In this document: positions 1-64,000 of the stretch, piece after piece
Layout of the letters: every line of letters starts with the position of its first letter
Position numbering within the stretch: position 1 is the first letter of the stretch
Assembly: GCA_965195345.1 (NCBI GenBank)
Contig: OZ239628.1
Location: forward strand, 736,001-800,000
DNA: 64,000 nucleotides
Direction of reading: 5' to 3'
From: an uncultured Thiomicrospira sp.
GTDB taxonomy: Bacteria; Pseudomonadota; Gammaproteobacteria; CAKMZV01
Notes under the pieces: generated by a model
Database searches by the model: none
Told to the model about the DNA's origin: nothing
What the model saw: only the letters and a program-made list of their open reading frames with translations
Made by a program: the position numbers and the translations under genes

Positions 1-7
1 AGCTGCA

Positions 8-886
8 ATGCTTGATTTATCTGCGCCTAATCCATCGGTAGAAGCTATTCTGCACGCTTTAATTCCATTCAAATACGTAGATCATTCGCATGCAGACGTT
101 GTTGTTACTATTTCTAACTCTGTGCAGGGAAAGGAGTTGATTGCTGACTTATATGGCGATTATCTTATCGTTCCTTATGTTATGCCAGGATTTTTATTGG
201 CACAAAAAATTTATAGTATGACACGCAACTTTGATTGGGGAAAGTGTGCTGGTATCATACTGCACAATCACGGAATTTTTACTTTCGATGATGATGCAAA
301 AATCAGCTATGAAAAAATGATTGATGGCGTAAACAAAGCAGAGGAGTATTTATTGAAAAATACATCTCTACAAGATAGTGGGGAAGTTGCTGAGGATTTC
401 GATTTTGAAACACTGAAGAAATTGATTAGCCAAGCTAAAAATTTTGATGCACACCTTCATGTTAATCAATCACAGTTAGCCCTTAACTACGCTTCACAAC
501 CTAATCTTAATGCCTTTGCAACACGTGGAATGCTAACGCCTGAACACATTATTCGTACTAAAAGATGCCCATTAGTATTGAATAAGGGACAGGATGTAGC
601 TGGCACAATTGAAGAATATAAGCATGATTATTCTAATTATTTTGATGCATTTTCTCATGGCGAGTTATGTCTTAATGCAGCACCAAACTATGCCGTTATT
701 GCTGGAGTAGGGGTTGTTAGCTTTGGGAAAAATGAAAAAGAATCGAGTATTATCAACGACATTGTTGAACACACTATGGAGGCAGTGTTGCGTGCGGATC
801 AATTGGGTGGGTATCAAAGTATTGGACTAAAAGATAGTTTTGATATGGAGTATTGGGAATTAGAACAAGCAAAATTAAAAAAATAG
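8..886 (+). CDS. Class II aldolase/adducin family protein (RhaD-like aldolase domain); probably 5'-truncated by the window edge
   Basis: PSVEAILHA, VDHSHAD, ILHNHGIFTF and MEYWELEQAKL motifs; the frame is open back to position 2. Confidence 0.8.
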   Translation: MLDLSAPNPSVEAILHALIPFKYVDHSHADVVVTISNSVQGKELIADLYGDYLIVPYVMPGFLLAQKIYSMTRNFDWGKCAGIILHNHGIFTFDDDAKISYEKMIDGVNKAEEYLLKNTSLQDSGEVAEDFDFETLKKLISQAKNFDAHLHVNQSQLALNYASQPNLNAFATRGMLTPEHIIRTKRCPLVLNKGQDVAGTIEEYKHDYSNYFDAFSHGELCLNAAPNYAVIAGVGVVSFGKNEKESSIINDIVEHTMEAVLRADQLGGYQSIGLKDSFDMEYWELEQAKLKK

Positions 887-895
887 TCGTTCATC

Positions 896-2464
896 ATGGG
901 AAAATATTTAATGGCAATAGATGCGGGTACAGGCAGTGTCAGATCCGTCATTTTTGATTTGAAGGGACAACAAGTTGCCATGGCGCAACAAGAGTGGCAT
1001 CATTTGGAGGAAGACGGGGTTGCCAGTAGCATGACTTTTGACTATAGTTCCAATTGGAACTTGGTCGTCGCTTGTATTAAAAAATCTTTGACTGAAAGTG
1101 GTTTACAAGGCACGGATATTGCCGCAGTAAGCGCTACCAGTATGCGCGAGGGGATACTTGCTTACGATGCTAAAGGCGATGCTGTTTGGGGAGTCGCCAA
1201 TGTGGATGCTCGTGCTAGTCAAGAGGTTGCTTATTTAAAATCAACATTTCCAAATGTTGAAGAGGAGTTCTACCAGCAATCAGGACAAACCTTTGCCTTA
1301 GGAGCCTTACCTCGATTGCTTTGGTTAAAAAGGCATCGAAAAAATATATATGACAAAGTTGCCAAAATTTCCATGATAAGTGATTGGGTTTTAGCGCGAT
1401 TGAGTGGAGTTATCGCTACTGACCCGAGTAACGCTGGCACTACAGGTATATTTGATTTAAAAACCCGAAACTGGTTGCCTGAAATGGCAGAAAAAATCGG
1501 AATAAAAGAAAGTATCTTTCCTGAAGTTTTAGAGTCAGGAACAGTGATGGGTAAGGTGCGCTCAAAAGTCGCTTGTGAGACGGGTCTTTCAACGGACACA
1601 CTGGTTGTGATGGGAGGAGGAGATGTTCAATTAGGCGCTGCTGGTTTAGGAGTGGTTCGTACATCGCAAGTCGCGATACTAGGCGGTTCATTTTGGCAAC
1701 AAGTTGTCAATATTGATGCCCAAACGCCACCTCCAGCTGATATGGGGATACGAGTTAATCCACATGTTATAAAAGGACAGTCCCAAGCAGAAGGAATTAC
1801 TTTTTTTAGCGGTTTAATCATGCGTTGGTTTCGCGATGTGTTTTGCTCAGAAGAAGTACGCAGAGCACAAGAAGAGGGTGTTGATGCTTATGCTTTATTA
1901 GAAGAACAAGCAAGCATGGTACCGATTGGATCACACGGTATTTTGCCAATTTTTTCCGATTCAATGAAGTATGGTAAATGGCAGCATGCAGCCCCTTCAT
2001 TTGTGAATTTATCTATTGATTCAACAATGTGCAACAAAGGATCTCTATTTCGATCTTTACAAGAAAATGCGTGCATTGTGTCCGCTATCAATTTAAATAA
2101 AATTAAACATTTCACAGGAATAGAGTTCGATGAAATAGTTTTTGCAGGTGGTGCAAGTAAAGGATTCTTATGGCCTCAAATATTAGCCGATGTTTGTGGT
2201 TGTACAGTGAAAATTCCAAAAGTGACTGAAGCAACTGCTTTGGGAGTGGCAATAACTGCAGGCGTTGGAGCAGGTATTTATTCTTCGATTGAGAATGCTG
2301 CGGAAAGCCTTGTTTCTTGGGATCGTTTTTTTCACCCAAATCATGAGAATTTCAAACAATATATCGAGATACGACAACAATGGCAAAAAGTTTACGAGAA
2401 ACAAATGCAATTAGTCGATGAAGGGCTAACGAAATCGATGTGGAAAGCACCAGGCATTTTATAA
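896..2464 (+). CDS. lsrK: Autoinducer-2 kinase (FGGY carbohydrate kinase family)
   Basis: YLMAIDAGTGSVRSVIFD start, ATSMREG, GGGDVQLG, GGSFWQQ and C-terminal SMWKAPG, as in LsrK. Confidence 0.88.
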   Translation: MGKYLMAIDAGTGSVRSVIFDLKGQQVAMAQQEWHHLEEDGVASSMTFDYSSNWNLVVACIKKSLTESGLQGTDIAAVSATSMREGILAYDAKGDAVWGVANVDARASQEVAYLKSTFPNVEEEFYQQSGQTFALGALPRLLWLKRHRKNIYDKVAKISMISDWVLARLSGVIATDPSNAGTTGIFDLKTRNWLPEMAEKIGIKESIFPEVLESGTVMGKVRSKVACETGLSTDTLVVMGGGDVQLGAAGLGVVRTSQVAILGGSFWQQVVNIDAQTPPPADMGIRVNPHVIKGQSQAEGITFFSGLIMRWFRDVFCSEEVRRAQEEGVDAYALLEEQASMVPIGSHGILPIFSDSMKYGKWQHAAPSFVNLSIDSTMCNKGSLFRSLQENACIVSAINLNKIKHFTGIEFDEIVFAGGASKGFLWPQILADVCGCTVKIPKVTEATALGVAITAGVGAGIYSSIENAAESLVSWDRFFHPNHENFKQYIEIRQQWQKVYEKQMQLVDEGLTKSMWKAPGIL

Positions 2465-2854
2465 ATTGGCTGATTTATTAAATAGTATCATCTTTTTTGA
2501 GCCATTTTCTATACTTTAATTTGTGTTCAAAGAAATATCCAATAGTATCTGAAACGTTCTTGTTTATCTTGAACGGTGCTGCTACCAATAAACGAGCCTG
2601 TTCGATCAAATCTTTATTAGCTCTGATGATTTTTCTATAAAGGAATCTGCAAGAACATATATGTTTCTTGAAATTGATATGAAGAGCAAAGGGGATTGTA
2701 AAAATGAGGTGAAAATTTTTTAACAATATCTGGTATATGTCTTAAATGATATATATAATATATTGTTTTAAGTTGGTTGGTTTATGCGATTGATTCATTT
2801 TGTTGAGATTATTAAAAAAAGTTGAATTCATCAGATTGCATTAATTGAATTGTA

Positions 2855-3772
2855 ATGAAAAAAGTATTTGATATTCCCTCTATTAGCGCCTTGATTGCTT
2901 TTGAAAGTGCCGCTCGCTTAGAAAACTTCTCACACGCCGCGTTAGAGCGGAATACTTCTCAGTCAGCGATCAGTCGACACATAATTGATATCGAATCGCA
3001 GCTTGGCATTAAATTGTTTGATCGCTTAGGCAAGAGAGTTGTTTTAACCGATCAGGGCAAATCCTTTTATAAAGCAATCGCTTTTAGCCTTAACAGCATA
3101 CAAAATGCGATGAATGTGCTAAAAGAAAAGGAAACAGAAAAACAAGTTACGATTACATGTTCGCATGAAATTTCTCATTTATATTTGATGCCAAAATTTG
3201 AAATGTTGCGCTCAAAGCTTGGAGATAATGTTAATATCCGTGTGATGACTTATCAGTCTGGCGATATAGAGAAAAGTTTAGACACTACCAAAACAGACAT
3301 TGTTTTGGGTTATCAAATACACAATACGCCAGAACAGAATCAAGCGGTTCTATTCAAAGAAGCGGTTTGCCCAGTTTGTTCTCCAGCATTTTCTCGAAAA
3401 TTTGGTCTAATACTCAATCAGAAAAACACACTTCACCGCCTGCCCTTGTTGGAACTTCAAGGAAAGGGAATGGGGAAGTTAACTTGGTTGGATTATTTTG
3501 CTCATCATGGATTAGCACCTGAAAAGTTAGACGTGTCCAGTTATCATAGCTATGTTTATTTGCTTGAAGCAGCGATGTCTGGAAAAGGAGTTGCTTTGGC
3601 TTGGCGAGGTTGCATTGAACGCTATTTAGAAAATAAAGGACTGGTTATGGTTGATAAAGAGTACATGGTTAGTGAAAATTACTTACATGCGATGTTAACC
3701 AGTGCTGGTAGTAGGAATGAAATAGCTTGGAGATGCTTTGATTTTTTTAAATCGTTGTCTTCTCGGCAATAA
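2855..3772 (+). CDS. LysR family transcriptional regulator (GcvA-like)
   Basis: N-terminal HTH (LIAFESAARLENFSHAALE..SQSAISRHI..IE..LGIKLFDR); 305 aa; GKGVALAW. Confidence 0.92.
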   Translation: MKKVFDIPSISALIAFESAARLENFSHAALERNTSQSAISRHIIDIESQLGIKLFDRLGKRVVLTDQGKSFYKAIAFSLNSIQNAMNVLKEKETEKQVTITCSHEISHLYLMPKFEMLRSKLGDNVNIRVMTYQSGDIEKSLDTTKTDIVLGYQIHNTPEQNQAVLFKEAVCPVCSPAFSRKFGLILNQKNTLHRLPLLELQGKGMGKLTWLDYFAHHGLAPEKLDVSSYHSYVYLLEAAMSGKGVALAWRGCIERYLENKGLVMVDKEYMVSENYLHAMLTSAGSRNEIAWRCFDFFKSLSSRQ

Positions 3773-3937
3773 TTGGCATGCAACAGATTTGTGTATCAGT
3801 CAATATAAAGTAGCTTTTTCTTATTGGTTCATATTCTTCGATATGAGATAAATTATTTTAATCGAAAGCGCTCTGAATTCTGTTATAGTAGCGCGTTCGT
3901 TTTTAATTGTTAGAGCAGAGGCTCAAAAGGAGAATAT

Positions 3938-4906
3938 ATGAAAAAAAGCATATCAATGTTAATAATGGCATTTACTGCATTCTCGTTTGCATCGATAGCA
4001 AACGCAAAAGATTGTGGAGAAGTAACCATCACTGAAATGAACTGGGCGTCATCGCAAGTTATTACAGAAGTATCCAAATTCCTAATGGAACAGGGATATG
4101 GGTGTACGGTTAAAAAGGTACCCTCGGCGACAGTCCCTGCGGTTACATCTCTTGTTGAAACTGGAGAACCAAATATTGTGACAGAATTATGGGTTCTATC
4201 AACTCCCATTTACAATGAATTAGAAGCTGAGGGCAAAGTGCATACTACAGCTGAAGTTTTATCTGATGGCGGTGTTGAAGGCTGGTGGATTCCAAAATAT
4301 TTGGCTGAGAAGCATCCTGAATTAACAACTATTGATGGTCTTTTAGCAAATGCTGATAAGATTGGTAATCGATTCCATACTTGTCCTTCAGGATGGGCTT
4401 GTGAAAAAACCAATGCTAATCTTGCAAAAGCGTATGACCTTGAAGGTAACGGCATTGAAGTATTCCAACATGGATCTGGGCAAACGCTTGCCGCTTCAAT
4501 CGCTTCAGCTTACTCTTCTAAAGAACCTTGGTTTGGCTATTACTGGGCTCCAACAGCAATTCTTGGTAAATATGAAATGGTTTCAGTAGATATTGGTCCT
4601 CATAATGCTGCTGGATGGAGTTGTAATACGGATGCTGCATGTGACAATCCAGTTAAGTCTTCTTACCCTGTTTCACGAGTTATAACCACCGTTACCGATG
4701 ATTTAGCAAGAGACAAACCAGACGTTAAGAACTTGATGTCTAAAGTATCTTTTCCTAACGCAGTTATGGGTGAGATTCTTGCATGGAAAGAAGATAATAA
4801 TGCTTCTGCTGAGGAAGCAGCTGTTTACTTCTTAACTAAATATAAGTCAACTTGGAAAAATTGGTTAAACGACTCTGCGCGTAAAAAACTAAGTCGTTTA
4901 CTTTAA
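3938..4906 (+). CDS. Glycine betaine/quaternary-amine ABC transporter substrate-binding protein (ProX/OpuAC family)
   Basis: Signal peptide, MNWASS, ELW, CPSGWAC, WFGYYWAP; SD AAGGAG upstream. Confidence 0.85.
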   Translation: MKKSISMLIMAFTAFSFASIANAKDCGEVTITEMNWASSQVITEVSKFLMEQGYGCTVKKVPSATVPAVTSLVETGEPNIVTELWVLSTPIYNELEAEGKVHTTAEVLSDGGVEGWWIPKYLAEKHPELTTIDGLLANADKIGNRFHTCPSGWACEKTNANLAKAYDLEGNGIEVFQHGSGQTLAASIASAYSSKEPWFGYYWAPTAILGKYEMVSVDIGPHNAAGWSCNTDAACDNPVKSSYPVSRVITTVTDDLARDKPDVKNLMSKVSFPNAVMGEILAWKEDNNASAEEAAVYFLTKYKSTWKNWLNDSARKKLSRLL

Positions 4907-4937
4907 TCTGAGTACTTTCTTAAACCTTTTAGGTTTC

Positions 4938-4967
4938 AATACCCTGCCAAGCGCAGGGTATTTTTTT
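4938..4967 (+). terminator. Rho-independent terminator
   Basis: AATACCCTGC-caagc-GCAGGGTATT hairpin followed by a T run, just after the binding-protein gene. Confidence 0.85.
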
Positions 4968-5034
4968 GTGGGTTAATGATATTTTATATCCTCTATTAAG
5001 AGGCTCTTAGGGTAGAATACCACTCGATGAAAAT

Positions 5035-5110
5035 GGGTGCTTAGCTCAGTTGGGAGAGCATCGCCCTTACAAGGCGAGGGTCGCAGGTTCAAGCCCTGCA
5101 GCACCCACCA
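5035..5110 (+). tRNA. tRNA-Val(TAC)
   Basis: GGGTGCT...AGCACCC acceptor stem, anticodon loop CTTACAA, T-arm GGTTCAAGCC, encoded CCA. Confidence 0.97.
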
Positions 5111-5113
5111 TGC

Positions 5114-5191
5114 GCAGCGGTAGTTCAGTTTGGTTAGAATACCGGCCTGTCACGCCGGGGGTCGCGGGTTCGAGCCCCGTCCGCTGCGCCA
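5114..5191 (+). tRNA. tRNA-Asp(GTC)
   Basis: GCAGCGG...CCGCTGC acceptor stem, anticodon loop CTGTCAC, GGTTCGAG T-loop, CCA. Confidence 0.97.
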
Positions 5192-5227
5192 CTTTACCAT
5201 TTGACGGATATATCGTGTCACCTCTAA

Positions 5228-5926
5228 ATGACAAAAAACCTGCAACAATTACAAAGCCGAATCGGTTATCAATTTAACAATTGTTCAATGCTGGAGCGTG
5301 CGCTGACTCATCGCAGCGCTAGCAGAGATAATAATGAGCGCTTAGAATTTCTTGGCGATAGTATTTTAGAGTTCGTTATAGCGGATAGCTTGTATCAAAA
5401 ATATCCTAATTTGCGCGAAGGAAAACTCAGCCGTTTGCGCTCGAATTTAGTAAGAGGAGATACGTTAGTCGTTTTAGCAAATCGATTTGAAATTGGAAAC
5501 AGTTTATTACTCGGACAAGGAGAGCGAAGTAATGGAGGGGCTCTTCGAGAATCTATTCTTTCTGACGCATTTGAAGCAATTGTAGGAGCGGTTTATCTTG
5601 ATGCTGGTTTGGATAAATGTCAAGAGCTCATATTGATTTGGTTTGAAGATTTTTTTGAAAAACTAAATCCAGACGATATCAATAAAGATCCGAAGACTGA
5701 ATTACAAGAATGGTTGCAGGCGCGTAAATTTACTTTACCTGAGTACAATATTGTAAAAACAACAGGCGATGAACACAGCCGTGAATTTACTGTTAGCTGT
5801 AGTGTAAGTGCTTTAGATGAACTCATTATTGCAATAGGGAAAAGTCGCCGCAAAGGCGAACAGCAGGCAGCAACAAATGCTCTAAAAATACTTAAAAAAG
5901 GTCAGTATGACACAAGCTGCGTTTAA
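5228..5926 (+). CDS. rnc: Ribonuclease III
   Basis: ALTHRS, NERLEFLGDS signature, C-terminal dsRBD (DPKTELQE). Confidence 0.98.
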   Translation: MTKNLQQLQSRIGYQFNNCSMLERALTHRSASRDNNERLEFLGDSILEFVIADSLYQKYPNLREGKLSRLRSNLVRGDTLVVLANRFEIGNSLLLGQGERSNGGALRESILSDAFEAIVGAVYLDAGLDKCQELILIWFEDFFEKLNPDDINKDPKTELQEWLQARKFTLPEYNIVKTTGDEHSREFTVSCSVSALDELIIAIGKSRRKGEQQAATNALKILKKGQYDTSCV

Positions 5927-6806
5927 AAGCGGCATGGTTTCAGTTATAGGAAGGCCGAATGTTGGCAAGTCAACGTTGGTTAATATCTTGGTTGGACAAA
6001 AAATAAGTATTACTTCACAAAAGGTTCAAACCACTCGGCATAGAATTCATGGCATTAAAACATCCAATAGCATGCAGATGGTATTGGTGGATACACCTGG
6101 AATACACAGCGGCACACATAAAAAGGCACTTAACAGACAATTAAACCGTACTGCTAAAACTGCTCTTGATGGTATTGATTGTATTTTGTTATTGGTTGAA
6201 GTTATGCGTTGGACGCAAGATGAGGACACAATTGTTAAATTGCTTCAAGGCATTTCAATACCTCTGGTGGTAGTAATTAATAAAATTGATTTATTATCGG
6301 CTAAGGAAATGGCACTGCCGTTTTTTCAAAAAATCGAACAACATTTACCCGAAAATATCGCAATAGTTCCCATTTCTGCATTGCGCAATGATGGACTTAA
6401 CCATCTTGAAGCTGTTATTGAAAAAGTTTTGCCAGTAGGAGATTTAATTTTCCCAGAAGATTATGTGACGGATAAAAGTGTACGTTTTTTGGTTGCTGAA
6501 ATTGTGCGAGAGAAATTGACGTGGCGATTGAATCAAGAGATTCCTTATGGGATTGCTGTTGATGTTGAACGCTTTGAAGAAGGAAAAACACTTACTAAAA
6601 TAGATGCGGTGATATACGTTGAACGCAAGGTTCATAAGGCGATTGTTGTTGGCAAACAAGGTGAACTTCTAAAGTGGGTCGGGACACAAGCTAGAATAGA
6701 CATTGAAAAACTCATTAATACCAAATTGTATTTAAAACTTTGGGTTAAAGTGCGCAGCAATTGGTCAGATGATGAAGCAGCCATCCATGCTTTGGGTTAT
6801 GAATAG
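5907..6806 (+). CDS. era: GTPase Era
   Basis: GRPNVGKSTL, QTTRHRI, DTPG, NKID and KH domain; follows rnc. Confidence 0.98.
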   Translation: MTQAAFKSGMVSVIGRPNVGKSTLVNILVGQKISITSQKVQTTRHRIHGIKTSNSMQMVLVDTPGIHSGTHKKALNRQLNRTAKTALDGIDCILLLVEVMRWTQDEDTIVKLLQGISIPLVVVINKIDLLSAKEMALPFFQKIEQHLPENIAIVPISALRNDGLNHLEAVIEKVLPVGDLIFPEDYVTDKSVRFLVAEIVREKLTWRLNQEIPYGIAVDVERFEEGKTLTKIDAVIYVERKVHKAIVVGKQGELLKWVGTQARIDIEKLINTKLYLKLWVKVRSNWSDDEAAIHALGYE

Positions 6807-6809
6807 CGT

Positions 6810-7529
6810 ATGTCTGAAAAACGTTTTTTTGAAGATGAAGGCTTTTTATTACAGCCTGTTAACCGATGGAGAGAATACGATGGTAGGCTTATTTGGTTCG
6901 GGGGAAAAGCAGGTTGTATCGATTTAAATATTTTTGGGGTTTTTGGAAAGAGCAGGCGACGAGCTGCAATTCTTCAATTATTTCATCGTTTAAATATTCA
7001 TTGGGAGCATCGAGGCGATTATCCAGTTGGGGTAGTGAAGTCAGTCGATTTATTGACGAGTCATAAATTAGAAACGCCTTTAAAATTAGCATGTGGAAGT
7101 TACATTAATGAACTGGTAAGGAGGTGCTATAAAGGGGTTGAAGAATGCCATTGGGAGGCGTTGGTTGAGCAAATGAATAGTATCTTTGCAACATTCTTTC
7201 AAATTGAAACGGCAGTGCAAGCGGAGAAGCCTATCCGTCAATTTGAAGCCAACTTACTTTCAATGCAAGGTTATACTGTATACGAAGATTTTCCTACTGC
7301 AGAAGGACGCTATAGGTACAGTCTTGAAGGGGAGTGGATTAGAGATGAACAAGGTTTGAGTCGCAACGAGTTAAAAGGACTTCAAAAAAGTCAATGCGAT
7401 TTATGGCAGACGCCTTGGGATGATGATTTTCGTTTGCGTATTAAACGTATGCATCGACTTATTTTATCTGAACTTTTTGGTAACCAACCGATGCAGGTTA
7501 GAGAGTTTTTTGGAAAAGGAGCGCAATGA
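6810..7529 (+). CDS. recO: DNA repair protein RecO (divergent)
   Basis: Position in rnc-era-X-pdxJ, size, and motifs LQLF, YINEL, RQFE..LL..GY. Confidence 0.8.
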   Translation: MSEKRFFEDEGFLLQPVNRWREYDGRLIWFGGKAGCIDLNIFGVFGKSRRRAAILQLFHRLNIHWEHRGDYPVGVVKSVDLLTSHKLETPLKLACGSYINELVRRCYKGVEECHWEALVEQMNSIFATFFQIETAVQAEKPIRQFEANLLSMQGYTVYEDFPTAEGRYRYSLEGEWIRDEQGLSRNELKGLQKSQCDLWQTPWDDDFRLRIKRMHRLILSELFGNQPMQVREFFGKGAQ

Positions 7530-8260
7530 CTTTTAAGGCAAGAAAATTGCTCGGAATCAATGTTGATCATGTGGCAACACTTCGACAAGCGCGATTAACT
7601 TCGTATCCCGACCCTGTTGAAGCAGGAATAATTGCTTTAGAAAATGGAGCGGATGCAATTACGATTCACTTAAGAGAGGATCGTCGTCATATTCAAGAAA
7701 AAGACGTTGAACGTTTTTGTTCTCTTAAGGATGTGCGTGTTAATTTGGAAATGGCAAATACCGATGAAATGATTGAGATGGCATTACGTTATCGTCCTCA
7801 AGATGTGTGTATCGTTCCTGAAAAAAGAGAGGAGTTGACTACCGAGGGCGGTTTAGATGTCATTCGACATAAATCAGAATTAAAGGAAAATATTAGTAAG
7901 CTACAAGCAGTTGGCATTCGGGTTTCGCTATTCGTTGAGGCTAATGAAGGTCAAATCAATGCAGCAGCATCAGTAAACGCTAACTTGATAGAACTGCATA
8001 CTGGGCACTATGCCAATTTAGAGTCAATGTCAGAGGAGCAAAAAATAGAGCTGGCAAATTTAGAGCGTATCAGTATTTACGCTCATTCTTTGGGGCTTGG
8101 GGTTAATGCAGGGCATGGATTGAATCGATTAAACGTTAATGCAGTTGCTAAAATCGATCACATAGAAGAATTAAACATTGGGCATTCAATCATAGCAGAT
8201 GCTGTTTTAGTCGGTATAGGACGGGCTACTGCGGATATGCGTCAAGCCATTGATGCTTGA
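7526..8260 (+). CDS. pdxJ: Pyridoxine 5'-phosphate synthase
   Basis: LGINVDHVATLRQAR, HLREDRRHIQ, ELTTEGGLD, VNAGHGL, ELNIGHSI. Confidence 0.98.
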   Translation: MTFKARKLLGINVDHVATLRQARLTSYPDPVEAGIIALENGADAITIHLREDRRHIQEKDVERFCSLKDVRVNLEMANTDEMIEMALRYRPQDVCIVPEKREELTTEGGLDVIRHKSELKENISKLQAVGIRVSLFVEANEGQINAAASVNANLIELHTGHYANLESMSEEQKIELANLERISIYAHSLGLGVNAGHGLNRLNVNAVAKIDHIEELNIGHSIIADAVLVGIGRATADMRQAIDA

Positions 8261-8271
8261 GGTATAGAGTA

Positions 8272-8652
8272 ATGACACTTGCTGTTGGCATTGATATAGT
8301 AGAAATTGAAAGGATTTCTAAACTGCTCAAAAGTCAAAATATACGGTTTGTTAAACGCGTATTGAATGAGAAAGAACAAACGCTATTTCATGCAGTCAGT
8401 GCGGTGAATAAAGATGCGTGGTTAGCAAAACGTTTTGCTGCTAAAGAAGCAGTGTTCAAAGCGCTTGGATGTGGGTTGGCACAGGGAGTAACTTTCCACG
8501 ATATTAATGTTTCTAATGATGCCATGGGGAAACCAGAAGTCTCACTACACAAAGAAGCACTCAACAAATTAGCATTGATGGGTGGAGAAAAAGTCCTCGT
8601 AAGTCTTAGTGATGAACGACGCTACGCAATAGCTATTGCGAATATAATTTAA
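8272..8652 (+). CDS. acpS: Holo-ACP synthase
   Basis: GIDIVEIERI, AKRFAAKEA, GKP, VSLSDE; start reassigned to the ATG at 8272. Confidence 0.95.
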   Translation: MTLAVGIDIVEIERISKLLKSQNIRFVKRVLNEKEQTLFHAVSAVNKDAWLAKRFAAKEAVFKALGCGLAQGVTFHDINVSNDAMGKPEVSLHKEALNKLALMGGEKVLVSLSDERRYAIAIANII

Positions 8653-8796
8653 ATTACTAGTGTAATTGTGTTTTTGAGGCGTTATTATTGAGGTGCACGT
8701 GACTACTTTGGGTAAAATGTATTGCCTGCAAAGAGATCCTTTGTTAAAAGACCAAATCTTTAATTACTGAACGATAATAAATTTAACGAGTATAGC

Positions 8797-9339
8797 GTGC
8801 AAGAAACTTGGAATGTGATCAAACAGTTACAAATAACGTACGATGCCGAAGCTGATCGGTTATTGTTGGTCTTTGAAGGAGAGGAAATTCAAAAAGCTTG
8901 GGTAACACGGCGACTAATGTTGCTTGTTTGGCCAAAACTTTTGGATTTAATTGAGCAACGATTTGACAAGAACGCATGGGCAATGATTGATTTGCCAAAA
9001 CAAGCCGTTAGTAAAGACTATCGCATTGAACATTCAGCAAAAACACCTCCGTTGATGCAATTGGCTGAAGGAGGGTGTATGGACTCTTTTTTATCGCATC
9101 GACTAACAATGAATTTTGGGGATAATGAAGCAATTGTTTTTCATTTTCTTGATAAAAATGATATGGGAATTTTGATACACTTGTCGAATGAGATGCTCTC
9201 AGTTTTTATAAAGATACTGATGCAATCCTTACAAACTGCTGGCTGGGACTTACCCATGGATAAATTTAAAGAAATTGATCAGTCTCATGTTGCTGTATCA
9301 ATTCCTTATGAAAGTGGTGAAGAGAAAAAACTGCACTAG
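8797..9339 (+). CDS. Hypothetical protein
   Basis: 180-aa ORF with normal host composition (YDAEADRLLL, WVTRR, AGWDLP); family not recognised; true start may be slightly downstream. Confidence 0.7.
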   Translation: MQETWNVIKQLQITYDAEADRLLLVFEGEEIQKAWVTRRLMLLVWPKLLDLIEQRFDKNAWAMIDLPKQAVSKDYRIEHSAKTPPLMQLAEGGCMDSFLSHRLTMNFGDNEAIVFHFLDKNDMGILIHLSNEMLSVFIKILMQSLQTAGWDLPMDKFKEIDQSHVAVSIPYESGEEKKLH

Positions 9340-9346
9340 GTATTAA

Positions 9347-9526
9347 ATGATGAAACTTCTGTTATTATTGGCATTACTCGGGACGGGCTTTTATTTTTGG
9401 CAAGACGTGTCTCCTTATGCGCATTCTGTTATTCAGTTTTTAGACGAGAAATCTCAATCTTCAAAAGAGACTATTGATAAAGCGAAAGATATTTTTAAAG
9501 ATGTCTCCGAGAAAGAATCTGAATGA
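9347..9526 (+). CDS. Small single-pass membrane or exported protein, 59 aa (not in the ORF track)
   Basis: Translated by hand: MMKLLLLLALLGTGFYFWQDVSPYAHSVIQFLDEKSQSSKETIDKAKDIFKDVSEKESE*; starts 7 bp after the previous stop; ATGA overlap with the next gene. Confidence 0.75.
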   Translation: MMKLLLLLALLGTGFYFWQDVSPYAHSVIQFLDEKSQSSKETIDKAKDIFKDVSEKESE

Positions 9527-10374
9527 ATCTGAAAGCATTACTAGCGATAGGCTTATTTTTTGTAGTCTCTGTGGCTGCAAGCAACAATCTATCTAAATCG
9601 GTTGTATTTGAAGGAGAGTGGACGCAAGGAGGATTGATACGCGGAAAAGCAGATCCAAATTTCCAATTGACTTTGATACAAAATGGCGAGGAGATACCCA
9701 TAGAAATCCATAAAAGCGGTGCTTTTGTATTTGGTTTTGGGCGGGATTCGGCGCTTTCAGGGAAAATTAAAATCAAGCATGATCAAATAATTGAGTATAA
9801 GCATTTTAACCTTTCAAAGCGAACATACAAAATACAACGCATTAATGGCTTACCCCCATCCAAAGTTGATGTGTCGGAAAAAGACTTAAAGCGCATTCGA
9901 TCTGAAGCAAAAGCAATTGGTATAGCTCGAAAGACAAAACATGATGTGGATTATTTCACTCAAAATTTTATCTTACCTCTGCAGGGGATAGTTACAGGGG
10001 TGTACGGATCTCAACGAATTCTTAACGGCAAACCTCGCCGACCGCATTTTGGAATTGATATAGCAAGTCCTACTGGAACCCCAATTAAAGCGCCTGCCTC
10101 TGGTATTGTCACTTACATCAATGATGATATGTTTTTTAGTGGGGGAACGATAGTGCTTGATCATGGTTTCGGACTAAGTAGTAGTTTTTTACATCTTAGT
10201 AAAATTTTGACGAAGATTGGTTCAACGGTACATCAGGGAGAGGTATTTGCCGAAGTAGGGGCAACTGGGCGCGTAACTGGTGCACATTTAGATTGGCGTT
10301 CTAATTGGAAAAATAGACGAGTTGACCCATTTTTGATGCTTGATGATTCAATAAAAAGCACTTTAAAAAATTAA
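9523..10374 (+). CDS. M23 family metallopeptidase
   Basis: HFGID, LDHG.G..S...HLS, GATGRVTGAHLDW zinc motifs; signal peptide. Confidence 0.93.
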   Translation: MNLKALLAIGLFFVVSVAASNNLSKSVVFEGEWTQGGLIRGKADPNFQLTLIQNGEEIPIEIHKSGAFVFGFGRDSALSGKIKIKHDQIIEYKHFNLSKRTYKIQRINGLPPSKVDVSEKDLKRIRSEAKAIGIARKTKHDVDYFTQNFILPLQGIVTGVYGSQRILNGKPRRPHFGIDIASPTGTPIKAPASGIVTYINDDMFFSGGTIVLDHGFGLSSSFLHLSKILTKIGSTVHQGEVFAEVGATGRVTGAHLDWRSNWKNRRVDPFLMLDDSIKSTLKN

Positions 10375-10385
10375 AAGGATACAGC

Positions 10386-11450
10386 ATGCAATCAGATTTT
10401 AAAAGGCTGTTGGAAACGATAATAATTGATGATCTTGAACAAGATATTATCACCAGTGGAGTTGTGTCACGTTGTGAAGAAAATAGCGATGGGGTCGTAG
10501 AAATAGTACTTAATTTTGTATACCCTAACCAGAGTGAGCATGCGCATATTTCTCAAGACATTATTGATGCTTTTGCAACTTTGGGGAAAGAAGTTAAAGT
10601 AACGATTCATAGTAAAGTTGCAGCGCATAAAGTACAAGAGGGTGTAAAAGCATTTTCGAATATTAAAAATATCATAGTTGTTGCGTCCGCTAAAGGTGGT
10701 GTAGGTAAATCAACAGTTAGTGTCAATCTTGCCTGCGCTTTGGCACAAGAAGGCGCAAGTGTCGGCTTGCTTGATGCAGACATTTATGGACCCAGTATTC
10801 CTACTATGGTTGGCGTAAAGGACAAGCCAACTACCTTGGACGGTAAAACGATGGAACCAATAGAGGCGCACGGCATAAAAACAATGTCAATTGGTTATCT
10901 TATTGAAGCAAATTCCGCAATGATATGGCGTGGTCCTATTTTGACACAGACATTGACTCAATTATTGAATGAGACTAATTGGGGAGATATTGATTATTTA
11001 ATTATGGATTTGCCACCAGGAACAGGGGATACACAGTTAACAATAGCTCAGCAAATTCCTGTAAGCGGTGCTTTAGTCGTTACTACTCCACAAGAAGTTG
11101 CTCTTGCCGATGCACGAAAAGGGTTGGCAATGTTTGAAAAAGTACGTATATCGGTGCTTGGAATTGTTGAGAATATGAGCGGTTATATGTGTCCATGCTG
11201 TGGCAACGAGGAAGCAATTTTCTCTAGTGGAGGTGGTGAGCAATTGGCGCGCCAGTATGACAGCAAATTACTGGGTACTTTGCCCGTACATATGGATATA
11301 CGTAAAGCAGGCGATCAAGGAATTCCTATTGTCATAAAGGAACAGCCTATTAGTGATCGCTATCGTGCTATTGCAAGAAGTGTGGCAGCGACGTTGTCAC
11401 TGAAACAAAAAGAATATTCAGGGAAGTTTCCCAAAATTGTTATTGAATAA
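10386..11450 (+). CDS. apbC: Fe-S cluster carrier ATPase ApbC/Mrp
   Basis: [32 protein letters not shown]. Confidence 0.95.
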
Positions 11451-11464
11451 ACGATCGATATAAT

Positions 11465-12034
11465 ATGAGTATAAAGTCAGATAGATGGATACGAGAAATG
11501 GCGCATAGCAGTGCGATGATTGAGCCTTTTACCAATGACCAAATTAAATACAATGATGGTGGTCAACGCATTGTTTCTTATGGCACTTCAAGCTACGGGT
11601 ATGATGTGCGTTGCGCTGATGAATTTAAGATATTTACTAATATCAAATCAGCCACTGTTGACCCAAAAGCTTTTAGCAGTGAAAGCTTTGTTGATCATCA
11701 AGGTTCTGAATGCATCATTCCTCCAAATTCTTTTGCCTTAGCGCGCACGATTGAATATTTTCGTATACCTCGAGATGTATTAGTTATTTGTTTGGGAAAG
11801 TCCACTTATGCACGATGTGGGATTATCGTAAACGTAACGCCATTAGAACCCGAATGGGAAGGGCATGTTACACTTGAATTTTCGAATACGACGACACTTC
11901 CTGCAAAAATTTATGCTAATGAAGGTGTGGCGCAATTTTTGTTTTTTCAATCGGATGAAATCTGTGAAACTTCTTATGCTGATCGAGCTGGGAAATACAT
12001 GGGACAAAAGGGCGTGACATTACCTAAGGCTTAA
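11465..12034 (+). CDS. dcd: dCTP deaminase
   Basis: [37 protein letters not shown]. Confidence 0.97.
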
Positions 12035-12079
12035 TATGAAGTTTTTTTTGCCCCAATCGACTTTGGCGCATTAAAGCGG

Positions 12080-13312
12080 ATGAAAACGCACAGTAAACGC
12101 ATTGGTATTATAGGGGCTGGTATTGCTGGTGTGAGTAGTGCTTGGACCTTGGCGCAACAAGGGCATTCAATTCATCTGTTTGAGCGTCACGATAAAGTTG
12201 CTCTTGAGTGTTCTTATGCAAACGGTGGGCAGATTTCTACATGTAATAGTGAAGTTTGGTATACATGGGGAAATGTTCTTAAAGGTTTAAAAGGGTTGTT
12301 TGACGAAAGCGCTCCTTTGCGAATCAACCCAAAACCATCAGCAGCTAAGTTGCAGTGGTTAATGCACTTTATGCGCCATACTTTGCGCGGTGATTATGAA
12401 AAAAACACTCGGAAATTAATTGAACTAACCGTAGAGTCCAGAGTGCTGTGTGAGGATTTAATCAATAATCAATCCATTGATTGTGATCGCAATGCTCAGA
12501 AAGGAGTATTGCATTTTTATCGTAGTCAGAAAGCGTTTGATGAAGCACAAAAAATTTGTGAAAAATTCTCAGATACAAATTGGGGAAGAACCATTGTTAA
12601 CGCCGAAAAAACCATTGAAATAGAACCGCTCTTAGAAAGTGCTAAAGTCGTTGGAGGTTGTTATACAGCAGATGATTTCACGGCAGATATTCATCTTTTT
12701 TGCGTTCATTTGATTCAGTTGTGCAAGCAGCAATATGCCGTTGATACCCGTTTATCTTTTGCTGTTGAAAACATCGTTAAACAGGGAAAAGAATTTATTG
12801 TCAAAAGCGAACATGGTGAGGAATTACAGTTTGATAATATCGTTATTTCGACGGGAGCAAACACGGATGCTCTGTTATATCCTTTGACTGGTAAAAGGAG
12901 CAGAATTTATCCAGTCAAAGGGTATTCTCTAACGTTTTTTTTGGATGAGGAAGATTCAAGACCAAGAATTGCACTTCTTGATGATGAGAAGAAAATAGTT
13001 TCTGCTTCTTTTGAAAATCGCTTGCGCGTTTCTGGAACAGCGGAATTGAATGATTGGAATTATTCAATAGATAGGAAACGCTTGCTTCCGATGACTGATT
13101 GGGTTCAAGAGTTTATGCCTCATTTAGAAAAGAAAATCAAGGATGAAGCGTATGATTCGTGGGCGTGTTTACGTCCGATGAGTAGCGATATGTTGCCTGT
13201 ATGTGAGCAGGTTGCAGATGGAGTGTTCATTAACAGTGGTATGGGGCACCTTGGTTGGACATTGGGCATGATTCAAGCAGTGCATTTGGCACAATTGGTG
13301 CAATACCAATAG
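12080..13312 (+). CDS. D-amino acid dehydrogenase-like FAD-dependent oxidoreductase (DadA family)
   Basis: IIGAGIAG FAD motif, SYANGGQIS, IYPVKGYS, WACLRPM, GHLGWT. Confidence 0.88.
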   Translation: MKTHSKRIGIIGAGIAGVSSAWTLAQQGHSIHLFERHDKVALECSYANGGQISTCNSEVWYTWGNVLKGLKGLFDESAPLRINPKPSAAKLQWLMHFMRHTLRGDYEKNTRKLIELTVESRVLCEDLINNQSIDCDRNAQKGVLHFYRSQKAFDEAQKICEKFSDTNWGRTIVNAEKTIEIEPLLESAKVVGGCYTADDFTADIHLFCVHLIQLCKQQYAVDTRLSFAVENIVKQGKEFIVKSEHGEELQFDNIVISTGANTDALLYPLTGKRSRIYPVKGYSLTFFLDEEDSRPRIALLDDEKKIVSASFENRLRVSGTAELNDWNYSIDRKRLLPMTDWVQEFMPHLEKKIKDEAYDSWACLRPMSSDMLPVCEQVADGVFINSGMGHLGWTLGMIQAVHLAQLVQYQ

Positions 13313-13381
13313 GTTACAACCTAAAAGTGATTCCGTAGATAAGATTATTTAGTGCCGTTTGTAAAAAAGTGGTAAATCAAC

Positions 13382-13939
13382 TTAGTGTCGAATTGGATCC
13401 TCTGGTGGATTTGTTTCTTCAAGAAGATTGCGGCAATTAATAATACCGTCATTACAAAACTCAATTAAATTTCTAAAATCTTCTAAGGATAGTTCAATTT
13501 CTTTTTTTTCAAGTTCTTCTTTTTTAATTTGTTGTAGGCTGCTTCCTAAGCGTATGAGGTCCAAGATGACTTGAAGAAAATTGGTGACGATCGTATTTTG
13601 TAACAGCTCATGCGGATAGGAAGCGCAGAATCCCATAATGAACCCGTCGCCCCATTCTGAAAAACGTATCAAGTCTTCGTGTAAATTTTCTGGTGTACTG
13701 TCGAAACAAATAAATTGACCAGTGGTTTCAAAGTATTCAATGATGGCTTTTGTACGTTCTTCAAGAGCATCGCTTTCTGTTTTCGATATGTGGGGGTCTT
13801 CATCTAAAACGCTGATGAACCAATCGTTGTAGTCGCTATTTTCGAAACATACTGTTTTAGCACAAAGGAATCCTTCTAACCAATCGTTTTTGCTGATGAA
13901 AGATGTGCGATTGATCAGATTCTCTATAACTGTGCTCAA
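13382..13939 (-). CDS. UPF0149 (YgfB/YecA-like) protein
   Basis: Acidic, ~185 aa, GFLCA, EWGDGFIMG, short tail ending in H. Confidence 0.6.
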   Translation of the reverse strand: MSTVIENLINRTSFISKNDWLEGFLCAKTVCFENSDYNDWFISVLDEDPHISKTESDALEERTKAIIEYFETTGQFICFDSTPENLHEDLIRFSEWGDGFIMGFCASYPHELLQNTIVTNFLQVILDLIRLGSSLQQIKKEELEKKEIELSLEDFRNLIEFCNDGIINCRNLLEETNPPEDPIRH

Positions 13940-14120
13940 ACGGATGTCCTTTTTATGGTTGATACGTAAGGTGATGATTTTAACAGTTCAAACACTATTT
14001 TAACCCGAAGACTGTGTATTTTAAGTTGAGATGGTTAATTGTTGAGCGTACATTTTAGGAAGTGTTTTTCTTTAAATATGAGATCATCAAGTCAAGCTAT
14101 AGGGAAAGTGGATTTTTTTC

Positions 14121-14149
14121 TTGACCTTACAAGGCAGAGAAACGATAAT
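14121..14149 (+). promoter_or_regulatory. Sigma70 promoter for tRNA-Gln/prs
   Basis: TTGACC-N17-GATAAT followed by a GC-rich discriminator, 14 bp upstream of the tRNA. Confidence 0.65.
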
Positions 14150-14163
14150 TACGCCCATTCAAA

Positions 14164-14238
14164 TGGGCTGTAGCCAAGCGGTAAGGCAGCGGGTTTTGAT
14201 CCCGTCATGCGTAGGTTCGAATCCTACCAGCCCAGCCA
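14164..14238 (+). tRNA. tRNA-Gln(TTG)
   Basis: TGGGCTG...CAGCCCA acceptor stem, loop TTTTGAT, GGTTCGAATCC, CCA; usual position before prs. Confidence 0.97.
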
Positions 14239-14257
14239 ACTTCCTGTACCATAAATT

Positions 14258-15217
14258 ATGTCTGATTATTCAATTGCACTGTTCACTGGTAATGCTAATC
14301 CAGAGTTTGCTAAAAAAGTTGCTGATTTACTTGACACTGAGTTGGCAGATGCGACGGTGGGAAGGTTTAGTGATGGGGAAGTAATGACAGAAATAAGTGA
14401 TTCTGTAAGAGGGCGTGACGTTTTTGTTATGCAGTCCACTTGCTCTCCTAACCCTTCTGACAATCTAATGGAAGTGCTTGTCATGATTGATGCACTTAAG
14501 AGGTCTTCTGCTAAACGCATCAACGCAGTCCTACCATATTATGGTTTTAGTCGGCAAGATCGCAGACCGTGGTCAGCAAGGGTTCCAATTACTGCCAAAT
14601 TAGTTGCCGATATGCTACAGGTTGCAGGCGCGCATCGTGTGCTCACTGTTGACATACACGCGGACCAGATACAAGGATTTTTTGATATACCGATGGATAA
14701 TATTTATGCTTCACCAATATTTGGTGAAGACATAGCTAAGATTATTAAGCATCCGACAGTAGTGTCTCCAGATGTTGGTGGTGTTCTACGCGCTCGTGCT
14801 TTGGCGAAGCAAGTAAATGCTGATTTAGCAATTATCGACAAACGCCGTCCTAAAGCAAATATTGCTGAGGTCATGCATATTATTGGTGATATTGTTGATT
14901 GTGACTGTATTATTGTTGATGATATGGTTGATACAGCGGGTACGCTATGCAAGGCGAGCAAAGCTTTAATGGACAATGGCGCAAAGTCAGTGCGCGCCTA
15001 CTGTACACACCCCGTATTATCAGGCAATGCTGCTGAAAATCTGGCGAATTCTGATTTAACGGAATTAGTAGTAACGGATACGATTCCTTTGACAGATTCA
15101 ATAAAGCAATTGGGTTCAAAAGTGCGTGTCTTATCCATTGCGCATATGGTTGCTGAGTCTATTCAACGCATTCATCAAGAAGACTCTGTGCGTGAAGTAT
15201 ATGCAAAATCATTATAA
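14258..15217 (+). CDS. prs: Ribose-phosphate pyrophosphokinase
   Basis: FSDGE, YSRQDR-like motif, [21 protein letters not shown]. Confidence 0.98.
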
Positions 15218-15261
15218 ATATTTAACATTGAATTTGCCAAAATTTTTATATTTTTCATACA

Positions 15262-15453
15262 ATGATTAGTTTAGCGCGCTATTGGATATTAGTTGTTGCA
15301 ATTAGCGTTGTCTTATGGATGATTCTTAAGATAAGTAAACGTGAAATCCCTTTTTACTGGGTGTTTCTTTGGGTACTGTTGGGCGTTATGTGTGCGCTGG
15401 GTGCACTGTGGGTACTCTCTTTACTTACAGGCAATAGTCTAATGCTCTTCTAA
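15262..15453 (+). CDS. Small two-TM membrane protein
   Basis: 63 aa with two hydrophobic segments; fills the gap and stops 2 bp before argS. Confidence 0.6.
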   Translation: MISLARYWILVVAISVVLWMILKISKREIPFYWVFLWVLLGVMCALGALWVLSLLTGNSLMLF

Positions 15454-15455
15454 GC

Positions 15456-17189
15456 ATGCAAGAAATCATTCGACAGTGGCTACAAAAAGAAGTTTCTAAC
15501 TGGTTATTTAAACAAGGCAATTATGAGCTTGGCTCTTTTGTCGTAGAGAAAACTCGAACTCCTGAACATGGCGATTGGGCAACGAACATCGCGATGGTAC
15601 TTGCGAAATCACTCAAACAAAACCCCTTAAACATTGCAACATCATTGCGTGAGCATTTGCTTGAAAACAAGATCAAGTCAATTAGCGCTATTGAAGCAGT
15701 TGCCCCTGGATTTGTTAATATTTATCTCAATAATGATATGCGGTATGCTGCTTTAGAAAAAGCACTTTCTGAAGGCAATGATTATGGGCTAAAGAAAGTC
15801 GGCAGCTCTGGGCGGATTCTGATCGAATTTGTATCTGCCAATCCCACTGGACCGCTTCACGTGGGGCATGGACGCGGTGCAGCGTTTGGGGCTTCATTAG
15901 CAAATGTATTGCGCGCAGGGGGGTATGAGGTTGACTGTGAATACTATGTGAACGATGCTGGACGTCAAATGGCTATTTTAGCTGTGTCGGTTTGGTTGCG
16001 TTATTTGGATTTTGATTCATTCCCGATCAATGGTTATAAAGGGGATTATATTCATGAAATTTCTAAACAATTATTCAATAAATATGGAGATCGATTTGTT
16101 GTTAACGATGCAGTAGTTGACGCAACTGTTTGTCCTGATGAGTCTGAAGGAGGCGACAAAGAAGCGCATATTGATGATTTAATCCGCCGTGCGCGAGAAT
16201 TGTTAGGAAGTGATTTTGAAGTCATTAAAAAGTTTACATTAGACGATGTTCTTTCTGGGATTTGTGAGGATTTAAAAGAGTTTGGTGTTCATTTTCAACG
16301 GTGGTTCAGTGAACAATCTTTGTTTGACGACAAGCAAGTGGATGTGATTTTTGCCGAATTAAATAAAAGAGGCTATATTTACGAAAAAGATGGTGCTCAA
16401 TGGTTTGCTTCAAGTCGTTTTGATGATGAAAAGGATAGGGTGGTTGTTCGAGAAAATGGTGAGAAAACGTATTTTGCATCTGATATAGCATATCATACTG
16501 ATAAGCTTGGTCGAGGTTACGATCAGATTATCAATTTATGGGGTGCCGATCATCACGGGTACATTAAAAGAATGCGTGCTGCTATGGAAGCTCTGGGACA
16601 AAACAATGAACAATTGAAAATCATATTGATCCAATTTGCAGCGTTGTACCGAGGTGAAGAAAAAATCCCAATGACGACGCGTGGCGGACAATTCGTTACG
16701 TTATGTGAACTAAGAGAAGAAGTTGGTACGGAAGCCGCACGCTTTTTTTATGTTACCCTAAAACCAGAGCAACACCTGAATTTTGATTTAAAATTGGCTG
16801 TTGAAAAGTCGTATGATAATCCTATTTTTTATGTGCTATACGCATATGCACGTATTTGTGCATTGCAGCGGAAAAGTGTAGACAAAAATCATGACGAATT
16901 TTTATGTAATTGGGATTTGCTTGTATCTAATCAAGAAAGGGATTTACTCAATAGCATAGAATATTTCCCAAGTCGTATTGAGAAATGTGCGAGCCAATTT
17001 GATGTACACTTATTGGTGCATTATTTGCGCGATTTAGCTGCAAATCTTCACAGCTATTATGGAACGACGGTTATATTAACCGATGATTTGGCTTTGCGCA
17101 CTACACGCTTGACTTTGCTTAAAGGAGTGCAGCAAGTATTGCGAAATGGGTTACATATTTTGGGAATTTCTGCACGTGAATCTATGTGA
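15456..17189 (+). CDS. argS: Arginine--tRNA ligase
   Basis: EFVSANPTGPLHVGHGRG, YYVNDAGRQ, WGADHHGY, YAYARI. Confidence 0.98.
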   Translation: MQEIIRQWLQKEVSNWLFKQGNYELGSFVVEKTRTPEHGDWATNIAMVLAKSLKQNPLNIATSLREHLLENKIKSISAIEAVAPGFVNIYLNNDMRYAALEKALSEGNDYGLKKVGSSGRILIEFVSANPTGPLHVGHGRGAAFGASLANVLRAGGYEVDCEYYVNDAGRQMAILAVSVWLRYLDFDSFPINGYKGDYIHEISKQLFNKYGDRFVVNDAVVDATVCPDESEGGDKEAHIDDLIRRARELLGSDFEVIKKFTLDDVLSGICEDLKEFGVHFQRWFSEQSLFDDKQVDVIFAELNKRGYIYEKDGAQWFASSRFDDEKDRVVVRENGEKTYFASDIAYHTDKLGRGYDQIINLWGADHHGYIKRMRAAMEALGQNNEQLKIILIQFAALYRGEEKIPMTTRGGQFVTLCELREEVGTEAARFFYVTLKPEQHLNFDLKLAVEKSYDNPIFYVLYAYARICALQRKSVDKNHDEFLCNWDLLVSNQERDLLNSIEYFPSRIEKCASQFDVHLLVHYLRDLAANLHSYYGTTVILTDDLALRTTRLTLLKGVQQVLRNGLHILGISARESM

Positions 17190-17217
17190 AAGATAGATTT
17201 AGTATAATGAAATATGT

Positions 17218-17730
17218 ATGAATAATTCAATTGATCCAGAGAAAAATAATTTTTGGCAAATACTATCTCGTCATGAATTGCCGTTCGTATTTCATTTTGC
17301 AGCTTGGCCAATGTGGGTGTTGTTGTTTGGACTGTGCATTTTAATTTCTATACAGGTGCTTATTGGAAAGAATAAGAAAGACGAAGTCACAACGAAAATT
17401 ACTCAAGTTGGTGATTTTGCTTTCTATGAAGGGGTGAAAAATCAATCGATTGACTTAGAAATTGAAGAGAAATCTATTAAAAATTATCGTTACCGCATTC
17501 GAGTTGCATCGTTTAAAACGATTGGAAAAGCAATGCAAGAAGTACAAAATTTAAAGTCACTTCATCCATTTAATATTGAAAGGCACAACACTAGTTACGG
17601 AGTGCGGTATCGCATATACAGTAATTGGTTTGAGTCAAAGCGATCAATGAACTTGTTTCGTTCAAAATTGGTTAATCGAGGACTTGATACGTTAGTGCAT
17701 AAGCAGCTTATAACCATTGATGAGTCTTGA
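17218..17730 (+). CDS. SPOR-domain membrane protein (FtsN-like)
   Basis: N-terminal TM, FAFYE motif, C-terminal SPOR-like (RVASFK...YRI); argS-SPOR linkage is common in gammaproteobacteria. Confidence 0.65.
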   Translation: MNNSIDPEKNNFWQILSRHELPFVFHFAAWPMWVLLFGLCILISIQVLIGKNKKDEVTTKITQVGDFAFYEGVKNQSIDLEIEEKSIKNYRYRIRVASFKTIGKAMQEVQNLKSLHPFNIERHNTSYGVRYRIYSNWFESKRSMNLFRSKLVNRGLDTLVHKQLITIDES

Positions 17731-18129
17731 GTGTCTAATATGTTTTTTGTCCACAATGAGCAGACTAAAGAAGTTTTCACCATTGATTTTTTTCTTGATC
17801 AATTGCAATTTAATGATCAAGGGCTTATCCCCGTAGTGGTTCAAGACCACATGAGCTATAGCGTTTTGATGATGGCTTGGATGAATAAAGAATCCATCAT
17901 TAAGACGCTTAAAGAAAAGCAAATGTGTTATTGGTCTCGGTCGCGTCAAAAACTATGGGTTAAAGGAGAGCAGAGCGGTCATTTTCAACAGCTTATTGCT
18001 CTGCATGCCGATTGCGATGGTGATGCTTTACTTGCAAAGGTTGAGCAGCAAGGCGTGGCGTGCCATACTTTAAGACCCTCTTGTTTTTATTGGAATATTA
18101 ATTCTGACAGTGCAAAGATTGATGAATAG
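17731..18129 (+). CDS. hisI: Phosphoribosyl-AMP cyclohydrolase
   Basis: GLIPVVVQD, YWSRSRQKLWVKGE.SG, DCDGD, ACHT..SCF. Confidence 0.95.
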   Translation: MSNMFFVHNEQTKEVFTIDFFLDQLQFNDQGLIPVVVQDHMSYSVLMMAWMNKESIIKTLKEKQMCYWSRSRQKLWVKGEQSGHFQQLIALHADCDGDALLAKVEQQGVACHTLRPSCFYWNINSDSAKIDE

Positions 18130-19456
18130 TTACCATTTACGCAATGCAACCATCGTTAATGAAAACCGCATTATTGAAGGTGATTTGCTTATAGAAAAAG
18201 GACGTATAAAAGGAATCAATCAATCATCAACTATAGCCAAAGACATTGATTGTTCTGGATCAATTGTGCTCCCAGGGCTAATAGACGATCAAGTCCATTT
18301 TAGAGAACCTGGATTGACTCATAAAGCTGATATATATCATGAGTCTCAGGCTGCAGTGGCAGGTGGCGTTACTTCCTTTATGGAAATGCCCAACACAGTA
18401 CCAGCAACACTCAATAAACAAAAATTAGAAGAGAAATACGCCATAGCCCAGAAAAATTCGTGTGCTAACTACAGCTTTTATTTTGGGGCATCTAATGACA
18501 ATATAGAGGATGTTAAGAATCTCGCTGTTGGGGAAGCCGCTGGGGTGAAAGTGTTTATGGGTTCTTCTACGGGAAATATGCTGGTTGATGAGCCCAGTGT
18601 GCTTAATGCAATATTTGCTAATGCACCTACTTTAATTGCAACGCATTGTGAGAATAGTCCTAGAATTGCACGGCGGGAGGCACAATGGCGTAAGCAATAC
18701 GGTGAAGAGGAAGTGCTTTTTTCAATGCATCCTACCATTCGTGATAGGGAGGCATGCATTATGTCTTCTACATTGGCGATTGAACTAGCAAAAAAACATC
18801 ATGCACCATTGCATGTACTGCACATAACTACTGCGGAAGAATGCGCTTTGTTTTGTGAAGGGAGTATTGATAGTAAACTCATTACAGCCGAGGCTTGTGT
18901 TCATCATTTGACTTTTTGCAGTGACGATTATGAGAAATTAGGAGGGTTAATCAAATGCAATCCTGCTATTAAAGAGGCGAGTGACCGAAGCGCCATTAGA
19001 CAAGCTCTTATTGACAATCGTATTGATGTAGTTGCAACAGATCATGCACCACATACTTGGGAAGAAAAACAGGGCGGCTACTTTTCAGTACCATCTGGGC
19101 TGCCTTTGTTGCAAGAAACATTACCACTGTTGCTTGAGCTTTATTTAGATGGCGTGATTAGCATCCCTCAAATTGTTGAAAAATCATCCCATGCTGTTGC
19201 TAAACGGTTCAAAATTAAAGAGCGAGGGTATTTGCGTGAAGGATATTGGGGCGATGTCGCGGTAGTACGCTGTGATGATGCTTATGTAGTAGAAAATGAC
19301 AAGGCATATAGCAAATGTGGATGGAGCCCTTTTCATGGGCGTACACTACGCAGTAAAGTGCAGCACACCCTTGTCAATGGTCAGTTGGCGTATTCCAATG
19401 GCAATATAGATTCAACAGTACGAGGTAAGCGTCTGTCTTTCGGACGCCAACGATGA
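18122..19456 (+). CDS. pyrC: Dihydroorotase (multifunctional-complex type)
   Basis: PGLIDDQVHFREPG, MEMPNT, KCNP, ATDHAPH, KCGWSPF; ATG 18122 chosen over GTG 18110. Confidence 0.92.
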   Translation: MNSYHLRNATIVNENRIIEGDLLIEKGRIKGINQSSTIAKDIDCSGSIVLPGLIDDQVHFREPGLTHKADIYHESQAAVAGGVTSFMEMPNTVPATLNKQKLEEKYAIAQKNSCANYSFYFGASNDNIEDVKNLAVGEAAGVKVFMGSSTGNMLVDEPSVLNAIFANAPTLIATHCENSPRIARREAQWRKQYGEEEVLFSMHPTIRDREACIMSSTLAIELAKKHHAPLHVLHITTAEECALFCEGSIDSKLITAEACVHHLTFCSDDYEKLGGLIKCNPAIKEASDRSAIRQALIDNRIDVVATDHAPHTWEEKQGGYFSVPSGLPLLQETLPLLLELYLDGVISIPQIVEKSSHAVAKRFKIKERGYLREGYWGDVAVVRCDDAYVVENDKAYSKCGWSPFHGRTLRSKVQHTLVNGQLAYSNGNIDSTVRGKRLSFGRQR

Positions 19457-19500
19457 TAAGCAGTTAATCTGCAAAATACCAACATTCAATAATTAATAAA

Positions 19501-20889
19501 GTGACATTGCATCTTTACAATTCTAAAACTCGAAAAATCGAAGAATTCAAACCAATACATCCAGAAATGGTTTTAATGTACGTTTGTGGACCAACGGTCT
19601 ATAATCATATTCACGTAGGAAATGCCCGTCCCGCAGTAGTATTCGATGTATTATTTAAATTGTTAAAGAGGCATTTTAAACAAGTAAAATTCGCAAGAAA
19701 CATAACGGATATCGACGATAAGATTATGGCCCATGCGGTTGCAGAAGAAACAACCATTGATAAAATCGCGACGCTTTACACTCAAGAATACCACAAGGAT
19801 TTAAAAGAATTAGGCGTTGAGCCACCTACTTTCGAACCCAAAGCAACCGACTATATACAATCTATGGTTGAACTGGTTGAACAATTGTTGGAAAAACGTT
19901 ATGCCTATGAATCAGAAGGTCATGTTTTATTCGATGTGAATAAGATGTCTGACTACGGTGCATTGTCTGGTCGTAATATTAATGAAATGATGGCAGGAGA
20001 ACGGGTTGAAGTGGCTTCTTATAAAAAGTTTCCTTTGGATTTCATTTTATGGAAGCCCAGTAGCAGTGAACAGCCTGGTTGGGAAAGTCCTTGGGGCAGA
20101 GGCCGTCCAGGTTGGCATCTTGAGTGTTCAGCAATGATTCATGCTTTATTAGGAACACGTATTGACATTCATGGCGGCGGACAAGATTTGCAATTTCCTC
20201 ATCATGAAAATGAAAGAGCGCAAAGCTGTTGTGCCAGTGGCGAAAAAGAATTTGCTAATTACTGGGTACATAACGGGTACATAACCATGAGTGGAGAAAA
20301 AATGTCCAAATCTTTGGGAAATGTTTTCACAGTATCCGAACTATTACAGCACTATGACGGTGAGGTGCTGCGTTTTGTTTTGCTTGGAACCCACTATCGT
20401 AAACCACTCGATTGGACGGAAAATGCCTTGCAGCGTGCAAAATCATCTTTGGATGGGTTGTATCAAGTTTTGCTTGATCATGATCATACCCACGAAACTG
20501 AGGAGCATTGTGATGATTATTTATTGCAAGTATTTGAAGGTTATCTATTGCATGACCTCAACACTCCGCAAGCAATTGCTTATCTGTATGAGCTGGCGGT
20601 AAAAATACGTCAAAGTAACGATAAAAAGCAAACAGCAGTTTTATTAGTGACACTTTGCACCTGTGCTCAACGTTTAGGGCTGTTACAAAAAGAAGCACAA
20701 GAATGGTTCCAACAAACACTAAATACCCAGCAATTAGACAATGATGCGATTGAAGCGTTGATTATTGAAAGAAAGACTGCTAAGGCACGAAAAGATTTCG
20801 TACGTTCTGATGAGATACGAAATGAGCTTCAAAAAAAGGGTGTGATTCTTAAGGATACTTTAAGTGGTACCGTCTGGCAACGTCAGTAA
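19501..20889 (+). CDS. cysS: Cysteine--tRNA ligase
   Basis: YVCGPTVY..HVGNAR, GRPGWHLECS, HGGG.DL.FPHHENE, KMSKS. Confidence 0.98.
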   Translation: MTLHLYNSKTRKIEEFKPIHPEMVLMYVCGPTVYNHIHVGNARPAVVFDVLFKLLKRHFKQVKFARNITDIDDKIMAHAVAEETTIDKIATLYTQEYHKDLKELGVEPPTFEPKATDYIQSMVELVEQLLEKRYAYESEGHVLFDVNKMSDYGALSGRNINEMMAGERVEVASYKKFPLDFILWKPSSSEQPGWESPWGRGRPGWHLECSAMIHALLGTRIDIHGGGQDLQFPHHENERAQSCCASGEKEFANYWVHNGYITMSGEKMSKSLGNVFTVSELLQHYDGEVLRFVLLGTHYRKPLDWTENALQRAKSSLDGLYQVLLDHDHTHETEEHCDDYLLQVFEGYLLHDLNTPQAIAYLYELAVKIRQSNDKKQTAVLLVTLCTCAQRLGLLQKEAQEWFQQTLNTQQLDNDAIEALIIERKTAKARKDFVRSDEIRNELQKKGVILKDTLSGTVWQRQ

Positions 20890-21211
20890 ACTTTTTTAGT
20901 GATTAAGTTGGGTAGGTCGTCAACGCACATCAATCTTATATCTACGTCTATTATTTAGCTCAGTAGTAAATTAACTATTATTGCGATTCCAGTTAGAGTT
21001 GACTTAGAACTCAGATTTTTTCCCATTTAATTTAACCTTGTTTAAATAGAACGTGCTGCTTTCTTTAAAGTGTTGAAGTGGTCTTATAGCACTATATAGG
21101 TTGCATTTATTCTAAGTAAGAAGTAATGCGAAGTGTATAAGTAGTCAGGAAACTAAACACTGCAAAGAATTGGTAGATGAGATGAGTCAGGTTTAGAGGG
21201 AAAAACTAAGT

Positions 21212-21240
21212 AAAAAAAACGGGCGCAAGCGCCCGTTTTT
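21212..21240 (-). terminator. Rho-independent terminator of the porin gene (possibly bidirectional)
   Basis: A8-CGGGCGC-aa-GCGCCCG-T5 inverted repeat. Confidence 0.88.
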
Positions 21241-21256
21241 GTTAAATCCAGTTGGA

Positions 21257-22411
21257 TTACATGACAGACAATGTGCCTTGTTGGAAGTCAACACCGAACT
21301 GTACACGAACACCTAAGCCAAGAGTAGTAACAGAATCTGGATCATTTCCAGATGCTACTTCTCCAGAGTCGCTACGGAAATAAGCATACGTTTGAGCGTT
21401 AGCTGATTTAATATCATAGCGTATTTGAGCTCCAAATGCTGAAAAGTTTGTACCATCTACACCACCTGCATTAGTACTTTGACTAAAGTAAGCACCATAA
21501 GCCGTTCTACTTGTTTGAAATTCAACACGAAAATATGCGTTGGCTTCAGTTTCAGAGTCTGCACCTAATGTATTTGCACCAAATGTACGTTGTGAAACCG
21601 CGGCATCAAGCAATATTGGTCCAAAATCATATGCACCATTTACAAGAATAATACTTTCTGCGCCTACACCTACTGCTGCAGTAACATCACCTAATTGAAC
21701 AACGTTGGTCCCTATAGTAGCTGTAGTAGCACCTCCAACAGATGCCTGTTGAGCTTCTCCAGCAGTCACGAATGCACCATTTGCAGTCCAAGAGTTACCG
21801 CTTGCTCTTGCAGAAATCCCGATTTGATTAGCTCTTACACCGTCTTCATCCGGATTTCCTCTTTCAGGTGCGAAAGAGACATGGAAGCTAATGATATCAG
21901 CGAGTTTTGGAGAGTCATAGCGAATAACGTGATCTCTGTAAGCACCGAAAAAGAATCCAGCTTGAGAAGGAGAGGCGCCACGAGCTGGACCATCAGCAAG
22001 CCATGTGCGTGCCCAGTAGCTTTCTTCCAATCCTGCTACAGCCGTCTCAGATTGACCTGCTATAACTTGACCCCAGTCGCCACCTACAGAAACATAACCT
22101 TGTCTTACTCGGAATGTTCCATCGCGTCCTTCACCTACTTCACGTGCAAAGTTATAGCCTGCTTCGATACGTACACCGAAAGTTGTTCCGTTTTCATTCG
22201 TAGTAGAACCAGTAAATCCAAAGCGTGAAGGGGAAGAACCACCATCTACTAGTTGCAGTTGAGACGCATCTCCATCATTTCCACCGCCTGTGCTGATGCT
22301 TTGGAGATTAACGTGCATGTGTCCGTAAAAACCCGATGCTGCCATTGCAGAGGTGGCAGCAAAGGAACCTGCGACAATCGCAGATAATGCTAAAGTTTTA
22401 GCTAATTTCAT
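21257..22411 (-). CDS. Gram-negative trimeric-type outer-membrane porin
   Basis: Signal peptide, FYG, SRFGFTG, RQGYV...GDWG, IRYDSP, alternating beta strands, strongly biased codons, strong terminator. Confidence 0.88.
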   Translation of the reverse strand: MKLAKTLALSAIVAGSFAATSAMAASGFYGHMHVNLQSISTGGGNDGDASQLQLVDGGSSPSRFGFTGSTTNENGTTFGVRIEAGYNFAREVGEGRDGTFRVRQGYVSVGGDWGQVIAGQSETAVAGLEESYWARTWLADGPARGASPSQAGFFFGAYRDHVIRYDSPKLADIISFHVSFAPERGNPDEDGVRANQIGISARASGNSWTANGAFVTAGEAQQASVGGATTATIGTNVVQLGDVTAAVGVGAESIILVNGAYDFGPILLDAAVSQRTFGANTLGADSETEANAYFRVEFQTSRTAYGAYFSQSTNAGGVDGTNFSAFGAQIRYDIKSANAQTYAYFRSDSGEVASGNDPDSVTTLGLGVRVQFGVDFQQGTLSVM

Positions 22412-22504
22412 AGTCTTACCTCGTGGTTATATTAAAGTATTTAATTATTTAATTTTTTAATTTTTCTTACCCCCGAAAAATTCAGAGGCATTTCTTTAGG
22501 TGCG

Positions 22505-22534
22505 AATTTACGCTTATTTTTCTAAGAAAGTCAA
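22505..22534 (-). promoter_or_regulatory. Candidate sigma70 promoter of the porin
   Basis: Minus strand TTGACT-N18-TAAATT with an A/T-rich upstream tract. Confidence 0.45.
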
Positions 22535-22713
22535 CCTTTTATTGAAAAAAAAGCGTTTTTTTTGTTTTTTTACACTATGTTATCCCTCAAAACAAGGAAT
22601 TTCCTTAATCAAACGCTCTTTAAATTATTTTACATCATGTGAAACGTTATTGTGTGATGCATACATCTAATTGTGCTTTGTAGTTATAAAATAAATGTGC
22701 TATATGCTTTTGG

Positions 22714-22750
22714 AGACCCATCGTCGTTCTGTAGACTCATCGTCGTTTGT
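22714..22750. repeat. Tandem ~19-bp direct repeat in the porin/ALDH divergent intergenic region
   Basis: AGACCCATCGTCGTTCTGT / AGACTCATCGTCGTTTGT. Confidence 0.6.
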
Positions 22751-23059
22751 GTTTCTCTTTATAGCTTCTTCTCAGCACCATGATTCATTGTTTTTAAGCA
22801 GTAAATTAAGATTCTCATAAACCATATTGAACGGATGCTTAAGTGGAAATGGCATGATATCTCCTCTATATATTATTAATACGTCTTTTTCTCACTAAAC
22901 TTTATTTGAGCATAATTGCTTCTTTGCTCTTCTATCATGAAAAGATGAGATTGCCAAAAATGTCATTTGTGTATTTTTAAGCGCACCTCTATTATTAAAA
23001 ATAATGGACAATGCGCTTTAATAAAATAAACCAACCAGATAATGCTGATAGGAGTTGCG

Positions 23060-24520
23060 ATGTTAAACGAGAATTTTGGAAGTAATCATGAATTTAAAAA
23101 TTATATTAATGGGGAGTGGGTTGGTGGAGGCAGTGCGTTTGAAAATATCAATCCGTCAGACTTGAGTGATAAGATAGGATTGATTTCTGCAGCAACGTCA
23201 CAACAAATTAATGATGCACTTGTAGGTGCAAAAAATGCACAAAAAGAATGGGCGGCAACAGGCATTGAAAAACGTGCTGGATTATTGCAAAAAATTGGCG
23301 ATACTTTAATTGCTCGTTCTGCAACGGTTGGTGAATTGTTGGCGCGCGAGGAAGGTAAAACGCGTGCTGAAGGAATAGGTGAGGTATATCGATCGGGGCA
23401 ATTTTTTCAATATTATGCAGCACAATCATTGCGCTTAATGGGCGATTTTTGTGATTCAGTGCGCCCAGGTGTTGAAGTGGAAGTTTTGCGTGATCCAGTG
23501 GGGACGGTATTGATTGTTGCGCCTTGGAACTTTCCTGTTGCAGTACCTGCGTGGAAAATGGCTCCTGCTTTAGCGTTTGGTAACAGCGTCGTTCTGAAAC
23601 CAGCACAATTGACATCAGGCAGCGCGTGTGCGTTATTTGAAATTATTGAAGAAGTTGGTATGCCTCCTGGTTTATGTCAACTACTGTTAGGGAAGGGGAG
23701 TGTGGTTGGAGATCAGTTGATTAAGCACGATGGGTTTGATGCGGTTAGTTTCACTGGTTCTTTGAATACTGGACGTTTAATCGCGCAAGAATCAGCAAGC
23801 CGACTACGGCGTTTCCAATTAGAAATGGGCAGTAAAAATGCTTTAGTTGTGGTAGATGATGCTGATTTGGATGTTGCAGTAGCATGTGCAGTCAATGGTG
23901 CGTTTTTTGGCACTGGGCAGAAATGTACCGCTTCCTCACGTATTATCGTAACCGATAAAATACACGATGCTTTTCTTGAAAAATTTGTAGAAGCGACCAA
24001 AGTGTTAAAAGTTGGGCATGCTTTGCATCCAGATTCGCAGATTGGTCCTTGTGTCAATGCGGAGGAATTGGCTTCGAATCAACATTATGTTGCTGTGGCT
24101 AAAAAAGAAGGAGCGGGTGTGGCGTGGGAAGGGACGGTTGGGCAACAAGAAACCGAAGGACATTATTTTGCCCCAGTTATTTTTTATAATACAAAGAACG
24201 ACATGACAATTAATCGTGAAGAGGTATTTGGTCCAGTTACTTGCTTAATAAAAGCCAATGATTATGAAGAAGCATTACACATGTCCAATGATACGGATTA
24301 TGGGTTAACTTCTGGCATCATTACAACCTCATTGAAAACGGCCAATCATTTTAAACGGCATGCACAATCAGGATGCGTCATGGTGAATTTGCCGACGGCT
24401 GGTACGGATTATCATGTGCCTTTTGGAGGGAATAAGCTTTCTTCATTTGGTCCGCGTGAACAAGGGAGTTACGCTGCTGAATTTTATACGCGCGTAAAAA
24501 CAGCATACATTAAACCGTGA
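23060..24520 (+). CDS. Aldehyde dehydrogenase (alpha-ketoglutaric semialdehyde dehydrogenase-like)
   Basis: PWNFP, SFTGS, LEMGSKN, GQKCTASS, EEVFGP, PFGG; SD AGGAG before ATG 23060. Confidence 0.92.
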   Translation: MLNENFGSNHEFKNYINGEWVGGGSAFENINPSDLSDKIGLISAATSQQINDALVGAKNAQKEWAATGIEKRAGLLQKIGDTLIARSATVGELLAREEGKTRAEGIGEVYRSGQFFQYYAAQSLRLMGDFCDSVRPGVEVEVLRDPVGTVLIVAPWNFPVAVPAWKMAPALAFGNSVVLKPAQLTSGSACALFEIIEEVGMPPGLCQLLLGKGSVVGDQLIKHDGFDAVSFTGSLNTGRLIAQESASRLRRFQLEMGSKNALVVVDDADLDVAVACAVNGAFFGTGQKCTASSRIIVTDKIHDAFLEKFVEATKVLKVGHALHPDSQIGPCVNAEELASNQHYVAVAKKEGAGVAWEGTVGQQETEGHYFAPVIFYNTKNDMTINREEVFGPVTCLIKANDYEEALHMSNDTDYGLTSGIITTSLKTANHFKRHAQSGCVMVNLPTAGTDYHVPFGGNKLSSFGPREQGSYAAEFYTRVKTAYIKP

Positions 24521-24779
24521 TCGACTTGATTGTCAATATGGAAGGCATAAATTGAAATGGGAAGATTTTTTTCTGATTTATCCATGCTGAGTACACATGT
24601 TTTTGCTTAATATCTATTGCTCTTATTTTTGATAAATACTGCTTGTTGACTCACAGTTTAATTTATAATAATTTGAGTATTCGTATCACAGGACGTGTCT
24701 TTACATCATTAGAATGCTGGCTTTTATCGCGCGCGCAAACTGTGGTGGTAATTTAGTACATACAAAAGTTGGGGCTATA

Positions 24780-27700
24780 ATGTTATTTGATATGCATAAT
24801 ATAAAACGGTGGTTGTTTTTGTCTTTGTTTGTTTTTCTGTCTGCCTGCGGTGGCGGTGGCGGTGGTGGTACAACACCTCCATCTACTAATACAGCACCAA
24901 GCTTAAGCCTCTCTGTCAATGCCGTAACGCTTGATGAAGATTTTGGCACCTTTATCATCAACACCACTGCAACCGATGCAGAAGATGGCGATCTTCCCAC
25001 TGCAGTGACTGGACAAGATGCCAGTCTATTCGCCGTAACCACTTCTACTAATCAGATAATACTCACCTCCGTAGCTAATGCCAACGGCATAGCTACGCTT
25101 ACAGTAAGCATTGTTGATAGCGGAAATCTCTCTGCTTCCACCGAAGTGGTTGTCACCATCAACGCCATCAATGATACGCCCACACTTACCTTTTCAACCA
25201 CTCAATTTAGTCTAAATCCAAATTTCATGCCTCAGACAATAGCAACAGCAACAGACGTTGATGATGCTTCCTTGCTCCTAACCTTTGCACTATCTGCAAC
25301 CGATGTAGTACAAATAACGACAGTTGCTAATCGGTTTATATTAAATCCTATCACTAATGCTTTTGGCGAGACAACCATCACTCTAACAGCAACTGATAAC
25401 AGCGGTAATCAGTCATCTCAAATTTTCACAGTGCGCGTTAACGGATTCCCTACATTAGCCTTATCAACGCAGCGTATCACTTTAGATGAAGACTTTGGCA
25501 CCTTTATCATCAACACCACTGCCACCGATGTAGAAGATGGCGTGCTTCCCGTTGCAGTGACTGGACAAGATGCCAGTTTATTCGCCGTAACCACTTCTAC
25601 CAATCAGATTATGCTTACCTCCGTTGCTAATGCCAACGGCACAGCTACACTTACAGTAAGCATTGTTGATAGTGGAAATCTCTCCGCTTCCACCGAAGTG
25701 GTGGTGATTGTCAACGCCGTCAATGATACGCCCACACTTACTTTTTCAACCACTCAACTTAGTCTAAATGCAAATTTCATGCCTCAGACAATAGCAACAG
25801 CAACAGACGTTGATGATGCTTCCTTGCTCCTAATCTCTACACCATCTGCAACCGATGTAGTACAAATAACGACTGTTGCTAATCAGTTTATATTAAATCC
25901 TATCACTAATGCTTTTGGCGACACAACTATCACCCTAGCAGTATCTGATGATGATGGTGCACGCTCTTCTTCTCAAATTTTCACAGTGCGCGTTAACGCA
26001 CCCATTGCATCGACAACGCCTACATTAGCTTTATCAACGCAGAACATCACTTTAGATGAAGACTTTGGTACTTTTATTATCAACACTACTGCAAGTGATG
26101 CAGAAGATGGGACGTTGTTAGTGAGAGTATCTTCTGGACAGGCTGGCTTATTAACCACTAATGCTACTACTGATCAAATTACGCTCACTTCCGTTGCCAA
26201 TGCTACTGGAACAGTTACGCTCAACGTACTTGCTATTGACAGTGGTGGTCTTGCAGCCTCCACCGAAGTGGTAGTTGTTATCAATGACGTCAATGATACT
26301 CCGACATTGACTCTTTCTACAACAAATATTACCATCGTTGAAAATGCCACTGCTCGTCAAACCATTTCCATTACTGATGTGGCAGATGTTGAGGGAAGCA
26401 CACTTACTTTTTCAGTCATTGCCTCCACTTCTGTGTTTAGTAGTAATCCTACATCTGTAGTCTCTTTTTCAGACACAAGAATGATAACCTTTAGTAGACA
26501 AAGTACTACTGCTCAACTCTATTACACTCTACGACCTGACAGCACAGGCACGGGCTTCATTCAAATTGCTCTAACAGATGGCATAGACACACAGTTTACA
26601 ACTGTTACTGTGACTGTGACAGAAGCTAAAAACCCGCCCCAAATCACTCAAGACTTTAGAACACATCGCTTCTTTGATGCACGTGCAACACGTGTGGGTG
26701 CTGTTGGAGGTGTCTTATTTGCAGCACGAGGTACATTCACTGGATCGCTTGTAACAACCTCTACAGATGGTACAGGGAATTTTGGCAGTCAATTAAACTT
26801 TGCTCGTTCCTTAGGGGGGAGTTTAGCAGAACTGTACACTGAGGAAACATACAACGCTTTATTGGGTTCTGTTTTAGTTTCCAATGGCACTGCAACATCA
26901 GGGTTTGGGGATGATCGTTTTTGGCTTGGATTGACCAATATGCCTGACTCTTTTGGAGTCACCGTAGCAGATCAATCTTCAACAGATAATCGCTACTTTT
27001 GGTTATCTGGTCAACGGGTATCGCAAGGATCAGGTGGTGCTCGTATAGACGTCCCAGGAGTATACATAGGCTGGGGGGCAGCTTCTCCGGGTAATCAGGG
27101 TTGTGCTGATCTGATTCTTGGTGAAGAAGTGCCTGTAGGGTTCAGACCTTGGGCAAGTGATGGGTGCAATGAGTCATCATTTGCTCTCTTCGGTATGCTA
27201 AAAGCGTTGATGCAGTTCCCAAATGGCTTACCTACTACCTCCTCAATGATCGTTCAAGCGAGGTCTCCGATCACCCGTATTCGTTTAAGTGGTTATGATC
27301 TTGATGGTTCAGATAATACATTGTCTTGGCAAGTCACCAGTGCATCTGGCGGTAGTATCACCACTTCCACAGTCTATAGCAGTACTGGCGCACAAACCTT
27401 AGAGATTTCTTACACCCCTGTGAGCGGCTTTTCAGACACTGCAACCCTTGTTGTAAGTTTAGATGATGGTGATAGTGCTACACAAAATAGTACTGCCCGT
27501 GTATTGGTGGTTAATAACACACCAACTTTAATACTCTCAACCAATACTATCAGCTTAGATGAAGACTTTACCAGCTTCGTCATTAACACCACTGCAACCG
27601 ATGCAGCAGGGGTAACCGACTTTAGTGTTAGCACAGGAAATGGTATTGTTCTTGTAACCACCTCTGCTGATGCAATTACACTGCAATCACTTGCGAATAT

Positions 27701-30386
27701 AAGTGGTGCTGTAACCTTAACAGTCGTTGTGGATAGTGGTCTTTTGGCAAATGTACAGACGATTAGCGTTGTGGTTAATCCAGTTAACGACACCCCCACG
27801 CTGTCTTTATCTGTGACGCAAAGGGTGCTTGCTCAAAACTTTGGCACTTTCGTCATCAACACCACTGCAACCGATGTGGAATCAGGCACATTGGGCTTTA
27901 GTGTCAGTACAGGTAATGGCATTGTTGATGTAACAACCTCTGTCAATACGATTACTCTGCAATCACTCGCCAATGTCATAGGCGATGTGACGTTAACGGT
28001 TAGCGTAAGCGATGGACTATTGACGGCCACACAGTCCATTTTTATATCCGTTAGTAGCGTTCCGACGTTTGAGTTGTCCACAAACACTATCGTTTTAGAT
28101 GAAGATTTTACTACCTTTACCATCAACACCACTGCAACGGCTGCAGATGGGGCTATATTACCTACTTCAGTATTGCAGAGCACGCCTAATCTACTTACGT
28201 TTAGCACCACAACTGGGCGCATTACCCTCTCATCTATTGCGAATGTGAATGGAGTAACGACCCTTACCGTCAGTGCAACCAATCAAGGTGGATTAACGAA
28301 TACGACAGAAGTAGCCATTACCATTAATTCCATTAATGATACTCCCACGCTCAGTTTATCAAGTACAAACTTAACCTTGGCACCTAATAGCACTGGTTTG
28401 ATAACTGCCTTTGGTGCAGATGTGGAAACAAGCAGTGCCTCATTGGTCTATTCTGTACAACAAAATCCATCTTTGTTGCAGGTGAGTACACAAGGCAATG
28501 TCATCGTACTGAGATCGACTACTACTGCAGGCTCGACCACTTTAGTGATAACCGTTACTGATGGCGGTAACTTAAGTGCTTCAGCAACCGCTCGAGTTAC
28601 TGTTCTCTCTGGCGTTTTGAATATTGCTTTGAATGTTAAACGCATTAACTTTTCTTGGAATACATCTCCTACAGCAAATCATTACCGCATGCTTAGCAAT
28701 GTCGATTTGAATGCTGGTGGTGGTTTTGTTGATGCCAGTAGCGCAAGCTTAGTTTTTATACCGAATAGCACGAATATTATCAATACTACAGTCTCTGCAA
28801 CAGTGGATGTAGCAGGCTATCTTTCTACGGCTGATGGACCACAGTATCTGCTAGAAGCTTGTAGTAGTGTGGATAATTCAGCCTGTTCTATTCATGCACA
28901 ACAATCCCTGAGCAATGCTCAGTTAGAGGGATTGATTGGTTACTTCAAAGCATCTAATACAGATGCTAATGATATGTTTGGTCGTAATGTAGCAATAAGC
29001 GGTGATGGTAACACACTTGTGGTCAGTGCACAATTTGAAGACAGCACCGCCACTGGCATTAACGGTGATCAAACAAACAATGGTGCGGGTGATTCTGGTG
29101 CAGTCTATGTTTTTGTACGCAACAGTGCAGGCACATGGAGTCAACAAGCATACATTAAAGCCTCTAATGCAGAAGCCAATGATCAGTTTGGTACAGCTAT
29201 ATCGATAAGCGATAATGGTAATACGCTAATTGTTGGTGCATTTGGGGAGGACAGCACCGCCACTGGCGTTAACGGTGATCAAACAAACAATGGTGCGGGT
29301 GATTCTGGTGCAGCCTATGTTTTTGTGCGCAGTAGTACGGCGGGCACATGGAGTCAACAAGCCTATCTCAAAGCATCTAATACAGAAGCTGGGGATGAGT
29401 TTAGCCGAGAAGGCGTTTCAATTAGTGGTGATGGTAATACTCTAATTGTCAGTGCACTTGGTGAAGACAGCAGTGCCACTGGTGTGGGCGGCGATGAAAC
29501 AAGCGGTGGTGCTGCTGATTCTGGTGCAGCCTATGTTTTTGTGCGCAGTAGTACAGATTCATCATGGAGCCAACAAGCTTATATCAAAGCTTCTAATCCA
29601 AATAGCACTGATCGATTTGGCGAAGCTGTATCGATGGATGATGATGGTAATACTCTAGTTATTGGTGCACCTTTTGAAGACAGCACTGCCACGGGCATCA
29701 ACGGCAATGAAACAAGTAATGGAGCACTTGGCGCAGGCGCAGCCTATGTTTTTGTGCGTAGTACTACGGGTACATGGAGTCAACAAGCTTACATCAAAGC
29801 CTCTAATACGGATTCTTTGGATAACTTTGGTACAACCGTACCAATAAGCGATGATGGTAATACCATCGTCATCGGTGCCGCTTTTGAAGACAGTAATGCT
29901 ACGGGTATCAACGGTGATGAAGTAAACAATAATTCAACTAACACTGGTGCAGCCTATGTTTTTGTGCGCAGTAGTACGGGCAGCTGGAGTCAGCAAGCCT
30001 ACATAAAAGCCTCAAATGCAGAGGATAGTGATCTATTTGGTCTCGATGCAGGGATAAGCGGTGATGGTAATACGCTTGTAGTCGGTGCATTTGGGGAGGA
30101 CAGCGCTGCTACTGGTATCAACGGCGATGAAACAGTAAATAGTGCAACTAATGCTGGTGCAGCCTATCTTTTTGTTCGTAGCAGCACGGGCACGTGGAGT
30201 CAACAAGCCTACATCAAAGCCTCTAACACAGAAGCAAATGATCAATTTGGTTCAGCTCTCTCAATAAGCGACGATGGTAGAACACTCGCTATTGGTTCAA
30301 ATGCTGAAGAGAGCGATGCCACCGGCATTAATGGCGATCAAGCAGACAATAGTCAAGATAACGCTGGTGCAGTGTATTTATATTAG
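24780..30386 (+). CDS. Giant surface lipoprotein/adhesin 1 (1868 aa): cadherin-like repeats, C-type lectin-like domain, FN3-like domain, 7-blade FG-GAP propeller
   Basis: Lipobox LSAC plus Gly7; DED/DxEDG/NDxP repeats; SLGGSLA..FWLGL..W..P..C..W..C; seven YxKASN repeats; ends GAVYLY; start set by homology to copy 2. Confidence 0.88.
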   Translation: MLFDMHNIKRWLFLSLFVFLSACGGGGGGGTTPPSTNTAPSLSLSVNAVTLDEDFGTFIINTTATDAEDGDLPTAVTGQDASLFAVTTSTNQIILTSVANANGIATLTVSIVDSGNLSASTEVVVTINAINDTPTLTFSTTQFSLNPNFMPQTIATATDVDDASLLLTFALSATDVVQITTVANRFILNPITNAFGETTITLTATDNSGNQSSQIFTVRVNGFPTLALSTQRITLDEDFGTFIINTTATDVEDGVLPVAVTGQDASLFAVTTSTNQIMLTSVANANGTATLTVSIVDSGNLSASTEVVVIVNAVNDTPTLTFSTTQLSLNANFMPQTIATATDVDDASLLLISTPSATDVVQITTVANQFILNPITNAFGDTTITLAVSDDDGARSSSQIFTVRVNAPIASTTPTLALSTQNITLDEDFGTFIINTTASDAEDGTLLVRVSSGQAGLLTTNATTDQITLTSVANATGTVTLNVLAIDSGGLAASTEVVVVINDVNDTPTLTLSTTNITIVENATARQTISITDVADVEGSTLTFSVIASTSVFSSNPTSVVSFSDTRMITFSRQSTTAQLYYTLRPDSTGTGFIQIALTDGIDTQFTTVTVTVTEAKNPPQITQDFRTHRFFDARATRVGAVGGVLFAARGTFTGSLVTTSTDGTGNFGSQLNFARSLGGSLAELYTEETYNALLGSVLVSNGTATSGFGDDRFWLGLTNMPDSFGVTVADQSSTDNRYFWLSGQRVSQGSGGARIDVPGVYIGWGAASPGNQGCADLILGEEVPVGFRPWASDGCNESSFALFGMLKALMQFPNGLPTTSSMIVQARSPITRIRLSGYDLDGSDNTLSWQVTSASGGSITTSTVYSSTGAQTLEISYTPVSGFSDTATLVVSLDDGDSATQNSTARVLVVNNTPTLILSTNTISLDEDFTSFVINTTATDAAGVTDFSVSTGNGIVLVTTSADAITLQSLANISGAVTLTVVVDSGLLANVQTISVVVNPVNDTPTLSLSVTQRVLAQNFGTFVINTTATDVESGTLGFSVSTGNGIVDVTTSVNTITLQSLANVIGDVTLTVSVSDGLLTATQSIFISVSSVPTFELSTNTIVLDEDFTTFTINTTATAADGAILPTSVLQSTPNLLTFSTTTGRITLSSIANVNGVTTLTVSATNQGGLTNTTEVAITINSINDTPTLSLSSTNLTLAPNSTGLITAFGADVETSSASLVYSVQQNPSLLQVSTQGNVIVLRSTTTAGSTTLVITVTDGGNLSASATARVTVLSGVLNIALNVKRINFSWNTSPTANHYRMLSNVDLNAGGGFVDASSASLVFIPNSTNIINTTVSATVDVAGYLSTADGPQYLLEACSSVDNSACSIHAQQSLSNAQLEGLIGYFKASNTDANDMFGRNVAISGDGNTLVVSAQFEDSTATGINGDQTNNGAGDSGAVYVFVRNSAGTWSQQAYIKASNAEANDQFGTAISISDNGNTLIVGAFGEDSTATGVNGDQTNNGAGDSGAAYVFVRSSTAGTWSQQAYLKASNTEAGDEFSREGVSISGDGNTLIVSALGEDSSATGVGGDETSGGAADSGAAYVFVRSSTDSSWSQQAYIKASNPNSTDRFGEAVSMDDDGNTLVIGAPFEDSTATGINGNETSNGALGAGAAYVFVRSTTGTWSQQAYIKASNTDSLDNFGTTVPISDDGNTIVIGAAFEDSNATGINGDEVNNNSTNTGAAYVFVRSSTGSWSQQAYIKASNAEDSDLFGLDAGISGDGNTLVVGAFGEDSAATGINGDETVNSATNAGAAYLFVRSSTGTWSQQAYIKASNTEANDQFGSALSISDDGRTLAIGSNAEESDATGINGDQADNSQDNAGAVYLY

Positions 30387-30625
30387 AATTTAGATAGCTA
30401 AAAGGCAACTAAAGTTGCTTGATTAATCCACCTTTATGTATTCATCGGGAAGGCAGGCATACAGCTTTTCTGCTTACCGCTTATTGCTTTAAATGTTATA
30501 AACTGCTTGCATTTTTTTTCATGCTTTAATTTATAATAAATCAAGTGTCACAGTGCAAAATATGAGCTTTTATCACGCGCATAAACTGTGGTGGTAATTT
30601 AATACATACAATAGTTGGGGCTATA
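30387..30625 (+). repeat. Conserved inter-adhesin spacer, copy a (hairpins, TATAAT at 30532, leader)
   Basis: Aligns by eye with the other spacers: GCAACTaaAGTTGC, CAGCTTTTCTGCTT, CATGCTTTAATTTATAATAAATCAAG. Confidence 0.9.
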
Positions 30626-33600
30626 ATGTTATTTGATATGCATAATATAAAACGGTGGTTGTTTTTGTCTTTGTTTGTTTTTCTATCTGCCTGCGGTGGT
30701 GGCGGTAGCGGTGATGGTGGCGACACAACACCTCCATCTACTAATACAGCACCAAGTTTAAGTCTCTCTGCCAACGCCGTAACGCTTGATGAAGATTTTG
30801 GCACCTTTATCATCAACACCACTGCCACCGATGCAGAAGATGGCGTGCTTCCCGTTGCAGTGACTGGACAAGATGCCAGTTTATTCGCCGTAACCACTTC
30901 TACCGATCAGATAATACTTACCTCCGTTGCTAATGCCAACGGCATAGCCACACTTACAGTAAGCATTGTTGATAGTGGAAATCTCTCCGCTTCCACCGAA
31001 GTGGTGGTGGTTGTCAACGCCGTCAATGATACGCCCACACTTACCTTTTCAACCACTCAACTTAGTCTAAATCCAAATTTCATGCCTCAGACAATAGCAA
31101 CAGCAACAGACGTTGATGATGCTTCCTTGCTCCTAACCTTTGCACTATCTGCAACCGATGTAGTACAAATAACGACAGTTGCTAATCGGTTTATATTAAA
31201 TCCTATCACTAATGCTTTTGGCGAGACAACCATCACTCTAACAGCAACTGATAACAGCGGTAATCAGTCATCTCAAATTTTCACAGTGCGCGTTAACGGA
31301 TTCCCTACATTAGCCTTATCAGCGCAGCGTATCACTTTAGATGAAGATTTTGGCACCTTTATCATCAACACCACTGCCACCGATGCAGAAGATGGCGTGC
31401 TTCCCGTTGCAGTGACTGGACAAGATGCCAGTTTATTCGCCGTAACCACTTCTACCGATCAGATAATACTTACCTCCGTTGCTAATGCCAACGGCATAGC
31501 CACACTTACAGTAAGCATTGTTGATAGTGGAAATCTCTCCGCTTCCACCGAAGTGGTGGTGGTTGTCAACGCCGTCAATGATACGCCCACACTTACCTTT
31601 TCAACCACTCAACTTAGTCTAAATGCAAATTTCATGCCTCAGACAATAGCAACAGCAACAGACGTTGATGATGCTTCCTTGCTCCTAACCTTTGCACTAT
31701 CTGCAACCGATGTAGTACAAATAACGACAGTTGCTAATCGGTTTATATTAAATCCTATCACTAATGCTTTTGGCGAGACAACCATCACTCTAACAGCAAC
31801 TGATAACAGCGGTAATCAGTCATCTCAAATTTTCACAGTGCGCGTTAACGGATTCCCTACATTAGCCTTATCAGCGCAGCGTATCACTTTAGATGAAGAC
31901 TTTGGCACCTTTATCATCAACACCACTGCCACCGATGTAGAAGATGGCGTGCTTCCCGTTGCAGTGACTGGACAAGATGCCAGTTTATTCGCCGTAACCA
32001 CTTCTACCAATCAGATTATGCTTACCTCCGTTGCTAATGCCAACGGCACAGCTACACTTACAGTAAGCATTGTTGATAGTGGAAATCTCTCCGCTTCCAC
32101 CGAAGTGGTGGTGATTGTCAACGCCGTCAATGATACGCCCACACTTACCTTTTCAACCACTCAACTTAGTCTAAATGCAAATTTCATGCCTCAGACAATA
32201 GCAACAGCAACAGACGTTGATGATGCTTCCTTGCTCCTAACCTTTGCACTATCTGCAACCGATGTAGTACAAATAACGACGGTTGCTAATCGGTTTATAT
32301 TAAATCCTATCACTAATGCTTTTGGCGACACAACTATCACCCTTGCAGTATCTGATGATGATGGTGCACGCTCTTCTTCTCAAATTTTCACAGTGCGCGT
32401 TAATGCGCCCATTGCATCGACAACGCCTACGTTAGCTTTATCAACGCAGAACATCACTTTAGATGAAGACTTTGGTACTTTTATTATCAACACCACTGCA
32501 ACCGATGCAGAAGATGGGACATTGTCAGTAACCGTATCTGGACAGGCTGGCTTACTAACCACTAATGCTACTACTGATCAAATTACGCTCACTTCCGTTG
32601 CCGATGCTAATGGAACAGTTACGCTCAATGTGCGTGCTGTTGACAGTGGTGATCTTGCAGCCTCCACCGAAGTGGTGGTAATTATCAATGCCGTCAATGA
32701 TAGTCCTACATTGACGCTATCAACAACTAACCTCAGCCTCAGTGAAGATTTTGGCACATTCATCATCAACACCACTGCAAGTGATGCAGAAGACGGAGCG
32801 TTATTAGTGACCGTATCTGGACAGGCTGGCTTACTAACCACTAATGCTACTACTGATCAAATTACGCTCACTTCCATTGCCAATGTCAATGGAACAACCA
32901 CACTCACTGTAAGTGCCACCGATAGTGACGCTATTACAGTCTCCACGGAAGTGATTGTTGTTGTCAATGCCGTCAATGATAGTCCTACATTGACGCTATC
33001 AACAACTAACCTTAGCCTCAGTGAAGATTTTGGCACTTTCATCATCAACACCACTGCAAGTGATGCAGAAGATGGTGTATTGTCTTTTACAGTATCTGGT
33101 CAAGATGCAAGTCTATTAACAGTTAGCACTTCTATCAATCAGATAATACTTACTTCTGTTGCTAATGCCAACGGAACAGTCACACTCACTGTAAGTGCTA
33201 CCGATAGTGATGCTCGTACAGTTACCACCGAAGTGGCTATCACCATCAACGCCATCAACGATACTCCGACATTGACTCTTGCTACAACAAATATTACCAT
33301 CGTTGAAAATGCCACTGCTCGTCAAACCATTTCCATTACTGATGTGGCGGATGTTGAGGGAAGCACACTTACTTTTTCAGTCATTGCCTCCACTTCTGTG
33401 TTTAGTAGTAATCCTACATCTGTAGTCTCCTTTTCAGACACAAGAATGATAACCTTCAGTAGACAAAGTACGACTGCTCAACTCTATTACACTCTACGAC
33501 CTGATAGCACAGGCACTGGCTTCATTCAAATTGCTCTAACAGATGGAATAGACACACAGGTTACAACTGTTACCGTGACTGTGACAGAAGTTAAAAATCC

Positions 33601-36600
33601 GCCCCAAATCACTCAAGACTTTAGAACACATCGCTTCTTTGATGCTCGTGCAACACGTGTAGGCGCTGTTGGAGGTGTCTTATTTGCAGCACGGGGTGTA
33701 TTCACTGGGTCGCTTGTATCAAGCTCAACAGATGGTACAGGGGATTTTAGCAATCAATTAAACTTTGCTCGCTCCTTAGGAGGGAGTTTGGCAGAACTGT
33801 ACACTGAGGAAACATACAATGCTTTATTGGGTTCTGTTTTGGTTGCTAATGGCGCTGCAACAGTAGGCTTTGATGATGATCGTTTTTGGCTTGGGCTCAC
33901 TGAAATACCCAATACTTTTGGCGCTTCTGTGCCAGATCAATCAGCATCAGATGATCGTTATTTTTGGTTATCTGGTCAACGGGTGTCACAAGGATTAGGC
34001 GCTGCTCGTGTAGACGTCCCAGGAGTATACATAGGTTGGGGGGCATCCGCCCCAGGTTCAGGTAGTCAGCCATGTGCGGATCTGATTCTTGGTGAAGAAG
34101 TGCCTGTAGGGTTCAGACCTTGGGCAAATGAAAGATGCGATGGATCGTCATTTGCTTTTTTCGATGCTCTAAAAGCGTTGATGCAGTTCCCAAATGGCTT
34201 ACCTACTACCTCCTCAATGGTTTTTCAAGCAAGGTCAGTAATCACACGTATTCGTTTAAGTGGTTATGATCTTGATGGTTCAGATAATGCACTATCTTGG
34301 CAAGTCACCGATGCATCTGGCGGTAGTATCACCACTTCCACGGTTTATAGCAGTACTGGCGCACAAACCTTAGAGATTGCTTACACCCCTGTGAGCAACT
34401 TTTCAGGCACTGCCACCCTTGTTGTAAGCTTAGATGATGGCGATAGTGCTACACAAAATAGTACTGCTCGTGTATTGGTGGTTAATAGCACACCGACTTT
34501 AACACTCTCAACCAATGCTGTCAGCTTAGATGAAGACTTTACCAGCTTCGTCATTAACACCACTGCAAGCAATGCAGCAGGGATAATTGACTTTAGTGTT
34601 AGCACAGGAAATGGCATTGTTCTTGTAACCACCTCTGCTAATGCAATTACACTGCAATCACTTCCGAATATAAATGGTACTGTAACCTTAACAGTCGTTG
34701 CGAGTAGTGGTCTTTTGACAGATACACAGACGATTAGCGTTGTGGTTAATCCAGTCAACGACACCCCCACGCTGTCTTTATCTGTGACGCAAAGGGTGCT
34801 TGCTCAAAACTTTGGCACTTTCGTCATCAACACCACTGCAACCGATGTGGAATCAGGCACATTGGGCTTTAGTGTCAGTACAGGTAATGGTATTGTCAAT
34901 GTAACCACCTCTGTCAATACGATTACTCTGCAATCACTCGCCAATGTCACAGGCGATGTGACGTTAACGGTTAGCGTAAGCGATGGACTATTGACGACGA
35001 CACAGTCCATTTTTATAACCGTTAGCAGGGCGGTGACGCTTGAAATATCCACAAATACTATTGTTTTAGATGAAGATTTTAATACCTTCATTATTAACAC
35101 CACTGCAACGGTTGCAGATGGGTCTACATTACCTATTTCAGTATTGCAGAGCACGCCTAATCTACTTGCATTTAGCACCATAACTGGGCGCATTACCCTT
35201 TCATCTATTGCGAATGCTAATGGAGTAACAACCCTTACCGTCAGTGCAACCAATCAAGGTGGATTAACGAACACGACAGAAGTGGCCATTACCATTAATT
35301 CCATTAATGATACTCCCACGCTCAGTTTATCAAATACAAACTTAACCTTGGCACCTAATAGCACTGGTTTGATAACTGCCTTTGGTGCGGATGTGGAAAC
35401 AAGCAGTGCCTCATTGGTCTATTCGGTGCAACAAAATCCATCTTTGTTACAAGTGAGTACACAAGGCAATGTCATCGTGCTGAGATCGAGTGCTACTGCA
35501 GGCTCGACCACTTTAGTGATAACCGTTACTGATGGCGGTAACTTAAGTGCTTCAGCAACCGCTCGAGTTACTGTTCTCTCTAATGTTTTGAATTTCGCGT
35601 TAAATGTTAAACGCATTGATTTTTCTTGGAATACATCCCTTACAGCAAATCATTACCGCATGCTTAGCAATGTCGATTTGAATGCTGGTGGTGGTTTTGT
35701 TGATGCCAGTAGCGCAAGTTTGGTGTTTGTACCGAATAGTACGAACATTATCAATACTACAGTCTCTGCGATAGTGGATGTAGCACGCTATCTTTCTACG
35801 GCTAATGGACCACAGTATCTGCTAGAAGCTTGTAGTAGTGTGGATAATTCAGCCTGTGCTAATCATGCACTACAAACTTTGAGCAATGCCCAGTTAGAAG
35901 GGTTGATTGGTTACTTCAAAGCATCTAACACAGGGGGTAGTGATCAATTTGGCACAGCTCTAGCAATAAGTGGTGATGGCAACACATTAGTTGTCGGTGC
36001 ACCATTTGAGGACAGCACCGCCACTGGCATCAACGGCGATGAAGTAAATAATAATTCAACTAACACTGGTGCGGTCTATGTTTTTGTGCGTAGTAGTACG
36101 GGCAGCTGGCGTCAACAAGCCTACGTCAAAGCCTCTAATACAGAAGCCAATGACCGGTTTGGTACAGCTGTATCGATAAGCGATAATGGTAATACGCTAA
36201 TTGTTGGTGCATTTGGGGAGGACAGCACCGCCACGGGCATCAACGGCGATCAATTAGATAATTCTGCAAGTGACTCTGGTGCAGCCTATGTTTTTGTACG
36301 CAACAGTGCCGGCACATGGAGTCAACAAGCCTATCTCAAAGCATCTAATACAGGAGCTGGAGATGAGTTTGGCCGAGGTGTTTCAATTAGTGGTGATGGT
36401 AACACACTGCTCATTAGCTCAATTGGAGAAGACAGCAATGCCACGGGTATCAACGGTGATCAAACAAACAATTCTACAAGTAACTCTGGTGCAGCTTATG
36501 TTTTTGTGCGCAGTAGTACAGATTCATCATGGAGCCAGCAAGCCTACATCAAAGCTTCCAATACAGACGCAGGTGATAGTTTTAGCTCAGCTGTATCGGT

Positions 36601-37360
36601 GAGTGATGATGGTAATACTTTAGTTATTGGGGCATCTTTTGAAGACAGCACCGCCACGGGCATTAACGGCGATCAAACAACTAATAGTGCAAGTGCATCT
36701 GGTGCAGCCTATGTTTTTGTACGCAGTAGTACAGATTCATCATGGAGTCAACAAGCCTACCTAAAAGCATCAAATACAGGTGTTAATGATCAATTTGGTA
36801 TAGCTGTATCAGTGAGTGATGATGGTAATACGCTTGTAGTCGGTGCATTATTTGAGGACAGCACTGCTACTGGCATTAATGGTAATCAAACAAGTAGTGG
36901 TGCAAATGATTCTGGTGCGGCCTATCTTTTTGTGCGCAGCAGCACGGGCACGTGGAGTCAACAAGCCTACATCAAAGCCTCTAATACACAGGGTGGTGAT
37001 ACATTTGGTAATTATGTGGCAATAAGCGGTGATGGTAATACGTTTGTAGTCAGTGCACCGAATGAGGACAGCAATGCCACGGGTATAAACGGTGATCAAG
37101 GCAATGTGAGCGGTTTGTCTAACTTCGGTGCAGCCTATCTCTTTGTGCGCAGCAGCACGGGTACATGGAGTCAACAAGCCTATGTCAAAGGCATAAATCT
37201 TGACGGATTCTTCGGTAGTTTATTAAGTAGTGTGTCGATGAGTGATGATGGTAAAACGCTTGCTACCGGTGCACCTAATGACGGACATTCTGCACGTGGT
37301 ATCAATGGTGGTCCAATAGACAATAATGCAGGCAGCTCTGGTGCGGTGTATTTATATTAG
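30626..37360 (+). CDS. Giant surface lipoprotein/adhesin 2 (2244 aa), with lectin-like domain
   Basis: Same architecture; three 552-bp units (register 30788/31340/31892) and 279-bp units (32462/32741/33020); 7 blades. Confidence 0.9.
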   Translation: MLFDMHNIKRWLFLSLFVFLSACGGGGSGDGGDTTPPSTNTAPSLSLSANAVTLDEDFGTFIINTTATDAEDGVLPVAVTGQDASLFAVTTSTDQIILTSVANANGIATLTVSIVDSGNLSASTEVVVVVNAVNDTPTLTFSTTQLSLNPNFMPQTIATATDVDDASLLLTFALSATDVVQITTVANRFILNPITNAFGETTITLTATDNSGNQSSQIFTVRVNGFPTLALSAQRITLDEDFGTFIINTTATDAEDGVLPVAVTGQDASLFAVTTSTDQIILTSVANANGIATLTVSIVDSGNLSASTEVVVVVNAVNDTPTLTFSTTQLSLNANFMPQTIATATDVDDASLLLTFALSATDVVQITTVANRFILNPITNAFGETTITLTATDNSGNQSSQIFTVRVNGFPTLALSAQRITLDEDFGTFIINTTATDVEDGVLPVAVTGQDASLFAVTTSTNQIMLTSVANANGTATLTVSIVDSGNLSASTEVVVIVNAVNDTPTLTFSTTQLSLNANFMPQTIATATDVDDASLLLTFALSATDVVQITTVANRFILNPITNAFGDTTITLAVSDDDGARSSSQIFTVRVNAPIASTTPTLALSTQNITLDEDFGTFIINTTATDAEDGTLSVTVSGQAGLLTTNATTDQITLTSVADANGTVTLNVRAVDSGDLAASTEVVVIINAVNDSPTLTLSTTNLSLSEDFGTFIINTTASDAEDGALLVTVSGQAGLLTTNATTDQITLTSIANVNGTTTLTVSATDSDAITVSTEVIVVVNAVNDSPTLTLSTTNLSLSEDFGTFIINTTASDAEDGVLSFTVSGQDASLLTVSTSINQIILTSVANANGTVTLTVSATDSDARTVTTEVAITINAINDTPTLTLATTNITIVENATARQTISITDVADVEGSTLTFSVIASTSVFSSNPTSVVSFSDTRMITFSRQSTTAQLYYTLRPDSTGTGFIQIALTDGIDTQVTTVTVTVTEVKNPPQITQDFRTHRFFDARATRVGAVGGVLFAARGVFTGSLVSSSTDGTGDFSNQLNFARSLGGSLAELYTEETYNALLGSVLVANGAATVGFDDDRFWLGLTEIPNTFGASVPDQSASDDRYFWLSGQRVSQGLGAARVDVPGVYIGWGASAPGSGSQPCADLILGEEVPVGFRPWANERCDGSSFAFFDALKALMQFPNGLPTTSSMVFQARSVITRIRLSGYDLDGSDNALSWQVTDASGGSITTSTVYSSTGAQTLEIAYTPVSNFSGTATLVVSLDDGDSATQNSTARVLVVNSTPTLTLSTNAVSLDEDFTSFVINTTASNAAGIIDFSVSTGNGIVLVTTSANAITLQSLPNINGTVTLTVVASSGLLTDTQTISVVVNPVNDTPTLSLSVTQRVLAQNFGTFVINTTATDVESGTLGFSVSTGNGIVNVTTSVNTITLQSLANVTGDVTLTVSVSDGLLTTTQSIFITVSRAVTLEISTNTIVLDEDFNTFIINTTATVADGSTLPISVLQSTPNLLAFSTITGRITLSSIANANGVTTLTVSATNQGGLTNTTEVAITINSINDTPTLSLSNTNLTLAPNSTGLITAFGADVETSSASLVYSVQQNPSLLQVSTQGNVIVLRSSATAGSTTLVITVTDGGNLSASATARVTVLSNVLNFALNVKRIDFSWNTSLTANHYRMLSNVDLNAGGGFVDASSASLVFVPNSTNIINTTVSAIVDVARYLSTANGPQYLLEACSSVDNSACANHALQTLSNAQLEGLIGYFKASNTGGSDQFGTALAISGDGNTLVVGAPFEDSTATGINGDEVNNNSTNTGAVYVFVRSSTGSWRQQAYVKASNTEANDRFGTAVSISDNGNTLIVGAFGEDSTATGINGDQLDNSASDSGAAYVFVRNSAGTWSQQAYLKASNTGAGDEFGRGVSISGDGNTLLISSIGEDSNATGINGDQTNNSTSNSGAAYVFVRSSTDSSWSQQAYIKASNTDAGDSFSSAVSVSDDGNTLVIGASFEDSTATGINGDQTTNSASASGAAYVFVRSSTDSSWSQQAYLKASNTGVNDQFGIAVSVSDDGNTLVVGALFEDSTATGINGNQTSSGANDSGAAYLFVRSSTGTWSQQAYIKASNTQGGDTFGNYVAISGDGNTFVVSAPNEDSNATGINGDQGNVSGLSNFGAAYLFVRSSTGTWSQQAYVKGINLDGFFGSLLSSVSMSDDGKTLATGAPNDGHSARGINGGPIDNNAGSSGAVYLY

Positions 37361-37607
37361 AATTTAAATAGCTAAAGGGCAACTAAATTTGCTTGATTAA
37401 TCCTGCCATTATGTATTCATCAGGCAGACAGGAATGCAGCTTTTCTGCTTAACGTTTATTGCTTTAAATGTTATAAACTGCTTGCATGTTTTCTCATGCT
37501 TTAATTTATAGTAAATCAAGTGTCACAGTTCAAAATATGAGCTTCTATCTCATACATAAACTGTAGTGAAATTTTAATTGCATAATTGAGTACATAAGGT
37601 GAATGAT
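37361..37607 (+). repeat. Conserved inter-adhesin spacer, copy b
   Basis: Same blocks; the -10-like hexamer reads TATAGT at 37507. Confidence 0.9.
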
Positions 37608-37906
37608 ATGCGGTATATAAAGCGCTGGGCATTTCTGTTGTTGTTTGTTTTTCTGTCTGCCTGCGGTGGCGGTGGTGGTACAACACCTCCATCTACTAAT
37701 ACAGCGCCAAGTTTAAGTCTCTCTGCCAACGCCGTAACGCTTGATGAAGATTTTGGCACCTTTATCGTCAACACCACTGCCACCGATGCAGAAGATGGAA
37801 TGTTGCCTTTTACAGTATCTAATCAAGATGCCAGTCTATTCGCCATCACGCTTCTGAAGTTGAGAAGGGTCATGAGGAAGAAGTAGTTATCGCAGCTATT
37901 GAAGAG

Positions 37907-38161
37907 ATGACTGATAAGACTAATGATGAGATTGTAGCTACATGGAAAGCTAATGGTCTATCAGATGGTATCGTTGATTATATTGTTAAGCATTCAACAC
38001 CATCAGTAATGATTGATCTAGTATTCATCACACATCTATTCACATGTATTAGATGTAGTCATAGTTTCAGTAAAGGCTTTCTTCAAGGCTGGATTTCAGA
38101 AACTAATTGTACTAAATGTTATAACAACTATGTTATTAATGAAAGTTTAAAAGGAAAATAA
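37907..38161 (+). CDS. Hypothetical, probably fragmentary or chimeric ORF in the insert
   Basis: Frame is open back to the insert boundary (ASEVEKGHEEEVVIAAIEEM...), so its 5' end is missing. Confidence 0.35.
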   Translation: MTDKTNDEIVATWKANGLSDGIVDYIVKHSTPSVMIDLVFITHLFTCIRCSHSFSKGFLQGWISETNCTKCYNNYVINESLKGK

Positions 38162-38162
38162 A

Positions 38163-38540
38163 ATGAACACATTATATATTGACGTCCGTATTGACGAAGA
38201 CTTCAACCTAGACCCTCGGATGGTATTTGATTCAGTTCGTATCAAGCACACAGAGATTGACAAGTATCTTCCTCTATTGCGTGGCAAGAAAGTTATTGTC
38301 ATCTGTCAGGCAGGTCTCAAGCTAAGTCAAGGTACTGCTGGTATCTTGAACGCTCATGGTATTGACGCCACTCATCTAGTAGGTGGTTTCATTGGTATTG
38401 AAGATAAAGATGGTATGGAAGAAGCTCCAACTTATGAGTATGTAGCAGCAGCAGAAGGTACTGATGTTGATACTGATAAGTTAGTAGCATATGTAGATGA
38501 AGATCAGGTTGATCTTGTAACAGAAAAGTTTGGATGGTAG
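38163..38540 (+). CDS. Rhodanese-like domain protein (resembles the rhodanese domain of chromate-resistance ChrB/ChrE-type proteins) with an acidic tail
   Basis: IDVR.DEDF..DPR, VIVICQAGLKLSQG, L.GGF; SD AAGGA. Confidence 0.7.
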   Translation: MNTLYIDVRIDEDFNLDPRMVFDSVRIKHTEIDKYLPLLRGKKVIVICQAGLKLSQGTAGILNAHGIDATHLVGGFIGIEDKDGMEEAPTYEYVAAAEGTDVDTDKLVAYVDEDQVDLVTEKFGW

Positions 38541-38541
38541 A

Positions 38542-39108
38542 ATGATTGAACTAGTATTATTCCTATTGTTTATTATCGGTACTCCTGGTCCTGCTAATAT
38601 GATTTCAATGTTAGCTGCTACTGAGTCTGGTCTAAAGCAGACACTCAAGATGGTAGCAGGTATCGCTGTAGGTCTTGCGTTTCTTAGTGTAGTAGTAGGA
38701 TTAGGCTTCTCTACTATCCAGCAGTATCCTAATGTAGTCTTAGCCATGAAGCTAATCAGTGCTGGCTATATGATTTGGTTGTCTATCCAGGCTTGGAGAG
38801 GTAATGGTCATGCTCTACATGTAGAGAAGTATACATTCGTCAAAGGTCTATTCATTCAGCCTCTAAATCCTAAGGCTTGGGTATTCACTATCTTGGCTTG
38901 GAGCACATATTCAGCTGGCGTTAGTGCTGATGTTATGTGGCAGTTTGTAGGTGTAACAGCAGCATTGATGGGTGTGACATTTACTTCACAATCAACATAT
39001 GCTGTAGCTGGTTCATTGATGAACAGAGTTATGTCTAAGAGTCGTACACTTACTCGTGTATTGGTTGTAATGAATGTAGCTGTAGTTCTTTGGGCACTGA
39101 CACTCTAG
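38542..39108 (+). CDS. LysE/RhtB family translocator
   Basis: TPGPAN, YMIWLS, QPLNPKAW, about 6 TM segments; ATG 1 bp after the upstream stop. Confidence 0.92.
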   Translation: MIELVLFLLFIIGTPGPANMISMLAATESGLKQTLKMVAGIAVGLAFLSVVVGLGFSTIQQYPNVVLAMKLISAGYMIWLSIQAWRGNGHALHVEKYTFVKGLFIQPLNPKAWVFTILAWSTYSAGVSADVMWQFVGVTAALMGVTFTSQSTYAVAGSLMNRVMSKSRTLTRVLVVMNVAVVLWALTL

Positions 39109-39258
39109 AGAGGATTGTATGATTACCTCTACCAATCAGATTATGCTTACCTCCGTTGCTAATGCCAACGGCATAGCTACACTTACAGTAAGCATTGTTG
39201 ATAGTGGAAATCTCTCCGCTTCCACCGAAGTGGTGGTGATTGTCAATGCCATTAATGA

Positions 39259-39384
39259 TGCATGTTTCCTCATGTTTTAATTTATAATAAATCAAGTGTC
39301 ACAGTGCAAAATATGAGCTTCTATCTCATACATAAACTGTAGTGAAATTTTAATTGCATAATTGAGTACATAAGGTGAATTGAT
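39259..39384 (+). repeat. Partial inter-adhesin spacer, copy c (3' half only)
   Basis: Starts at TGCATGTTTCCTCATG; TATAAT at 39283; the upstream hairpin half is missing. Confidence 0.88.
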
Positions 39385-42300
39385 ATGGGATATATAAAGC
39401 GCTGGGCATTTCTGTTGCTGTTTGTTTTTCTGTCTGCCTGCGGTGGCGGTGGTGGTACAACACCTCCATCTACTAATACAGCACCAAGTTTAAGTCTCTC
39501 TGTCAATGCCGTAACGCTTGATGAAGATTTTGGTACCTTTATCATCAACACCACAGCAACCGATGCAGAAGATGGCGATCTTCCCGTTGCAGTGACTGGA
39601 CAAGATGCCAGTCTATTCGCCGTAACCACTTCTACCAATCAGATAATACTCACCTCCGTAGCTAATGCCAATGGCATAGCTACGCTTACAGTAAGCATTG
39701 TTGATAGTGGAAATCTCTCCGCTTCCACCGAAGTGGTGGTGATTGTCAATGCCGTCAATGATACGCCCACACTTACCTTTTCAACCACTCAATTTAATCT
39801 AAATGCAAACTTTACCCCGCAAACAATAGCAACAGCAACAGACGTTGATGATGCTTCCTTGCTCCTAACCTTTGCACTCTCTGCAACCGATGTAGTACAA
39901 ATAACGACGGTTGCTAATCGGTTTATATTAAATCCTATCACTAATGCTTTTGGCGAGACAACCATCACTTTAACAGCAACTGATAACAGCGGTAATCAGT
40001 CATCTCAAATTTTCACAGTGCGCGTTAACGGATTCCCTACATTAGCCTTATCAACGCAGCGTATCACTTTAGATGAAGACTTTGGCACTTTCGTCATCAA
40101 CATCACTGCAAGTGATGCAGAAGATGGCGTGCTTCCCGTTGCAGTGACTGGACAAGATGCCAGCCTATTCGCCGTAACCACTTCTACCAATCAGATAATA
40201 CTCACCTCCGTAGCTAATGCCAACGGAACAGCCACCCTTACTGTAAGCGCTAACGATAGTGAGAACCTCTCAGTCTCCACCGAAGTGGTGGTGATTGTCA
40301 ATGCCATTAATGATACGCCCACACTTACCTTTTCAACCACTCAATTTAGTCTAAATGCAAATTTCATGCCTCAGACAATAGCAACAGCAACAGACGTTGA
40401 TGATGCTTCCTTGCTCCTAACCTTTGCACTATCTGCAACCGATGTAGTACAAATAACGACGGTTGCTAATCGGTTTATATTAAATCCTATCACTAATGCT
40501 TTTGGCGAGACAACCATCACTCTAACAGCAACTGATAACAGCGGTAATCAGTCATCTCAAATTTTCACAGTGCGCGTTAACGGATTCCCTACATTAGCCT
40601 TATCAACGCAGCGTATCACTTTAGATGAAGACTTTGGCACCTTTATCATCAACACCACTGCCACCGATGTAGAAGATGGAGTGCTTCCCGTTGCAGTGAT
40701 TGGACAAGATGCCAGTCTATTCGCCGTAACCACTTCTACCGATCAGATTATGCTTACCTCCGTTGCCAATGCCAACGGAACAGTCACGCTTACAGTAAGC
40801 ATTGTTGATAGTGGAAATCTCTCCGCTTCCACCGAAGTGGTGGTGATTGTCAACGCCGTCAATGATACGCCCACACTTACCTTTTCAACCACTCAACTTA
40901 GTCTAAATGCAAATTTCATGCCTCAGACAATAGCAACAGCAACAGACGTTGATGATGCTTCCTTGCTCCTAACCTTTGCACTATCAGCAACCGATGTAGT
41001 ACAAATAACGACTGTTGCTAATCAGTTTATATTAAATCCTATCACTAATGCTTTTGGCGACACAACTATCACCCTAGCAGTATCTGATGCTGGTGTACGC
41101 TCTTCTTCTCAAGTTTTCACAGTGCGCGTTAACGCACCCACCGCATCGACAACACCTACGTTAGCTTTATCAACGCAGAATATCACTTTAGATGAAGACT
41201 TTGGTACTTTTATTATCAACACCACTGCCACCGATGCAGAAGATGGGACACTGTCAGTAACTGTATCTGGACAGGCTGGCTTATTAACCACTAATGCTAC
41301 TACTGATCAAATTACGCTCACTTCCGTTGCCAATGCTAATGGAACAGTTACGCTCAACGTACTTGCTGTTGACAGTGGTGGTCTTGCAGCCTCCACCGAA
41401 GTGGTGGTGATTATCAATGCCGTCAATGATAGTCCTACATTGACGCTATCAACAACTAACCTCAGCCTCAGTGAAGATTTTGGCACTTTCATCATCAACA
41501 CCACTGCAAGTGATGCAGAAGACGGAGCGTTATTAGTGATCGTATCTGGACAGGCTGGTTTACTAACCACTAATGCTACTACTGATCAAATTACGCTCAC
41601 TTCCGTTGCTAATGCCAACGGAACAACCACACTCACTGTAAGTGCCACCGATAGTGACGCTATTACAGTCTCCACCGAAGTGGTTGTTGTTGTCAATGCC
41701 GTCAATGATAGTCCTACATTGACGCTATCAACAACTAACCTTAGCCTCAGTGAAGACTTCGGCACTTTCATCATCAACACGACAGCAAGTGATGCAGAAG
41801 ATGGTGTGTTGTCTTTTACGGTATCTGGTCAAGATGCAAGTCTATTAACAGTTAGCACCTCTACCAACCAGATAATACTCACTTCCGTTGCTAATGCCAA
41901 CGGAACAACCACACTCACTGTAAGTGCTACCAATAGTGACACTATTACAGTTACCACCGAAGTGGCTATCACCATCAACGCCATCAACGATACTCCGACA
42001 TTGACTCTTGCTACAACAAATATTACCATCGTTGAAAATGCCACTGCTCGTCAAACCATTTCCATCACCAATGTAGCGGATGTTGAGGGAAGCACACTTA
42101 CTTTTTCAGTCATTGCCTCCACTTCTGTGTTTAGTAGTAATCCTACATCTGTAGTCTCCTTCTCAGACACAAGAATGATAACCTTCAGTAGACAAAGTAC
42201 TACAGCTCAACTCTATTACACTCTACGACCTGACAGCACAGGTACTGGCTTCATTCAAATCGCTCTCACAGATGGCATAGACACACAGTTTACAACTGTT

Positions 42301-45300
42301 ACCGTGACTGTGACAGAAGTTAAAAATCCGCCCCAAATCACCCAAGACTTTAGAACACATCGCTTCTTTGATGCGCGTGCAACACGTGTAGGCGCTGTTG
42401 GAGGTGTCTTATTTGCAGCACGAGGTGTATTTACAGAATCGACTGCAACAACCTCTACAGATGGTACGGGGAATTTTGGCAATCAATTAAACTTTGCCCG
42501 TTCCTTAGGGGGGAGTTTAGCCGAACTGTACACTGAGGAAACATATAACGCTTTATTGGGTTCTGTTTTGGTTGCCAATGGCGCTGCAACAGAAGGTCTT
42601 AATGATGATCGTTTTTGGCTTGGATTGACCGATATGCCTGACTCTTTTGGAGTCACCGTAGCAGATCAATCTTCGACAGATAACCGTTATTTTTGGTTAT
42701 CTGGTCAGCGAGTATCGCAAGGATCAGGTGGTACTCGTATAGACGTTCCAGGAGTATACATAGGCTGGGGGGCATCTGCTCCGGGTAATCAGGGTTGTGC
42801 TAATCTGATTATTGCTGACGACGTATCTGTAGCGCTCAGACCTTGGTCAAGTAATACATGCTTTGGAAATGTTTTTGACGCTATAAAAGCGTTGATGCAG
42901 TTTCCAAATGGCTTACCCACTACTTCTTCAATGCTTGTTCAAGCGAGGTTCCCCATCACACGCATTCGCTTAAGTGGTTATGATCTTGATGGTTCAGATA
43001 ATACATTGTCTTGGCAAGTTACCAATGCATCTGGCGGTAGCATCACTACTTCCACAGTTTATAGTAGTACTGGTGCACAAACCTTAGAGATTGCTTACAC
43101 CCCTGTGAGCAGTTTTGCAGGCACTGCAACCCTTGTTGTAAGCTTAGATGATGGCGATAGTGCTACACAAAATAGTACTGCCCGTGTATTAGTGGTTAAT
43201 AGTACACCGATCCTAATACTCTCAACCAATACTATTAGCTTAGATGAAGACTTTATCAGCTTCATCATTAACACCACTGCAACCGATGCAGCAGGGATAA
43301 CCGGCTTTAGTGTTAGCACAGGAAATGGCGTTGTTGATGTAACCACCTCTGCTAATGCAATTACGCTGCAATCACTTGCGAATATAAGTGGTACTGTAAC
43401 CTTAACAGTCGTTGCGGATAGTGGTCTTTTGGCAAATACACAGACGATTAGCGTTGTGGTTAATCCAGTCAACGACACTCCCACGCTGTCTTTATCTGTG
43501 ACGCAAAGGGCGCTTGCTCAAGATTTTGGCACTTTTGTTATCAACACCACTGCAACCGATGTGGAATCAGGCCCATTGGGCTTTAGTGTCAGTACAGGTA
43601 ATGGTATTGTCAATGTGACAACCTCTGTCAATACGATTACTCTGCAATCACTCGCTAATGTCATAGGCAATGTGACGTTAACGGTTAGCGTAAGCGATGG
43701 ACTATTGACGACGACACAGTCGATTTTTATAACTGTTAGTAGGGTGTTTACGCTTGAAGTATCGACAAACACTATCGTTTTAGATGAAGATTTTAATACC
43801 TTTATCATTAACACCACTGCAACGGCTGCAGATGGGACTATATTACCTATTTCAGTATTGCAGAGCACGCCTAATTTACTTACATTCAATGCCACAACTG
43901 GGCGTATTACCCTCTCATCTATTGCGAATGTGAATGGTGTAACGACCCTTACCGTCAGTGCAACCAATCAAGGTGGATTAACGAACACGACAGAAGTAGC
44001 CATTACCATTAATTCCATTAATGATACTCCAACGCTCAGTTTATCAAATACAAACTTAATCTTGGCATCTAATAGCACTGGTTTGATAACTGCCTTTGTC
44101 ACGGATGTGGAAACAAGCAGTGCCTCATTGACCTTTTCGGTACAACAAAATCCATCTTTGTTACAGGTGAGTACACAAGGCAATGTCATCGTGCTGAGAT
44201 CGAATGCTACTGCAGGCTCAACCACTTTAGTGATAACTGTTACTGATGGCGATGGTTTAAGCACTTCAGCAACCGCTCGAGTTACTGTTCTATCAAATGT
44301 TTTGAATATTGCTTTAAATGTTAAGCGCATTGATTTTTCTTGGAGCACACTTCCTACAGCAAATCATTACCGCATGCTTAGCAATGTCGATTTGAATGCT
44401 GGTGGAGGTTTTGTTGATGCCAGTAGCGCAAGCTTAGTTTTTATACCGAATAGTACGAATATTATCAATACTACAGTCTCTGCGATAGTGGATGTAGCAC
44501 GCTATCTTTCTACGGCTAATGGACCACAGTACCTGCTAGAAGCTTGTAGTAGTGTGGACAACTCCGTTTGTTCTAATCTTGCGCAACAAACTTTGAGCAA
44601 TGCCCAGTTAGAAGGGCTGATTGGTTATTTCAAAGCATCTAATACAGATATTGATGATAGGTTTGGTCGTAATGTAGCAATAAGCGGTGATGGCAACACA
44701 TTAGTTGTCGGTGCACCACTTGAGGACAGCACTGCCACTGGCATCAACGGCGATCAATTAGACAATTCTGCAAGTAACTCTGGTGCAGCCTATGTTTTCG
44801 TGCGCAGTAGTACGGGCAGCTGGCGTCAACAAGCATACATTAAAGCCTCTAATACTGGAAGTTTTGACCAGTTTGGTGCAGCTGTATCGATAAGCGATAA
44901 TGGTAATACGCTAATTGTTGGTGCGTTTGGGGAGGACAGCACCGCCACGGGTATCAACGGCGATGAAGCAATTAATAGTGCAAGTGCCTCTGGTGCAGCT
45001 TATGTTTTTGTGCGCAGTAGTACGGCGGGCACATGGAGTCAACAAGCTTATCTCAAAGCATCTAATACAGGAGCTGGAGATAATTTTGGCCGAGGTGTTT
45101 CAATTAGTGGTGATGGTACTACGCTAATTGTTGGTGCACCTTTCGAAGACAGCACCGCCACGGGCATCAACGGCGATGAAGCAAGTAATGGGGCATCTGC
45201 ATCTGGTGCAGCTTATGTTTTTGTGCGCAGTAGTACAGATAGTACGTGGAGCCAACAGGTCTACCTTAAAGCATCAAACACAGGGGGAAATGATCAATTT

Positions 45301-46083
45301 GGTACAGCTGCATCAATAAGCAGTAATGGTAATACGATCATTGTTGGTGCACGTGGTGAAGGCAGCAGTGCTATGGGTATCAACGGTGATGAATCCAGCG
45401 ATACTGCTTTTCTTGCCGGTGCAGTCTATGTTTTTGTACGCAGTAGTACAGATTCATCATGGAGTCAACAAGCCTACCTTAAAGCATCAAATACAGATGG
45501 AGATGATCAATTTGGTGTAGCTGTATCAGTGAGTGATGATGGTAATACGCTTGTAGTAGGTGCATTATTTGAGGACAGCACTGCTACTGGCATTAATGGC
45601 AATCAAACAAGCAGTGGTGCAGATGGCTCTGGTGCAGCCTATCTTTTTGTGCGCAGCAGTACCGGCACGTGGAGTCAACAAGCCTACATCAAAGCCTCTA
45701 ATACAGGAGCTGATGATTCATTTGGTAATTATGTGTCAATAAGCGGTGATGGTAATACGTTTGTAGTCAGTGCACCGAATGAGGACAGTATTGCCACGGG
45801 TATAAACGGTGATCAAGGCAATGTGAGCATTCTTTCCAACTTCGGTGCAGCCTATCTCTTTGTGCGCAGCAGCACAGGCACATGGAGTCAACGAAGCTAT
45901 ATCAAAGCCTCAAATACTGATGCAAACACATTCGGCAGTATTTCATTTGGTAGTGCGTCGATAAGTGATGATGGTAAAACGCTTGCTGTCGGTGGATTTG
46001 GGGAAGGAAGTAGTGCCCGTGGTATCAATGGCGATCAAACAGACCTTAGTGCCTCTGGCTCTGGTGCAGTGTATTTATATTAG
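39385..46083 (+). CDS. Giant surface lipoprotein/adhesin 4 (2232 aa), with lectin-like domain
   Basis: Lipobox, three 552-bp units (39520/40072/40624), CTLD-like domain, 7 blades, GAVYLY. Confidence 0.9.
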   Translation: MGYIKRWAFLLLFVFLSACGGGGGTTPPSTNTAPSLSLSVNAVTLDEDFGTFIINTTATDAEDGDLPVAVTGQDASLFAVTTSTNQIILTSVANANGIATLTVSIVDSGNLSASTEVVVIVNAVNDTPTLTFSTTQFNLNANFTPQTIATATDVDDASLLLTFALSATDVVQITTVANRFILNPITNAFGETTITLTATDNSGNQSSQIFTVRVNGFPTLALSTQRITLDEDFGTFVINITASDAEDGVLPVAVTGQDASLFAVTTSTNQIILTSVANANGTATLTVSANDSENLSVSTEVVVIVNAINDTPTLTFSTTQFSLNANFMPQTIATATDVDDASLLLTFALSATDVVQITTVANRFILNPITNAFGETTITLTATDNSGNQSSQIFTVRVNGFPTLALSTQRITLDEDFGTFIINTTATDVEDGVLPVAVIGQDASLFAVTTSTDQIMLTSVANANGTVTLTVSIVDSGNLSASTEVVVIVNAVNDTPTLTFSTTQLSLNANFMPQTIATATDVDDASLLLTFALSATDVVQITTVANQFILNPITNAFGDTTITLAVSDAGVRSSSQVFTVRVNAPTASTTPTLALSTQNITLDEDFGTFIINTTATDAEDGTLSVTVSGQAGLLTTNATTDQITLTSVANANGTVTLNVLAVDSGGLAASTEVVVIINAVNDSPTLTLSTTNLSLSEDFGTFIINTTASDAEDGALLVIVSGQAGLLTTNATTDQITLTSVANANGTTTLTVSATDSDAITVSTEVVVVVNAVNDSPTLTLSTTNLSLSEDFGTFIINTTASDAEDGVLSFTVSGQDASLLTVSTSTNQIILTSVANANGTTTLTVSATNSDTITVTTEVAITINAINDTPTLTLATTNITIVENATARQTISITNVADVEGSTLTFSVIASTSVFSSNPTSVVSFSDTRMITFSRQSTTAQLYYTLRPDSTGTGFIQIALTDGIDTQFTTVTVTVTEVKNPPQITQDFRTHRFFDARATRVGAVGGVLFAARGVFTESTATTSTDGTGNFGNQLNFARSLGGSLAELYTEETYNALLGSVLVANGAATEGLNDDRFWLGLTDMPDSFGVTVADQSSTDNRYFWLSGQRVSQGSGGTRIDVPGVYIGWGASAPGNQGCANLIIADDVSVALRPWSSNTCFGNVFDAIKALMQFPNGLPTTSSMLVQARFPITRIRLSGYDLDGSDNTLSWQVTNASGGSITTSTVYSSTGAQTLEIAYTPVSSFAGTATLVVSLDDGDSATQNSTARVLVVNSTPILILSTNTISLDEDFISFIINTTATDAAGITGFSVSTGNGVVDVTTSANAITLQSLANISGTVTLTVVADSGLLANTQTISVVVNPVNDTPTLSLSVTQRALAQDFGTFVINTTATDVESGPLGFSVSTGNGIVNVTTSVNTITLQSLANVIGNVTLTVSVSDGLLTTTQSIFITVSRVFTLEVSTNTIVLDEDFNTFIINTTATAADGTILPISVLQSTPNLLTFNATTGRITLSSIANVNGVTTLTVSATNQGGLTNTTEVAITINSINDTPTLSLSNTNLILASNSTGLITAFVTDVETSSASLTFSVQQNPSLLQVSTQGNVIVLRSNATAGSTTLVITVTDGDGLSTSATARVTVLSNVLNIALNVKRIDFSWSTLPTANHYRMLSNVDLNAGGGFVDASSASLVFIPNSTNIINTTVSAIVDVARYLSTANGPQYLLEACSSVDNSVCSNLAQQTLSNAQLEGLIGYFKASNTDIDDRFGRNVAISGDGNTLVVGAPLEDSTATGINGDQLDNSASNSGAAYVFVRSSTGSWRQQAYIKASNTGSFDQFGAAVSISDNGNTLIVGAFGEDSTATGINGDEAINSASASGAAYVFVRSSTAGTWSQQAYLKASNTGAGDNFGRGVSISGDGTTLIVGAPFEDSTATGINGDEASNGASASGAAYVFVRSSTDSTWSQQVYLKASNTGGNDQFGTAASISSNGNTIIVGARGEGSSAMGINGDESSDTAFLAGAVYVFVRSSTDSSWSQQAYLKASNTDGDDQFGVAVSVSDDGNTLVVGALFEDSTATGINGNQTSSGADGSGAAYLFVRSSTGTWSQQAYIKASNTGADDSFGNYVSISGDGNTFVVSAPNEDSIATGINGDQGNVSILSNFGAAYLFVRSSTGTWSQRSYIKASNTDANTFGSISFGSASISDDGKTLAVGGFGEGSSARGINGDQTDLSASGSGAVYLY

Positions 46084-46343
46084 AATTTAAATAGCTAAAG
46101 GGCAACTAAATTTGCTTGAATTTGCTTGATTGACCCTACCACTATGTATTCATCAGGCAGACAGGAAGGCAGCTTTTCTGCTTAACGTTTATTGCTTTAA
46201 ATGTTATAAACATGCTTGTATGTTTTCTCATGCTTTAATTTATAATAAATCAAGTTGTCACAGTGCATAATATGAGCTTCTATGTCATGCATAAACTGTA
46301 GTGAAATTTTAATTACATAATTAAGCACATAAGGTGAATTGAT
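46084..46343 (+). repeat. Conserved inter-adhesin spacer, copy d
   Basis: Same blocks, plus a 10-bp duplication AATTTGCTTG; TATAAT at 46241. Confidence 0.9.
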
Positions 46344-49337
46344 ATGGGATACATAAAGCGCTGGGCATTTCTGTTGCTGTTTGTTTTTCTGTCTGCCTGC
46401 GGTGGCGGTGGTGGTACAACACCTCCATCTACTAATACAGCACCAAGTTTAAGTCTCTCTGTCAATGCCGTAACGCTTGATGAAGATTTTGGTACCTTTA
46501 TCATCAACACCACAGCAACCGATGCAGAAGATGGCGATCTTCCCGTTGCAGTGACTGGACAAGATGCCAGTCTATTCGCCGTAACCACTTCTACCAATCA
46601 GATTATGCTTACCTCCGTTGCTAATGCCAACGGCATAGCTACACTTACAGTAAGTATTGTTGATAGTGGAAATCTCTCCGCTTCCACCGAAGTGGTGGTG
46701 GTTGTCAATGCCGTCAATGATACGCCCACACTTACCTTTTCAACCACTCAATTTAGTCTAAATGCAAATTTCATGCCTCAGACAATAGCAACAGCAACAG
46801 ACGTTGATGATGCTTCCTTACTCCTAACCTTTGCACTATCTGCAACCGATGTGGTACAAATAACGACGGTTGCTAATCGGTTTATATTAAATCCTATCAC
46901 TAATGCTTTTGGCGAGACAACCATCACTCTAACAGCAACTGATAACAGCGGTAATCAGTCATCTCAAATTTTCACAGTGCGCGTTAACGGATTCCCTACA
47001 TTAGCCTTATCAACGCAGCGTGTCACTTTAGATGAAGACTTTGGTGCCTTTATCATCAACACCACTGCCACCGATGCAGAAGATGGCGTGCTTCCCGTTG
47101 CAGTGACTGGACAAGATGCCAGTCTATTCGCCGTAACCACTTCTACCGATCAGATTATGCTTACCTCCGTTGCCAATGCCAACGGAACAGTCACGCTTAC
47201 AGTAAGCATTGTTGATAGTGGAAATCTCTCCGCTTCCACCGAAGTGGTGGTGGTTGTCAATGCCGTCAATGATACGCCAACGTTAAGTTTATCAAGTACA
47301 AACTTAACCTTATTGCCCAATAGTACTGGTAGGATAACTGCCTTTGTCACGGATGTGGAAACAAGTAGTGCCTCATTGACCTTTTCGGTACAACAAAATC
47401 CATCTTTGTTACAGGTGAGCACACCAGGCAATGTCATCGTGCTGAGATCGAATGCTACTACAGGCTCAACCACTTTAGTGATAACCGTTACTGATGGCGA
47501 TGGTTTAAGCACTTCAGCAACCGCTCAAGTTACTGTTAGAATTGGTGTTTTGAATATTGCTTTAAATGTTAAGCGCATTGATTTTTCTTGGGAAAACTTC
47601 CCTGCAGCAAATCATTACCGCATGCTCAGTAATGTCGATTTAAACACTGGTGGTGGTTTTGTTGATGCCAGTAGCGCAAGCTTAGTTTTTATACCGAATA
47701 GCACGAATATTATCAATACCACAGTCTCTGCGATAGTGGATGTAGCAGGCTATCTTTCTGCGGCTAATGGGCCACAGTATCTGCTACAAGCTTGTACCAG
47801 TGTGGACAACTCCGTTTGTTCTGATCTTGCGGAACAAACTCTGAGCAATGCCCAGTTAGAGGGGGTGATTGGTTATTTCAAAGCATTAAACACAGGGGAA
47901 AATGATCAATTTGGCACGGCTGTAGCAATAAGCGGTGATGGCAACACATTAGTTGTCGGTGCACCATTTGAAGACAGTACTGCCACCGGAATAAATGGCG
48001 ATCAAACAAACAATGGTGCAAGTAATGCTGGTGCAGTCTATGTATTTGTGCGCAACAGTGCAGGCAGCTGGCGTCAACAAGCCTACGTCAAAGCCTCTAA
48101 TACAGAAGCCAATGATCGGTTTGGTACAGCTGTATCGATAAGCGATAATGGTAATACGCTAATTGTTGGTGCATTTGGGGAGGACAGCACCTCCACGGGC
48201 ATCAACGGCAATGAGACAAGTAATGGAGCATCTGGCTCTGGTGCAGCCTATGTTTTTGTGCGCAGTAGTACGGCGGGCACATGGAGTCAACAAGCCTATC
48301 TCAAAGCATCTAATACAGGAGCTGGAGATGATTTTGGCCGAGACGTTTCAATTAGTGGTGATGGTAATACGCTAATTGTTGGTGCACCTTTCGAAGACAG
48401 CACCGCCACGGGCATCAACGGCGATGAGGCAATTAATAGTGCAAGTGGCTCTGGTGCAGCTTATGTTTTTGTGCGCAGTAGTACAGATTCATCATGGAGC
48501 CAACAGGTCTACCTTAAAGCATCAAACACAGGGGGAAATGATCAATTTGGTACAGTTGCATCAATAAGCAGTAATGGTAATACGATAGTTGTTGGTGCAC
48601 GTTTGGAAGCCAGCACTGCCACGGGCATCAACGGCAATGAAACAAGTAATGGAGCACCTGGCTCTGGTGCAGCCTATGTTTTTGTGCGTAGTAGTACAGA
48701 TTCATCATGGAGTCAACAAGCCTACCTTAAAGCATCAAATACAGATCAAGATGATCGATTTGGTACAGCTGTATCGGCGAGTGATGATGGTAATACGCTT
48801 ATAGTCGGTGCATTACTTGAGGACAGCACTGCTACTGGCATTAATGGTAATCAAACAAGCAATGGTGCAAGTAACTCTGGTGCAGCCTATGTTTTTGTGC
48901 GTAGTAGTACAGATTCATCATGGAGTCAACAAGCCTACCTTAAAGCATCAAACACAGATGCAAATGATACATTTGGTAATTATGTGGCAATAAGCGGTGC
49001 TGGTAATACCCTTATAGTCAGTGCGCCGAATGAGGACAGTAATGCCACGGGTATAAACGGCGATCAATCAATAAATGTGAGCAGTCCGCCTGACTTAGGT
49101 GCAGCCTATCTCTTTGTGCGCAGTAGCACGGGTACATGGAGTCAACAAGCCTACATCAAAGCCTCAAATAATGATACAAACACATCCGGCAATAATTTAT
49201 TTGGTAGTGCATCGATAAGTGATGATGGTAAAACGCTTGCTGTCGGTGCACCATTTGAGGACAGCGCCGCCACCGGAATAAATGGTGATCAAACAGACAA
49301 TAGTCTAAATAATGCTGGTGCAGTGTATTTATATTAG
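46344..49337 (+). CDS. Surface lipoprotein/adhesin 5 (997 aa): short stalk, no lectin-like domain
   Basis: Lipobox, about 4 stalk repeats, FN3-like domain, 7 blades. Confidence 0.9.
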   Translation: MGYIKRWAFLLLFVFLSACGGGGGTTPPSTNTAPSLSLSVNAVTLDEDFGTFIINTTATDAEDGDLPVAVTGQDASLFAVTTSTNQIMLTSVANANGIATLTVSIVDSGNLSASTEVVVVVNAVNDTPTLTFSTTQFSLNANFMPQTIATATDVDDASLLLTFALSATDVVQITTVANRFILNPITNAFGETTITLTATDNSGNQSSQIFTVRVNGFPTLALSTQRVTLDEDFGAFIINTTATDAEDGVLPVAVTGQDASLFAVTTSTDQIMLTSVANANGTVTLTVSIVDSGNLSASTEVVVVVNAVNDTPTLSLSSTNLTLLPNSTGRITAFVTDVETSSASLTFSVQQNPSLLQVSTPGNVIVLRSNATTGSTTLVITVTDGDGLSTSATAQVTVRIGVLNIALNVKRIDFSWENFPAANHYRMLSNVDLNTGGGFVDASSASLVFIPNSTNIINTTVSAIVDVAGYLSAANGPQYLLQACTSVDNSVCSDLAEQTLSNAQLEGVIGYFKALNTGENDQFGTAVAISGDGNTLVVGAPFEDSTATGINGDQTNNGASNAGAVYVFVRNSAGSWRQQAYVKASNTEANDRFGTAVSISDNGNTLIVGAFGEDSTSTGINGNETSNGASGSGAAYVFVRSSTAGTWSQQAYLKASNTGAGDDFGRDVSISGDGNTLIVGAPFEDSTATGINGDEAINSASGSGAAYVFVRSSTDSSWSQQVYLKASNTGGNDQFGTVASISSNGNTIVVGARLEASTATGINGNETSNGAPGSGAAYVFVRSSTDSSWSQQAYLKASNTDQDDRFGTAVSASDDGNTLIVGALLEDSTATGINGNQTSNGASNSGAAYVFVRSSTDSSWSQQAYLKASNTDANDTFGNYVAISGAGNTLIVSAPNEDSNATGINGDQSINVSSPPDLGAAYLFVRSSTGTWSQQAYIKASNNDTNTSGNNLFGSASISDDGKTLAVGAPFEDSAATGINGDQTDNSLNNAGAVYLY

Positions 49338-49583
49338 AATTTAAATAGCTAAAAGGCAACTAAAGTTGTTTGATTAATCCTACCATTATGTATTCATCAG
49401 AAGGGCAGACAGCTTTTCTGCTTAACGTTTATTGCTGTAAATGTTATAAAATATTTGCATACTTCCTCATGCTTTAATTTATAATGAATAGGATTGCTAG
49501 ATTGTAGGCATACTGCTTTTATCAAACACATAAGCTGTTGCGATAATTGTGATTTCATAGTTAAAAATAAAATATAGGACTAA
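49338..49583 (+). repeat. Inter-adhesin spacer, copy e (divergent 3' half)
   Basis: 5' blocks conserved; TATAAT at 49480; leader and SD (AGGA) differ. Confidence 0.85.
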
Positions 49584-52500
49584 ATGAAAATGAACCATTT
49601 AAAGTGCTGGGGATTTCTATTATCACTCGTTTTTCTATCTGCCTGTGGTGGCGGTGGCGATTCAACACCTCCGTCTACTAATGCAGCACCAAGCTTAAGC
49701 CTCTCTGTCAACGCCGTAACGCTTAATGAAGATTTTGGCACTTTTGTCATCAATACCACTGCTACCGATGCAGAAGATGGGACACTGTCAGTAACTGTAT
49801 CTGGACAGGCTGGTTTGCTAACCACTGATGTCACCACTGGTCGAATTACCCTAACTTCTATTGCCAATGCTAACGGCACAGCTACACTTACTGTACGTGC
49901 TACCGATAGCGGAAACCTCTCTGCTACTACCGAAGTGGTTGTTGCCATTAACGCCATCAATGATGCACCTACATTGGTACTATCAACGACCGCCATTAGT
50001 CTCAATGAAGACTTTGGTGCCTTTGTCATCAACGCTACCGCGACCGATGTGGATGATGGAGCACTGTTAGTAACCGTGACTGGGCAGGCCGGCTTGCTAA
50101 CCACTAATATTACCACTGATCAAATTACCTTAACTTCCATTGCCAATGCCAACGGAACAGCCACCCTTACTGTAAGCGCTAACGATAGTGGGAACCTCTC
50201 AGTCTCCACCGAAGTGCTGGTGGTTATCAATGCCATTAATGATACGCCCACACTTACCTTTTCAACCACTCAATTTAGTCTAAATGCAAATTTTACATCT
50301 CAGACAATAGCAACAGCAACAGACGTTGAAGATGCTTCCTTGCTCCTAACCTTTGCACTATCTGCAACCGATGTAGTACAAATAACGACGGTTGCTAATC
50401 GGTTTATATTAAATTCTATCACTGATGCTTTTGGCGAGACAACCATCACTCTAACAGCAACTGATAACAGCGGTAATCAGTCATCTCAAATTTTCACAGT
50501 GCGCGTTAACGGATTCCCTACATTAGCCTTATCAACGCAGAATATCACTTTAGATGAAGACTTCGGCACTTTCATCATCAACACCACTGCAACCGATGCA
50601 GAAGATGGCGTGCTTCCCGTTGCAGTGACTGGACAAGATGCCAGTCTGTTCGCCATAACCACTTCTGCCAATCAGATTATGCTTGCCTCCATTGCTAATG
50701 CTAACGGCACAGCTACGCTTACAGTAAGCATTGTTGATAGTGGAAATCTCTCCGCTTCTACCGAAGTGGTGGTGATTGTCAATGCCGTCAATGATACGCC
50801 CACACTTACCTTTTCAACCACTCAATTTAGTCTAAATGCAAATTTCACATCTCAGACAATAGCAACAGCAGCAGACGTTGATGATACTTCCCTGCTCCTA
50901 ACCTTTGCACTATCTGCCACCGATGTAGTACAAATAACGACGGTTGCTAATCAGTTTATATTAAATCCTATTATCAATGCTTTTGGCGACGCAACCATCA
51001 CCCTAGTAGTATCTGATGCTGGTGTGCGCTCTTCTTCTCAAGTTTTCACGGTGCGCGTTAACACACCCACCGCATCGACAACACCTACATTAGCCTTATC
51101 AACGCAGAACATCACTTTAGACGAAGACTTCGGCACTTTTATTATCAACACTACTGCAAGTGATGCAGAAGATGGGGCGTTATTAGTGACCGTATCTGGA
51201 CAGGCTGGTTTACTAACCACTAATGTCACCACTGATCAAATTACGCTCACTTCCGTTTCCAATGCCAATGGAATAGTTACGCTCAACGTACTTGCTATTG
51301 ACAGTGGTGATCTTGCAGTCTCCACCGAAGTGGTGGTGACCATCAATGCCGTCAATGATAGTCCTACATTGACGCTATCAACAACTAACCTCAGCCTCAG
51401 TGAAGATTTTGGTACTTTCGTCATCAACACCACTGCAAGTGATGCAGAAGACGGAGCGTTATTAGTGACCGTGTCTGGACAGGCTGGTTTACTAACCACT
51501 AATGCTACTACTGATCAAATTACGCTCACTTCCGTTGCTAATGCCAACGGAATAACCACACTCACTGTAAGTGCCACCGATAGTGACGCTATTACAGTCT
51601 CCACCGAAGTTGTGGTGGTTATCAATGCCGTCAATGACACTCCCACGCTGTCTTTATCTGTGACGCAAAGGACGCTTGCTCAAAACTTTGGCACTTTCGT
51701 CATCAATGCCACTGCAACCGATGTGGAATCAGGCACATTGGGCTTTAGTGTCAGTACAGGTAATGGCATTGTTGATGTAACAACCTCTGTCAATACGATT
51801 ACTCTGCAATCACTCGCCAATGTCATAGGCGATGTGACGTTAACGGTTAGCGTAAGCGATGGACTATTGACGGCGACACAGTCCATTTTTATATCCGTTA
51901 GCAGCGGTCCGACGTTTGAGTTGTCCACAAACACTATCGTTTTAGATGAAGACTTTACTACCTTTACCATCAACACCACTGCAACGGCTGCAGATGGGGC
52001 TATATTACCTACTTCAGTATTGCAGAGCACGCCTAATCTACTTACGTTTAGCACCACAACTGGGCGCATTACCCTCTCATCTATTGCGAATGTGAATGGA
52101 GTAACGACCCTTACCGTCAGTGCAACCAATCAAGGTGGAATAACGAATACGACAGAAGTAGCCATTACCATTAATTCCATTAATGATACTCCCACGCTCA
52201 GTTTATCAAGTACAAACTTAACCTTGGCACCTAATAGCACTGGTTTGATAACTGCCTTTGGTGCAGATTTGGAAACAAGCAGTGCCTCACTAGTCTATTC
52301 TGTACAACAAAATCCATCTTTGTTACAGTTGAGTACACAAGGCAATGTTATCGTACTGAGATCGACTACTACTGCAGGCTCGACCACTTTAGTGATAACC
52401 GTTACTGATGGCGGTAACTTAAGTGCTTCAGCAACCGCTCGAGTTACTGTTCTCTCTGGCGTTTTGAATATTGCTTTGAATGTTAAACGCATTAACTTTT

Positions 52501-54233
52501 CTTGGAATACATCTCCTACAGCAAATCATTACCGCATGCTTAGCAATGTCGATTTGAATGCTGGTGGTGGTTTTGTTGATGCCAGTAGCGCAAGTTTAGT
52601 TTTTATACCGAATAGCACGAATATTATCAATACTACAGTCTCTGCAACAGTGGATGTAGCAGGCTATCTTTCTACGGCTAATGGACCACAGTATCTGCTA
52701 CAAGCTTGTAGTAGTGTGGACAATTCAGTCTGTTCTGATCATGCACAACAATCCCTGAGCAATGCTCAGTTAGAGGGATTGATTGGTTACTTCAAAGCAT
52801 CTAATACAGATGCTAATGATAGGTTTGGTCGTGATGTAGCGATAAGCGGTGATGGTAACACACTTGTAGTCAGTGCACAATTTGAAGACAGCACCGCCAC
52901 TGGCATCAACGGTGATCAAACAAACAATGGTGCGGGTGATTCTGGTGCAGTCTATGTTTTTGTACGCAACAGTGCAGGCACATGGAGTCAACAAGCATAC
53001 ATTAAAGCCTCTAATGCAGAAGCCAATGATCAGTTTGGTACAGCTATATCGATAAGCGATAATGGTAATACGCTAATTGTTGGTGCATTTGGGGAGGACA
53101 GCACCGCCACTGGCGTTAATGGTGATCAAACAAACAATGGTGCGGGTGATTCTGGTGCAGCCTATGTTTTTGTGCGCAGTAGTACGGCGGGCACATGGAG
53201 TCAACAAGCCTATCTCAAAGCATCTAATACAGAAGCTGGGGATGAGTTTAGCCGAGAAGGCGTTTCAATTAGTGGTGATGGTAATACTCTAATTGTCAGT
53301 GCACTTGGTGAAGACAGCAGTGCCACTGGTGTGGGCGGCGATGAAACAAGCGGTGGTGCTGCTGATTCTGGTGCAGCCTATGTTTTTGTGCGCAGTAGTA
53401 CAGATTCATCATGGAGCCAACAAGCTTATATCAAAGCTTCTAATCCAAATAGCACTGATCGATTTGGCGAAGTTGTATCGTTGGATGATGATGGTAATAC
53501 TCTCGTTATTGGAGCACCTTTTGAGGACAGCACTGCCACGGGCATCAACGGCAATGAAACAAGTAATGGAGCACTTGGCGCAGGCGCAGCCTATGTTTTT
53601 GTGCGTAGTACTACGGGTACATGGAGTCAACAAGCTTACATCAAAGCCTCTAATACGGATTCTTTGGATAACTTTGGTTTAACCGTACCAATAAGTGATG
53701 ATGGTAATACCATCGTCATCGGTGCCGCTTTTGAAGACAGTGATGCGACGGGTATCAACGGTGATGAAGTAAATAATAATTCAACTAACACTGGTGCAGC
53801 CTATGTTTTTGTGCGTAGCACTACGGGTACATGGAGTCAACAAGCTTACATCAAAGCCTCAAATGCAGAGGATGGTGATCTATTTGGTTTAGCTGCAGGG
53901 ATAAGCGGTGATGGTAATACTCTAATTGTTGGTGCACGTGATGAAGACAGCAACGCTACGGGTATCAACGGCGATGAAACAGTAAATAATGCAACTAATG
54001 CTGGTGCAGCCTATCTTTTTGTTCGTAGCAGCACGGGCACGTGGAGTCAACAAGCCTACATCAAAGCCTCTAACACAGAAGCAAATGATCTATTTAGTTC
54101 AGCTCTCTCGATAAGCGACGATGGTAGAACACTCGCTATTGGTTCAAATGCTGAAGAGAGCGATGCCACCGGCATTAATGGCGATCAAGCAGACAATAGT
54201 CAAGATAACGCTGGTGCAGTGTATTTATATTAG
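49584..54233 (+). CDS. Giant surface lipoprotein/adhesin 6 (1549 aa), no lectin-like domain
   Basis: Distinct signal peptide with LSAC; 3' ~2.6 kb nearly identical to adhesin 1. Confidence 0.9.
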   Translation: MKMNHLKCWGFLLSLVFLSACGGGGDSTPPSTNAAPSLSLSVNAVTLNEDFGTFVINTTATDAEDGTLSVTVSGQAGLLTTDVTTGRITLTSIANANGTATLTVRATDSGNLSATTEVVVAINAINDAPTLVLSTTAISLNEDFGAFVINATATDVDDGALLVTVTGQAGLLTTNITTDQITLTSIANANGTATLTVSANDSGNLSVSTEVLVVINAINDTPTLTFSTTQFSLNANFTSQTIATATDVEDASLLLTFALSATDVVQITTVANRFILNSITDAFGETTITLTATDNSGNQSSQIFTVRVNGFPTLALSTQNITLDEDFGTFIINTTATDAEDGVLPVAVTGQDASLFAITTSANQIMLASIANANGTATLTVSIVDSGNLSASTEVVVIVNAVNDTPTLTFSTTQFSLNANFTSQTIATAADVDDTSLLLTFALSATDVVQITTVANQFILNPIINAFGDATITLVVSDAGVRSSSQVFTVRVNTPTASTTPTLALSTQNITLDEDFGTFIINTTASDAEDGALLVTVSGQAGLLTTNVTTDQITLTSVSNANGIVTLNVLAIDSGDLAVSTEVVVTINAVNDSPTLTLSTTNLSLSEDFGTFVINTTASDAEDGALLVTVSGQAGLLTTNATTDQITLTSVANANGITTLTVSATDSDAITVSTEVVVVINAVNDTPTLSLSVTQRTLAQNFGTFVINATATDVESGTLGFSVSTGNGIVDVTTSVNTITLQSLANVIGDVTLTVSVSDGLLTATQSIFISVSSGPTFELSTNTIVLDEDFTTFTINTTATAADGAILPTSVLQSTPNLLTFSTTTGRITLSSIANVNGVTTLTVSATNQGGITNTTEVAITINSINDTPTLSLSSTNLTLAPNSTGLITAFGADLETSSASLVYSVQQNPSLLQLSTQGNVIVLRSTTTAGSTTLVITVTDGGNLSASATARVTVLSGVLNIALNVKRINFSWNTSPTANHYRMLSNVDLNAGGGFVDASSASLVFIPNSTNIINTTVSATVDVAGYLSTANGPQYLLQACSSVDNSVCSDHAQQSLSNAQLEGLIGYFKASNTDANDRFGRDVAISGDGNTLVVSAQFEDSTATGINGDQTNNGAGDSGAVYVFVRNSAGTWSQQAYIKASNAEANDQFGTAISISDNGNTLIVGAFGEDSTATGVNGDQTNNGAGDSGAAYVFVRSSTAGTWSQQAYLKASNTEAGDEFSREGVSISGDGNTLIVSALGEDSSATGVGGDETSGGAADSGAAYVFVRSSTDSSWSQQAYIKASNPNSTDRFGEVVSLDDDGNTLVIGAPFEDSTATGINGNETSNGALGAGAAYVFVRSTTGTWSQQAYIKASNTDSLDNFGLTVPISDDGNTIVIGAAFEDSDATGINGDEVNNNSTNTGAAYVFVRSTTGTWSQQAYIKASNAEDGDLFGLAAGISGDGNTLIVGARDEDSNATGINGDETVNNATNAGAAYLFVRSSTGTWSQQAYIKASNTEANDLFSSALSISDDGRTLAIGSNAEESDATGINGDQADNSQDNAGAVYLY

Positions 54234-54481
54234 AATTTAGATAGCTAAAAGGCAACTAAAGTTGCTTGATTAATCCACCTTTATGTATTCATCGGGAAGG
54301 CAGGCATACAGCTTTTCTGCTTACCGCTTATTGCTTTAAATGTTATAAACATGCTTGCATGTTTTCTCATGCTTTAATTTATAATAAATCAAGTGTCACA
54401 GTGCAAAATATGAGCTTCTATCTCATACATAAACTGTAGTGAAATTTTAATTGCATAATTGAGTACATAAGGTGAATTGAT
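54234..54481 (+). repeat. Conserved inter-adhesin spacer, copy f
   Basis: 5' half matches copy a; 3' half matches copies b/c; TATAAT at 54380. Confidence 0.9.
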
Positions 54482-57400
54482 ATGGGATATATAAAGCGCT
54501 GGGCATTTCTGTTGTTGTTTGTTTTTCTGTCTGCCTGCGGTGGCGGTGGCGGTGGTGGTACAACACCTCCATCTACTAATACAGCACCAAGCTTAAGCCT
54601 CTCTGTCAATGCCGTAACGCTTGATGAAGATTTTGGCACTTTTGTCATCAATACCACTGCTACCGATGCAGAAGATGGGACACTGTCAGTAACTGTATCT
54701 GGACAGGCTGGTTTGCTAACCACTGATGTCACCACTGGTCGAATTACCCTAACTTCTGTTGCCAATGCTAACGGCACAACTACACTTACTGTACGTGCTA
54801 CCGATAGCGGAAACCTCTCTGCTACCACCGAAGTGGCTGTCACCATCAACGCCATCAATGATGCACCTACATTGATACTATCAACGACCGCCATTAGTCT
54901 CAATGAAGACTTTGGCACCTTTATCATCAACGCTACCGCAACCGATGTGGATGATGGAGCACTGTTAGTAACCGTGACTGGGCAGGCCGGCTTGCTAACC
55001 ACTAATATTACCACTGATCAAATTACCTTAACTTCCATTGCCAATGCCAACGGAACAGCCACCCTTACTGTAAGCGCTAACGATAGTGAGAATCTCTCAG
55101 TCTCCACCGAAGTGGTGGTGACCATCAATGCCGTCAATGATAGTCCTACATTGACGCTATCAACAACTAACCTTAGCCTCAGTGAAGATTTTGGCACTTT
55201 CATCATCAACACCACAGCAAGTGATGTAGAAGATGGTGTATTATCTTTTACAGTATCTGGTCGAGATGCAAGTCTATTAACAGTTAGCACTTCTATCAAT
55301 CAGATAATGCTCACTTCCGTTGCTAATGCCACCGGAACAACCACACTTACTGTAAGTGCTACCGATAGTGGAAATCTCTCCGCTTCCACCGAAGTTGTGG
55401 TGGTTGTCAATGCCGTCAATGTCACCCCCACGCTGTCTTTATCTGTGACGCAAAGGGCGCTTGTTCAAGATTTTGGCACTTTCGTCATCAACACCACTGC
55501 AACCGATGTGGAATCAGGACCATTGGGCTTTAGTGTCAGCACAGGTAATGGCGTTGTTGATGTAACAACCTCTGTCAATACGATTACTCTGCAATCACTC
55601 GCTAATGTCATAGGCGCTGTGACGTTAACGGTTAGCGTAAGCGATGGACTATTGACGGCGACACAGTCCATTTTTATAACCGTTAGTAGGGCGTTTACGC
55701 TTGAAGTATCGACAAACACTATCGTTTTAGATGAAGATTTTAATACCTTTATTATTAACACCACTGCAACGGCTGCAGATGGCACTATATTACCTATTTC
55801 AGTGACGCAAAGCACGCCTAATTTATTGACATTCAGCACCATAACTGGGCGCATTACCCTTTCATCTATTGCGAATGTGAATGGAGTAACAACCCTTACC
55901 GTGAGTGCGGCTAATCAAAGTGGACTAACGAACACGACAGAAGTAGCCATTACCATTAATTCCGTTAATGATACTCCCACACTCAGTTTATCAAATACAA
56001 ACTTAATCTTGGCACCTAATAGCACTGGTTTGATAACTGCTTTTGGTACGGATGTGGAAACAAGCAGTGCCTCATTGATCTATTCGGTACAACAAAATCC
56101 ATCTTTGTTACAAGTGAGTACACCAGGCAATGTTATCGTGCTGAGATCGAATGCTACTGCAGGATCGACTACTTTAGTGATAACCGTCATGGATGGTGAT
56201 GGTTTAAGCACTTCAGCAACCGCTCAAGTTACGGTTCTGTCAAATGTTTTGAATGTAAATTTGAATGTTAAACGCATTAACTTTTCTTGGAATACATCTC
56301 CTACAGCAAATCATTACCGCATGCTTAGCAATGTCGATTTGAATGCTGGTGGTGGTTTTGTTGATGCCAGTAGCGCAAGTTTAGTTTTTATACCGAATAG
56401 CACGAATATTATCAATACTACAGTCTCTGCGATAGTGGATGTAGCAGGCTATCTTTCTACGGCTAATGGACCACAGTATCTGCTACAAGCTTGTACTAGT
56501 GTGGATAATTCAGCCTGTGCTAATCATGCACTACAAACTTTGAGCAATGCCCAGTTAGAAGGGTTGATTGGTTACTTCAAAGCATCTAACACAGGGGGAA
56601 ATGATCTATTTGGTTTAGCTGTCGAAATAAGCGGTGATGGCAACACATTAGTTGTCGGTGCACTTGGGGAGGACAGTACCGCCACTGGCATCAACGGTGA
56701 TCAATTAGATAATTCTGCAAGTAACTCTGGTGCAGTCTATGTCTTTGTGCGCAACAATGCAGGCACATGGAGTCAACAAGCCTACGTCAAAGCATCAAAT
56801 ACAGATATAGATGATCAATTTGGTTTTGCTGTATCGATAAGCGATAATGGTAATACTCTAATTGTCGGTGTACCATTCGAGGGCAGCACCGCCACTGGCA
56901 TCAACGGTGATCAATTAGATAATTCTGCAAGTGACTCTGGTGCAGCCTATGTTTTTGTGCGCAGTAGTACTGGCACATGGAGTCAACAAGCTTACATCAA
57001 GGCCTCTAATACAGAAGATTTTGATAATTTTGGCAGAGCTGTATCGGTCACTGCTGATGGTAATACACTCGCTGTCGGTGCATTTTTCGAAGATAGCGAT
57101 GCCACGGGCATCGACGGCGATCAAGCAAATAATGGCAGTGGTGTTAATTCAAATTCTGGTGCAGCCTATGTTTTTGTGCGCAGTAGCACAGGTACATGGA
57201 GCCAACAAGCTTATATTAAAGCCTCTAATTCAGGAGATAGGGATGAGTTTGGTTTTGCTGTGTCGATGAGTGGTGATGGTAATACTCTCATTGTTGGTGC
57301 ATCACTTGAGGACAGCACTGCCACTGGCATCAACGGCGATCAATTAGACAATTCTGCAAGTAACTCTGGTGCGGCCTATGTTTTTGTGCGCAGCAGCACG

Positions 57401-58021
57401 GGCACATGGAGTCAACAAGCCTACCTTAAAGCATCAAATACAGATATAGATGATCAATTTGGTGTAGCTGTATCAGTGAGTGGTGATGGTAATACGCTCA
57501 TTGTTGGTACAAGAGATGAAGGCAGCAATGCGACGGGTATCAACGGTGATGAATCCAGCAATACTGCTATTCGCTCTGGTGCAGCCTATGTTTTTGTACG
57601 CAGTAGTGCGGGCAGTTGGAGCCAACAAGCCTACATCAAAGCCTCTAATACAGAAGCAAATGATCGGTTTGGTGAAGCTGTAGCAATAAGCAGTAATGGT
57701 AATACGCTAATTGTTGGTGCAGGTGCTGAAGGCAGCAGTGCTACGGGTATCAACGGGGGGCAAACAAATGGTTCTATTTCTGCTGGTGCAGGTGCATCCT
57801 ATCTTTTTGTTCGTGGCAGCACAGGCACATGGAGTCAACAAGCTTACATCAAGGCTTCTAATACAGAAGGTTTTGCTCAATTTGGTGGCGTTGTTTCAAT
57901 AAGCGGTGATGGTAAAACACTCGCTGTCGGTGCATCTTTCGAAGATAGCGGTGCCACCGGCATCAATGGCGATCAAACAGACAATAGTCAAGGTCTTGCT
58001 GGTGCAGTGTATTTATATTAG
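54482..58021 (+). CDS. Surface lipoprotein/adhesin 7 (1179 aa), no lectin-like domain
   Basis: Lipobox plus Gly7, stalk repeats, FN3-like domain, 7 blades. Confidence 0.9.
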   Translation: MGYIKRWAFLLLFVFLSACGGGGGGGTTPPSTNTAPSLSLSVNAVTLDEDFGTFVINTTATDAEDGTLSVTVSGQAGLLTTDVTTGRITLTSVANANGTTTLTVRATDSGNLSATTEVAVTINAINDAPTLILSTTAISLNEDFGTFIINATATDVDDGALLVTVTGQAGLLTTNITTDQITLTSIANANGTATLTVSANDSENLSVSTEVVVTINAVNDSPTLTLSTTNLSLSEDFGTFIINTTASDVEDGVLSFTVSGRDASLLTVSTSINQIMLTSVANATGTTTLTVSATDSGNLSASTEVVVVVNAVNVTPTLSLSVTQRALVQDFGTFVINTTATDVESGPLGFSVSTGNGVVDVTTSVNTITLQSLANVIGAVTLTVSVSDGLLTATQSIFITVSRAFTLEVSTNTIVLDEDFNTFIINTTATAADGTILPISVTQSTPNLLTFSTITGRITLSSIANVNGVTTLTVSAANQSGLTNTTEVAITINSVNDTPTLSLSNTNLILAPNSTGLITAFGTDVETSSASLIYSVQQNPSLLQVSTPGNVIVLRSNATAGSTTLVITVMDGDGLSTSATAQVTVLSNVLNVNLNVKRINFSWNTSPTANHYRMLSNVDLNAGGGFVDASSASLVFIPNSTNIINTTVSAIVDVAGYLSTANGPQYLLQACTSVDNSACANHALQTLSNAQLEGLIGYFKASNTGGNDLFGLAVEISGDGNTLVVGALGEDSTATGINGDQLDNSASNSGAVYVFVRNNAGTWSQQAYVKASNTDIDDQFGFAVSISDNGNTLIVGVPFEGSTATGINGDQLDNSASDSGAAYVFVRSSTGTWSQQAYIKASNTEDFDNFGRAVSVTADGNTLAVGAFFEDSDATGIDGDQANNGSGVNSNSGAAYVFVRSSTGTWSQQAYIKASNSGDRDEFGFAVSMSGDGNTLIVGASLEDSTATGINGDQLDNSASNSGAAYVFVRSSTGTWSQQAYLKASNTDIDDQFGVAVSVSGDGNTLIVGTRDEGSNATGINGDESSNTAIRSGAAYVFVRSSAGSWSQQAYIKASNTEANDRFGEAVAISSNGNTLIVGAGAEGSSATGINGGQTNGSISAGAGASYLFVRGSTGTWSQQAYIKASNTEGFAQFGGVVSISGDGKTLAVGASFEDSGATGINGDQTDNSQGLAGAVYLY

Positions 58022-58264
58022 AATACGTATATAGCTAAAAGACAACTAAAGTTGTCTGATTACTCCACCATTATGTATTCATCAGGCAGACAGCTTTTCT
58101 GCTTACCGCTTATTGCTTTAAATGTTATAAACATGCTTGCATGTTTTCTCATGCTTTAATTTATAATAAATCAAGTTGTCACAGTTCAAAATATGAGCTT
58201 CTATGTCATACATAAACTGTAGTGAAATTTTAATTGCATAATTGAGTACATAAGGTGAATTGAT
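58022..58264 (+). repeat. Conserved inter-adhesin spacer, copy g
   Basis: Same blocks; TATAAT at 58162. Confidence 0.9.
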
Positions 58265-61200
58265 ATGGGATATATAAAGCGCTGGGCATTTCTGTTGTTG
58301 TTTGTTTTTCTGTCTGCCTGCGGTGGCGGTGGCGGTGGTGGTACAACACCTCCATCTACTAATACAGCACCAAGCTTAAGCCTCTCTGTCAATGCCGTAA
58401 CGCTTGATGAAGATTTTGGTACCTTTATCATCAACACCACAGCAACCGATGCAGAAGATGGCGATCTTCCCGTTGCAGTGACTGGACAAGATGCCAGTCT
58501 ATTCGCCGTAACCACTTCTACCAATCAGATAATACTCACCTCCGTAGCTAATGCCAATGGCATAGCTACGCTTACAGTAAGCATTGTTGATAGTGGAAAT
58601 CTCTCCGCTTCCACCGAAGTGGTTGTCACCATCAACGCCATCAATGATACACCTACATTGGTACTATCAACGACCGCCATTAGTCTCAATGAAGACTTTG
58701 GTACCTTTGTCATCAACGCTACCGCGACCGATGTGGATGATGGAGTACTGCTAGTAACCGTGACTGGGCAGGCCGGCTTGCTAACCACTAATATTACCAC
58801 TGATCAAATTACCTTAGCTTCCATTGCCAATGCCAACGGAACAGCCACCCTTACTGTAAGCGCTAACGATAGTGGGAACCTCTCAGTCTCCACCGAAGTG
58901 GTGGTGGTTATCAATGCCATTAATGATACGCCCACACTTACCTTTTCAACCACTCAATTTAGTCTAAATGCAAATTTCATGCCTCAGACAATAGCAACAG
59001 CAACAGACGTTGAAGATGCTTCCTTACTCCTAACCTTTGCACTATCTGCAACCGATGTAGTACAAATAACGACGGTTGCTAATCGGTTTATATTAAATCC
59101 TATCACTAATGCTTTTGGCGAGACAACCATCACTCTAACAGCAACTGATAACAGCGGTAATCAGTCATCTCAAATTTTCACAGTGCGCGTTAACGGATTC
59201 CCTACATTAGCCTTATCAACGCAGCGTGTCACTTTAGATGAAGACTTTGGTGCCTTTATCATCAACACCACTGCCACCGATGTAGAAGATGGCGTGCTTC
59301 CCGTTGCAGTGACTGGACAAGATGTCAGTCTATTCGCCGTAACCACTTCTACCAATCAGATTATGCTTACCTCCGTTGCTAATGCCAACGGCATAGCTAC
59401 GCTTACAGTAAGCATTGTTGATAGTGGAAATCTCTCCGCTTCCACCGAAGTGGTGGTGATTGTCAACGCCATTAATGATACGCCCACACTTACCTTTTCA
59501 ACCACTCAGCTTAGTCTAAATGCAAATTTCATATCTCAGACAATAGCAACAGCAACAGACGTTGATGATGCTTCCTTGCTCCTAACCTTTGCACTATCAG
59601 CAACCGATGTGGTACAAATAACGACGGTTGCTAATCGGTTTATATTAAATCCTATCACTAATGCTTTTGGCGACACAACTATCACCCTAGCAGTATCTGA
59701 TGATGATGGTGCACGCTCTTCTTCTCAAATTTTCACAGTGCGCGTTAACGCACCCACCGCATCGACAACGCCTACATTAGCCTTATCAACGCAGAATATC
59801 ACTTTAGATGAAGACTTCGGCACTTTCATCATCAACAACACTGCAACCGATGCAGAAGATGGGACGTTATCAGTGACCGTATCTGGACAGACTGGCTTAC
59901 TAACTACTAATGCTACTACTGGTCAAATTACGCTCACTTCCGTTGCCGATGCTAATGGAATAGTTACGCTCAACGTGCGTGCTGTTGACAGTGGTAATCT
60001 TGCAATCTCCACCGAAGTGGTGGTGACCATCAATGCCATTGATGATACTCCTGTGTTGACGCTATCAACAACTAACCTCAGCCTCAGTGAAGATTTTGGC
60101 ACTTTCATCATCAACACCACTGCAAGTGATGGAGAAGATGGTGTGTTATCTTTTACAGTATCTGGTCAAGATGCAAGTCTATTAACAGTTAGCACTTCTA
60201 TCAATCAGATAATACTCACTTCTGTTGCTAATGCCAACGGAACAGTCACACTCACTGTAAGTGCCACCGATAGTGACGCTGTTACAGTTACCACCGAAGT
60301 GGCTATCACCATTAACGCCATCAACGATACTCCGACATTGACTCTTGCTACAACAAATATTACCATCGTTGAAAATGCCACTGCTCGTCAAACCATTTCC
60401 ATTACTGATGTGGCGGATGTTGAGGGAAGCACACTTACTTTTTCAGTCATTGCCTCCACTTCTGTGTTTAGTAGTAATCCTACATCTGTAGTCTCCTTTT
60501 CAGACACAAGAATGATAACCTTCAGTAGACAAAGTACTACAGCTCAACTCTATTACACTCTACGACCTGACAGCACAGGTAAGGGCTTCATTCAAATCGC
60601 TCTCACAGATGGCATAGACACACAGTTTACAACTGTTACCGTGACTGTGACAGAAGTTAAAAACCCGCCCCAAATCACTCAAGACTTTAGAACACATCGC
60701 TTCTTTGATGCGCGTGCAACACGTGTAGGCGCTGTTGGAGGTGTCTTATTTGCAGCACGAGGTGCATTCACTAGATCGCTTGTAACAACCTCTACAGATG
60801 GTACGGGGAATTTTGGCAATCAATTAAATTTTTCCCGTTCCTTAGGAGGGAGTTTAGCGGAACTGTACACTGAGGAAGCATACAACGCTTTATTGGGTTC
60901 TGTTTTGGTTGCCAATGGCGCTGCAACAGAAGGCCTTAATGATGATCGTTTTTGGCTTGGATTGACCGATATGCCTAACTCTTTTGGTGTCACTGTAGCA
61001 GATCAATCTTCGACAGATAACCGTTATTTTTGGTTATCTGGTCAACGGGTGTCACAAGGATTAGGCGCTGCTCGTATAGACGTCCCAGGAGTATACATAG
61101 GCTGGGGGGCATCTGCTCCGGGTAATCAGGGTTGTGCTAATCTGATTATTGCTGACGGCGTATCTGCAGTGTCCAGACCCTGGTCAAGTAATACATGCTT

Positions 61201-64000
61201 TGGAAATGTTTTTGACGCTTTAAAAGCGTTGATGCAGTTTCCAAATGGCCTACCTACTACTTCTTCAATGCTTGTTCAAGCGAGGTTCCCCATCACACGC
61301 ATTCGCTTAAGTGGTTATGATCTTGATGGTTCAGATAATACATTGTCTTGGCAAGTCACCAATGCATCTGGCGGTAGCATCACTACTTCCACAGTTTATA
61401 GTAGTACTGGTGCACAAACCTTAGAGATTGCTTATACCCCTGTGAACAACTTTTCAGGCACTGCAACCCTTGTTGTAAGCTTAGATGATGGTGATAGTGC
61501 TACACAAAATAGTACTGCCCGTGTATTAGTGGTTAATAGTACACCGATCCTAATACTCTCAACCAATACTATTAGCTTAGATGAAGACTTTATCAGCTTC
61601 ATCATTAACACCACTGCAACCGATGCAGCAGGGATAGCCGACTTTAGTGTTAGCACAGGAAATGGCGTTGTTGATGTAACAACAACTGCTGATGCAATTA
61701 CACTGCAATCACTTCCGAATATAAGTGGTACTGTAACCTTAACAGTCGTTGCGGATAGTGGTCTTTTGGCAAATACACAGACGATTAGCGTTGTGGTTAA
61801 TCCAGTCAACGACACCCCCACGCTGTCTTTATCTGTGACGCAAAGGGCGCTTGTTCAAGATTTTGGCACTTTCGTCATAAACACCACTGCAACCGATGTG
61901 GAATCAGGCCCATTGGGCTTTAGTGTCAGTACAGGTAATGGTATTGTTGATGTGACAACCTCTGTCAATACGATTACTCTGCGATCACTCGCTAATGTCA
62001 TAGGCGATGTGACGTTAACGGTTAGCGTAAGCGATGGACTATTAACGGGCACACAGTCCATTTTTATAACCGTTAGTAGGGCGTTTACGCTTGAAGTATC
62101 CACCAACACTATCGTTGTAGATGAAAATTTTACTACCTTTACCATCAACACCACTGCAACGGCTGCAGATGGGACTATATTACCTATTTCAGTGACGCAA
62201 AGCACGCCTAATCTACTTACATTTAGCACCACAACTGGGCGCATTACCCTTTCATCTATTGCGAATGCTAATGGAGTAACGACCCTTACCGTGAGTGCGG
62301 CTAATCAAAGTGGGCTAACGAACACGACAGAAGTGGCCATTACCATTAATTTCATTAATAACACTCCAACACTCAGTTTATCAAGCACAAACTTAACCTT
62401 ATTACCCAATAGTACTGGTTTGATAACTGCCTTTGGTGCGGATGTGGAAACAAGTAGTGCTTCATTGATCTATTCGGTACAACAAAATTCACCTTTGTTG
62501 CAGGTGATGACACAAGGAAATGCCATCGTGTTAAGAGCGGGTGATACTACAGGCTCGACCACTTTAGTGATAACCGTTACTGATGGCGATGGTTTAAGCG
62601 CTTCAGAAACTGCTCAAGTTACTGTTAGAGTTAGTTTTTTGAATATCGCTTTAAATGCTAAGCGCATCGATTTTTCTTGGAGTACATCCCTTACAGCTAA
62701 TCATTACCGCATGCTTAGCAATGTCGATTTGAATGCTGGTGGTGGTTTTGTTGATGCCAGTAGCGCAGGTTTGGTGTTTGTACCGAATAGTACGAATATT
62801 ATCAATACTACAGTCTCTGCGATAGTGGATGTAGCACGCTATCTTTCTACGGCTAATGGACCACAGTATCTACTAGAAGCTTGTAGTAGTGTGGATAATT
62901 CAGCCTGTGCTAATCATGCACTACAAACTTTGAGCAATGCCCAGTTAGAAGGGTTGATTGGTTACTTCAAAGCATCTAATACGGACATGGGAGATGAATT
63001 TGGTAGGACTGTAGCATTAAACCGTGATGGCAACACATTAGTTGTCGGTGCACCACTTGAGGACAGCACTGCCACTGGCATCAACGGCGATCAATTAGAT
63101 AATTCTTCAAGGGACTCTGGTGCAGTCTATGTATTTGTACGCAACAGTGCAGGCAGCTGGCGTCAACAAGCATACATTAAAGCCTCTAATACAGAAGCCG
63201 ATGACCGGTTTGGTGCAGCTTTAACAATAAGCAATGACGGTAATACTATAGTTGTCGGTGCACCACTTGAGGACAGCACCGCCACTGGCATCAACGGTGA
63301 TGAATTAGACAATTCTAGAAGTGACTCTGGTGCAGCCTATGTTTTTGTGCGTAGTAGTACCGGCACATGGAGTCAACAAGCTTACATCAAGACTTCTAAT
63401 CCAAATGCCAATGATCAATTTGGTGGTGCTGTAGTAATAAGCGGTGACAGCAATAGCCTAATCGTTGGAGTAGCTTTTGAAGACAGTGCTGCCACGGGCA
63501 TCGACGGCGATCAAACAAACAATGCAGCAGGTAATTCTGGTGCAGCTTATGTTTTTGTGCGCAGTAGCACAGGTACATGGAGCCAACAAGCTTATATTAA
63601 AGCCTCTAATTCAGGAGCTAGGGATCAGTTTGGTTTTGCTGTGTCGATGAGTGATGATGGTAATACCACCGTCGTTGGTGCACGTTTTGAAGCCAGCTTT
63701 GCCACGGGTATTGATGGTATTGAAAACAACAATGGGATAAATTTATCTGGAGCAGCCTACGTTTTTGTACGCAGTAGTACAGATAGTACATGGAGCCAAC
63801 AAGCTTATATTAAAGCCTCTAATACAGGAATGATTGATGAGTTTGGTACAGATGTAACGATGAGCAGTAATGGTAATACCATCGTCATTGGTGCCCCTTT
63901 TGAACGCAGCATCGCTACAGGCATCAACGGCGATCAATTGGACGATGAAGCTCTTTTTGCTGGTGCAGCCTATGTTTTTGTACGCAGTAGTGCGGGCAGT
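58265..64000 (+). CDS. Giant surface lipoprotein/adhesin 8 (at least 1912 aa, runs off the window; not in the ORF track), with lectin-like domain
   Basis: ATG GGA TAT ATA AAG start as in the paralogs; collinear homology; lectin-like domain at ~60820-61240; the last codons (VRSSAGS) are in frame with the start. Confidence 0.88.
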   Translation, partial: MGYIKRWAFLLLFVFLSACGGGGGGGTTPPSTNTAPSLSLSVNAVTLDEDFGTFIINTTATDAEDGDLPVAVTGQDASLFAVTTSTNQIILTSVANANGIATLTVSIVDSGNLSASTEVVVTINAINDTPTLVLSTTAISLNEDFGTFVINATATDVDDGVLLVTVTGQAGLLTTNITTDQITLASIANANGTATLTVSANDSGNLSVSTEVVVVINAINDTPTLTFSTTQFSLNANFMPQTIATATDVEDASLLLTFALSATDVVQITTVANRFILNPITNAFGETTITLTATDNSGNQSSQIFTVRVNGFPTLALSTQRVTLDEDFGAFIINTTATDVEDGVLPVAVTGQDVSLFAVTTSTNQIMLTSVANANGIATLTVSIVDSGNLSASTEVVVIVNAINDTPTLTFSTTQLSLNANFISQTIATATDVDDASLLLTFALSATDVVQITTVANRFILNPITNAFGDTTITLAVSDDDGARSSSQIFTVRVNAPTASTTPTLALSTQNITLDEDFGTFIINNTATDAEDGTLSVTVSGQTGLLTTNATTGQITLTSVADANGIVTLNVRAVDSGNLAISTEVVVTINAIDDTPVLTLSTTNLSLSEDFGTFIINTTASDGEDGVLSFTVSGQDASLLTVSTSINQIILTSVANANGTVTLTVSATDSDAVTVTTEVAITINAINDTPTLTLATTNITIVENATARQTISITDVADVEGSTLTFSVIASTSVFSSNPTSVVSFSDTRMITFSRQSTTAQLYYTLRPDSTGKGFIQIALTDGIDTQFTTVTVTVTEVKNPPQITQDFRTHRFFDARATRVGAVGGVLFAARGAFTRSLVTTSTDGTGNFGNQLNFSRSLGGSLAELYTEEAYNALLGSVLVANGAATEGLNDDRFWLGLTDMPNSFGVTVADQSSTDNRYFWLSGQRVSQGLGAARIDVPGVYIGWGASAPGNQGCANLIIADGVSAVSRPWSSNTCFGNVFDALKALMQFPNGLPTTSSMLVQARFPITRIRLSGYDLDGSDNTLSWQVTNASGGSITTSTVYSSTGAQTLEIAYTPVNNFSGTATLVVSLDDGDSATQNSTARVLVVNSTPILILSTNTISLDEDFISFIINTTATDAAGIADFSVSTGNGVVDVTTTADAITLQSLPNISGTVTLTVVADSGLLANTQTISVVVNPVNDTPTLSLSVTQRALVQDFGTFVINTTATDVESGPLGFSVSTGNGIVDVTTSVNTITLRSLANVIGDVTLTVSVSDGLLTGTQSIFITVSRAFTLEVSTNTIVVDENFTTFTINTTATAADGTILPISVTQSTPNLLTFSTTTGRITLSSIANANGVTTLTVSAANQSGLTNTTEVAITINFINNTPTLSLSSTNLTLLPNSTGLITAFGADVETSSASLIYSVQQNSPLLQVMTQGNAIVLRAGDTTGSTTLVITVTDGDGLSASETAQVTVRVSFLNIALNAKRIDFSWSTSLTANHYRMLSNVDLNAGGGFVDASSAGLVFVPNSTNIINTTVSAIVDVARYLSTANGPQYLLEACSSVDNSACANHALQTLSNAQLEGLIGYFKASNTDMGDEFGRTVALNRDGNTLVVGAPLEDSTATGINGDQLDNSSRDSGAVYVFVRNSAGSWRQQAYIKASNTEADDRFGAALTISNDGNTIVVGAPLEDSTATGINGDELDNSRSDSGAAYVFVRSSTGTWSQQAYIKTSNPNANDQFGGAVVISGDSNSLIVGVAFEDSAATGIDGDQTNNAAGNSGAAYVFVRSSTGTWSQQAYIKASNSGARDQFGFAVSMSDDGNTTVVGARFEASFATGIDGIENNNGINLSGAAYVFVRSSTDSTWSQQAYIKASNTGMIDEFGTDVTMSSNGNTIVIGAPFERSIATGINGDQLDDEALFAGAAYVFVRSSAGS

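Follow-up and report, generated by a model that had tools for sequence, protein, structure and literature searches.

An uncultured marine Thiomicrospira carries a foreign, single-copy insert of 1274 or 1275 nucleotides (nt) in the remnant of a giant lipoprotein gene, within a 64,000-nt window of its chromosome (the window is the whole stretch of DNA analysed here, and coordinates refer to it unless stated otherwise). We consider it probable that the insert arose by Ku-independent illegitimate capture of a random foreign fragment into this dispensable remnant. Capture of this kind is already known; here the junctions are resolved to the base pair. The features of the locus, in order, are as follows.

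37361..37608, + strand: intergenic and promoter region 5′ of a truncated paralog copy (blastn to other array intergenics)
37609..37849, + strand: truncated 5′ copy of the giant lipoprotein gene, left part (translation, blastn)
37850..39124, each end uncertain by 1 nt, + strand: foreign insert, 1274–1275 nt (single copy, codon usage, tetranucleotides, junction-spanning unitig)
37853..38161, + strand: ORF1, 102 codons, frame open from the first insert base
38163..38540, + strand: ORF2, 125 aa, short rhodanese-like protein (sub-cut-off matches in Pfam and NCBIfam, metagenome relatives)
38542..39108, + strand: ORF3, intact 188-aa LysE/RhtB-family exporter (PF01810 above cut-off)
39110..39124, + strand: ribosome-binding site and first 6 nt of another donor gene (GAGG, 5-nt spacer, ATG ATT)
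39125..39259, + strand: truncated paralog copy, right part, 135 nt (homology to paralog repeats)
39260..39384, + strand: partial intergenic region preceding the next full paralog (alignment)

The insertion site read against its paralogs

The interrupted gene belongs to a tandemly repeated family, and the array region is highly repetitive. Its left part encodes a signal peptide, the lipobox Cys and the start of the first stalk domain (translation MRYIKRWAFLLLFVFLSACGGGGG...) and is 84–91% identical to the 5′ ends of the paralogs, while the right part shares 93–98% identity with paralog repeats. The preceding intergenic and promoter region is 86–93% identical to the intergenics preceding five other array genes and 73–76% identical to three more distant ones, and the partial intergenic region downstream is 96.7% identical to 37484-37604.

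In natural cases simple joining is difficult to demonstrate, since the empty site is rarely known. In this array the tandem paralogs supply a built-in empty-site reference, so the event can be followed base by base. A genome-wide pattern search recovered 12 paralog sites, 10 of which read exactly TTCGCCGTAACCACTTCTACCAATCAG, the consensus that the original prediction had taken from the paralogs. A 13th hit of the pattern, at genome position 1528502, falls in unrelated sequence. In the disrupted copy the left flank ends ...TTCGCCATCAC(G) and the right flank resumes (T)ACCTCTACCAATCAG, and in blastn alignments paralog homology stops at 37844-37849 and restarts at 39125. Excision of 37851-39124 leaves a 27-nt stretch that has the length of the consensus, differs from it at 4 of 27 positions and encodes FAITTSTNQ, in agreement with the flanks and the restored reading frame first described. 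Once the insert is taken out, the flanks align collinearly, within 1 nt, to the paralog consensus; the length stays at 1274 or 1275 nt because G37850 and T39124 both mismatch the consensus C.

No perfect target-site duplication is present. The closest candidate is an imperfect 6-mer, GCTTCT at 37850-55 versus ACCTCT at 39125-30, which share four of six positions (estimated p ~0.04 for one comparison) and which as a duplication would need an extra 1-nt deletion. Neither inverted nor direct terminal repeats were found at the insert ends.

Read support for both junctions

We examined short-read unitigs from four runs (X1–X4) of one study, probably the source samples of the assembly itself. In X1, one 1389-nt unitig spans 37769-39157, and with it both junctions, with 0 mismatches and at a depth of 20.9, against 16.4–26.3 for neighbouring copy-specific X1 unitigs. 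The left junction is bridged in three of the four runs (X1, X2 and X3), from two samples; the right junction is bridged by at least 31 letters in X1 only, with X2 reaching just 18 letters beyond it, and X4 holds no unitig bridging either; these gaps in X2 and X4 carry no evidential weight. A further run, X5, bearing the same species label but from a different study, contained almost none of the sampled words. Neither the empty-site joint nor the back-joint of a circular form was seen in the four runs, and the junction unitigs are unbranched, so no empty site and no free donor form was detected. The junctions are real DNA, and an assembly artefact is very unlikely; the two checks that the original prediction had proposed, junction-spanning reads and coverage, both come out in favour of the insert, for the right junction from X1 only.

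Foreign origin and gene content

The insert's synonymous codon usage is more deviant than that of all 432 host ORF pieces compared, and its tetranucleotide distance falls in the top 2.2% of 3014 windows, which supports the earlier reading of this DNA as foreign. A single bias (CTA, GTA and GGT, with no ATA) is common to all three insert ORFs and lies outside the host range; in no other ORF of the genome does codon usage resemble that of the insert. Between the insert and the remaining genome there is no match of at least 20 nt, spacer-like or other, and the host's own LysE paralogs are only 31–32% identical to the insert's. The original prediction would have yielded to copies elsewhere; the insert occurs once in the genome and in none of 40 related genomes. 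The insert is thus foreign and single-copy.

ORF1 carries a CxxC...CxxC arrangement near its C-terminus and has no family in Pfam, PHROGs or NCBIfam. Its AlphaFold2 model, made without an alignment, has a mean pLDDT of 53 and is unusable, and its nearest ESM Atlas clusters, two Uroviricota clusters among them, score 0.88–0.90, below the level that counts. ORF2 comprises a rhodanese-like domain (residues ~4–81) followed by an acidic 40-residue tail. It scores 17.9 bits against Pfam Rhodanese (PF00581), under the 22.2 cut-off, and E=9e-9 against NCBIfam rhodan_ChrE, also below cut-off. We assign it to the rhodaneses not by Pfam score but because of its identity to the rhodanese domains of longer proteins (50–56% to the N-terminal domain of rhodanese-ChrB-like proteins at eight of nine marine metagenome loci, 32% at the ninth) and its ESM neighbours (0.88–0.89). 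An active-site-like loop, CQAGLKLS, was spotted by eye. ORF3 matches PF01810 over residues 10–185 (E=1.5e-15, 57.6 bits, cut-off 25.6) and phrog_16154 (E=3.4e-19), and aligns end to end with seven relatives with its PGPxN and PK motifs conserved.

The insert begins in mid-frame, ends 16 nt past the LysE stop (TAG, 39106-39108) and encodes six of the seven LysE lysines with AAG, all as originally described. A feature absent from that description is the Shine-Dalgarno sequence (SD) and ATG at the insert end; this ATG is now fused in frame to the host remnant, forming a 53-codon ORF at 39119-39280. ORF1, ORF2 and ORF3 lie on the same strand as the lipoprotein remnant and its promoter, and we infer from this arrangement that they may be read from that promoter.

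Searches for a donor

The insert had no blastn match in 50,697 phage records, and ORF1 and ORF2 had no tblastn match in the same records at E<=1. LysE gave three tblastn matches there, at 28–31.5% identity, to two very large "phage" records annotated eamB and to one Salmonella contig. Pattern scans of IMG/VR with all three ORFs yielded none that could be confirmed. A word search of 5.8 billion proteins returned only themselves for ORF1 and ORF2, and for LysE itself plus one protein at 41% identity. With LysE, a HMMER search of 1.84 billion representatives gave a best full-length relative at 39% identity, a search of metagenome contigs gave none, and the best match in 400 sampled genomes of the host's class was partial, at 38%.

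The best relatives of the insert proteins are cellular marine proteins at 39–56% identity, and both LysE and the rhodanese domain have their nearest relatives on bacterial contigs. The rhodanese relatives have neither LysE nor ORF1 genes next to them, and the LysE relatives neither rhodanese nor ORF1 genes. Codon usage of the insert correlates with that of Syn9 at 0.80, P-SSM2 at 0.76, T4 at 0.75, HTVC008M at 0.68 and KVP40 at 0.62 (five selected phage genomes), and with that of the host at 0.63; because the CTA/GTA/AAG/CAG bias is found in none of the five phages, this comparison does not discriminate. The suggestion that the DNA might be of phage origin is unsupported, with no phage matches for ORF1 and ORF2 and three weak ones for LysE. 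The donor was presumably an unsampled marine phage or bacterium.

Tests for a mobile element

No transposase, integrase or reverse-transcriptase domain was found in the insert ORFs with Pfam, PHROGs or NCBIfam, none of 23 inverted pairs in 37700-39300 joins both insert ends, and Rfam has no match in the insert. Neither end folded as DNA into a hairpin on either strand (z −0.60, +1.02, +0.77 and −0.08). There is no tRNA in 30000-47000, and there are no flanking att-type direct repeats. Genome-wide, the Y1 transposase PF01797 has 0 matches; the Y2 transposase PF04986 also has 0, but the control of that search matched nowhere either, which leaves this zero uninformative. Of the four tyrosine recombinases (PF00589) in the genome, the one closest to the insert (genome position 774 kb) lies at 861 kb. 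The insert extends only 16 nt beyond its last stop codon, with no imperfect palindrome of attC size, and the insert ends, compared by eye, are unlike the integron core motif GTTRRRY.

We accordingly rejected a classical DDE insertion sequence or transposon (no transposase, no terminal inverted repeats, single copy, 0 in 40 relatives), IS200/IS605 and IS91 (no Y1 transposase in the genome, no end hairpins), an integron cassette (no attC, no core-site boundary, no adjacent integrase or attI), an integrase-borne island or prophage (no integrase, att repeats or tRNA target) and a group II intron. The absence of transposase and inverted repeats noted in the original prediction is borne out; for the target duplication that it also found missing, the imperfect 6-mer is the only candidate. 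Nothing positive speaks for the unknown integrase it offered as well, and the four tyrosine recombinases are far off.

Mechanism of insertion

The host genome (a single contig, 99.7% complete) has 0 matches to Ku (PF02735) and 0 to ATP-dependent ligase (PF01068), with the controls of both searches matching. It does encode RecC (PF04257, E=8e-50) and the NAD-dependent ligase LigA (PF01653, E=2e-88), which permit Ku-independent end joining without being proof of that pathway. Of the break repair suggested earlier, the classical Ku/LigD form falls, because the host is without Ku and any ATP-dependent ligase; the Ku-independent route we keep as a proposal.

Since the host lacks Ku and LigD, Ku-independent joining is the most likely mechanism. 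On this proposal, a random foreign double-stranded fragment, running from inside one donor gene to 6 nt into another, would have been joined to the chromosome by non-homologous joining without transposase or integrase. The join would have been almost conservative, costing 0–1 nt and leaving no clear target duplication. The fragment may have been sealed into a double-strand break by alternative end joining of the RecBCD/LigA type, or taken up by the cell and integrated illegitimately. As the landing site is a dispensable 377-nt remnant, no function was lost.

Several points stand against this capture. End joining of the A-EJ type in E. coli usually resects and deletes, whereas here at most 1 nt was lost. 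The insert ends 6 nt past an SD and ATG start, which a random break would produce with an estimated chance of ~1%, and at 1275 nt that ATG is in frame with the 5′-open ORF1, an arrangement for which a circular or tandem donor is a better explanation than a linear fragment broken at random. ComEC and DprA, both encoded by the host, occur in non-competent bacteria too, as the controls of these searches show, and so do not prove uptake of free DNA. All read support, finally, comes from one study, possibly the assembly's source.

A different, improbable route is single-stranded foreign DNA taken up by natural transformation and integrated by double or homology-facilitated illegitimate recombination, annealing at microhomologies at the replication fork. 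HFIR and DIR are forms of illegitimate integration during natural transformation in Acinetobacter baylyi; in the homology-facilitated form, the recipient DNA that lies between anchor and illegitimate joint is normally replaced, and SPDIR events typically span tens of bases. The presence of ComEC and DprA in the host would fit this route. The repeated array offers many homologous anchors, and the insert start, GCTTCT, matches the host consensus right of the insertion point, ACTTCT, at five of six positions, a possible microhomology whose match is weak (estimated p ~0.03 allowing for offsets). Nothing was replaced at the insertion site, unlike in the homology-facilitated form. Work on A. baylyi (bioRxiv 10.1101/2023.11.22.568220) has ectopic or foreign single strands annealing at microhomologies, and the present case resembles those events in that foreign DNA entered without a mobile element and with this possible left-end microhomology. 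The same work, however, describes SPDIR events as microindels, and our insert of 1.27 kb is far longer than such patches and did not replace recipient DNA.

Somewhat less probable again is that the insert entered as a 1275-bp circle, or as one repeat of a tandem or rolling-circle concatemer, which a single conservative crossover opened inside codon 2–3 of ORF1. Such a circle would amount either to a mini-cassette without a promoter, of a type not described so far, or to a self-ligated fragment that a topoisomerase-like exchange integrated. Joining 39124 to 37850 places SD-ATG-ATT in frame with ORF1 and completes a 105-codon gene; the ends joined as 1275 nt thus give three complete genes, spaced by 1, 1 and 10 nt with 12 non-coding bases in total, which makes small-circle entry possible. 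This would account both for the open frame at the start and for the end 6 nt past a start codon, and a single reciprocal exchange predicts no gain, loss or duplication, as seen. However, one in three boundary choices is in frame (1275 nt), so the frame match alone carries p=1/3, and the exchange requires 1 nt lost by the host and is then not strictly conservative. No back-joint appears in any of the four runs, no second copy in the genome or any collection searched, and no recombinase nearby; the unit is too compact to hold an attC-like site or an origin, and its boundaries are unlike the integron core. We hold it slightly more doubtful still that the whole is a 1275-bp circular three-gene unit without recombinase, attC or origin that integrated by a single conservative crossover within coding sequence. 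Were this so, the unit would be a promoterless mini-cassette moved by an undescribed mechanism, mobile in a streamlined marine host without Ku, HUH transposases or a nearby integrase.

A non-autonomous element moved in trans is disfavoured, and we regard it as very improbable. Its 6-bp duplication ACTTCT would have decayed to GCTTCT and ACCTCT, each one position off the host consensus ACTTCT, but a further 1-nt deletion in the left flank is needed, there are no terminal inverted repeats or end hairpins, the insert is single-copy in a genome with no Y1 transposase, and the element would begin and end inside genes, unlike any defined element. An artefact of assembly, library or processing that chimerically joined contaminant DNA into this region is close to refuted: although the region is highly repetitive, the donor was never seen elsewhere and the supporting runs all come from one study, the exact 1389-nt short-read unitig, from a different assembler, spans both junctions at flank depth, the left junction is bridged in three of four runs from two samples with unbranched junctions, and the flanks are collinear to the base, which is not expected from a random chimera and bears out the original argument against a two-fragment one.

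Relation to known systems

Ku-independent capture, the reading we prefer, has its closest counterparts in experimental end joining. In Sinorhizobium meliloti, heterologous DNA is captured at chromosomal breaks in a Ku-dependent manner (Dupuy et al., PMC6379672). A non-homologous linear foreign fragment is there ligated into a break, as we propose for our host, with no transposase, inverted repeats or target duplication and with small or no end losses. The S. meliloti process needs Ku and LigD, however, whereas our host has neither Ku nor any ATP-dependent ligase, and it was observed in a laboratory assay with an induced I-SceI break, whereas the insert reported here is a natural event. The Ku-independent A-EJ of Escherichia coli (Chayot et al. 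2010, as cited in PMC6054270 and in the reference list of PMC12426944) is likewise a non-homologous joining in a gammaproteobacterium without Ku and with RecC and an NAD-dependent ligase. As PMC6054270 characterizes it, A-EJ depends on resection and uses microhomology; our insert site is almost unresected.

Integron cassettes share with the insert a small size, no promoter, tight coding, non-host codon usage, a position downstream of a resident promoter, the lack of a transposase and of a clear target duplication, and a structure readable as a circular permutation. Unlike them, the insert has no attC-like structure, GTTRRRY-type boundary or adjacent integrase, and it brings three genes, where a cassette usually has one, into coding sequence instead of attI.

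Most horizontal transfer has been traced to mobile elements or homologous recombination, and the locus offers a clean case from nature of gene gain without a transposase, in a marine bacterium that has a small genome and lacks the classical end-joining genes. It reveals no new mechanism unless the circular cassette is real. If the insert genes are expressed, as their position suggests, redundant gene remnants that keep an active promoter could be safe landing pads for new genes.

Also absent from the original prediction is that the host gene is itself no more than a 377-nt 5′ remnant. At 39259/39260 a second non-homologous junction joins gene position +377 to the equivalent of intergenic position 37484; an X1 unitig (39230-39305) covers it, with 30 letters on the left side, one below the 31 letters taken as bridging. 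Lying 135 nt downstream of the insert, this junction shows that illegitimate joining has occurred before in the same array.

A clean insertion within a lipoprotein gene array

The host genome is a single contig of 1.92 Mb, of which the window represents positions 736001–800000, and tandem giant lipoprotein genes fill the window from 24714 to its end (1890, 2244, 2232, 997, 1549, 1179 and >1912 codons, in order). The intergenic spacing of the array is ~240 bp and conserved in sequence, and the member at 39385–46083 contains FG-GAP, Big_9 and HYR domains. A 2025-bp gap separates the gene ending at 37360 from the gene starting at 39385.

Composition of the gap
37361–37608: normal intergenic region
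37609–37849: 5' end of a paralog, 241 nt, encoding the signal peptide, the lipobox and the beginning of the first stalk domain
up to 39124: insert, unrelated to the paralogs
39125–39259: further 135 nt of paralog
from 39260: after a sudden switch at 39259/39260, last 125 nt of an intergenic region, then the next complete gene

A pattern search located 12 paralog sites, 10 of which carry the exact sequence TTCGCCGTAACCACTTCTACCAATCAG; a thirteenth match was unrelated sequence. The interrupted copy reads TTCGCCATCAC(G) before the insert and (T)ACCTCTACCAATCAG after it. With the insert removed, the site has the consensus length and is identical to the consensus at 23 of 27 bases, and the flanks are collinear with the paralogs, as the original prediction had described. 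Since the consensus C is matched by neither G37850 nor T39124, the insert measures either 1274 nt, with no host base lost, or 1275 nt, with 1 nt lost. The 6-mers at the two ends are imperfectly alike (GCTTCT and ACCTCT, host consensus ACTTCT), a likeness that could be due to chance, to microhomology, or to a target duplication that has since decayed. At 39103–39110 the insert holds a perfect 8-bp palindrome, CTCTAGAG, which overlaps the stop codon of LysE, its last gene, 14 nt ahead of the right junction.

The event is so well documented because the paralog array supplies a built-in empty-site sequence. Its landing place is harmless, a 377-nt gene remnant, whose own end is a second non-homologous junction: at 39259/39260 the paralog coding sequence passes directly into intergenic sequence corresponding to position 37484, with at most 1 nt of microhomology (T) by eye. 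This junction marks either a partial tandem duplication or an internal deletion of ~6.4 kb, so the array had already undergone one such rearrangement.

Read support across both junctions

A public-run index placed the stretch in four runs (X1–X4) from two samples of one study, and not in a fifth run (X5) from another study. The four runs are perhaps the source of the assembly itself; their contigs come from a different assembler and are built on reads. In X1, one unitig of 1389 nt covers 37769–39157 without mismatch or gap and contains both junctions, at a depth (20.9) like that of adjoining copy-specific unitigs (16.4, 26.3 and 26). Under a bridging criterion of 31 letters, the left junction is also bridged in X2 (37769–38126) and X3 (37814–38148). 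At the right junction X2 extends only 18 nt beyond, and X4 spans neither junction. The unitigs of X1–X4 showed no joint skipping the insert, no back-joint, and no loose end at either 37850 or 39124. Since the unitig through both junctions is unbranched, the sample holds no detectable empty-site allele or free donor form, and the insert is very unlikely to stem from a chimeric read or from a mistake of the assembler. The 39259/39260 junction lies within an exact X1 unitig (39230–39305), with only 30 letters to its left, one below the criterion. In X4, a low-depth contig (4.65) tracks the insert over 38088–38358 and then shows 21 non-fitting letters, away from either junction, which may stem from erroneous sequencing or assembly or from a rare variant.

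Foreign origin and gene content

Base composition is by itself little informative (38.6% G+C in the insert vs. 39.8% in the genome). Codon usage separates the insert from the host: CTA (35% vs. 10% of Leu), GTA (58% vs. 24% of Val), AAG (65% vs. 24% of Lys), CAG (73% vs. 24% of Gln), GGT (72% vs. 34% of Gly), and ATA (0% vs. 27% of Ile). This bias is common to all three insert ORFs, whose pooled per-codon deviation (0.298) is beyond all 432 length-matched host ORF pieces (highest, 0.247), and LysE by itself deviates more than 1243 of 1244 host pieces. Together with a tetranucleotide distance in the top 2.2% of 3014 windows, these values bear out the proposed foreign origin. The insert occurs once in the genome, no other ORF there has insert-like codon usage, and the insert was not found in 40 related genomes, two of them of the same genus.

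Genes of the insert
37853–38161: ORF1, frame already open at the insert's first base, CxxC...CxxC motif
38163–38540: ORF2, 125 aa, short rhodanese-like domain plus acidic 40-residue tail
38542–39108: ORF3, 188 aa, intact LysE/RhtB-family exporter

A single nucleotide lies between ORF1 and ORF2, and likewise between ORF2 and ORF3. ORF1 yielded no family or relative in Pfam, PHROGs, NCBIfam or a protein word search, and its single-sequence structure model is poor. ORF2 scores under the Pfam and NCBIfam cut-offs; its residues 4–81 are 50–56% identical to sequences in eight of nine marine metagenome loci found, and 32% identical in the ninth. In the seven loci with a complete frame, this domain makes up the N-terminal part of a rhodanese-ChrB-like protein, about 290–320 residues long, and in the two loci with ORFs listed (L076 and L080) a ChrA-type chromate-transporter-like gene adjoins, with housekeeping genes around. 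By this comparison, ORF2 looks like such an N-terminal rhodanese domain with an acidic tail in place of the ChrB part. The best relatives of ORF3 (39–41% identity) belong to marine bacteria such as SAR116/Puniceispirillum, Arenicellales and Acidiferrobacteraceae, where they sit on long cellular contigs. In a representative protein library, 31 separate stretches of P0004 (1795 residues) match LysE residues 62–90 (E=4.5e-33); this protein is probably hydrophobic and repetitive, or else artefactual.

The donor was absent from every collection searched. A phage source, as originally suggested, is weakly indicated by tight gene packing with two ORFans, by a LysE match to a PHROG family that is no better than that to Pfam, and by two viral clusters that neighbour ORF1 in the ESM Atlas, both below threshold. 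Against it, the nearest relatives of both recognisable genes are bacterial, leaving the phage proposal unsupported. Codon usage compared with five phages did not discriminate, and a phage and an unsampled bacterium are about equally likely donors.

Mechanism of acquisition

The insertion is a real, clean, recent-looking acquisition of foreign genes without mobile-element machinery, and a well-resolved new case of an already known type of event. Searches against Pfam, PHROGs, and NCBIfam found no transposase, integrase, or reverse transcriptase among the insert ORFs, and the insert ends carry no terminal inverted or direct repeats; the lack of a transposase and of inverted repeats agrees with the initial reading. 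We found no hairpins at the ends, no structured RNA in the insert, no tRNA within 30000–47000, and no Y1 transposase in the genome. An unknown integrase, also proposed, gained no support, the genome's four tyrosine recombinases being located away from the insert. Among the genome's tyrosine-recombinase matches, the best (host contig positions 861393–861791, G000:C1, outside the window) sits in a reading frame just 192 codons long and may therefore be a truncated integrase.

The classical end-joining pair, Ku and ATP-dependent ligase, is absent from the genome, and RecC, LigA, ComEC, and DprA are all present. Given these gene contents and the lack of every testable mobile-element hallmark, the insertion is best filed as Ku-independent illegitimate recombination. 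A foreign duplex fragment could have been ligated into a break, or DNA taken up by the cell could have been integrated illegitimately. Laboratory precedents exist for both kinds of route: experiments have shown NHEJ-dependent capture of foreign DNA in S. meliloti (PMC6379672) and, in A. baylyi, that foreign single strands anneal at microhomologies (bioRxiv 10.1101/2023.11.22.568220), and PMC6054270 cites A-EJ in E. coli.

Downstream of the LysE stop, GAGG (39110–39113) is followed after 5 nt by ATG ATT at the insert end, 10 nt from stop to ATG. If the ends of 37850–39124 are joined, this ATG leads straight on into the ORF1 frame and completes it as a gene of 105 codons, so that the insert would be a circular unit of 1275 nt with three whole genes and 12 non-coding bases; a break 6 nt past a start codon is rare at random (estimated at ~1%). 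However, only one of three boundary choices completes ORF1, no circle junction was seen in reads, and no known cassette type fits, and we therefore consider a circular origin improbable relative to illegitimate recombination of a fragment.

The insert has the same orientation as the promoter of the remnant and may be expressed from it. Its cut-off start codon is in frame with the host remnant, forming a chimeric 53-codon ORF (39119–39280) with a good SD, GAGG.
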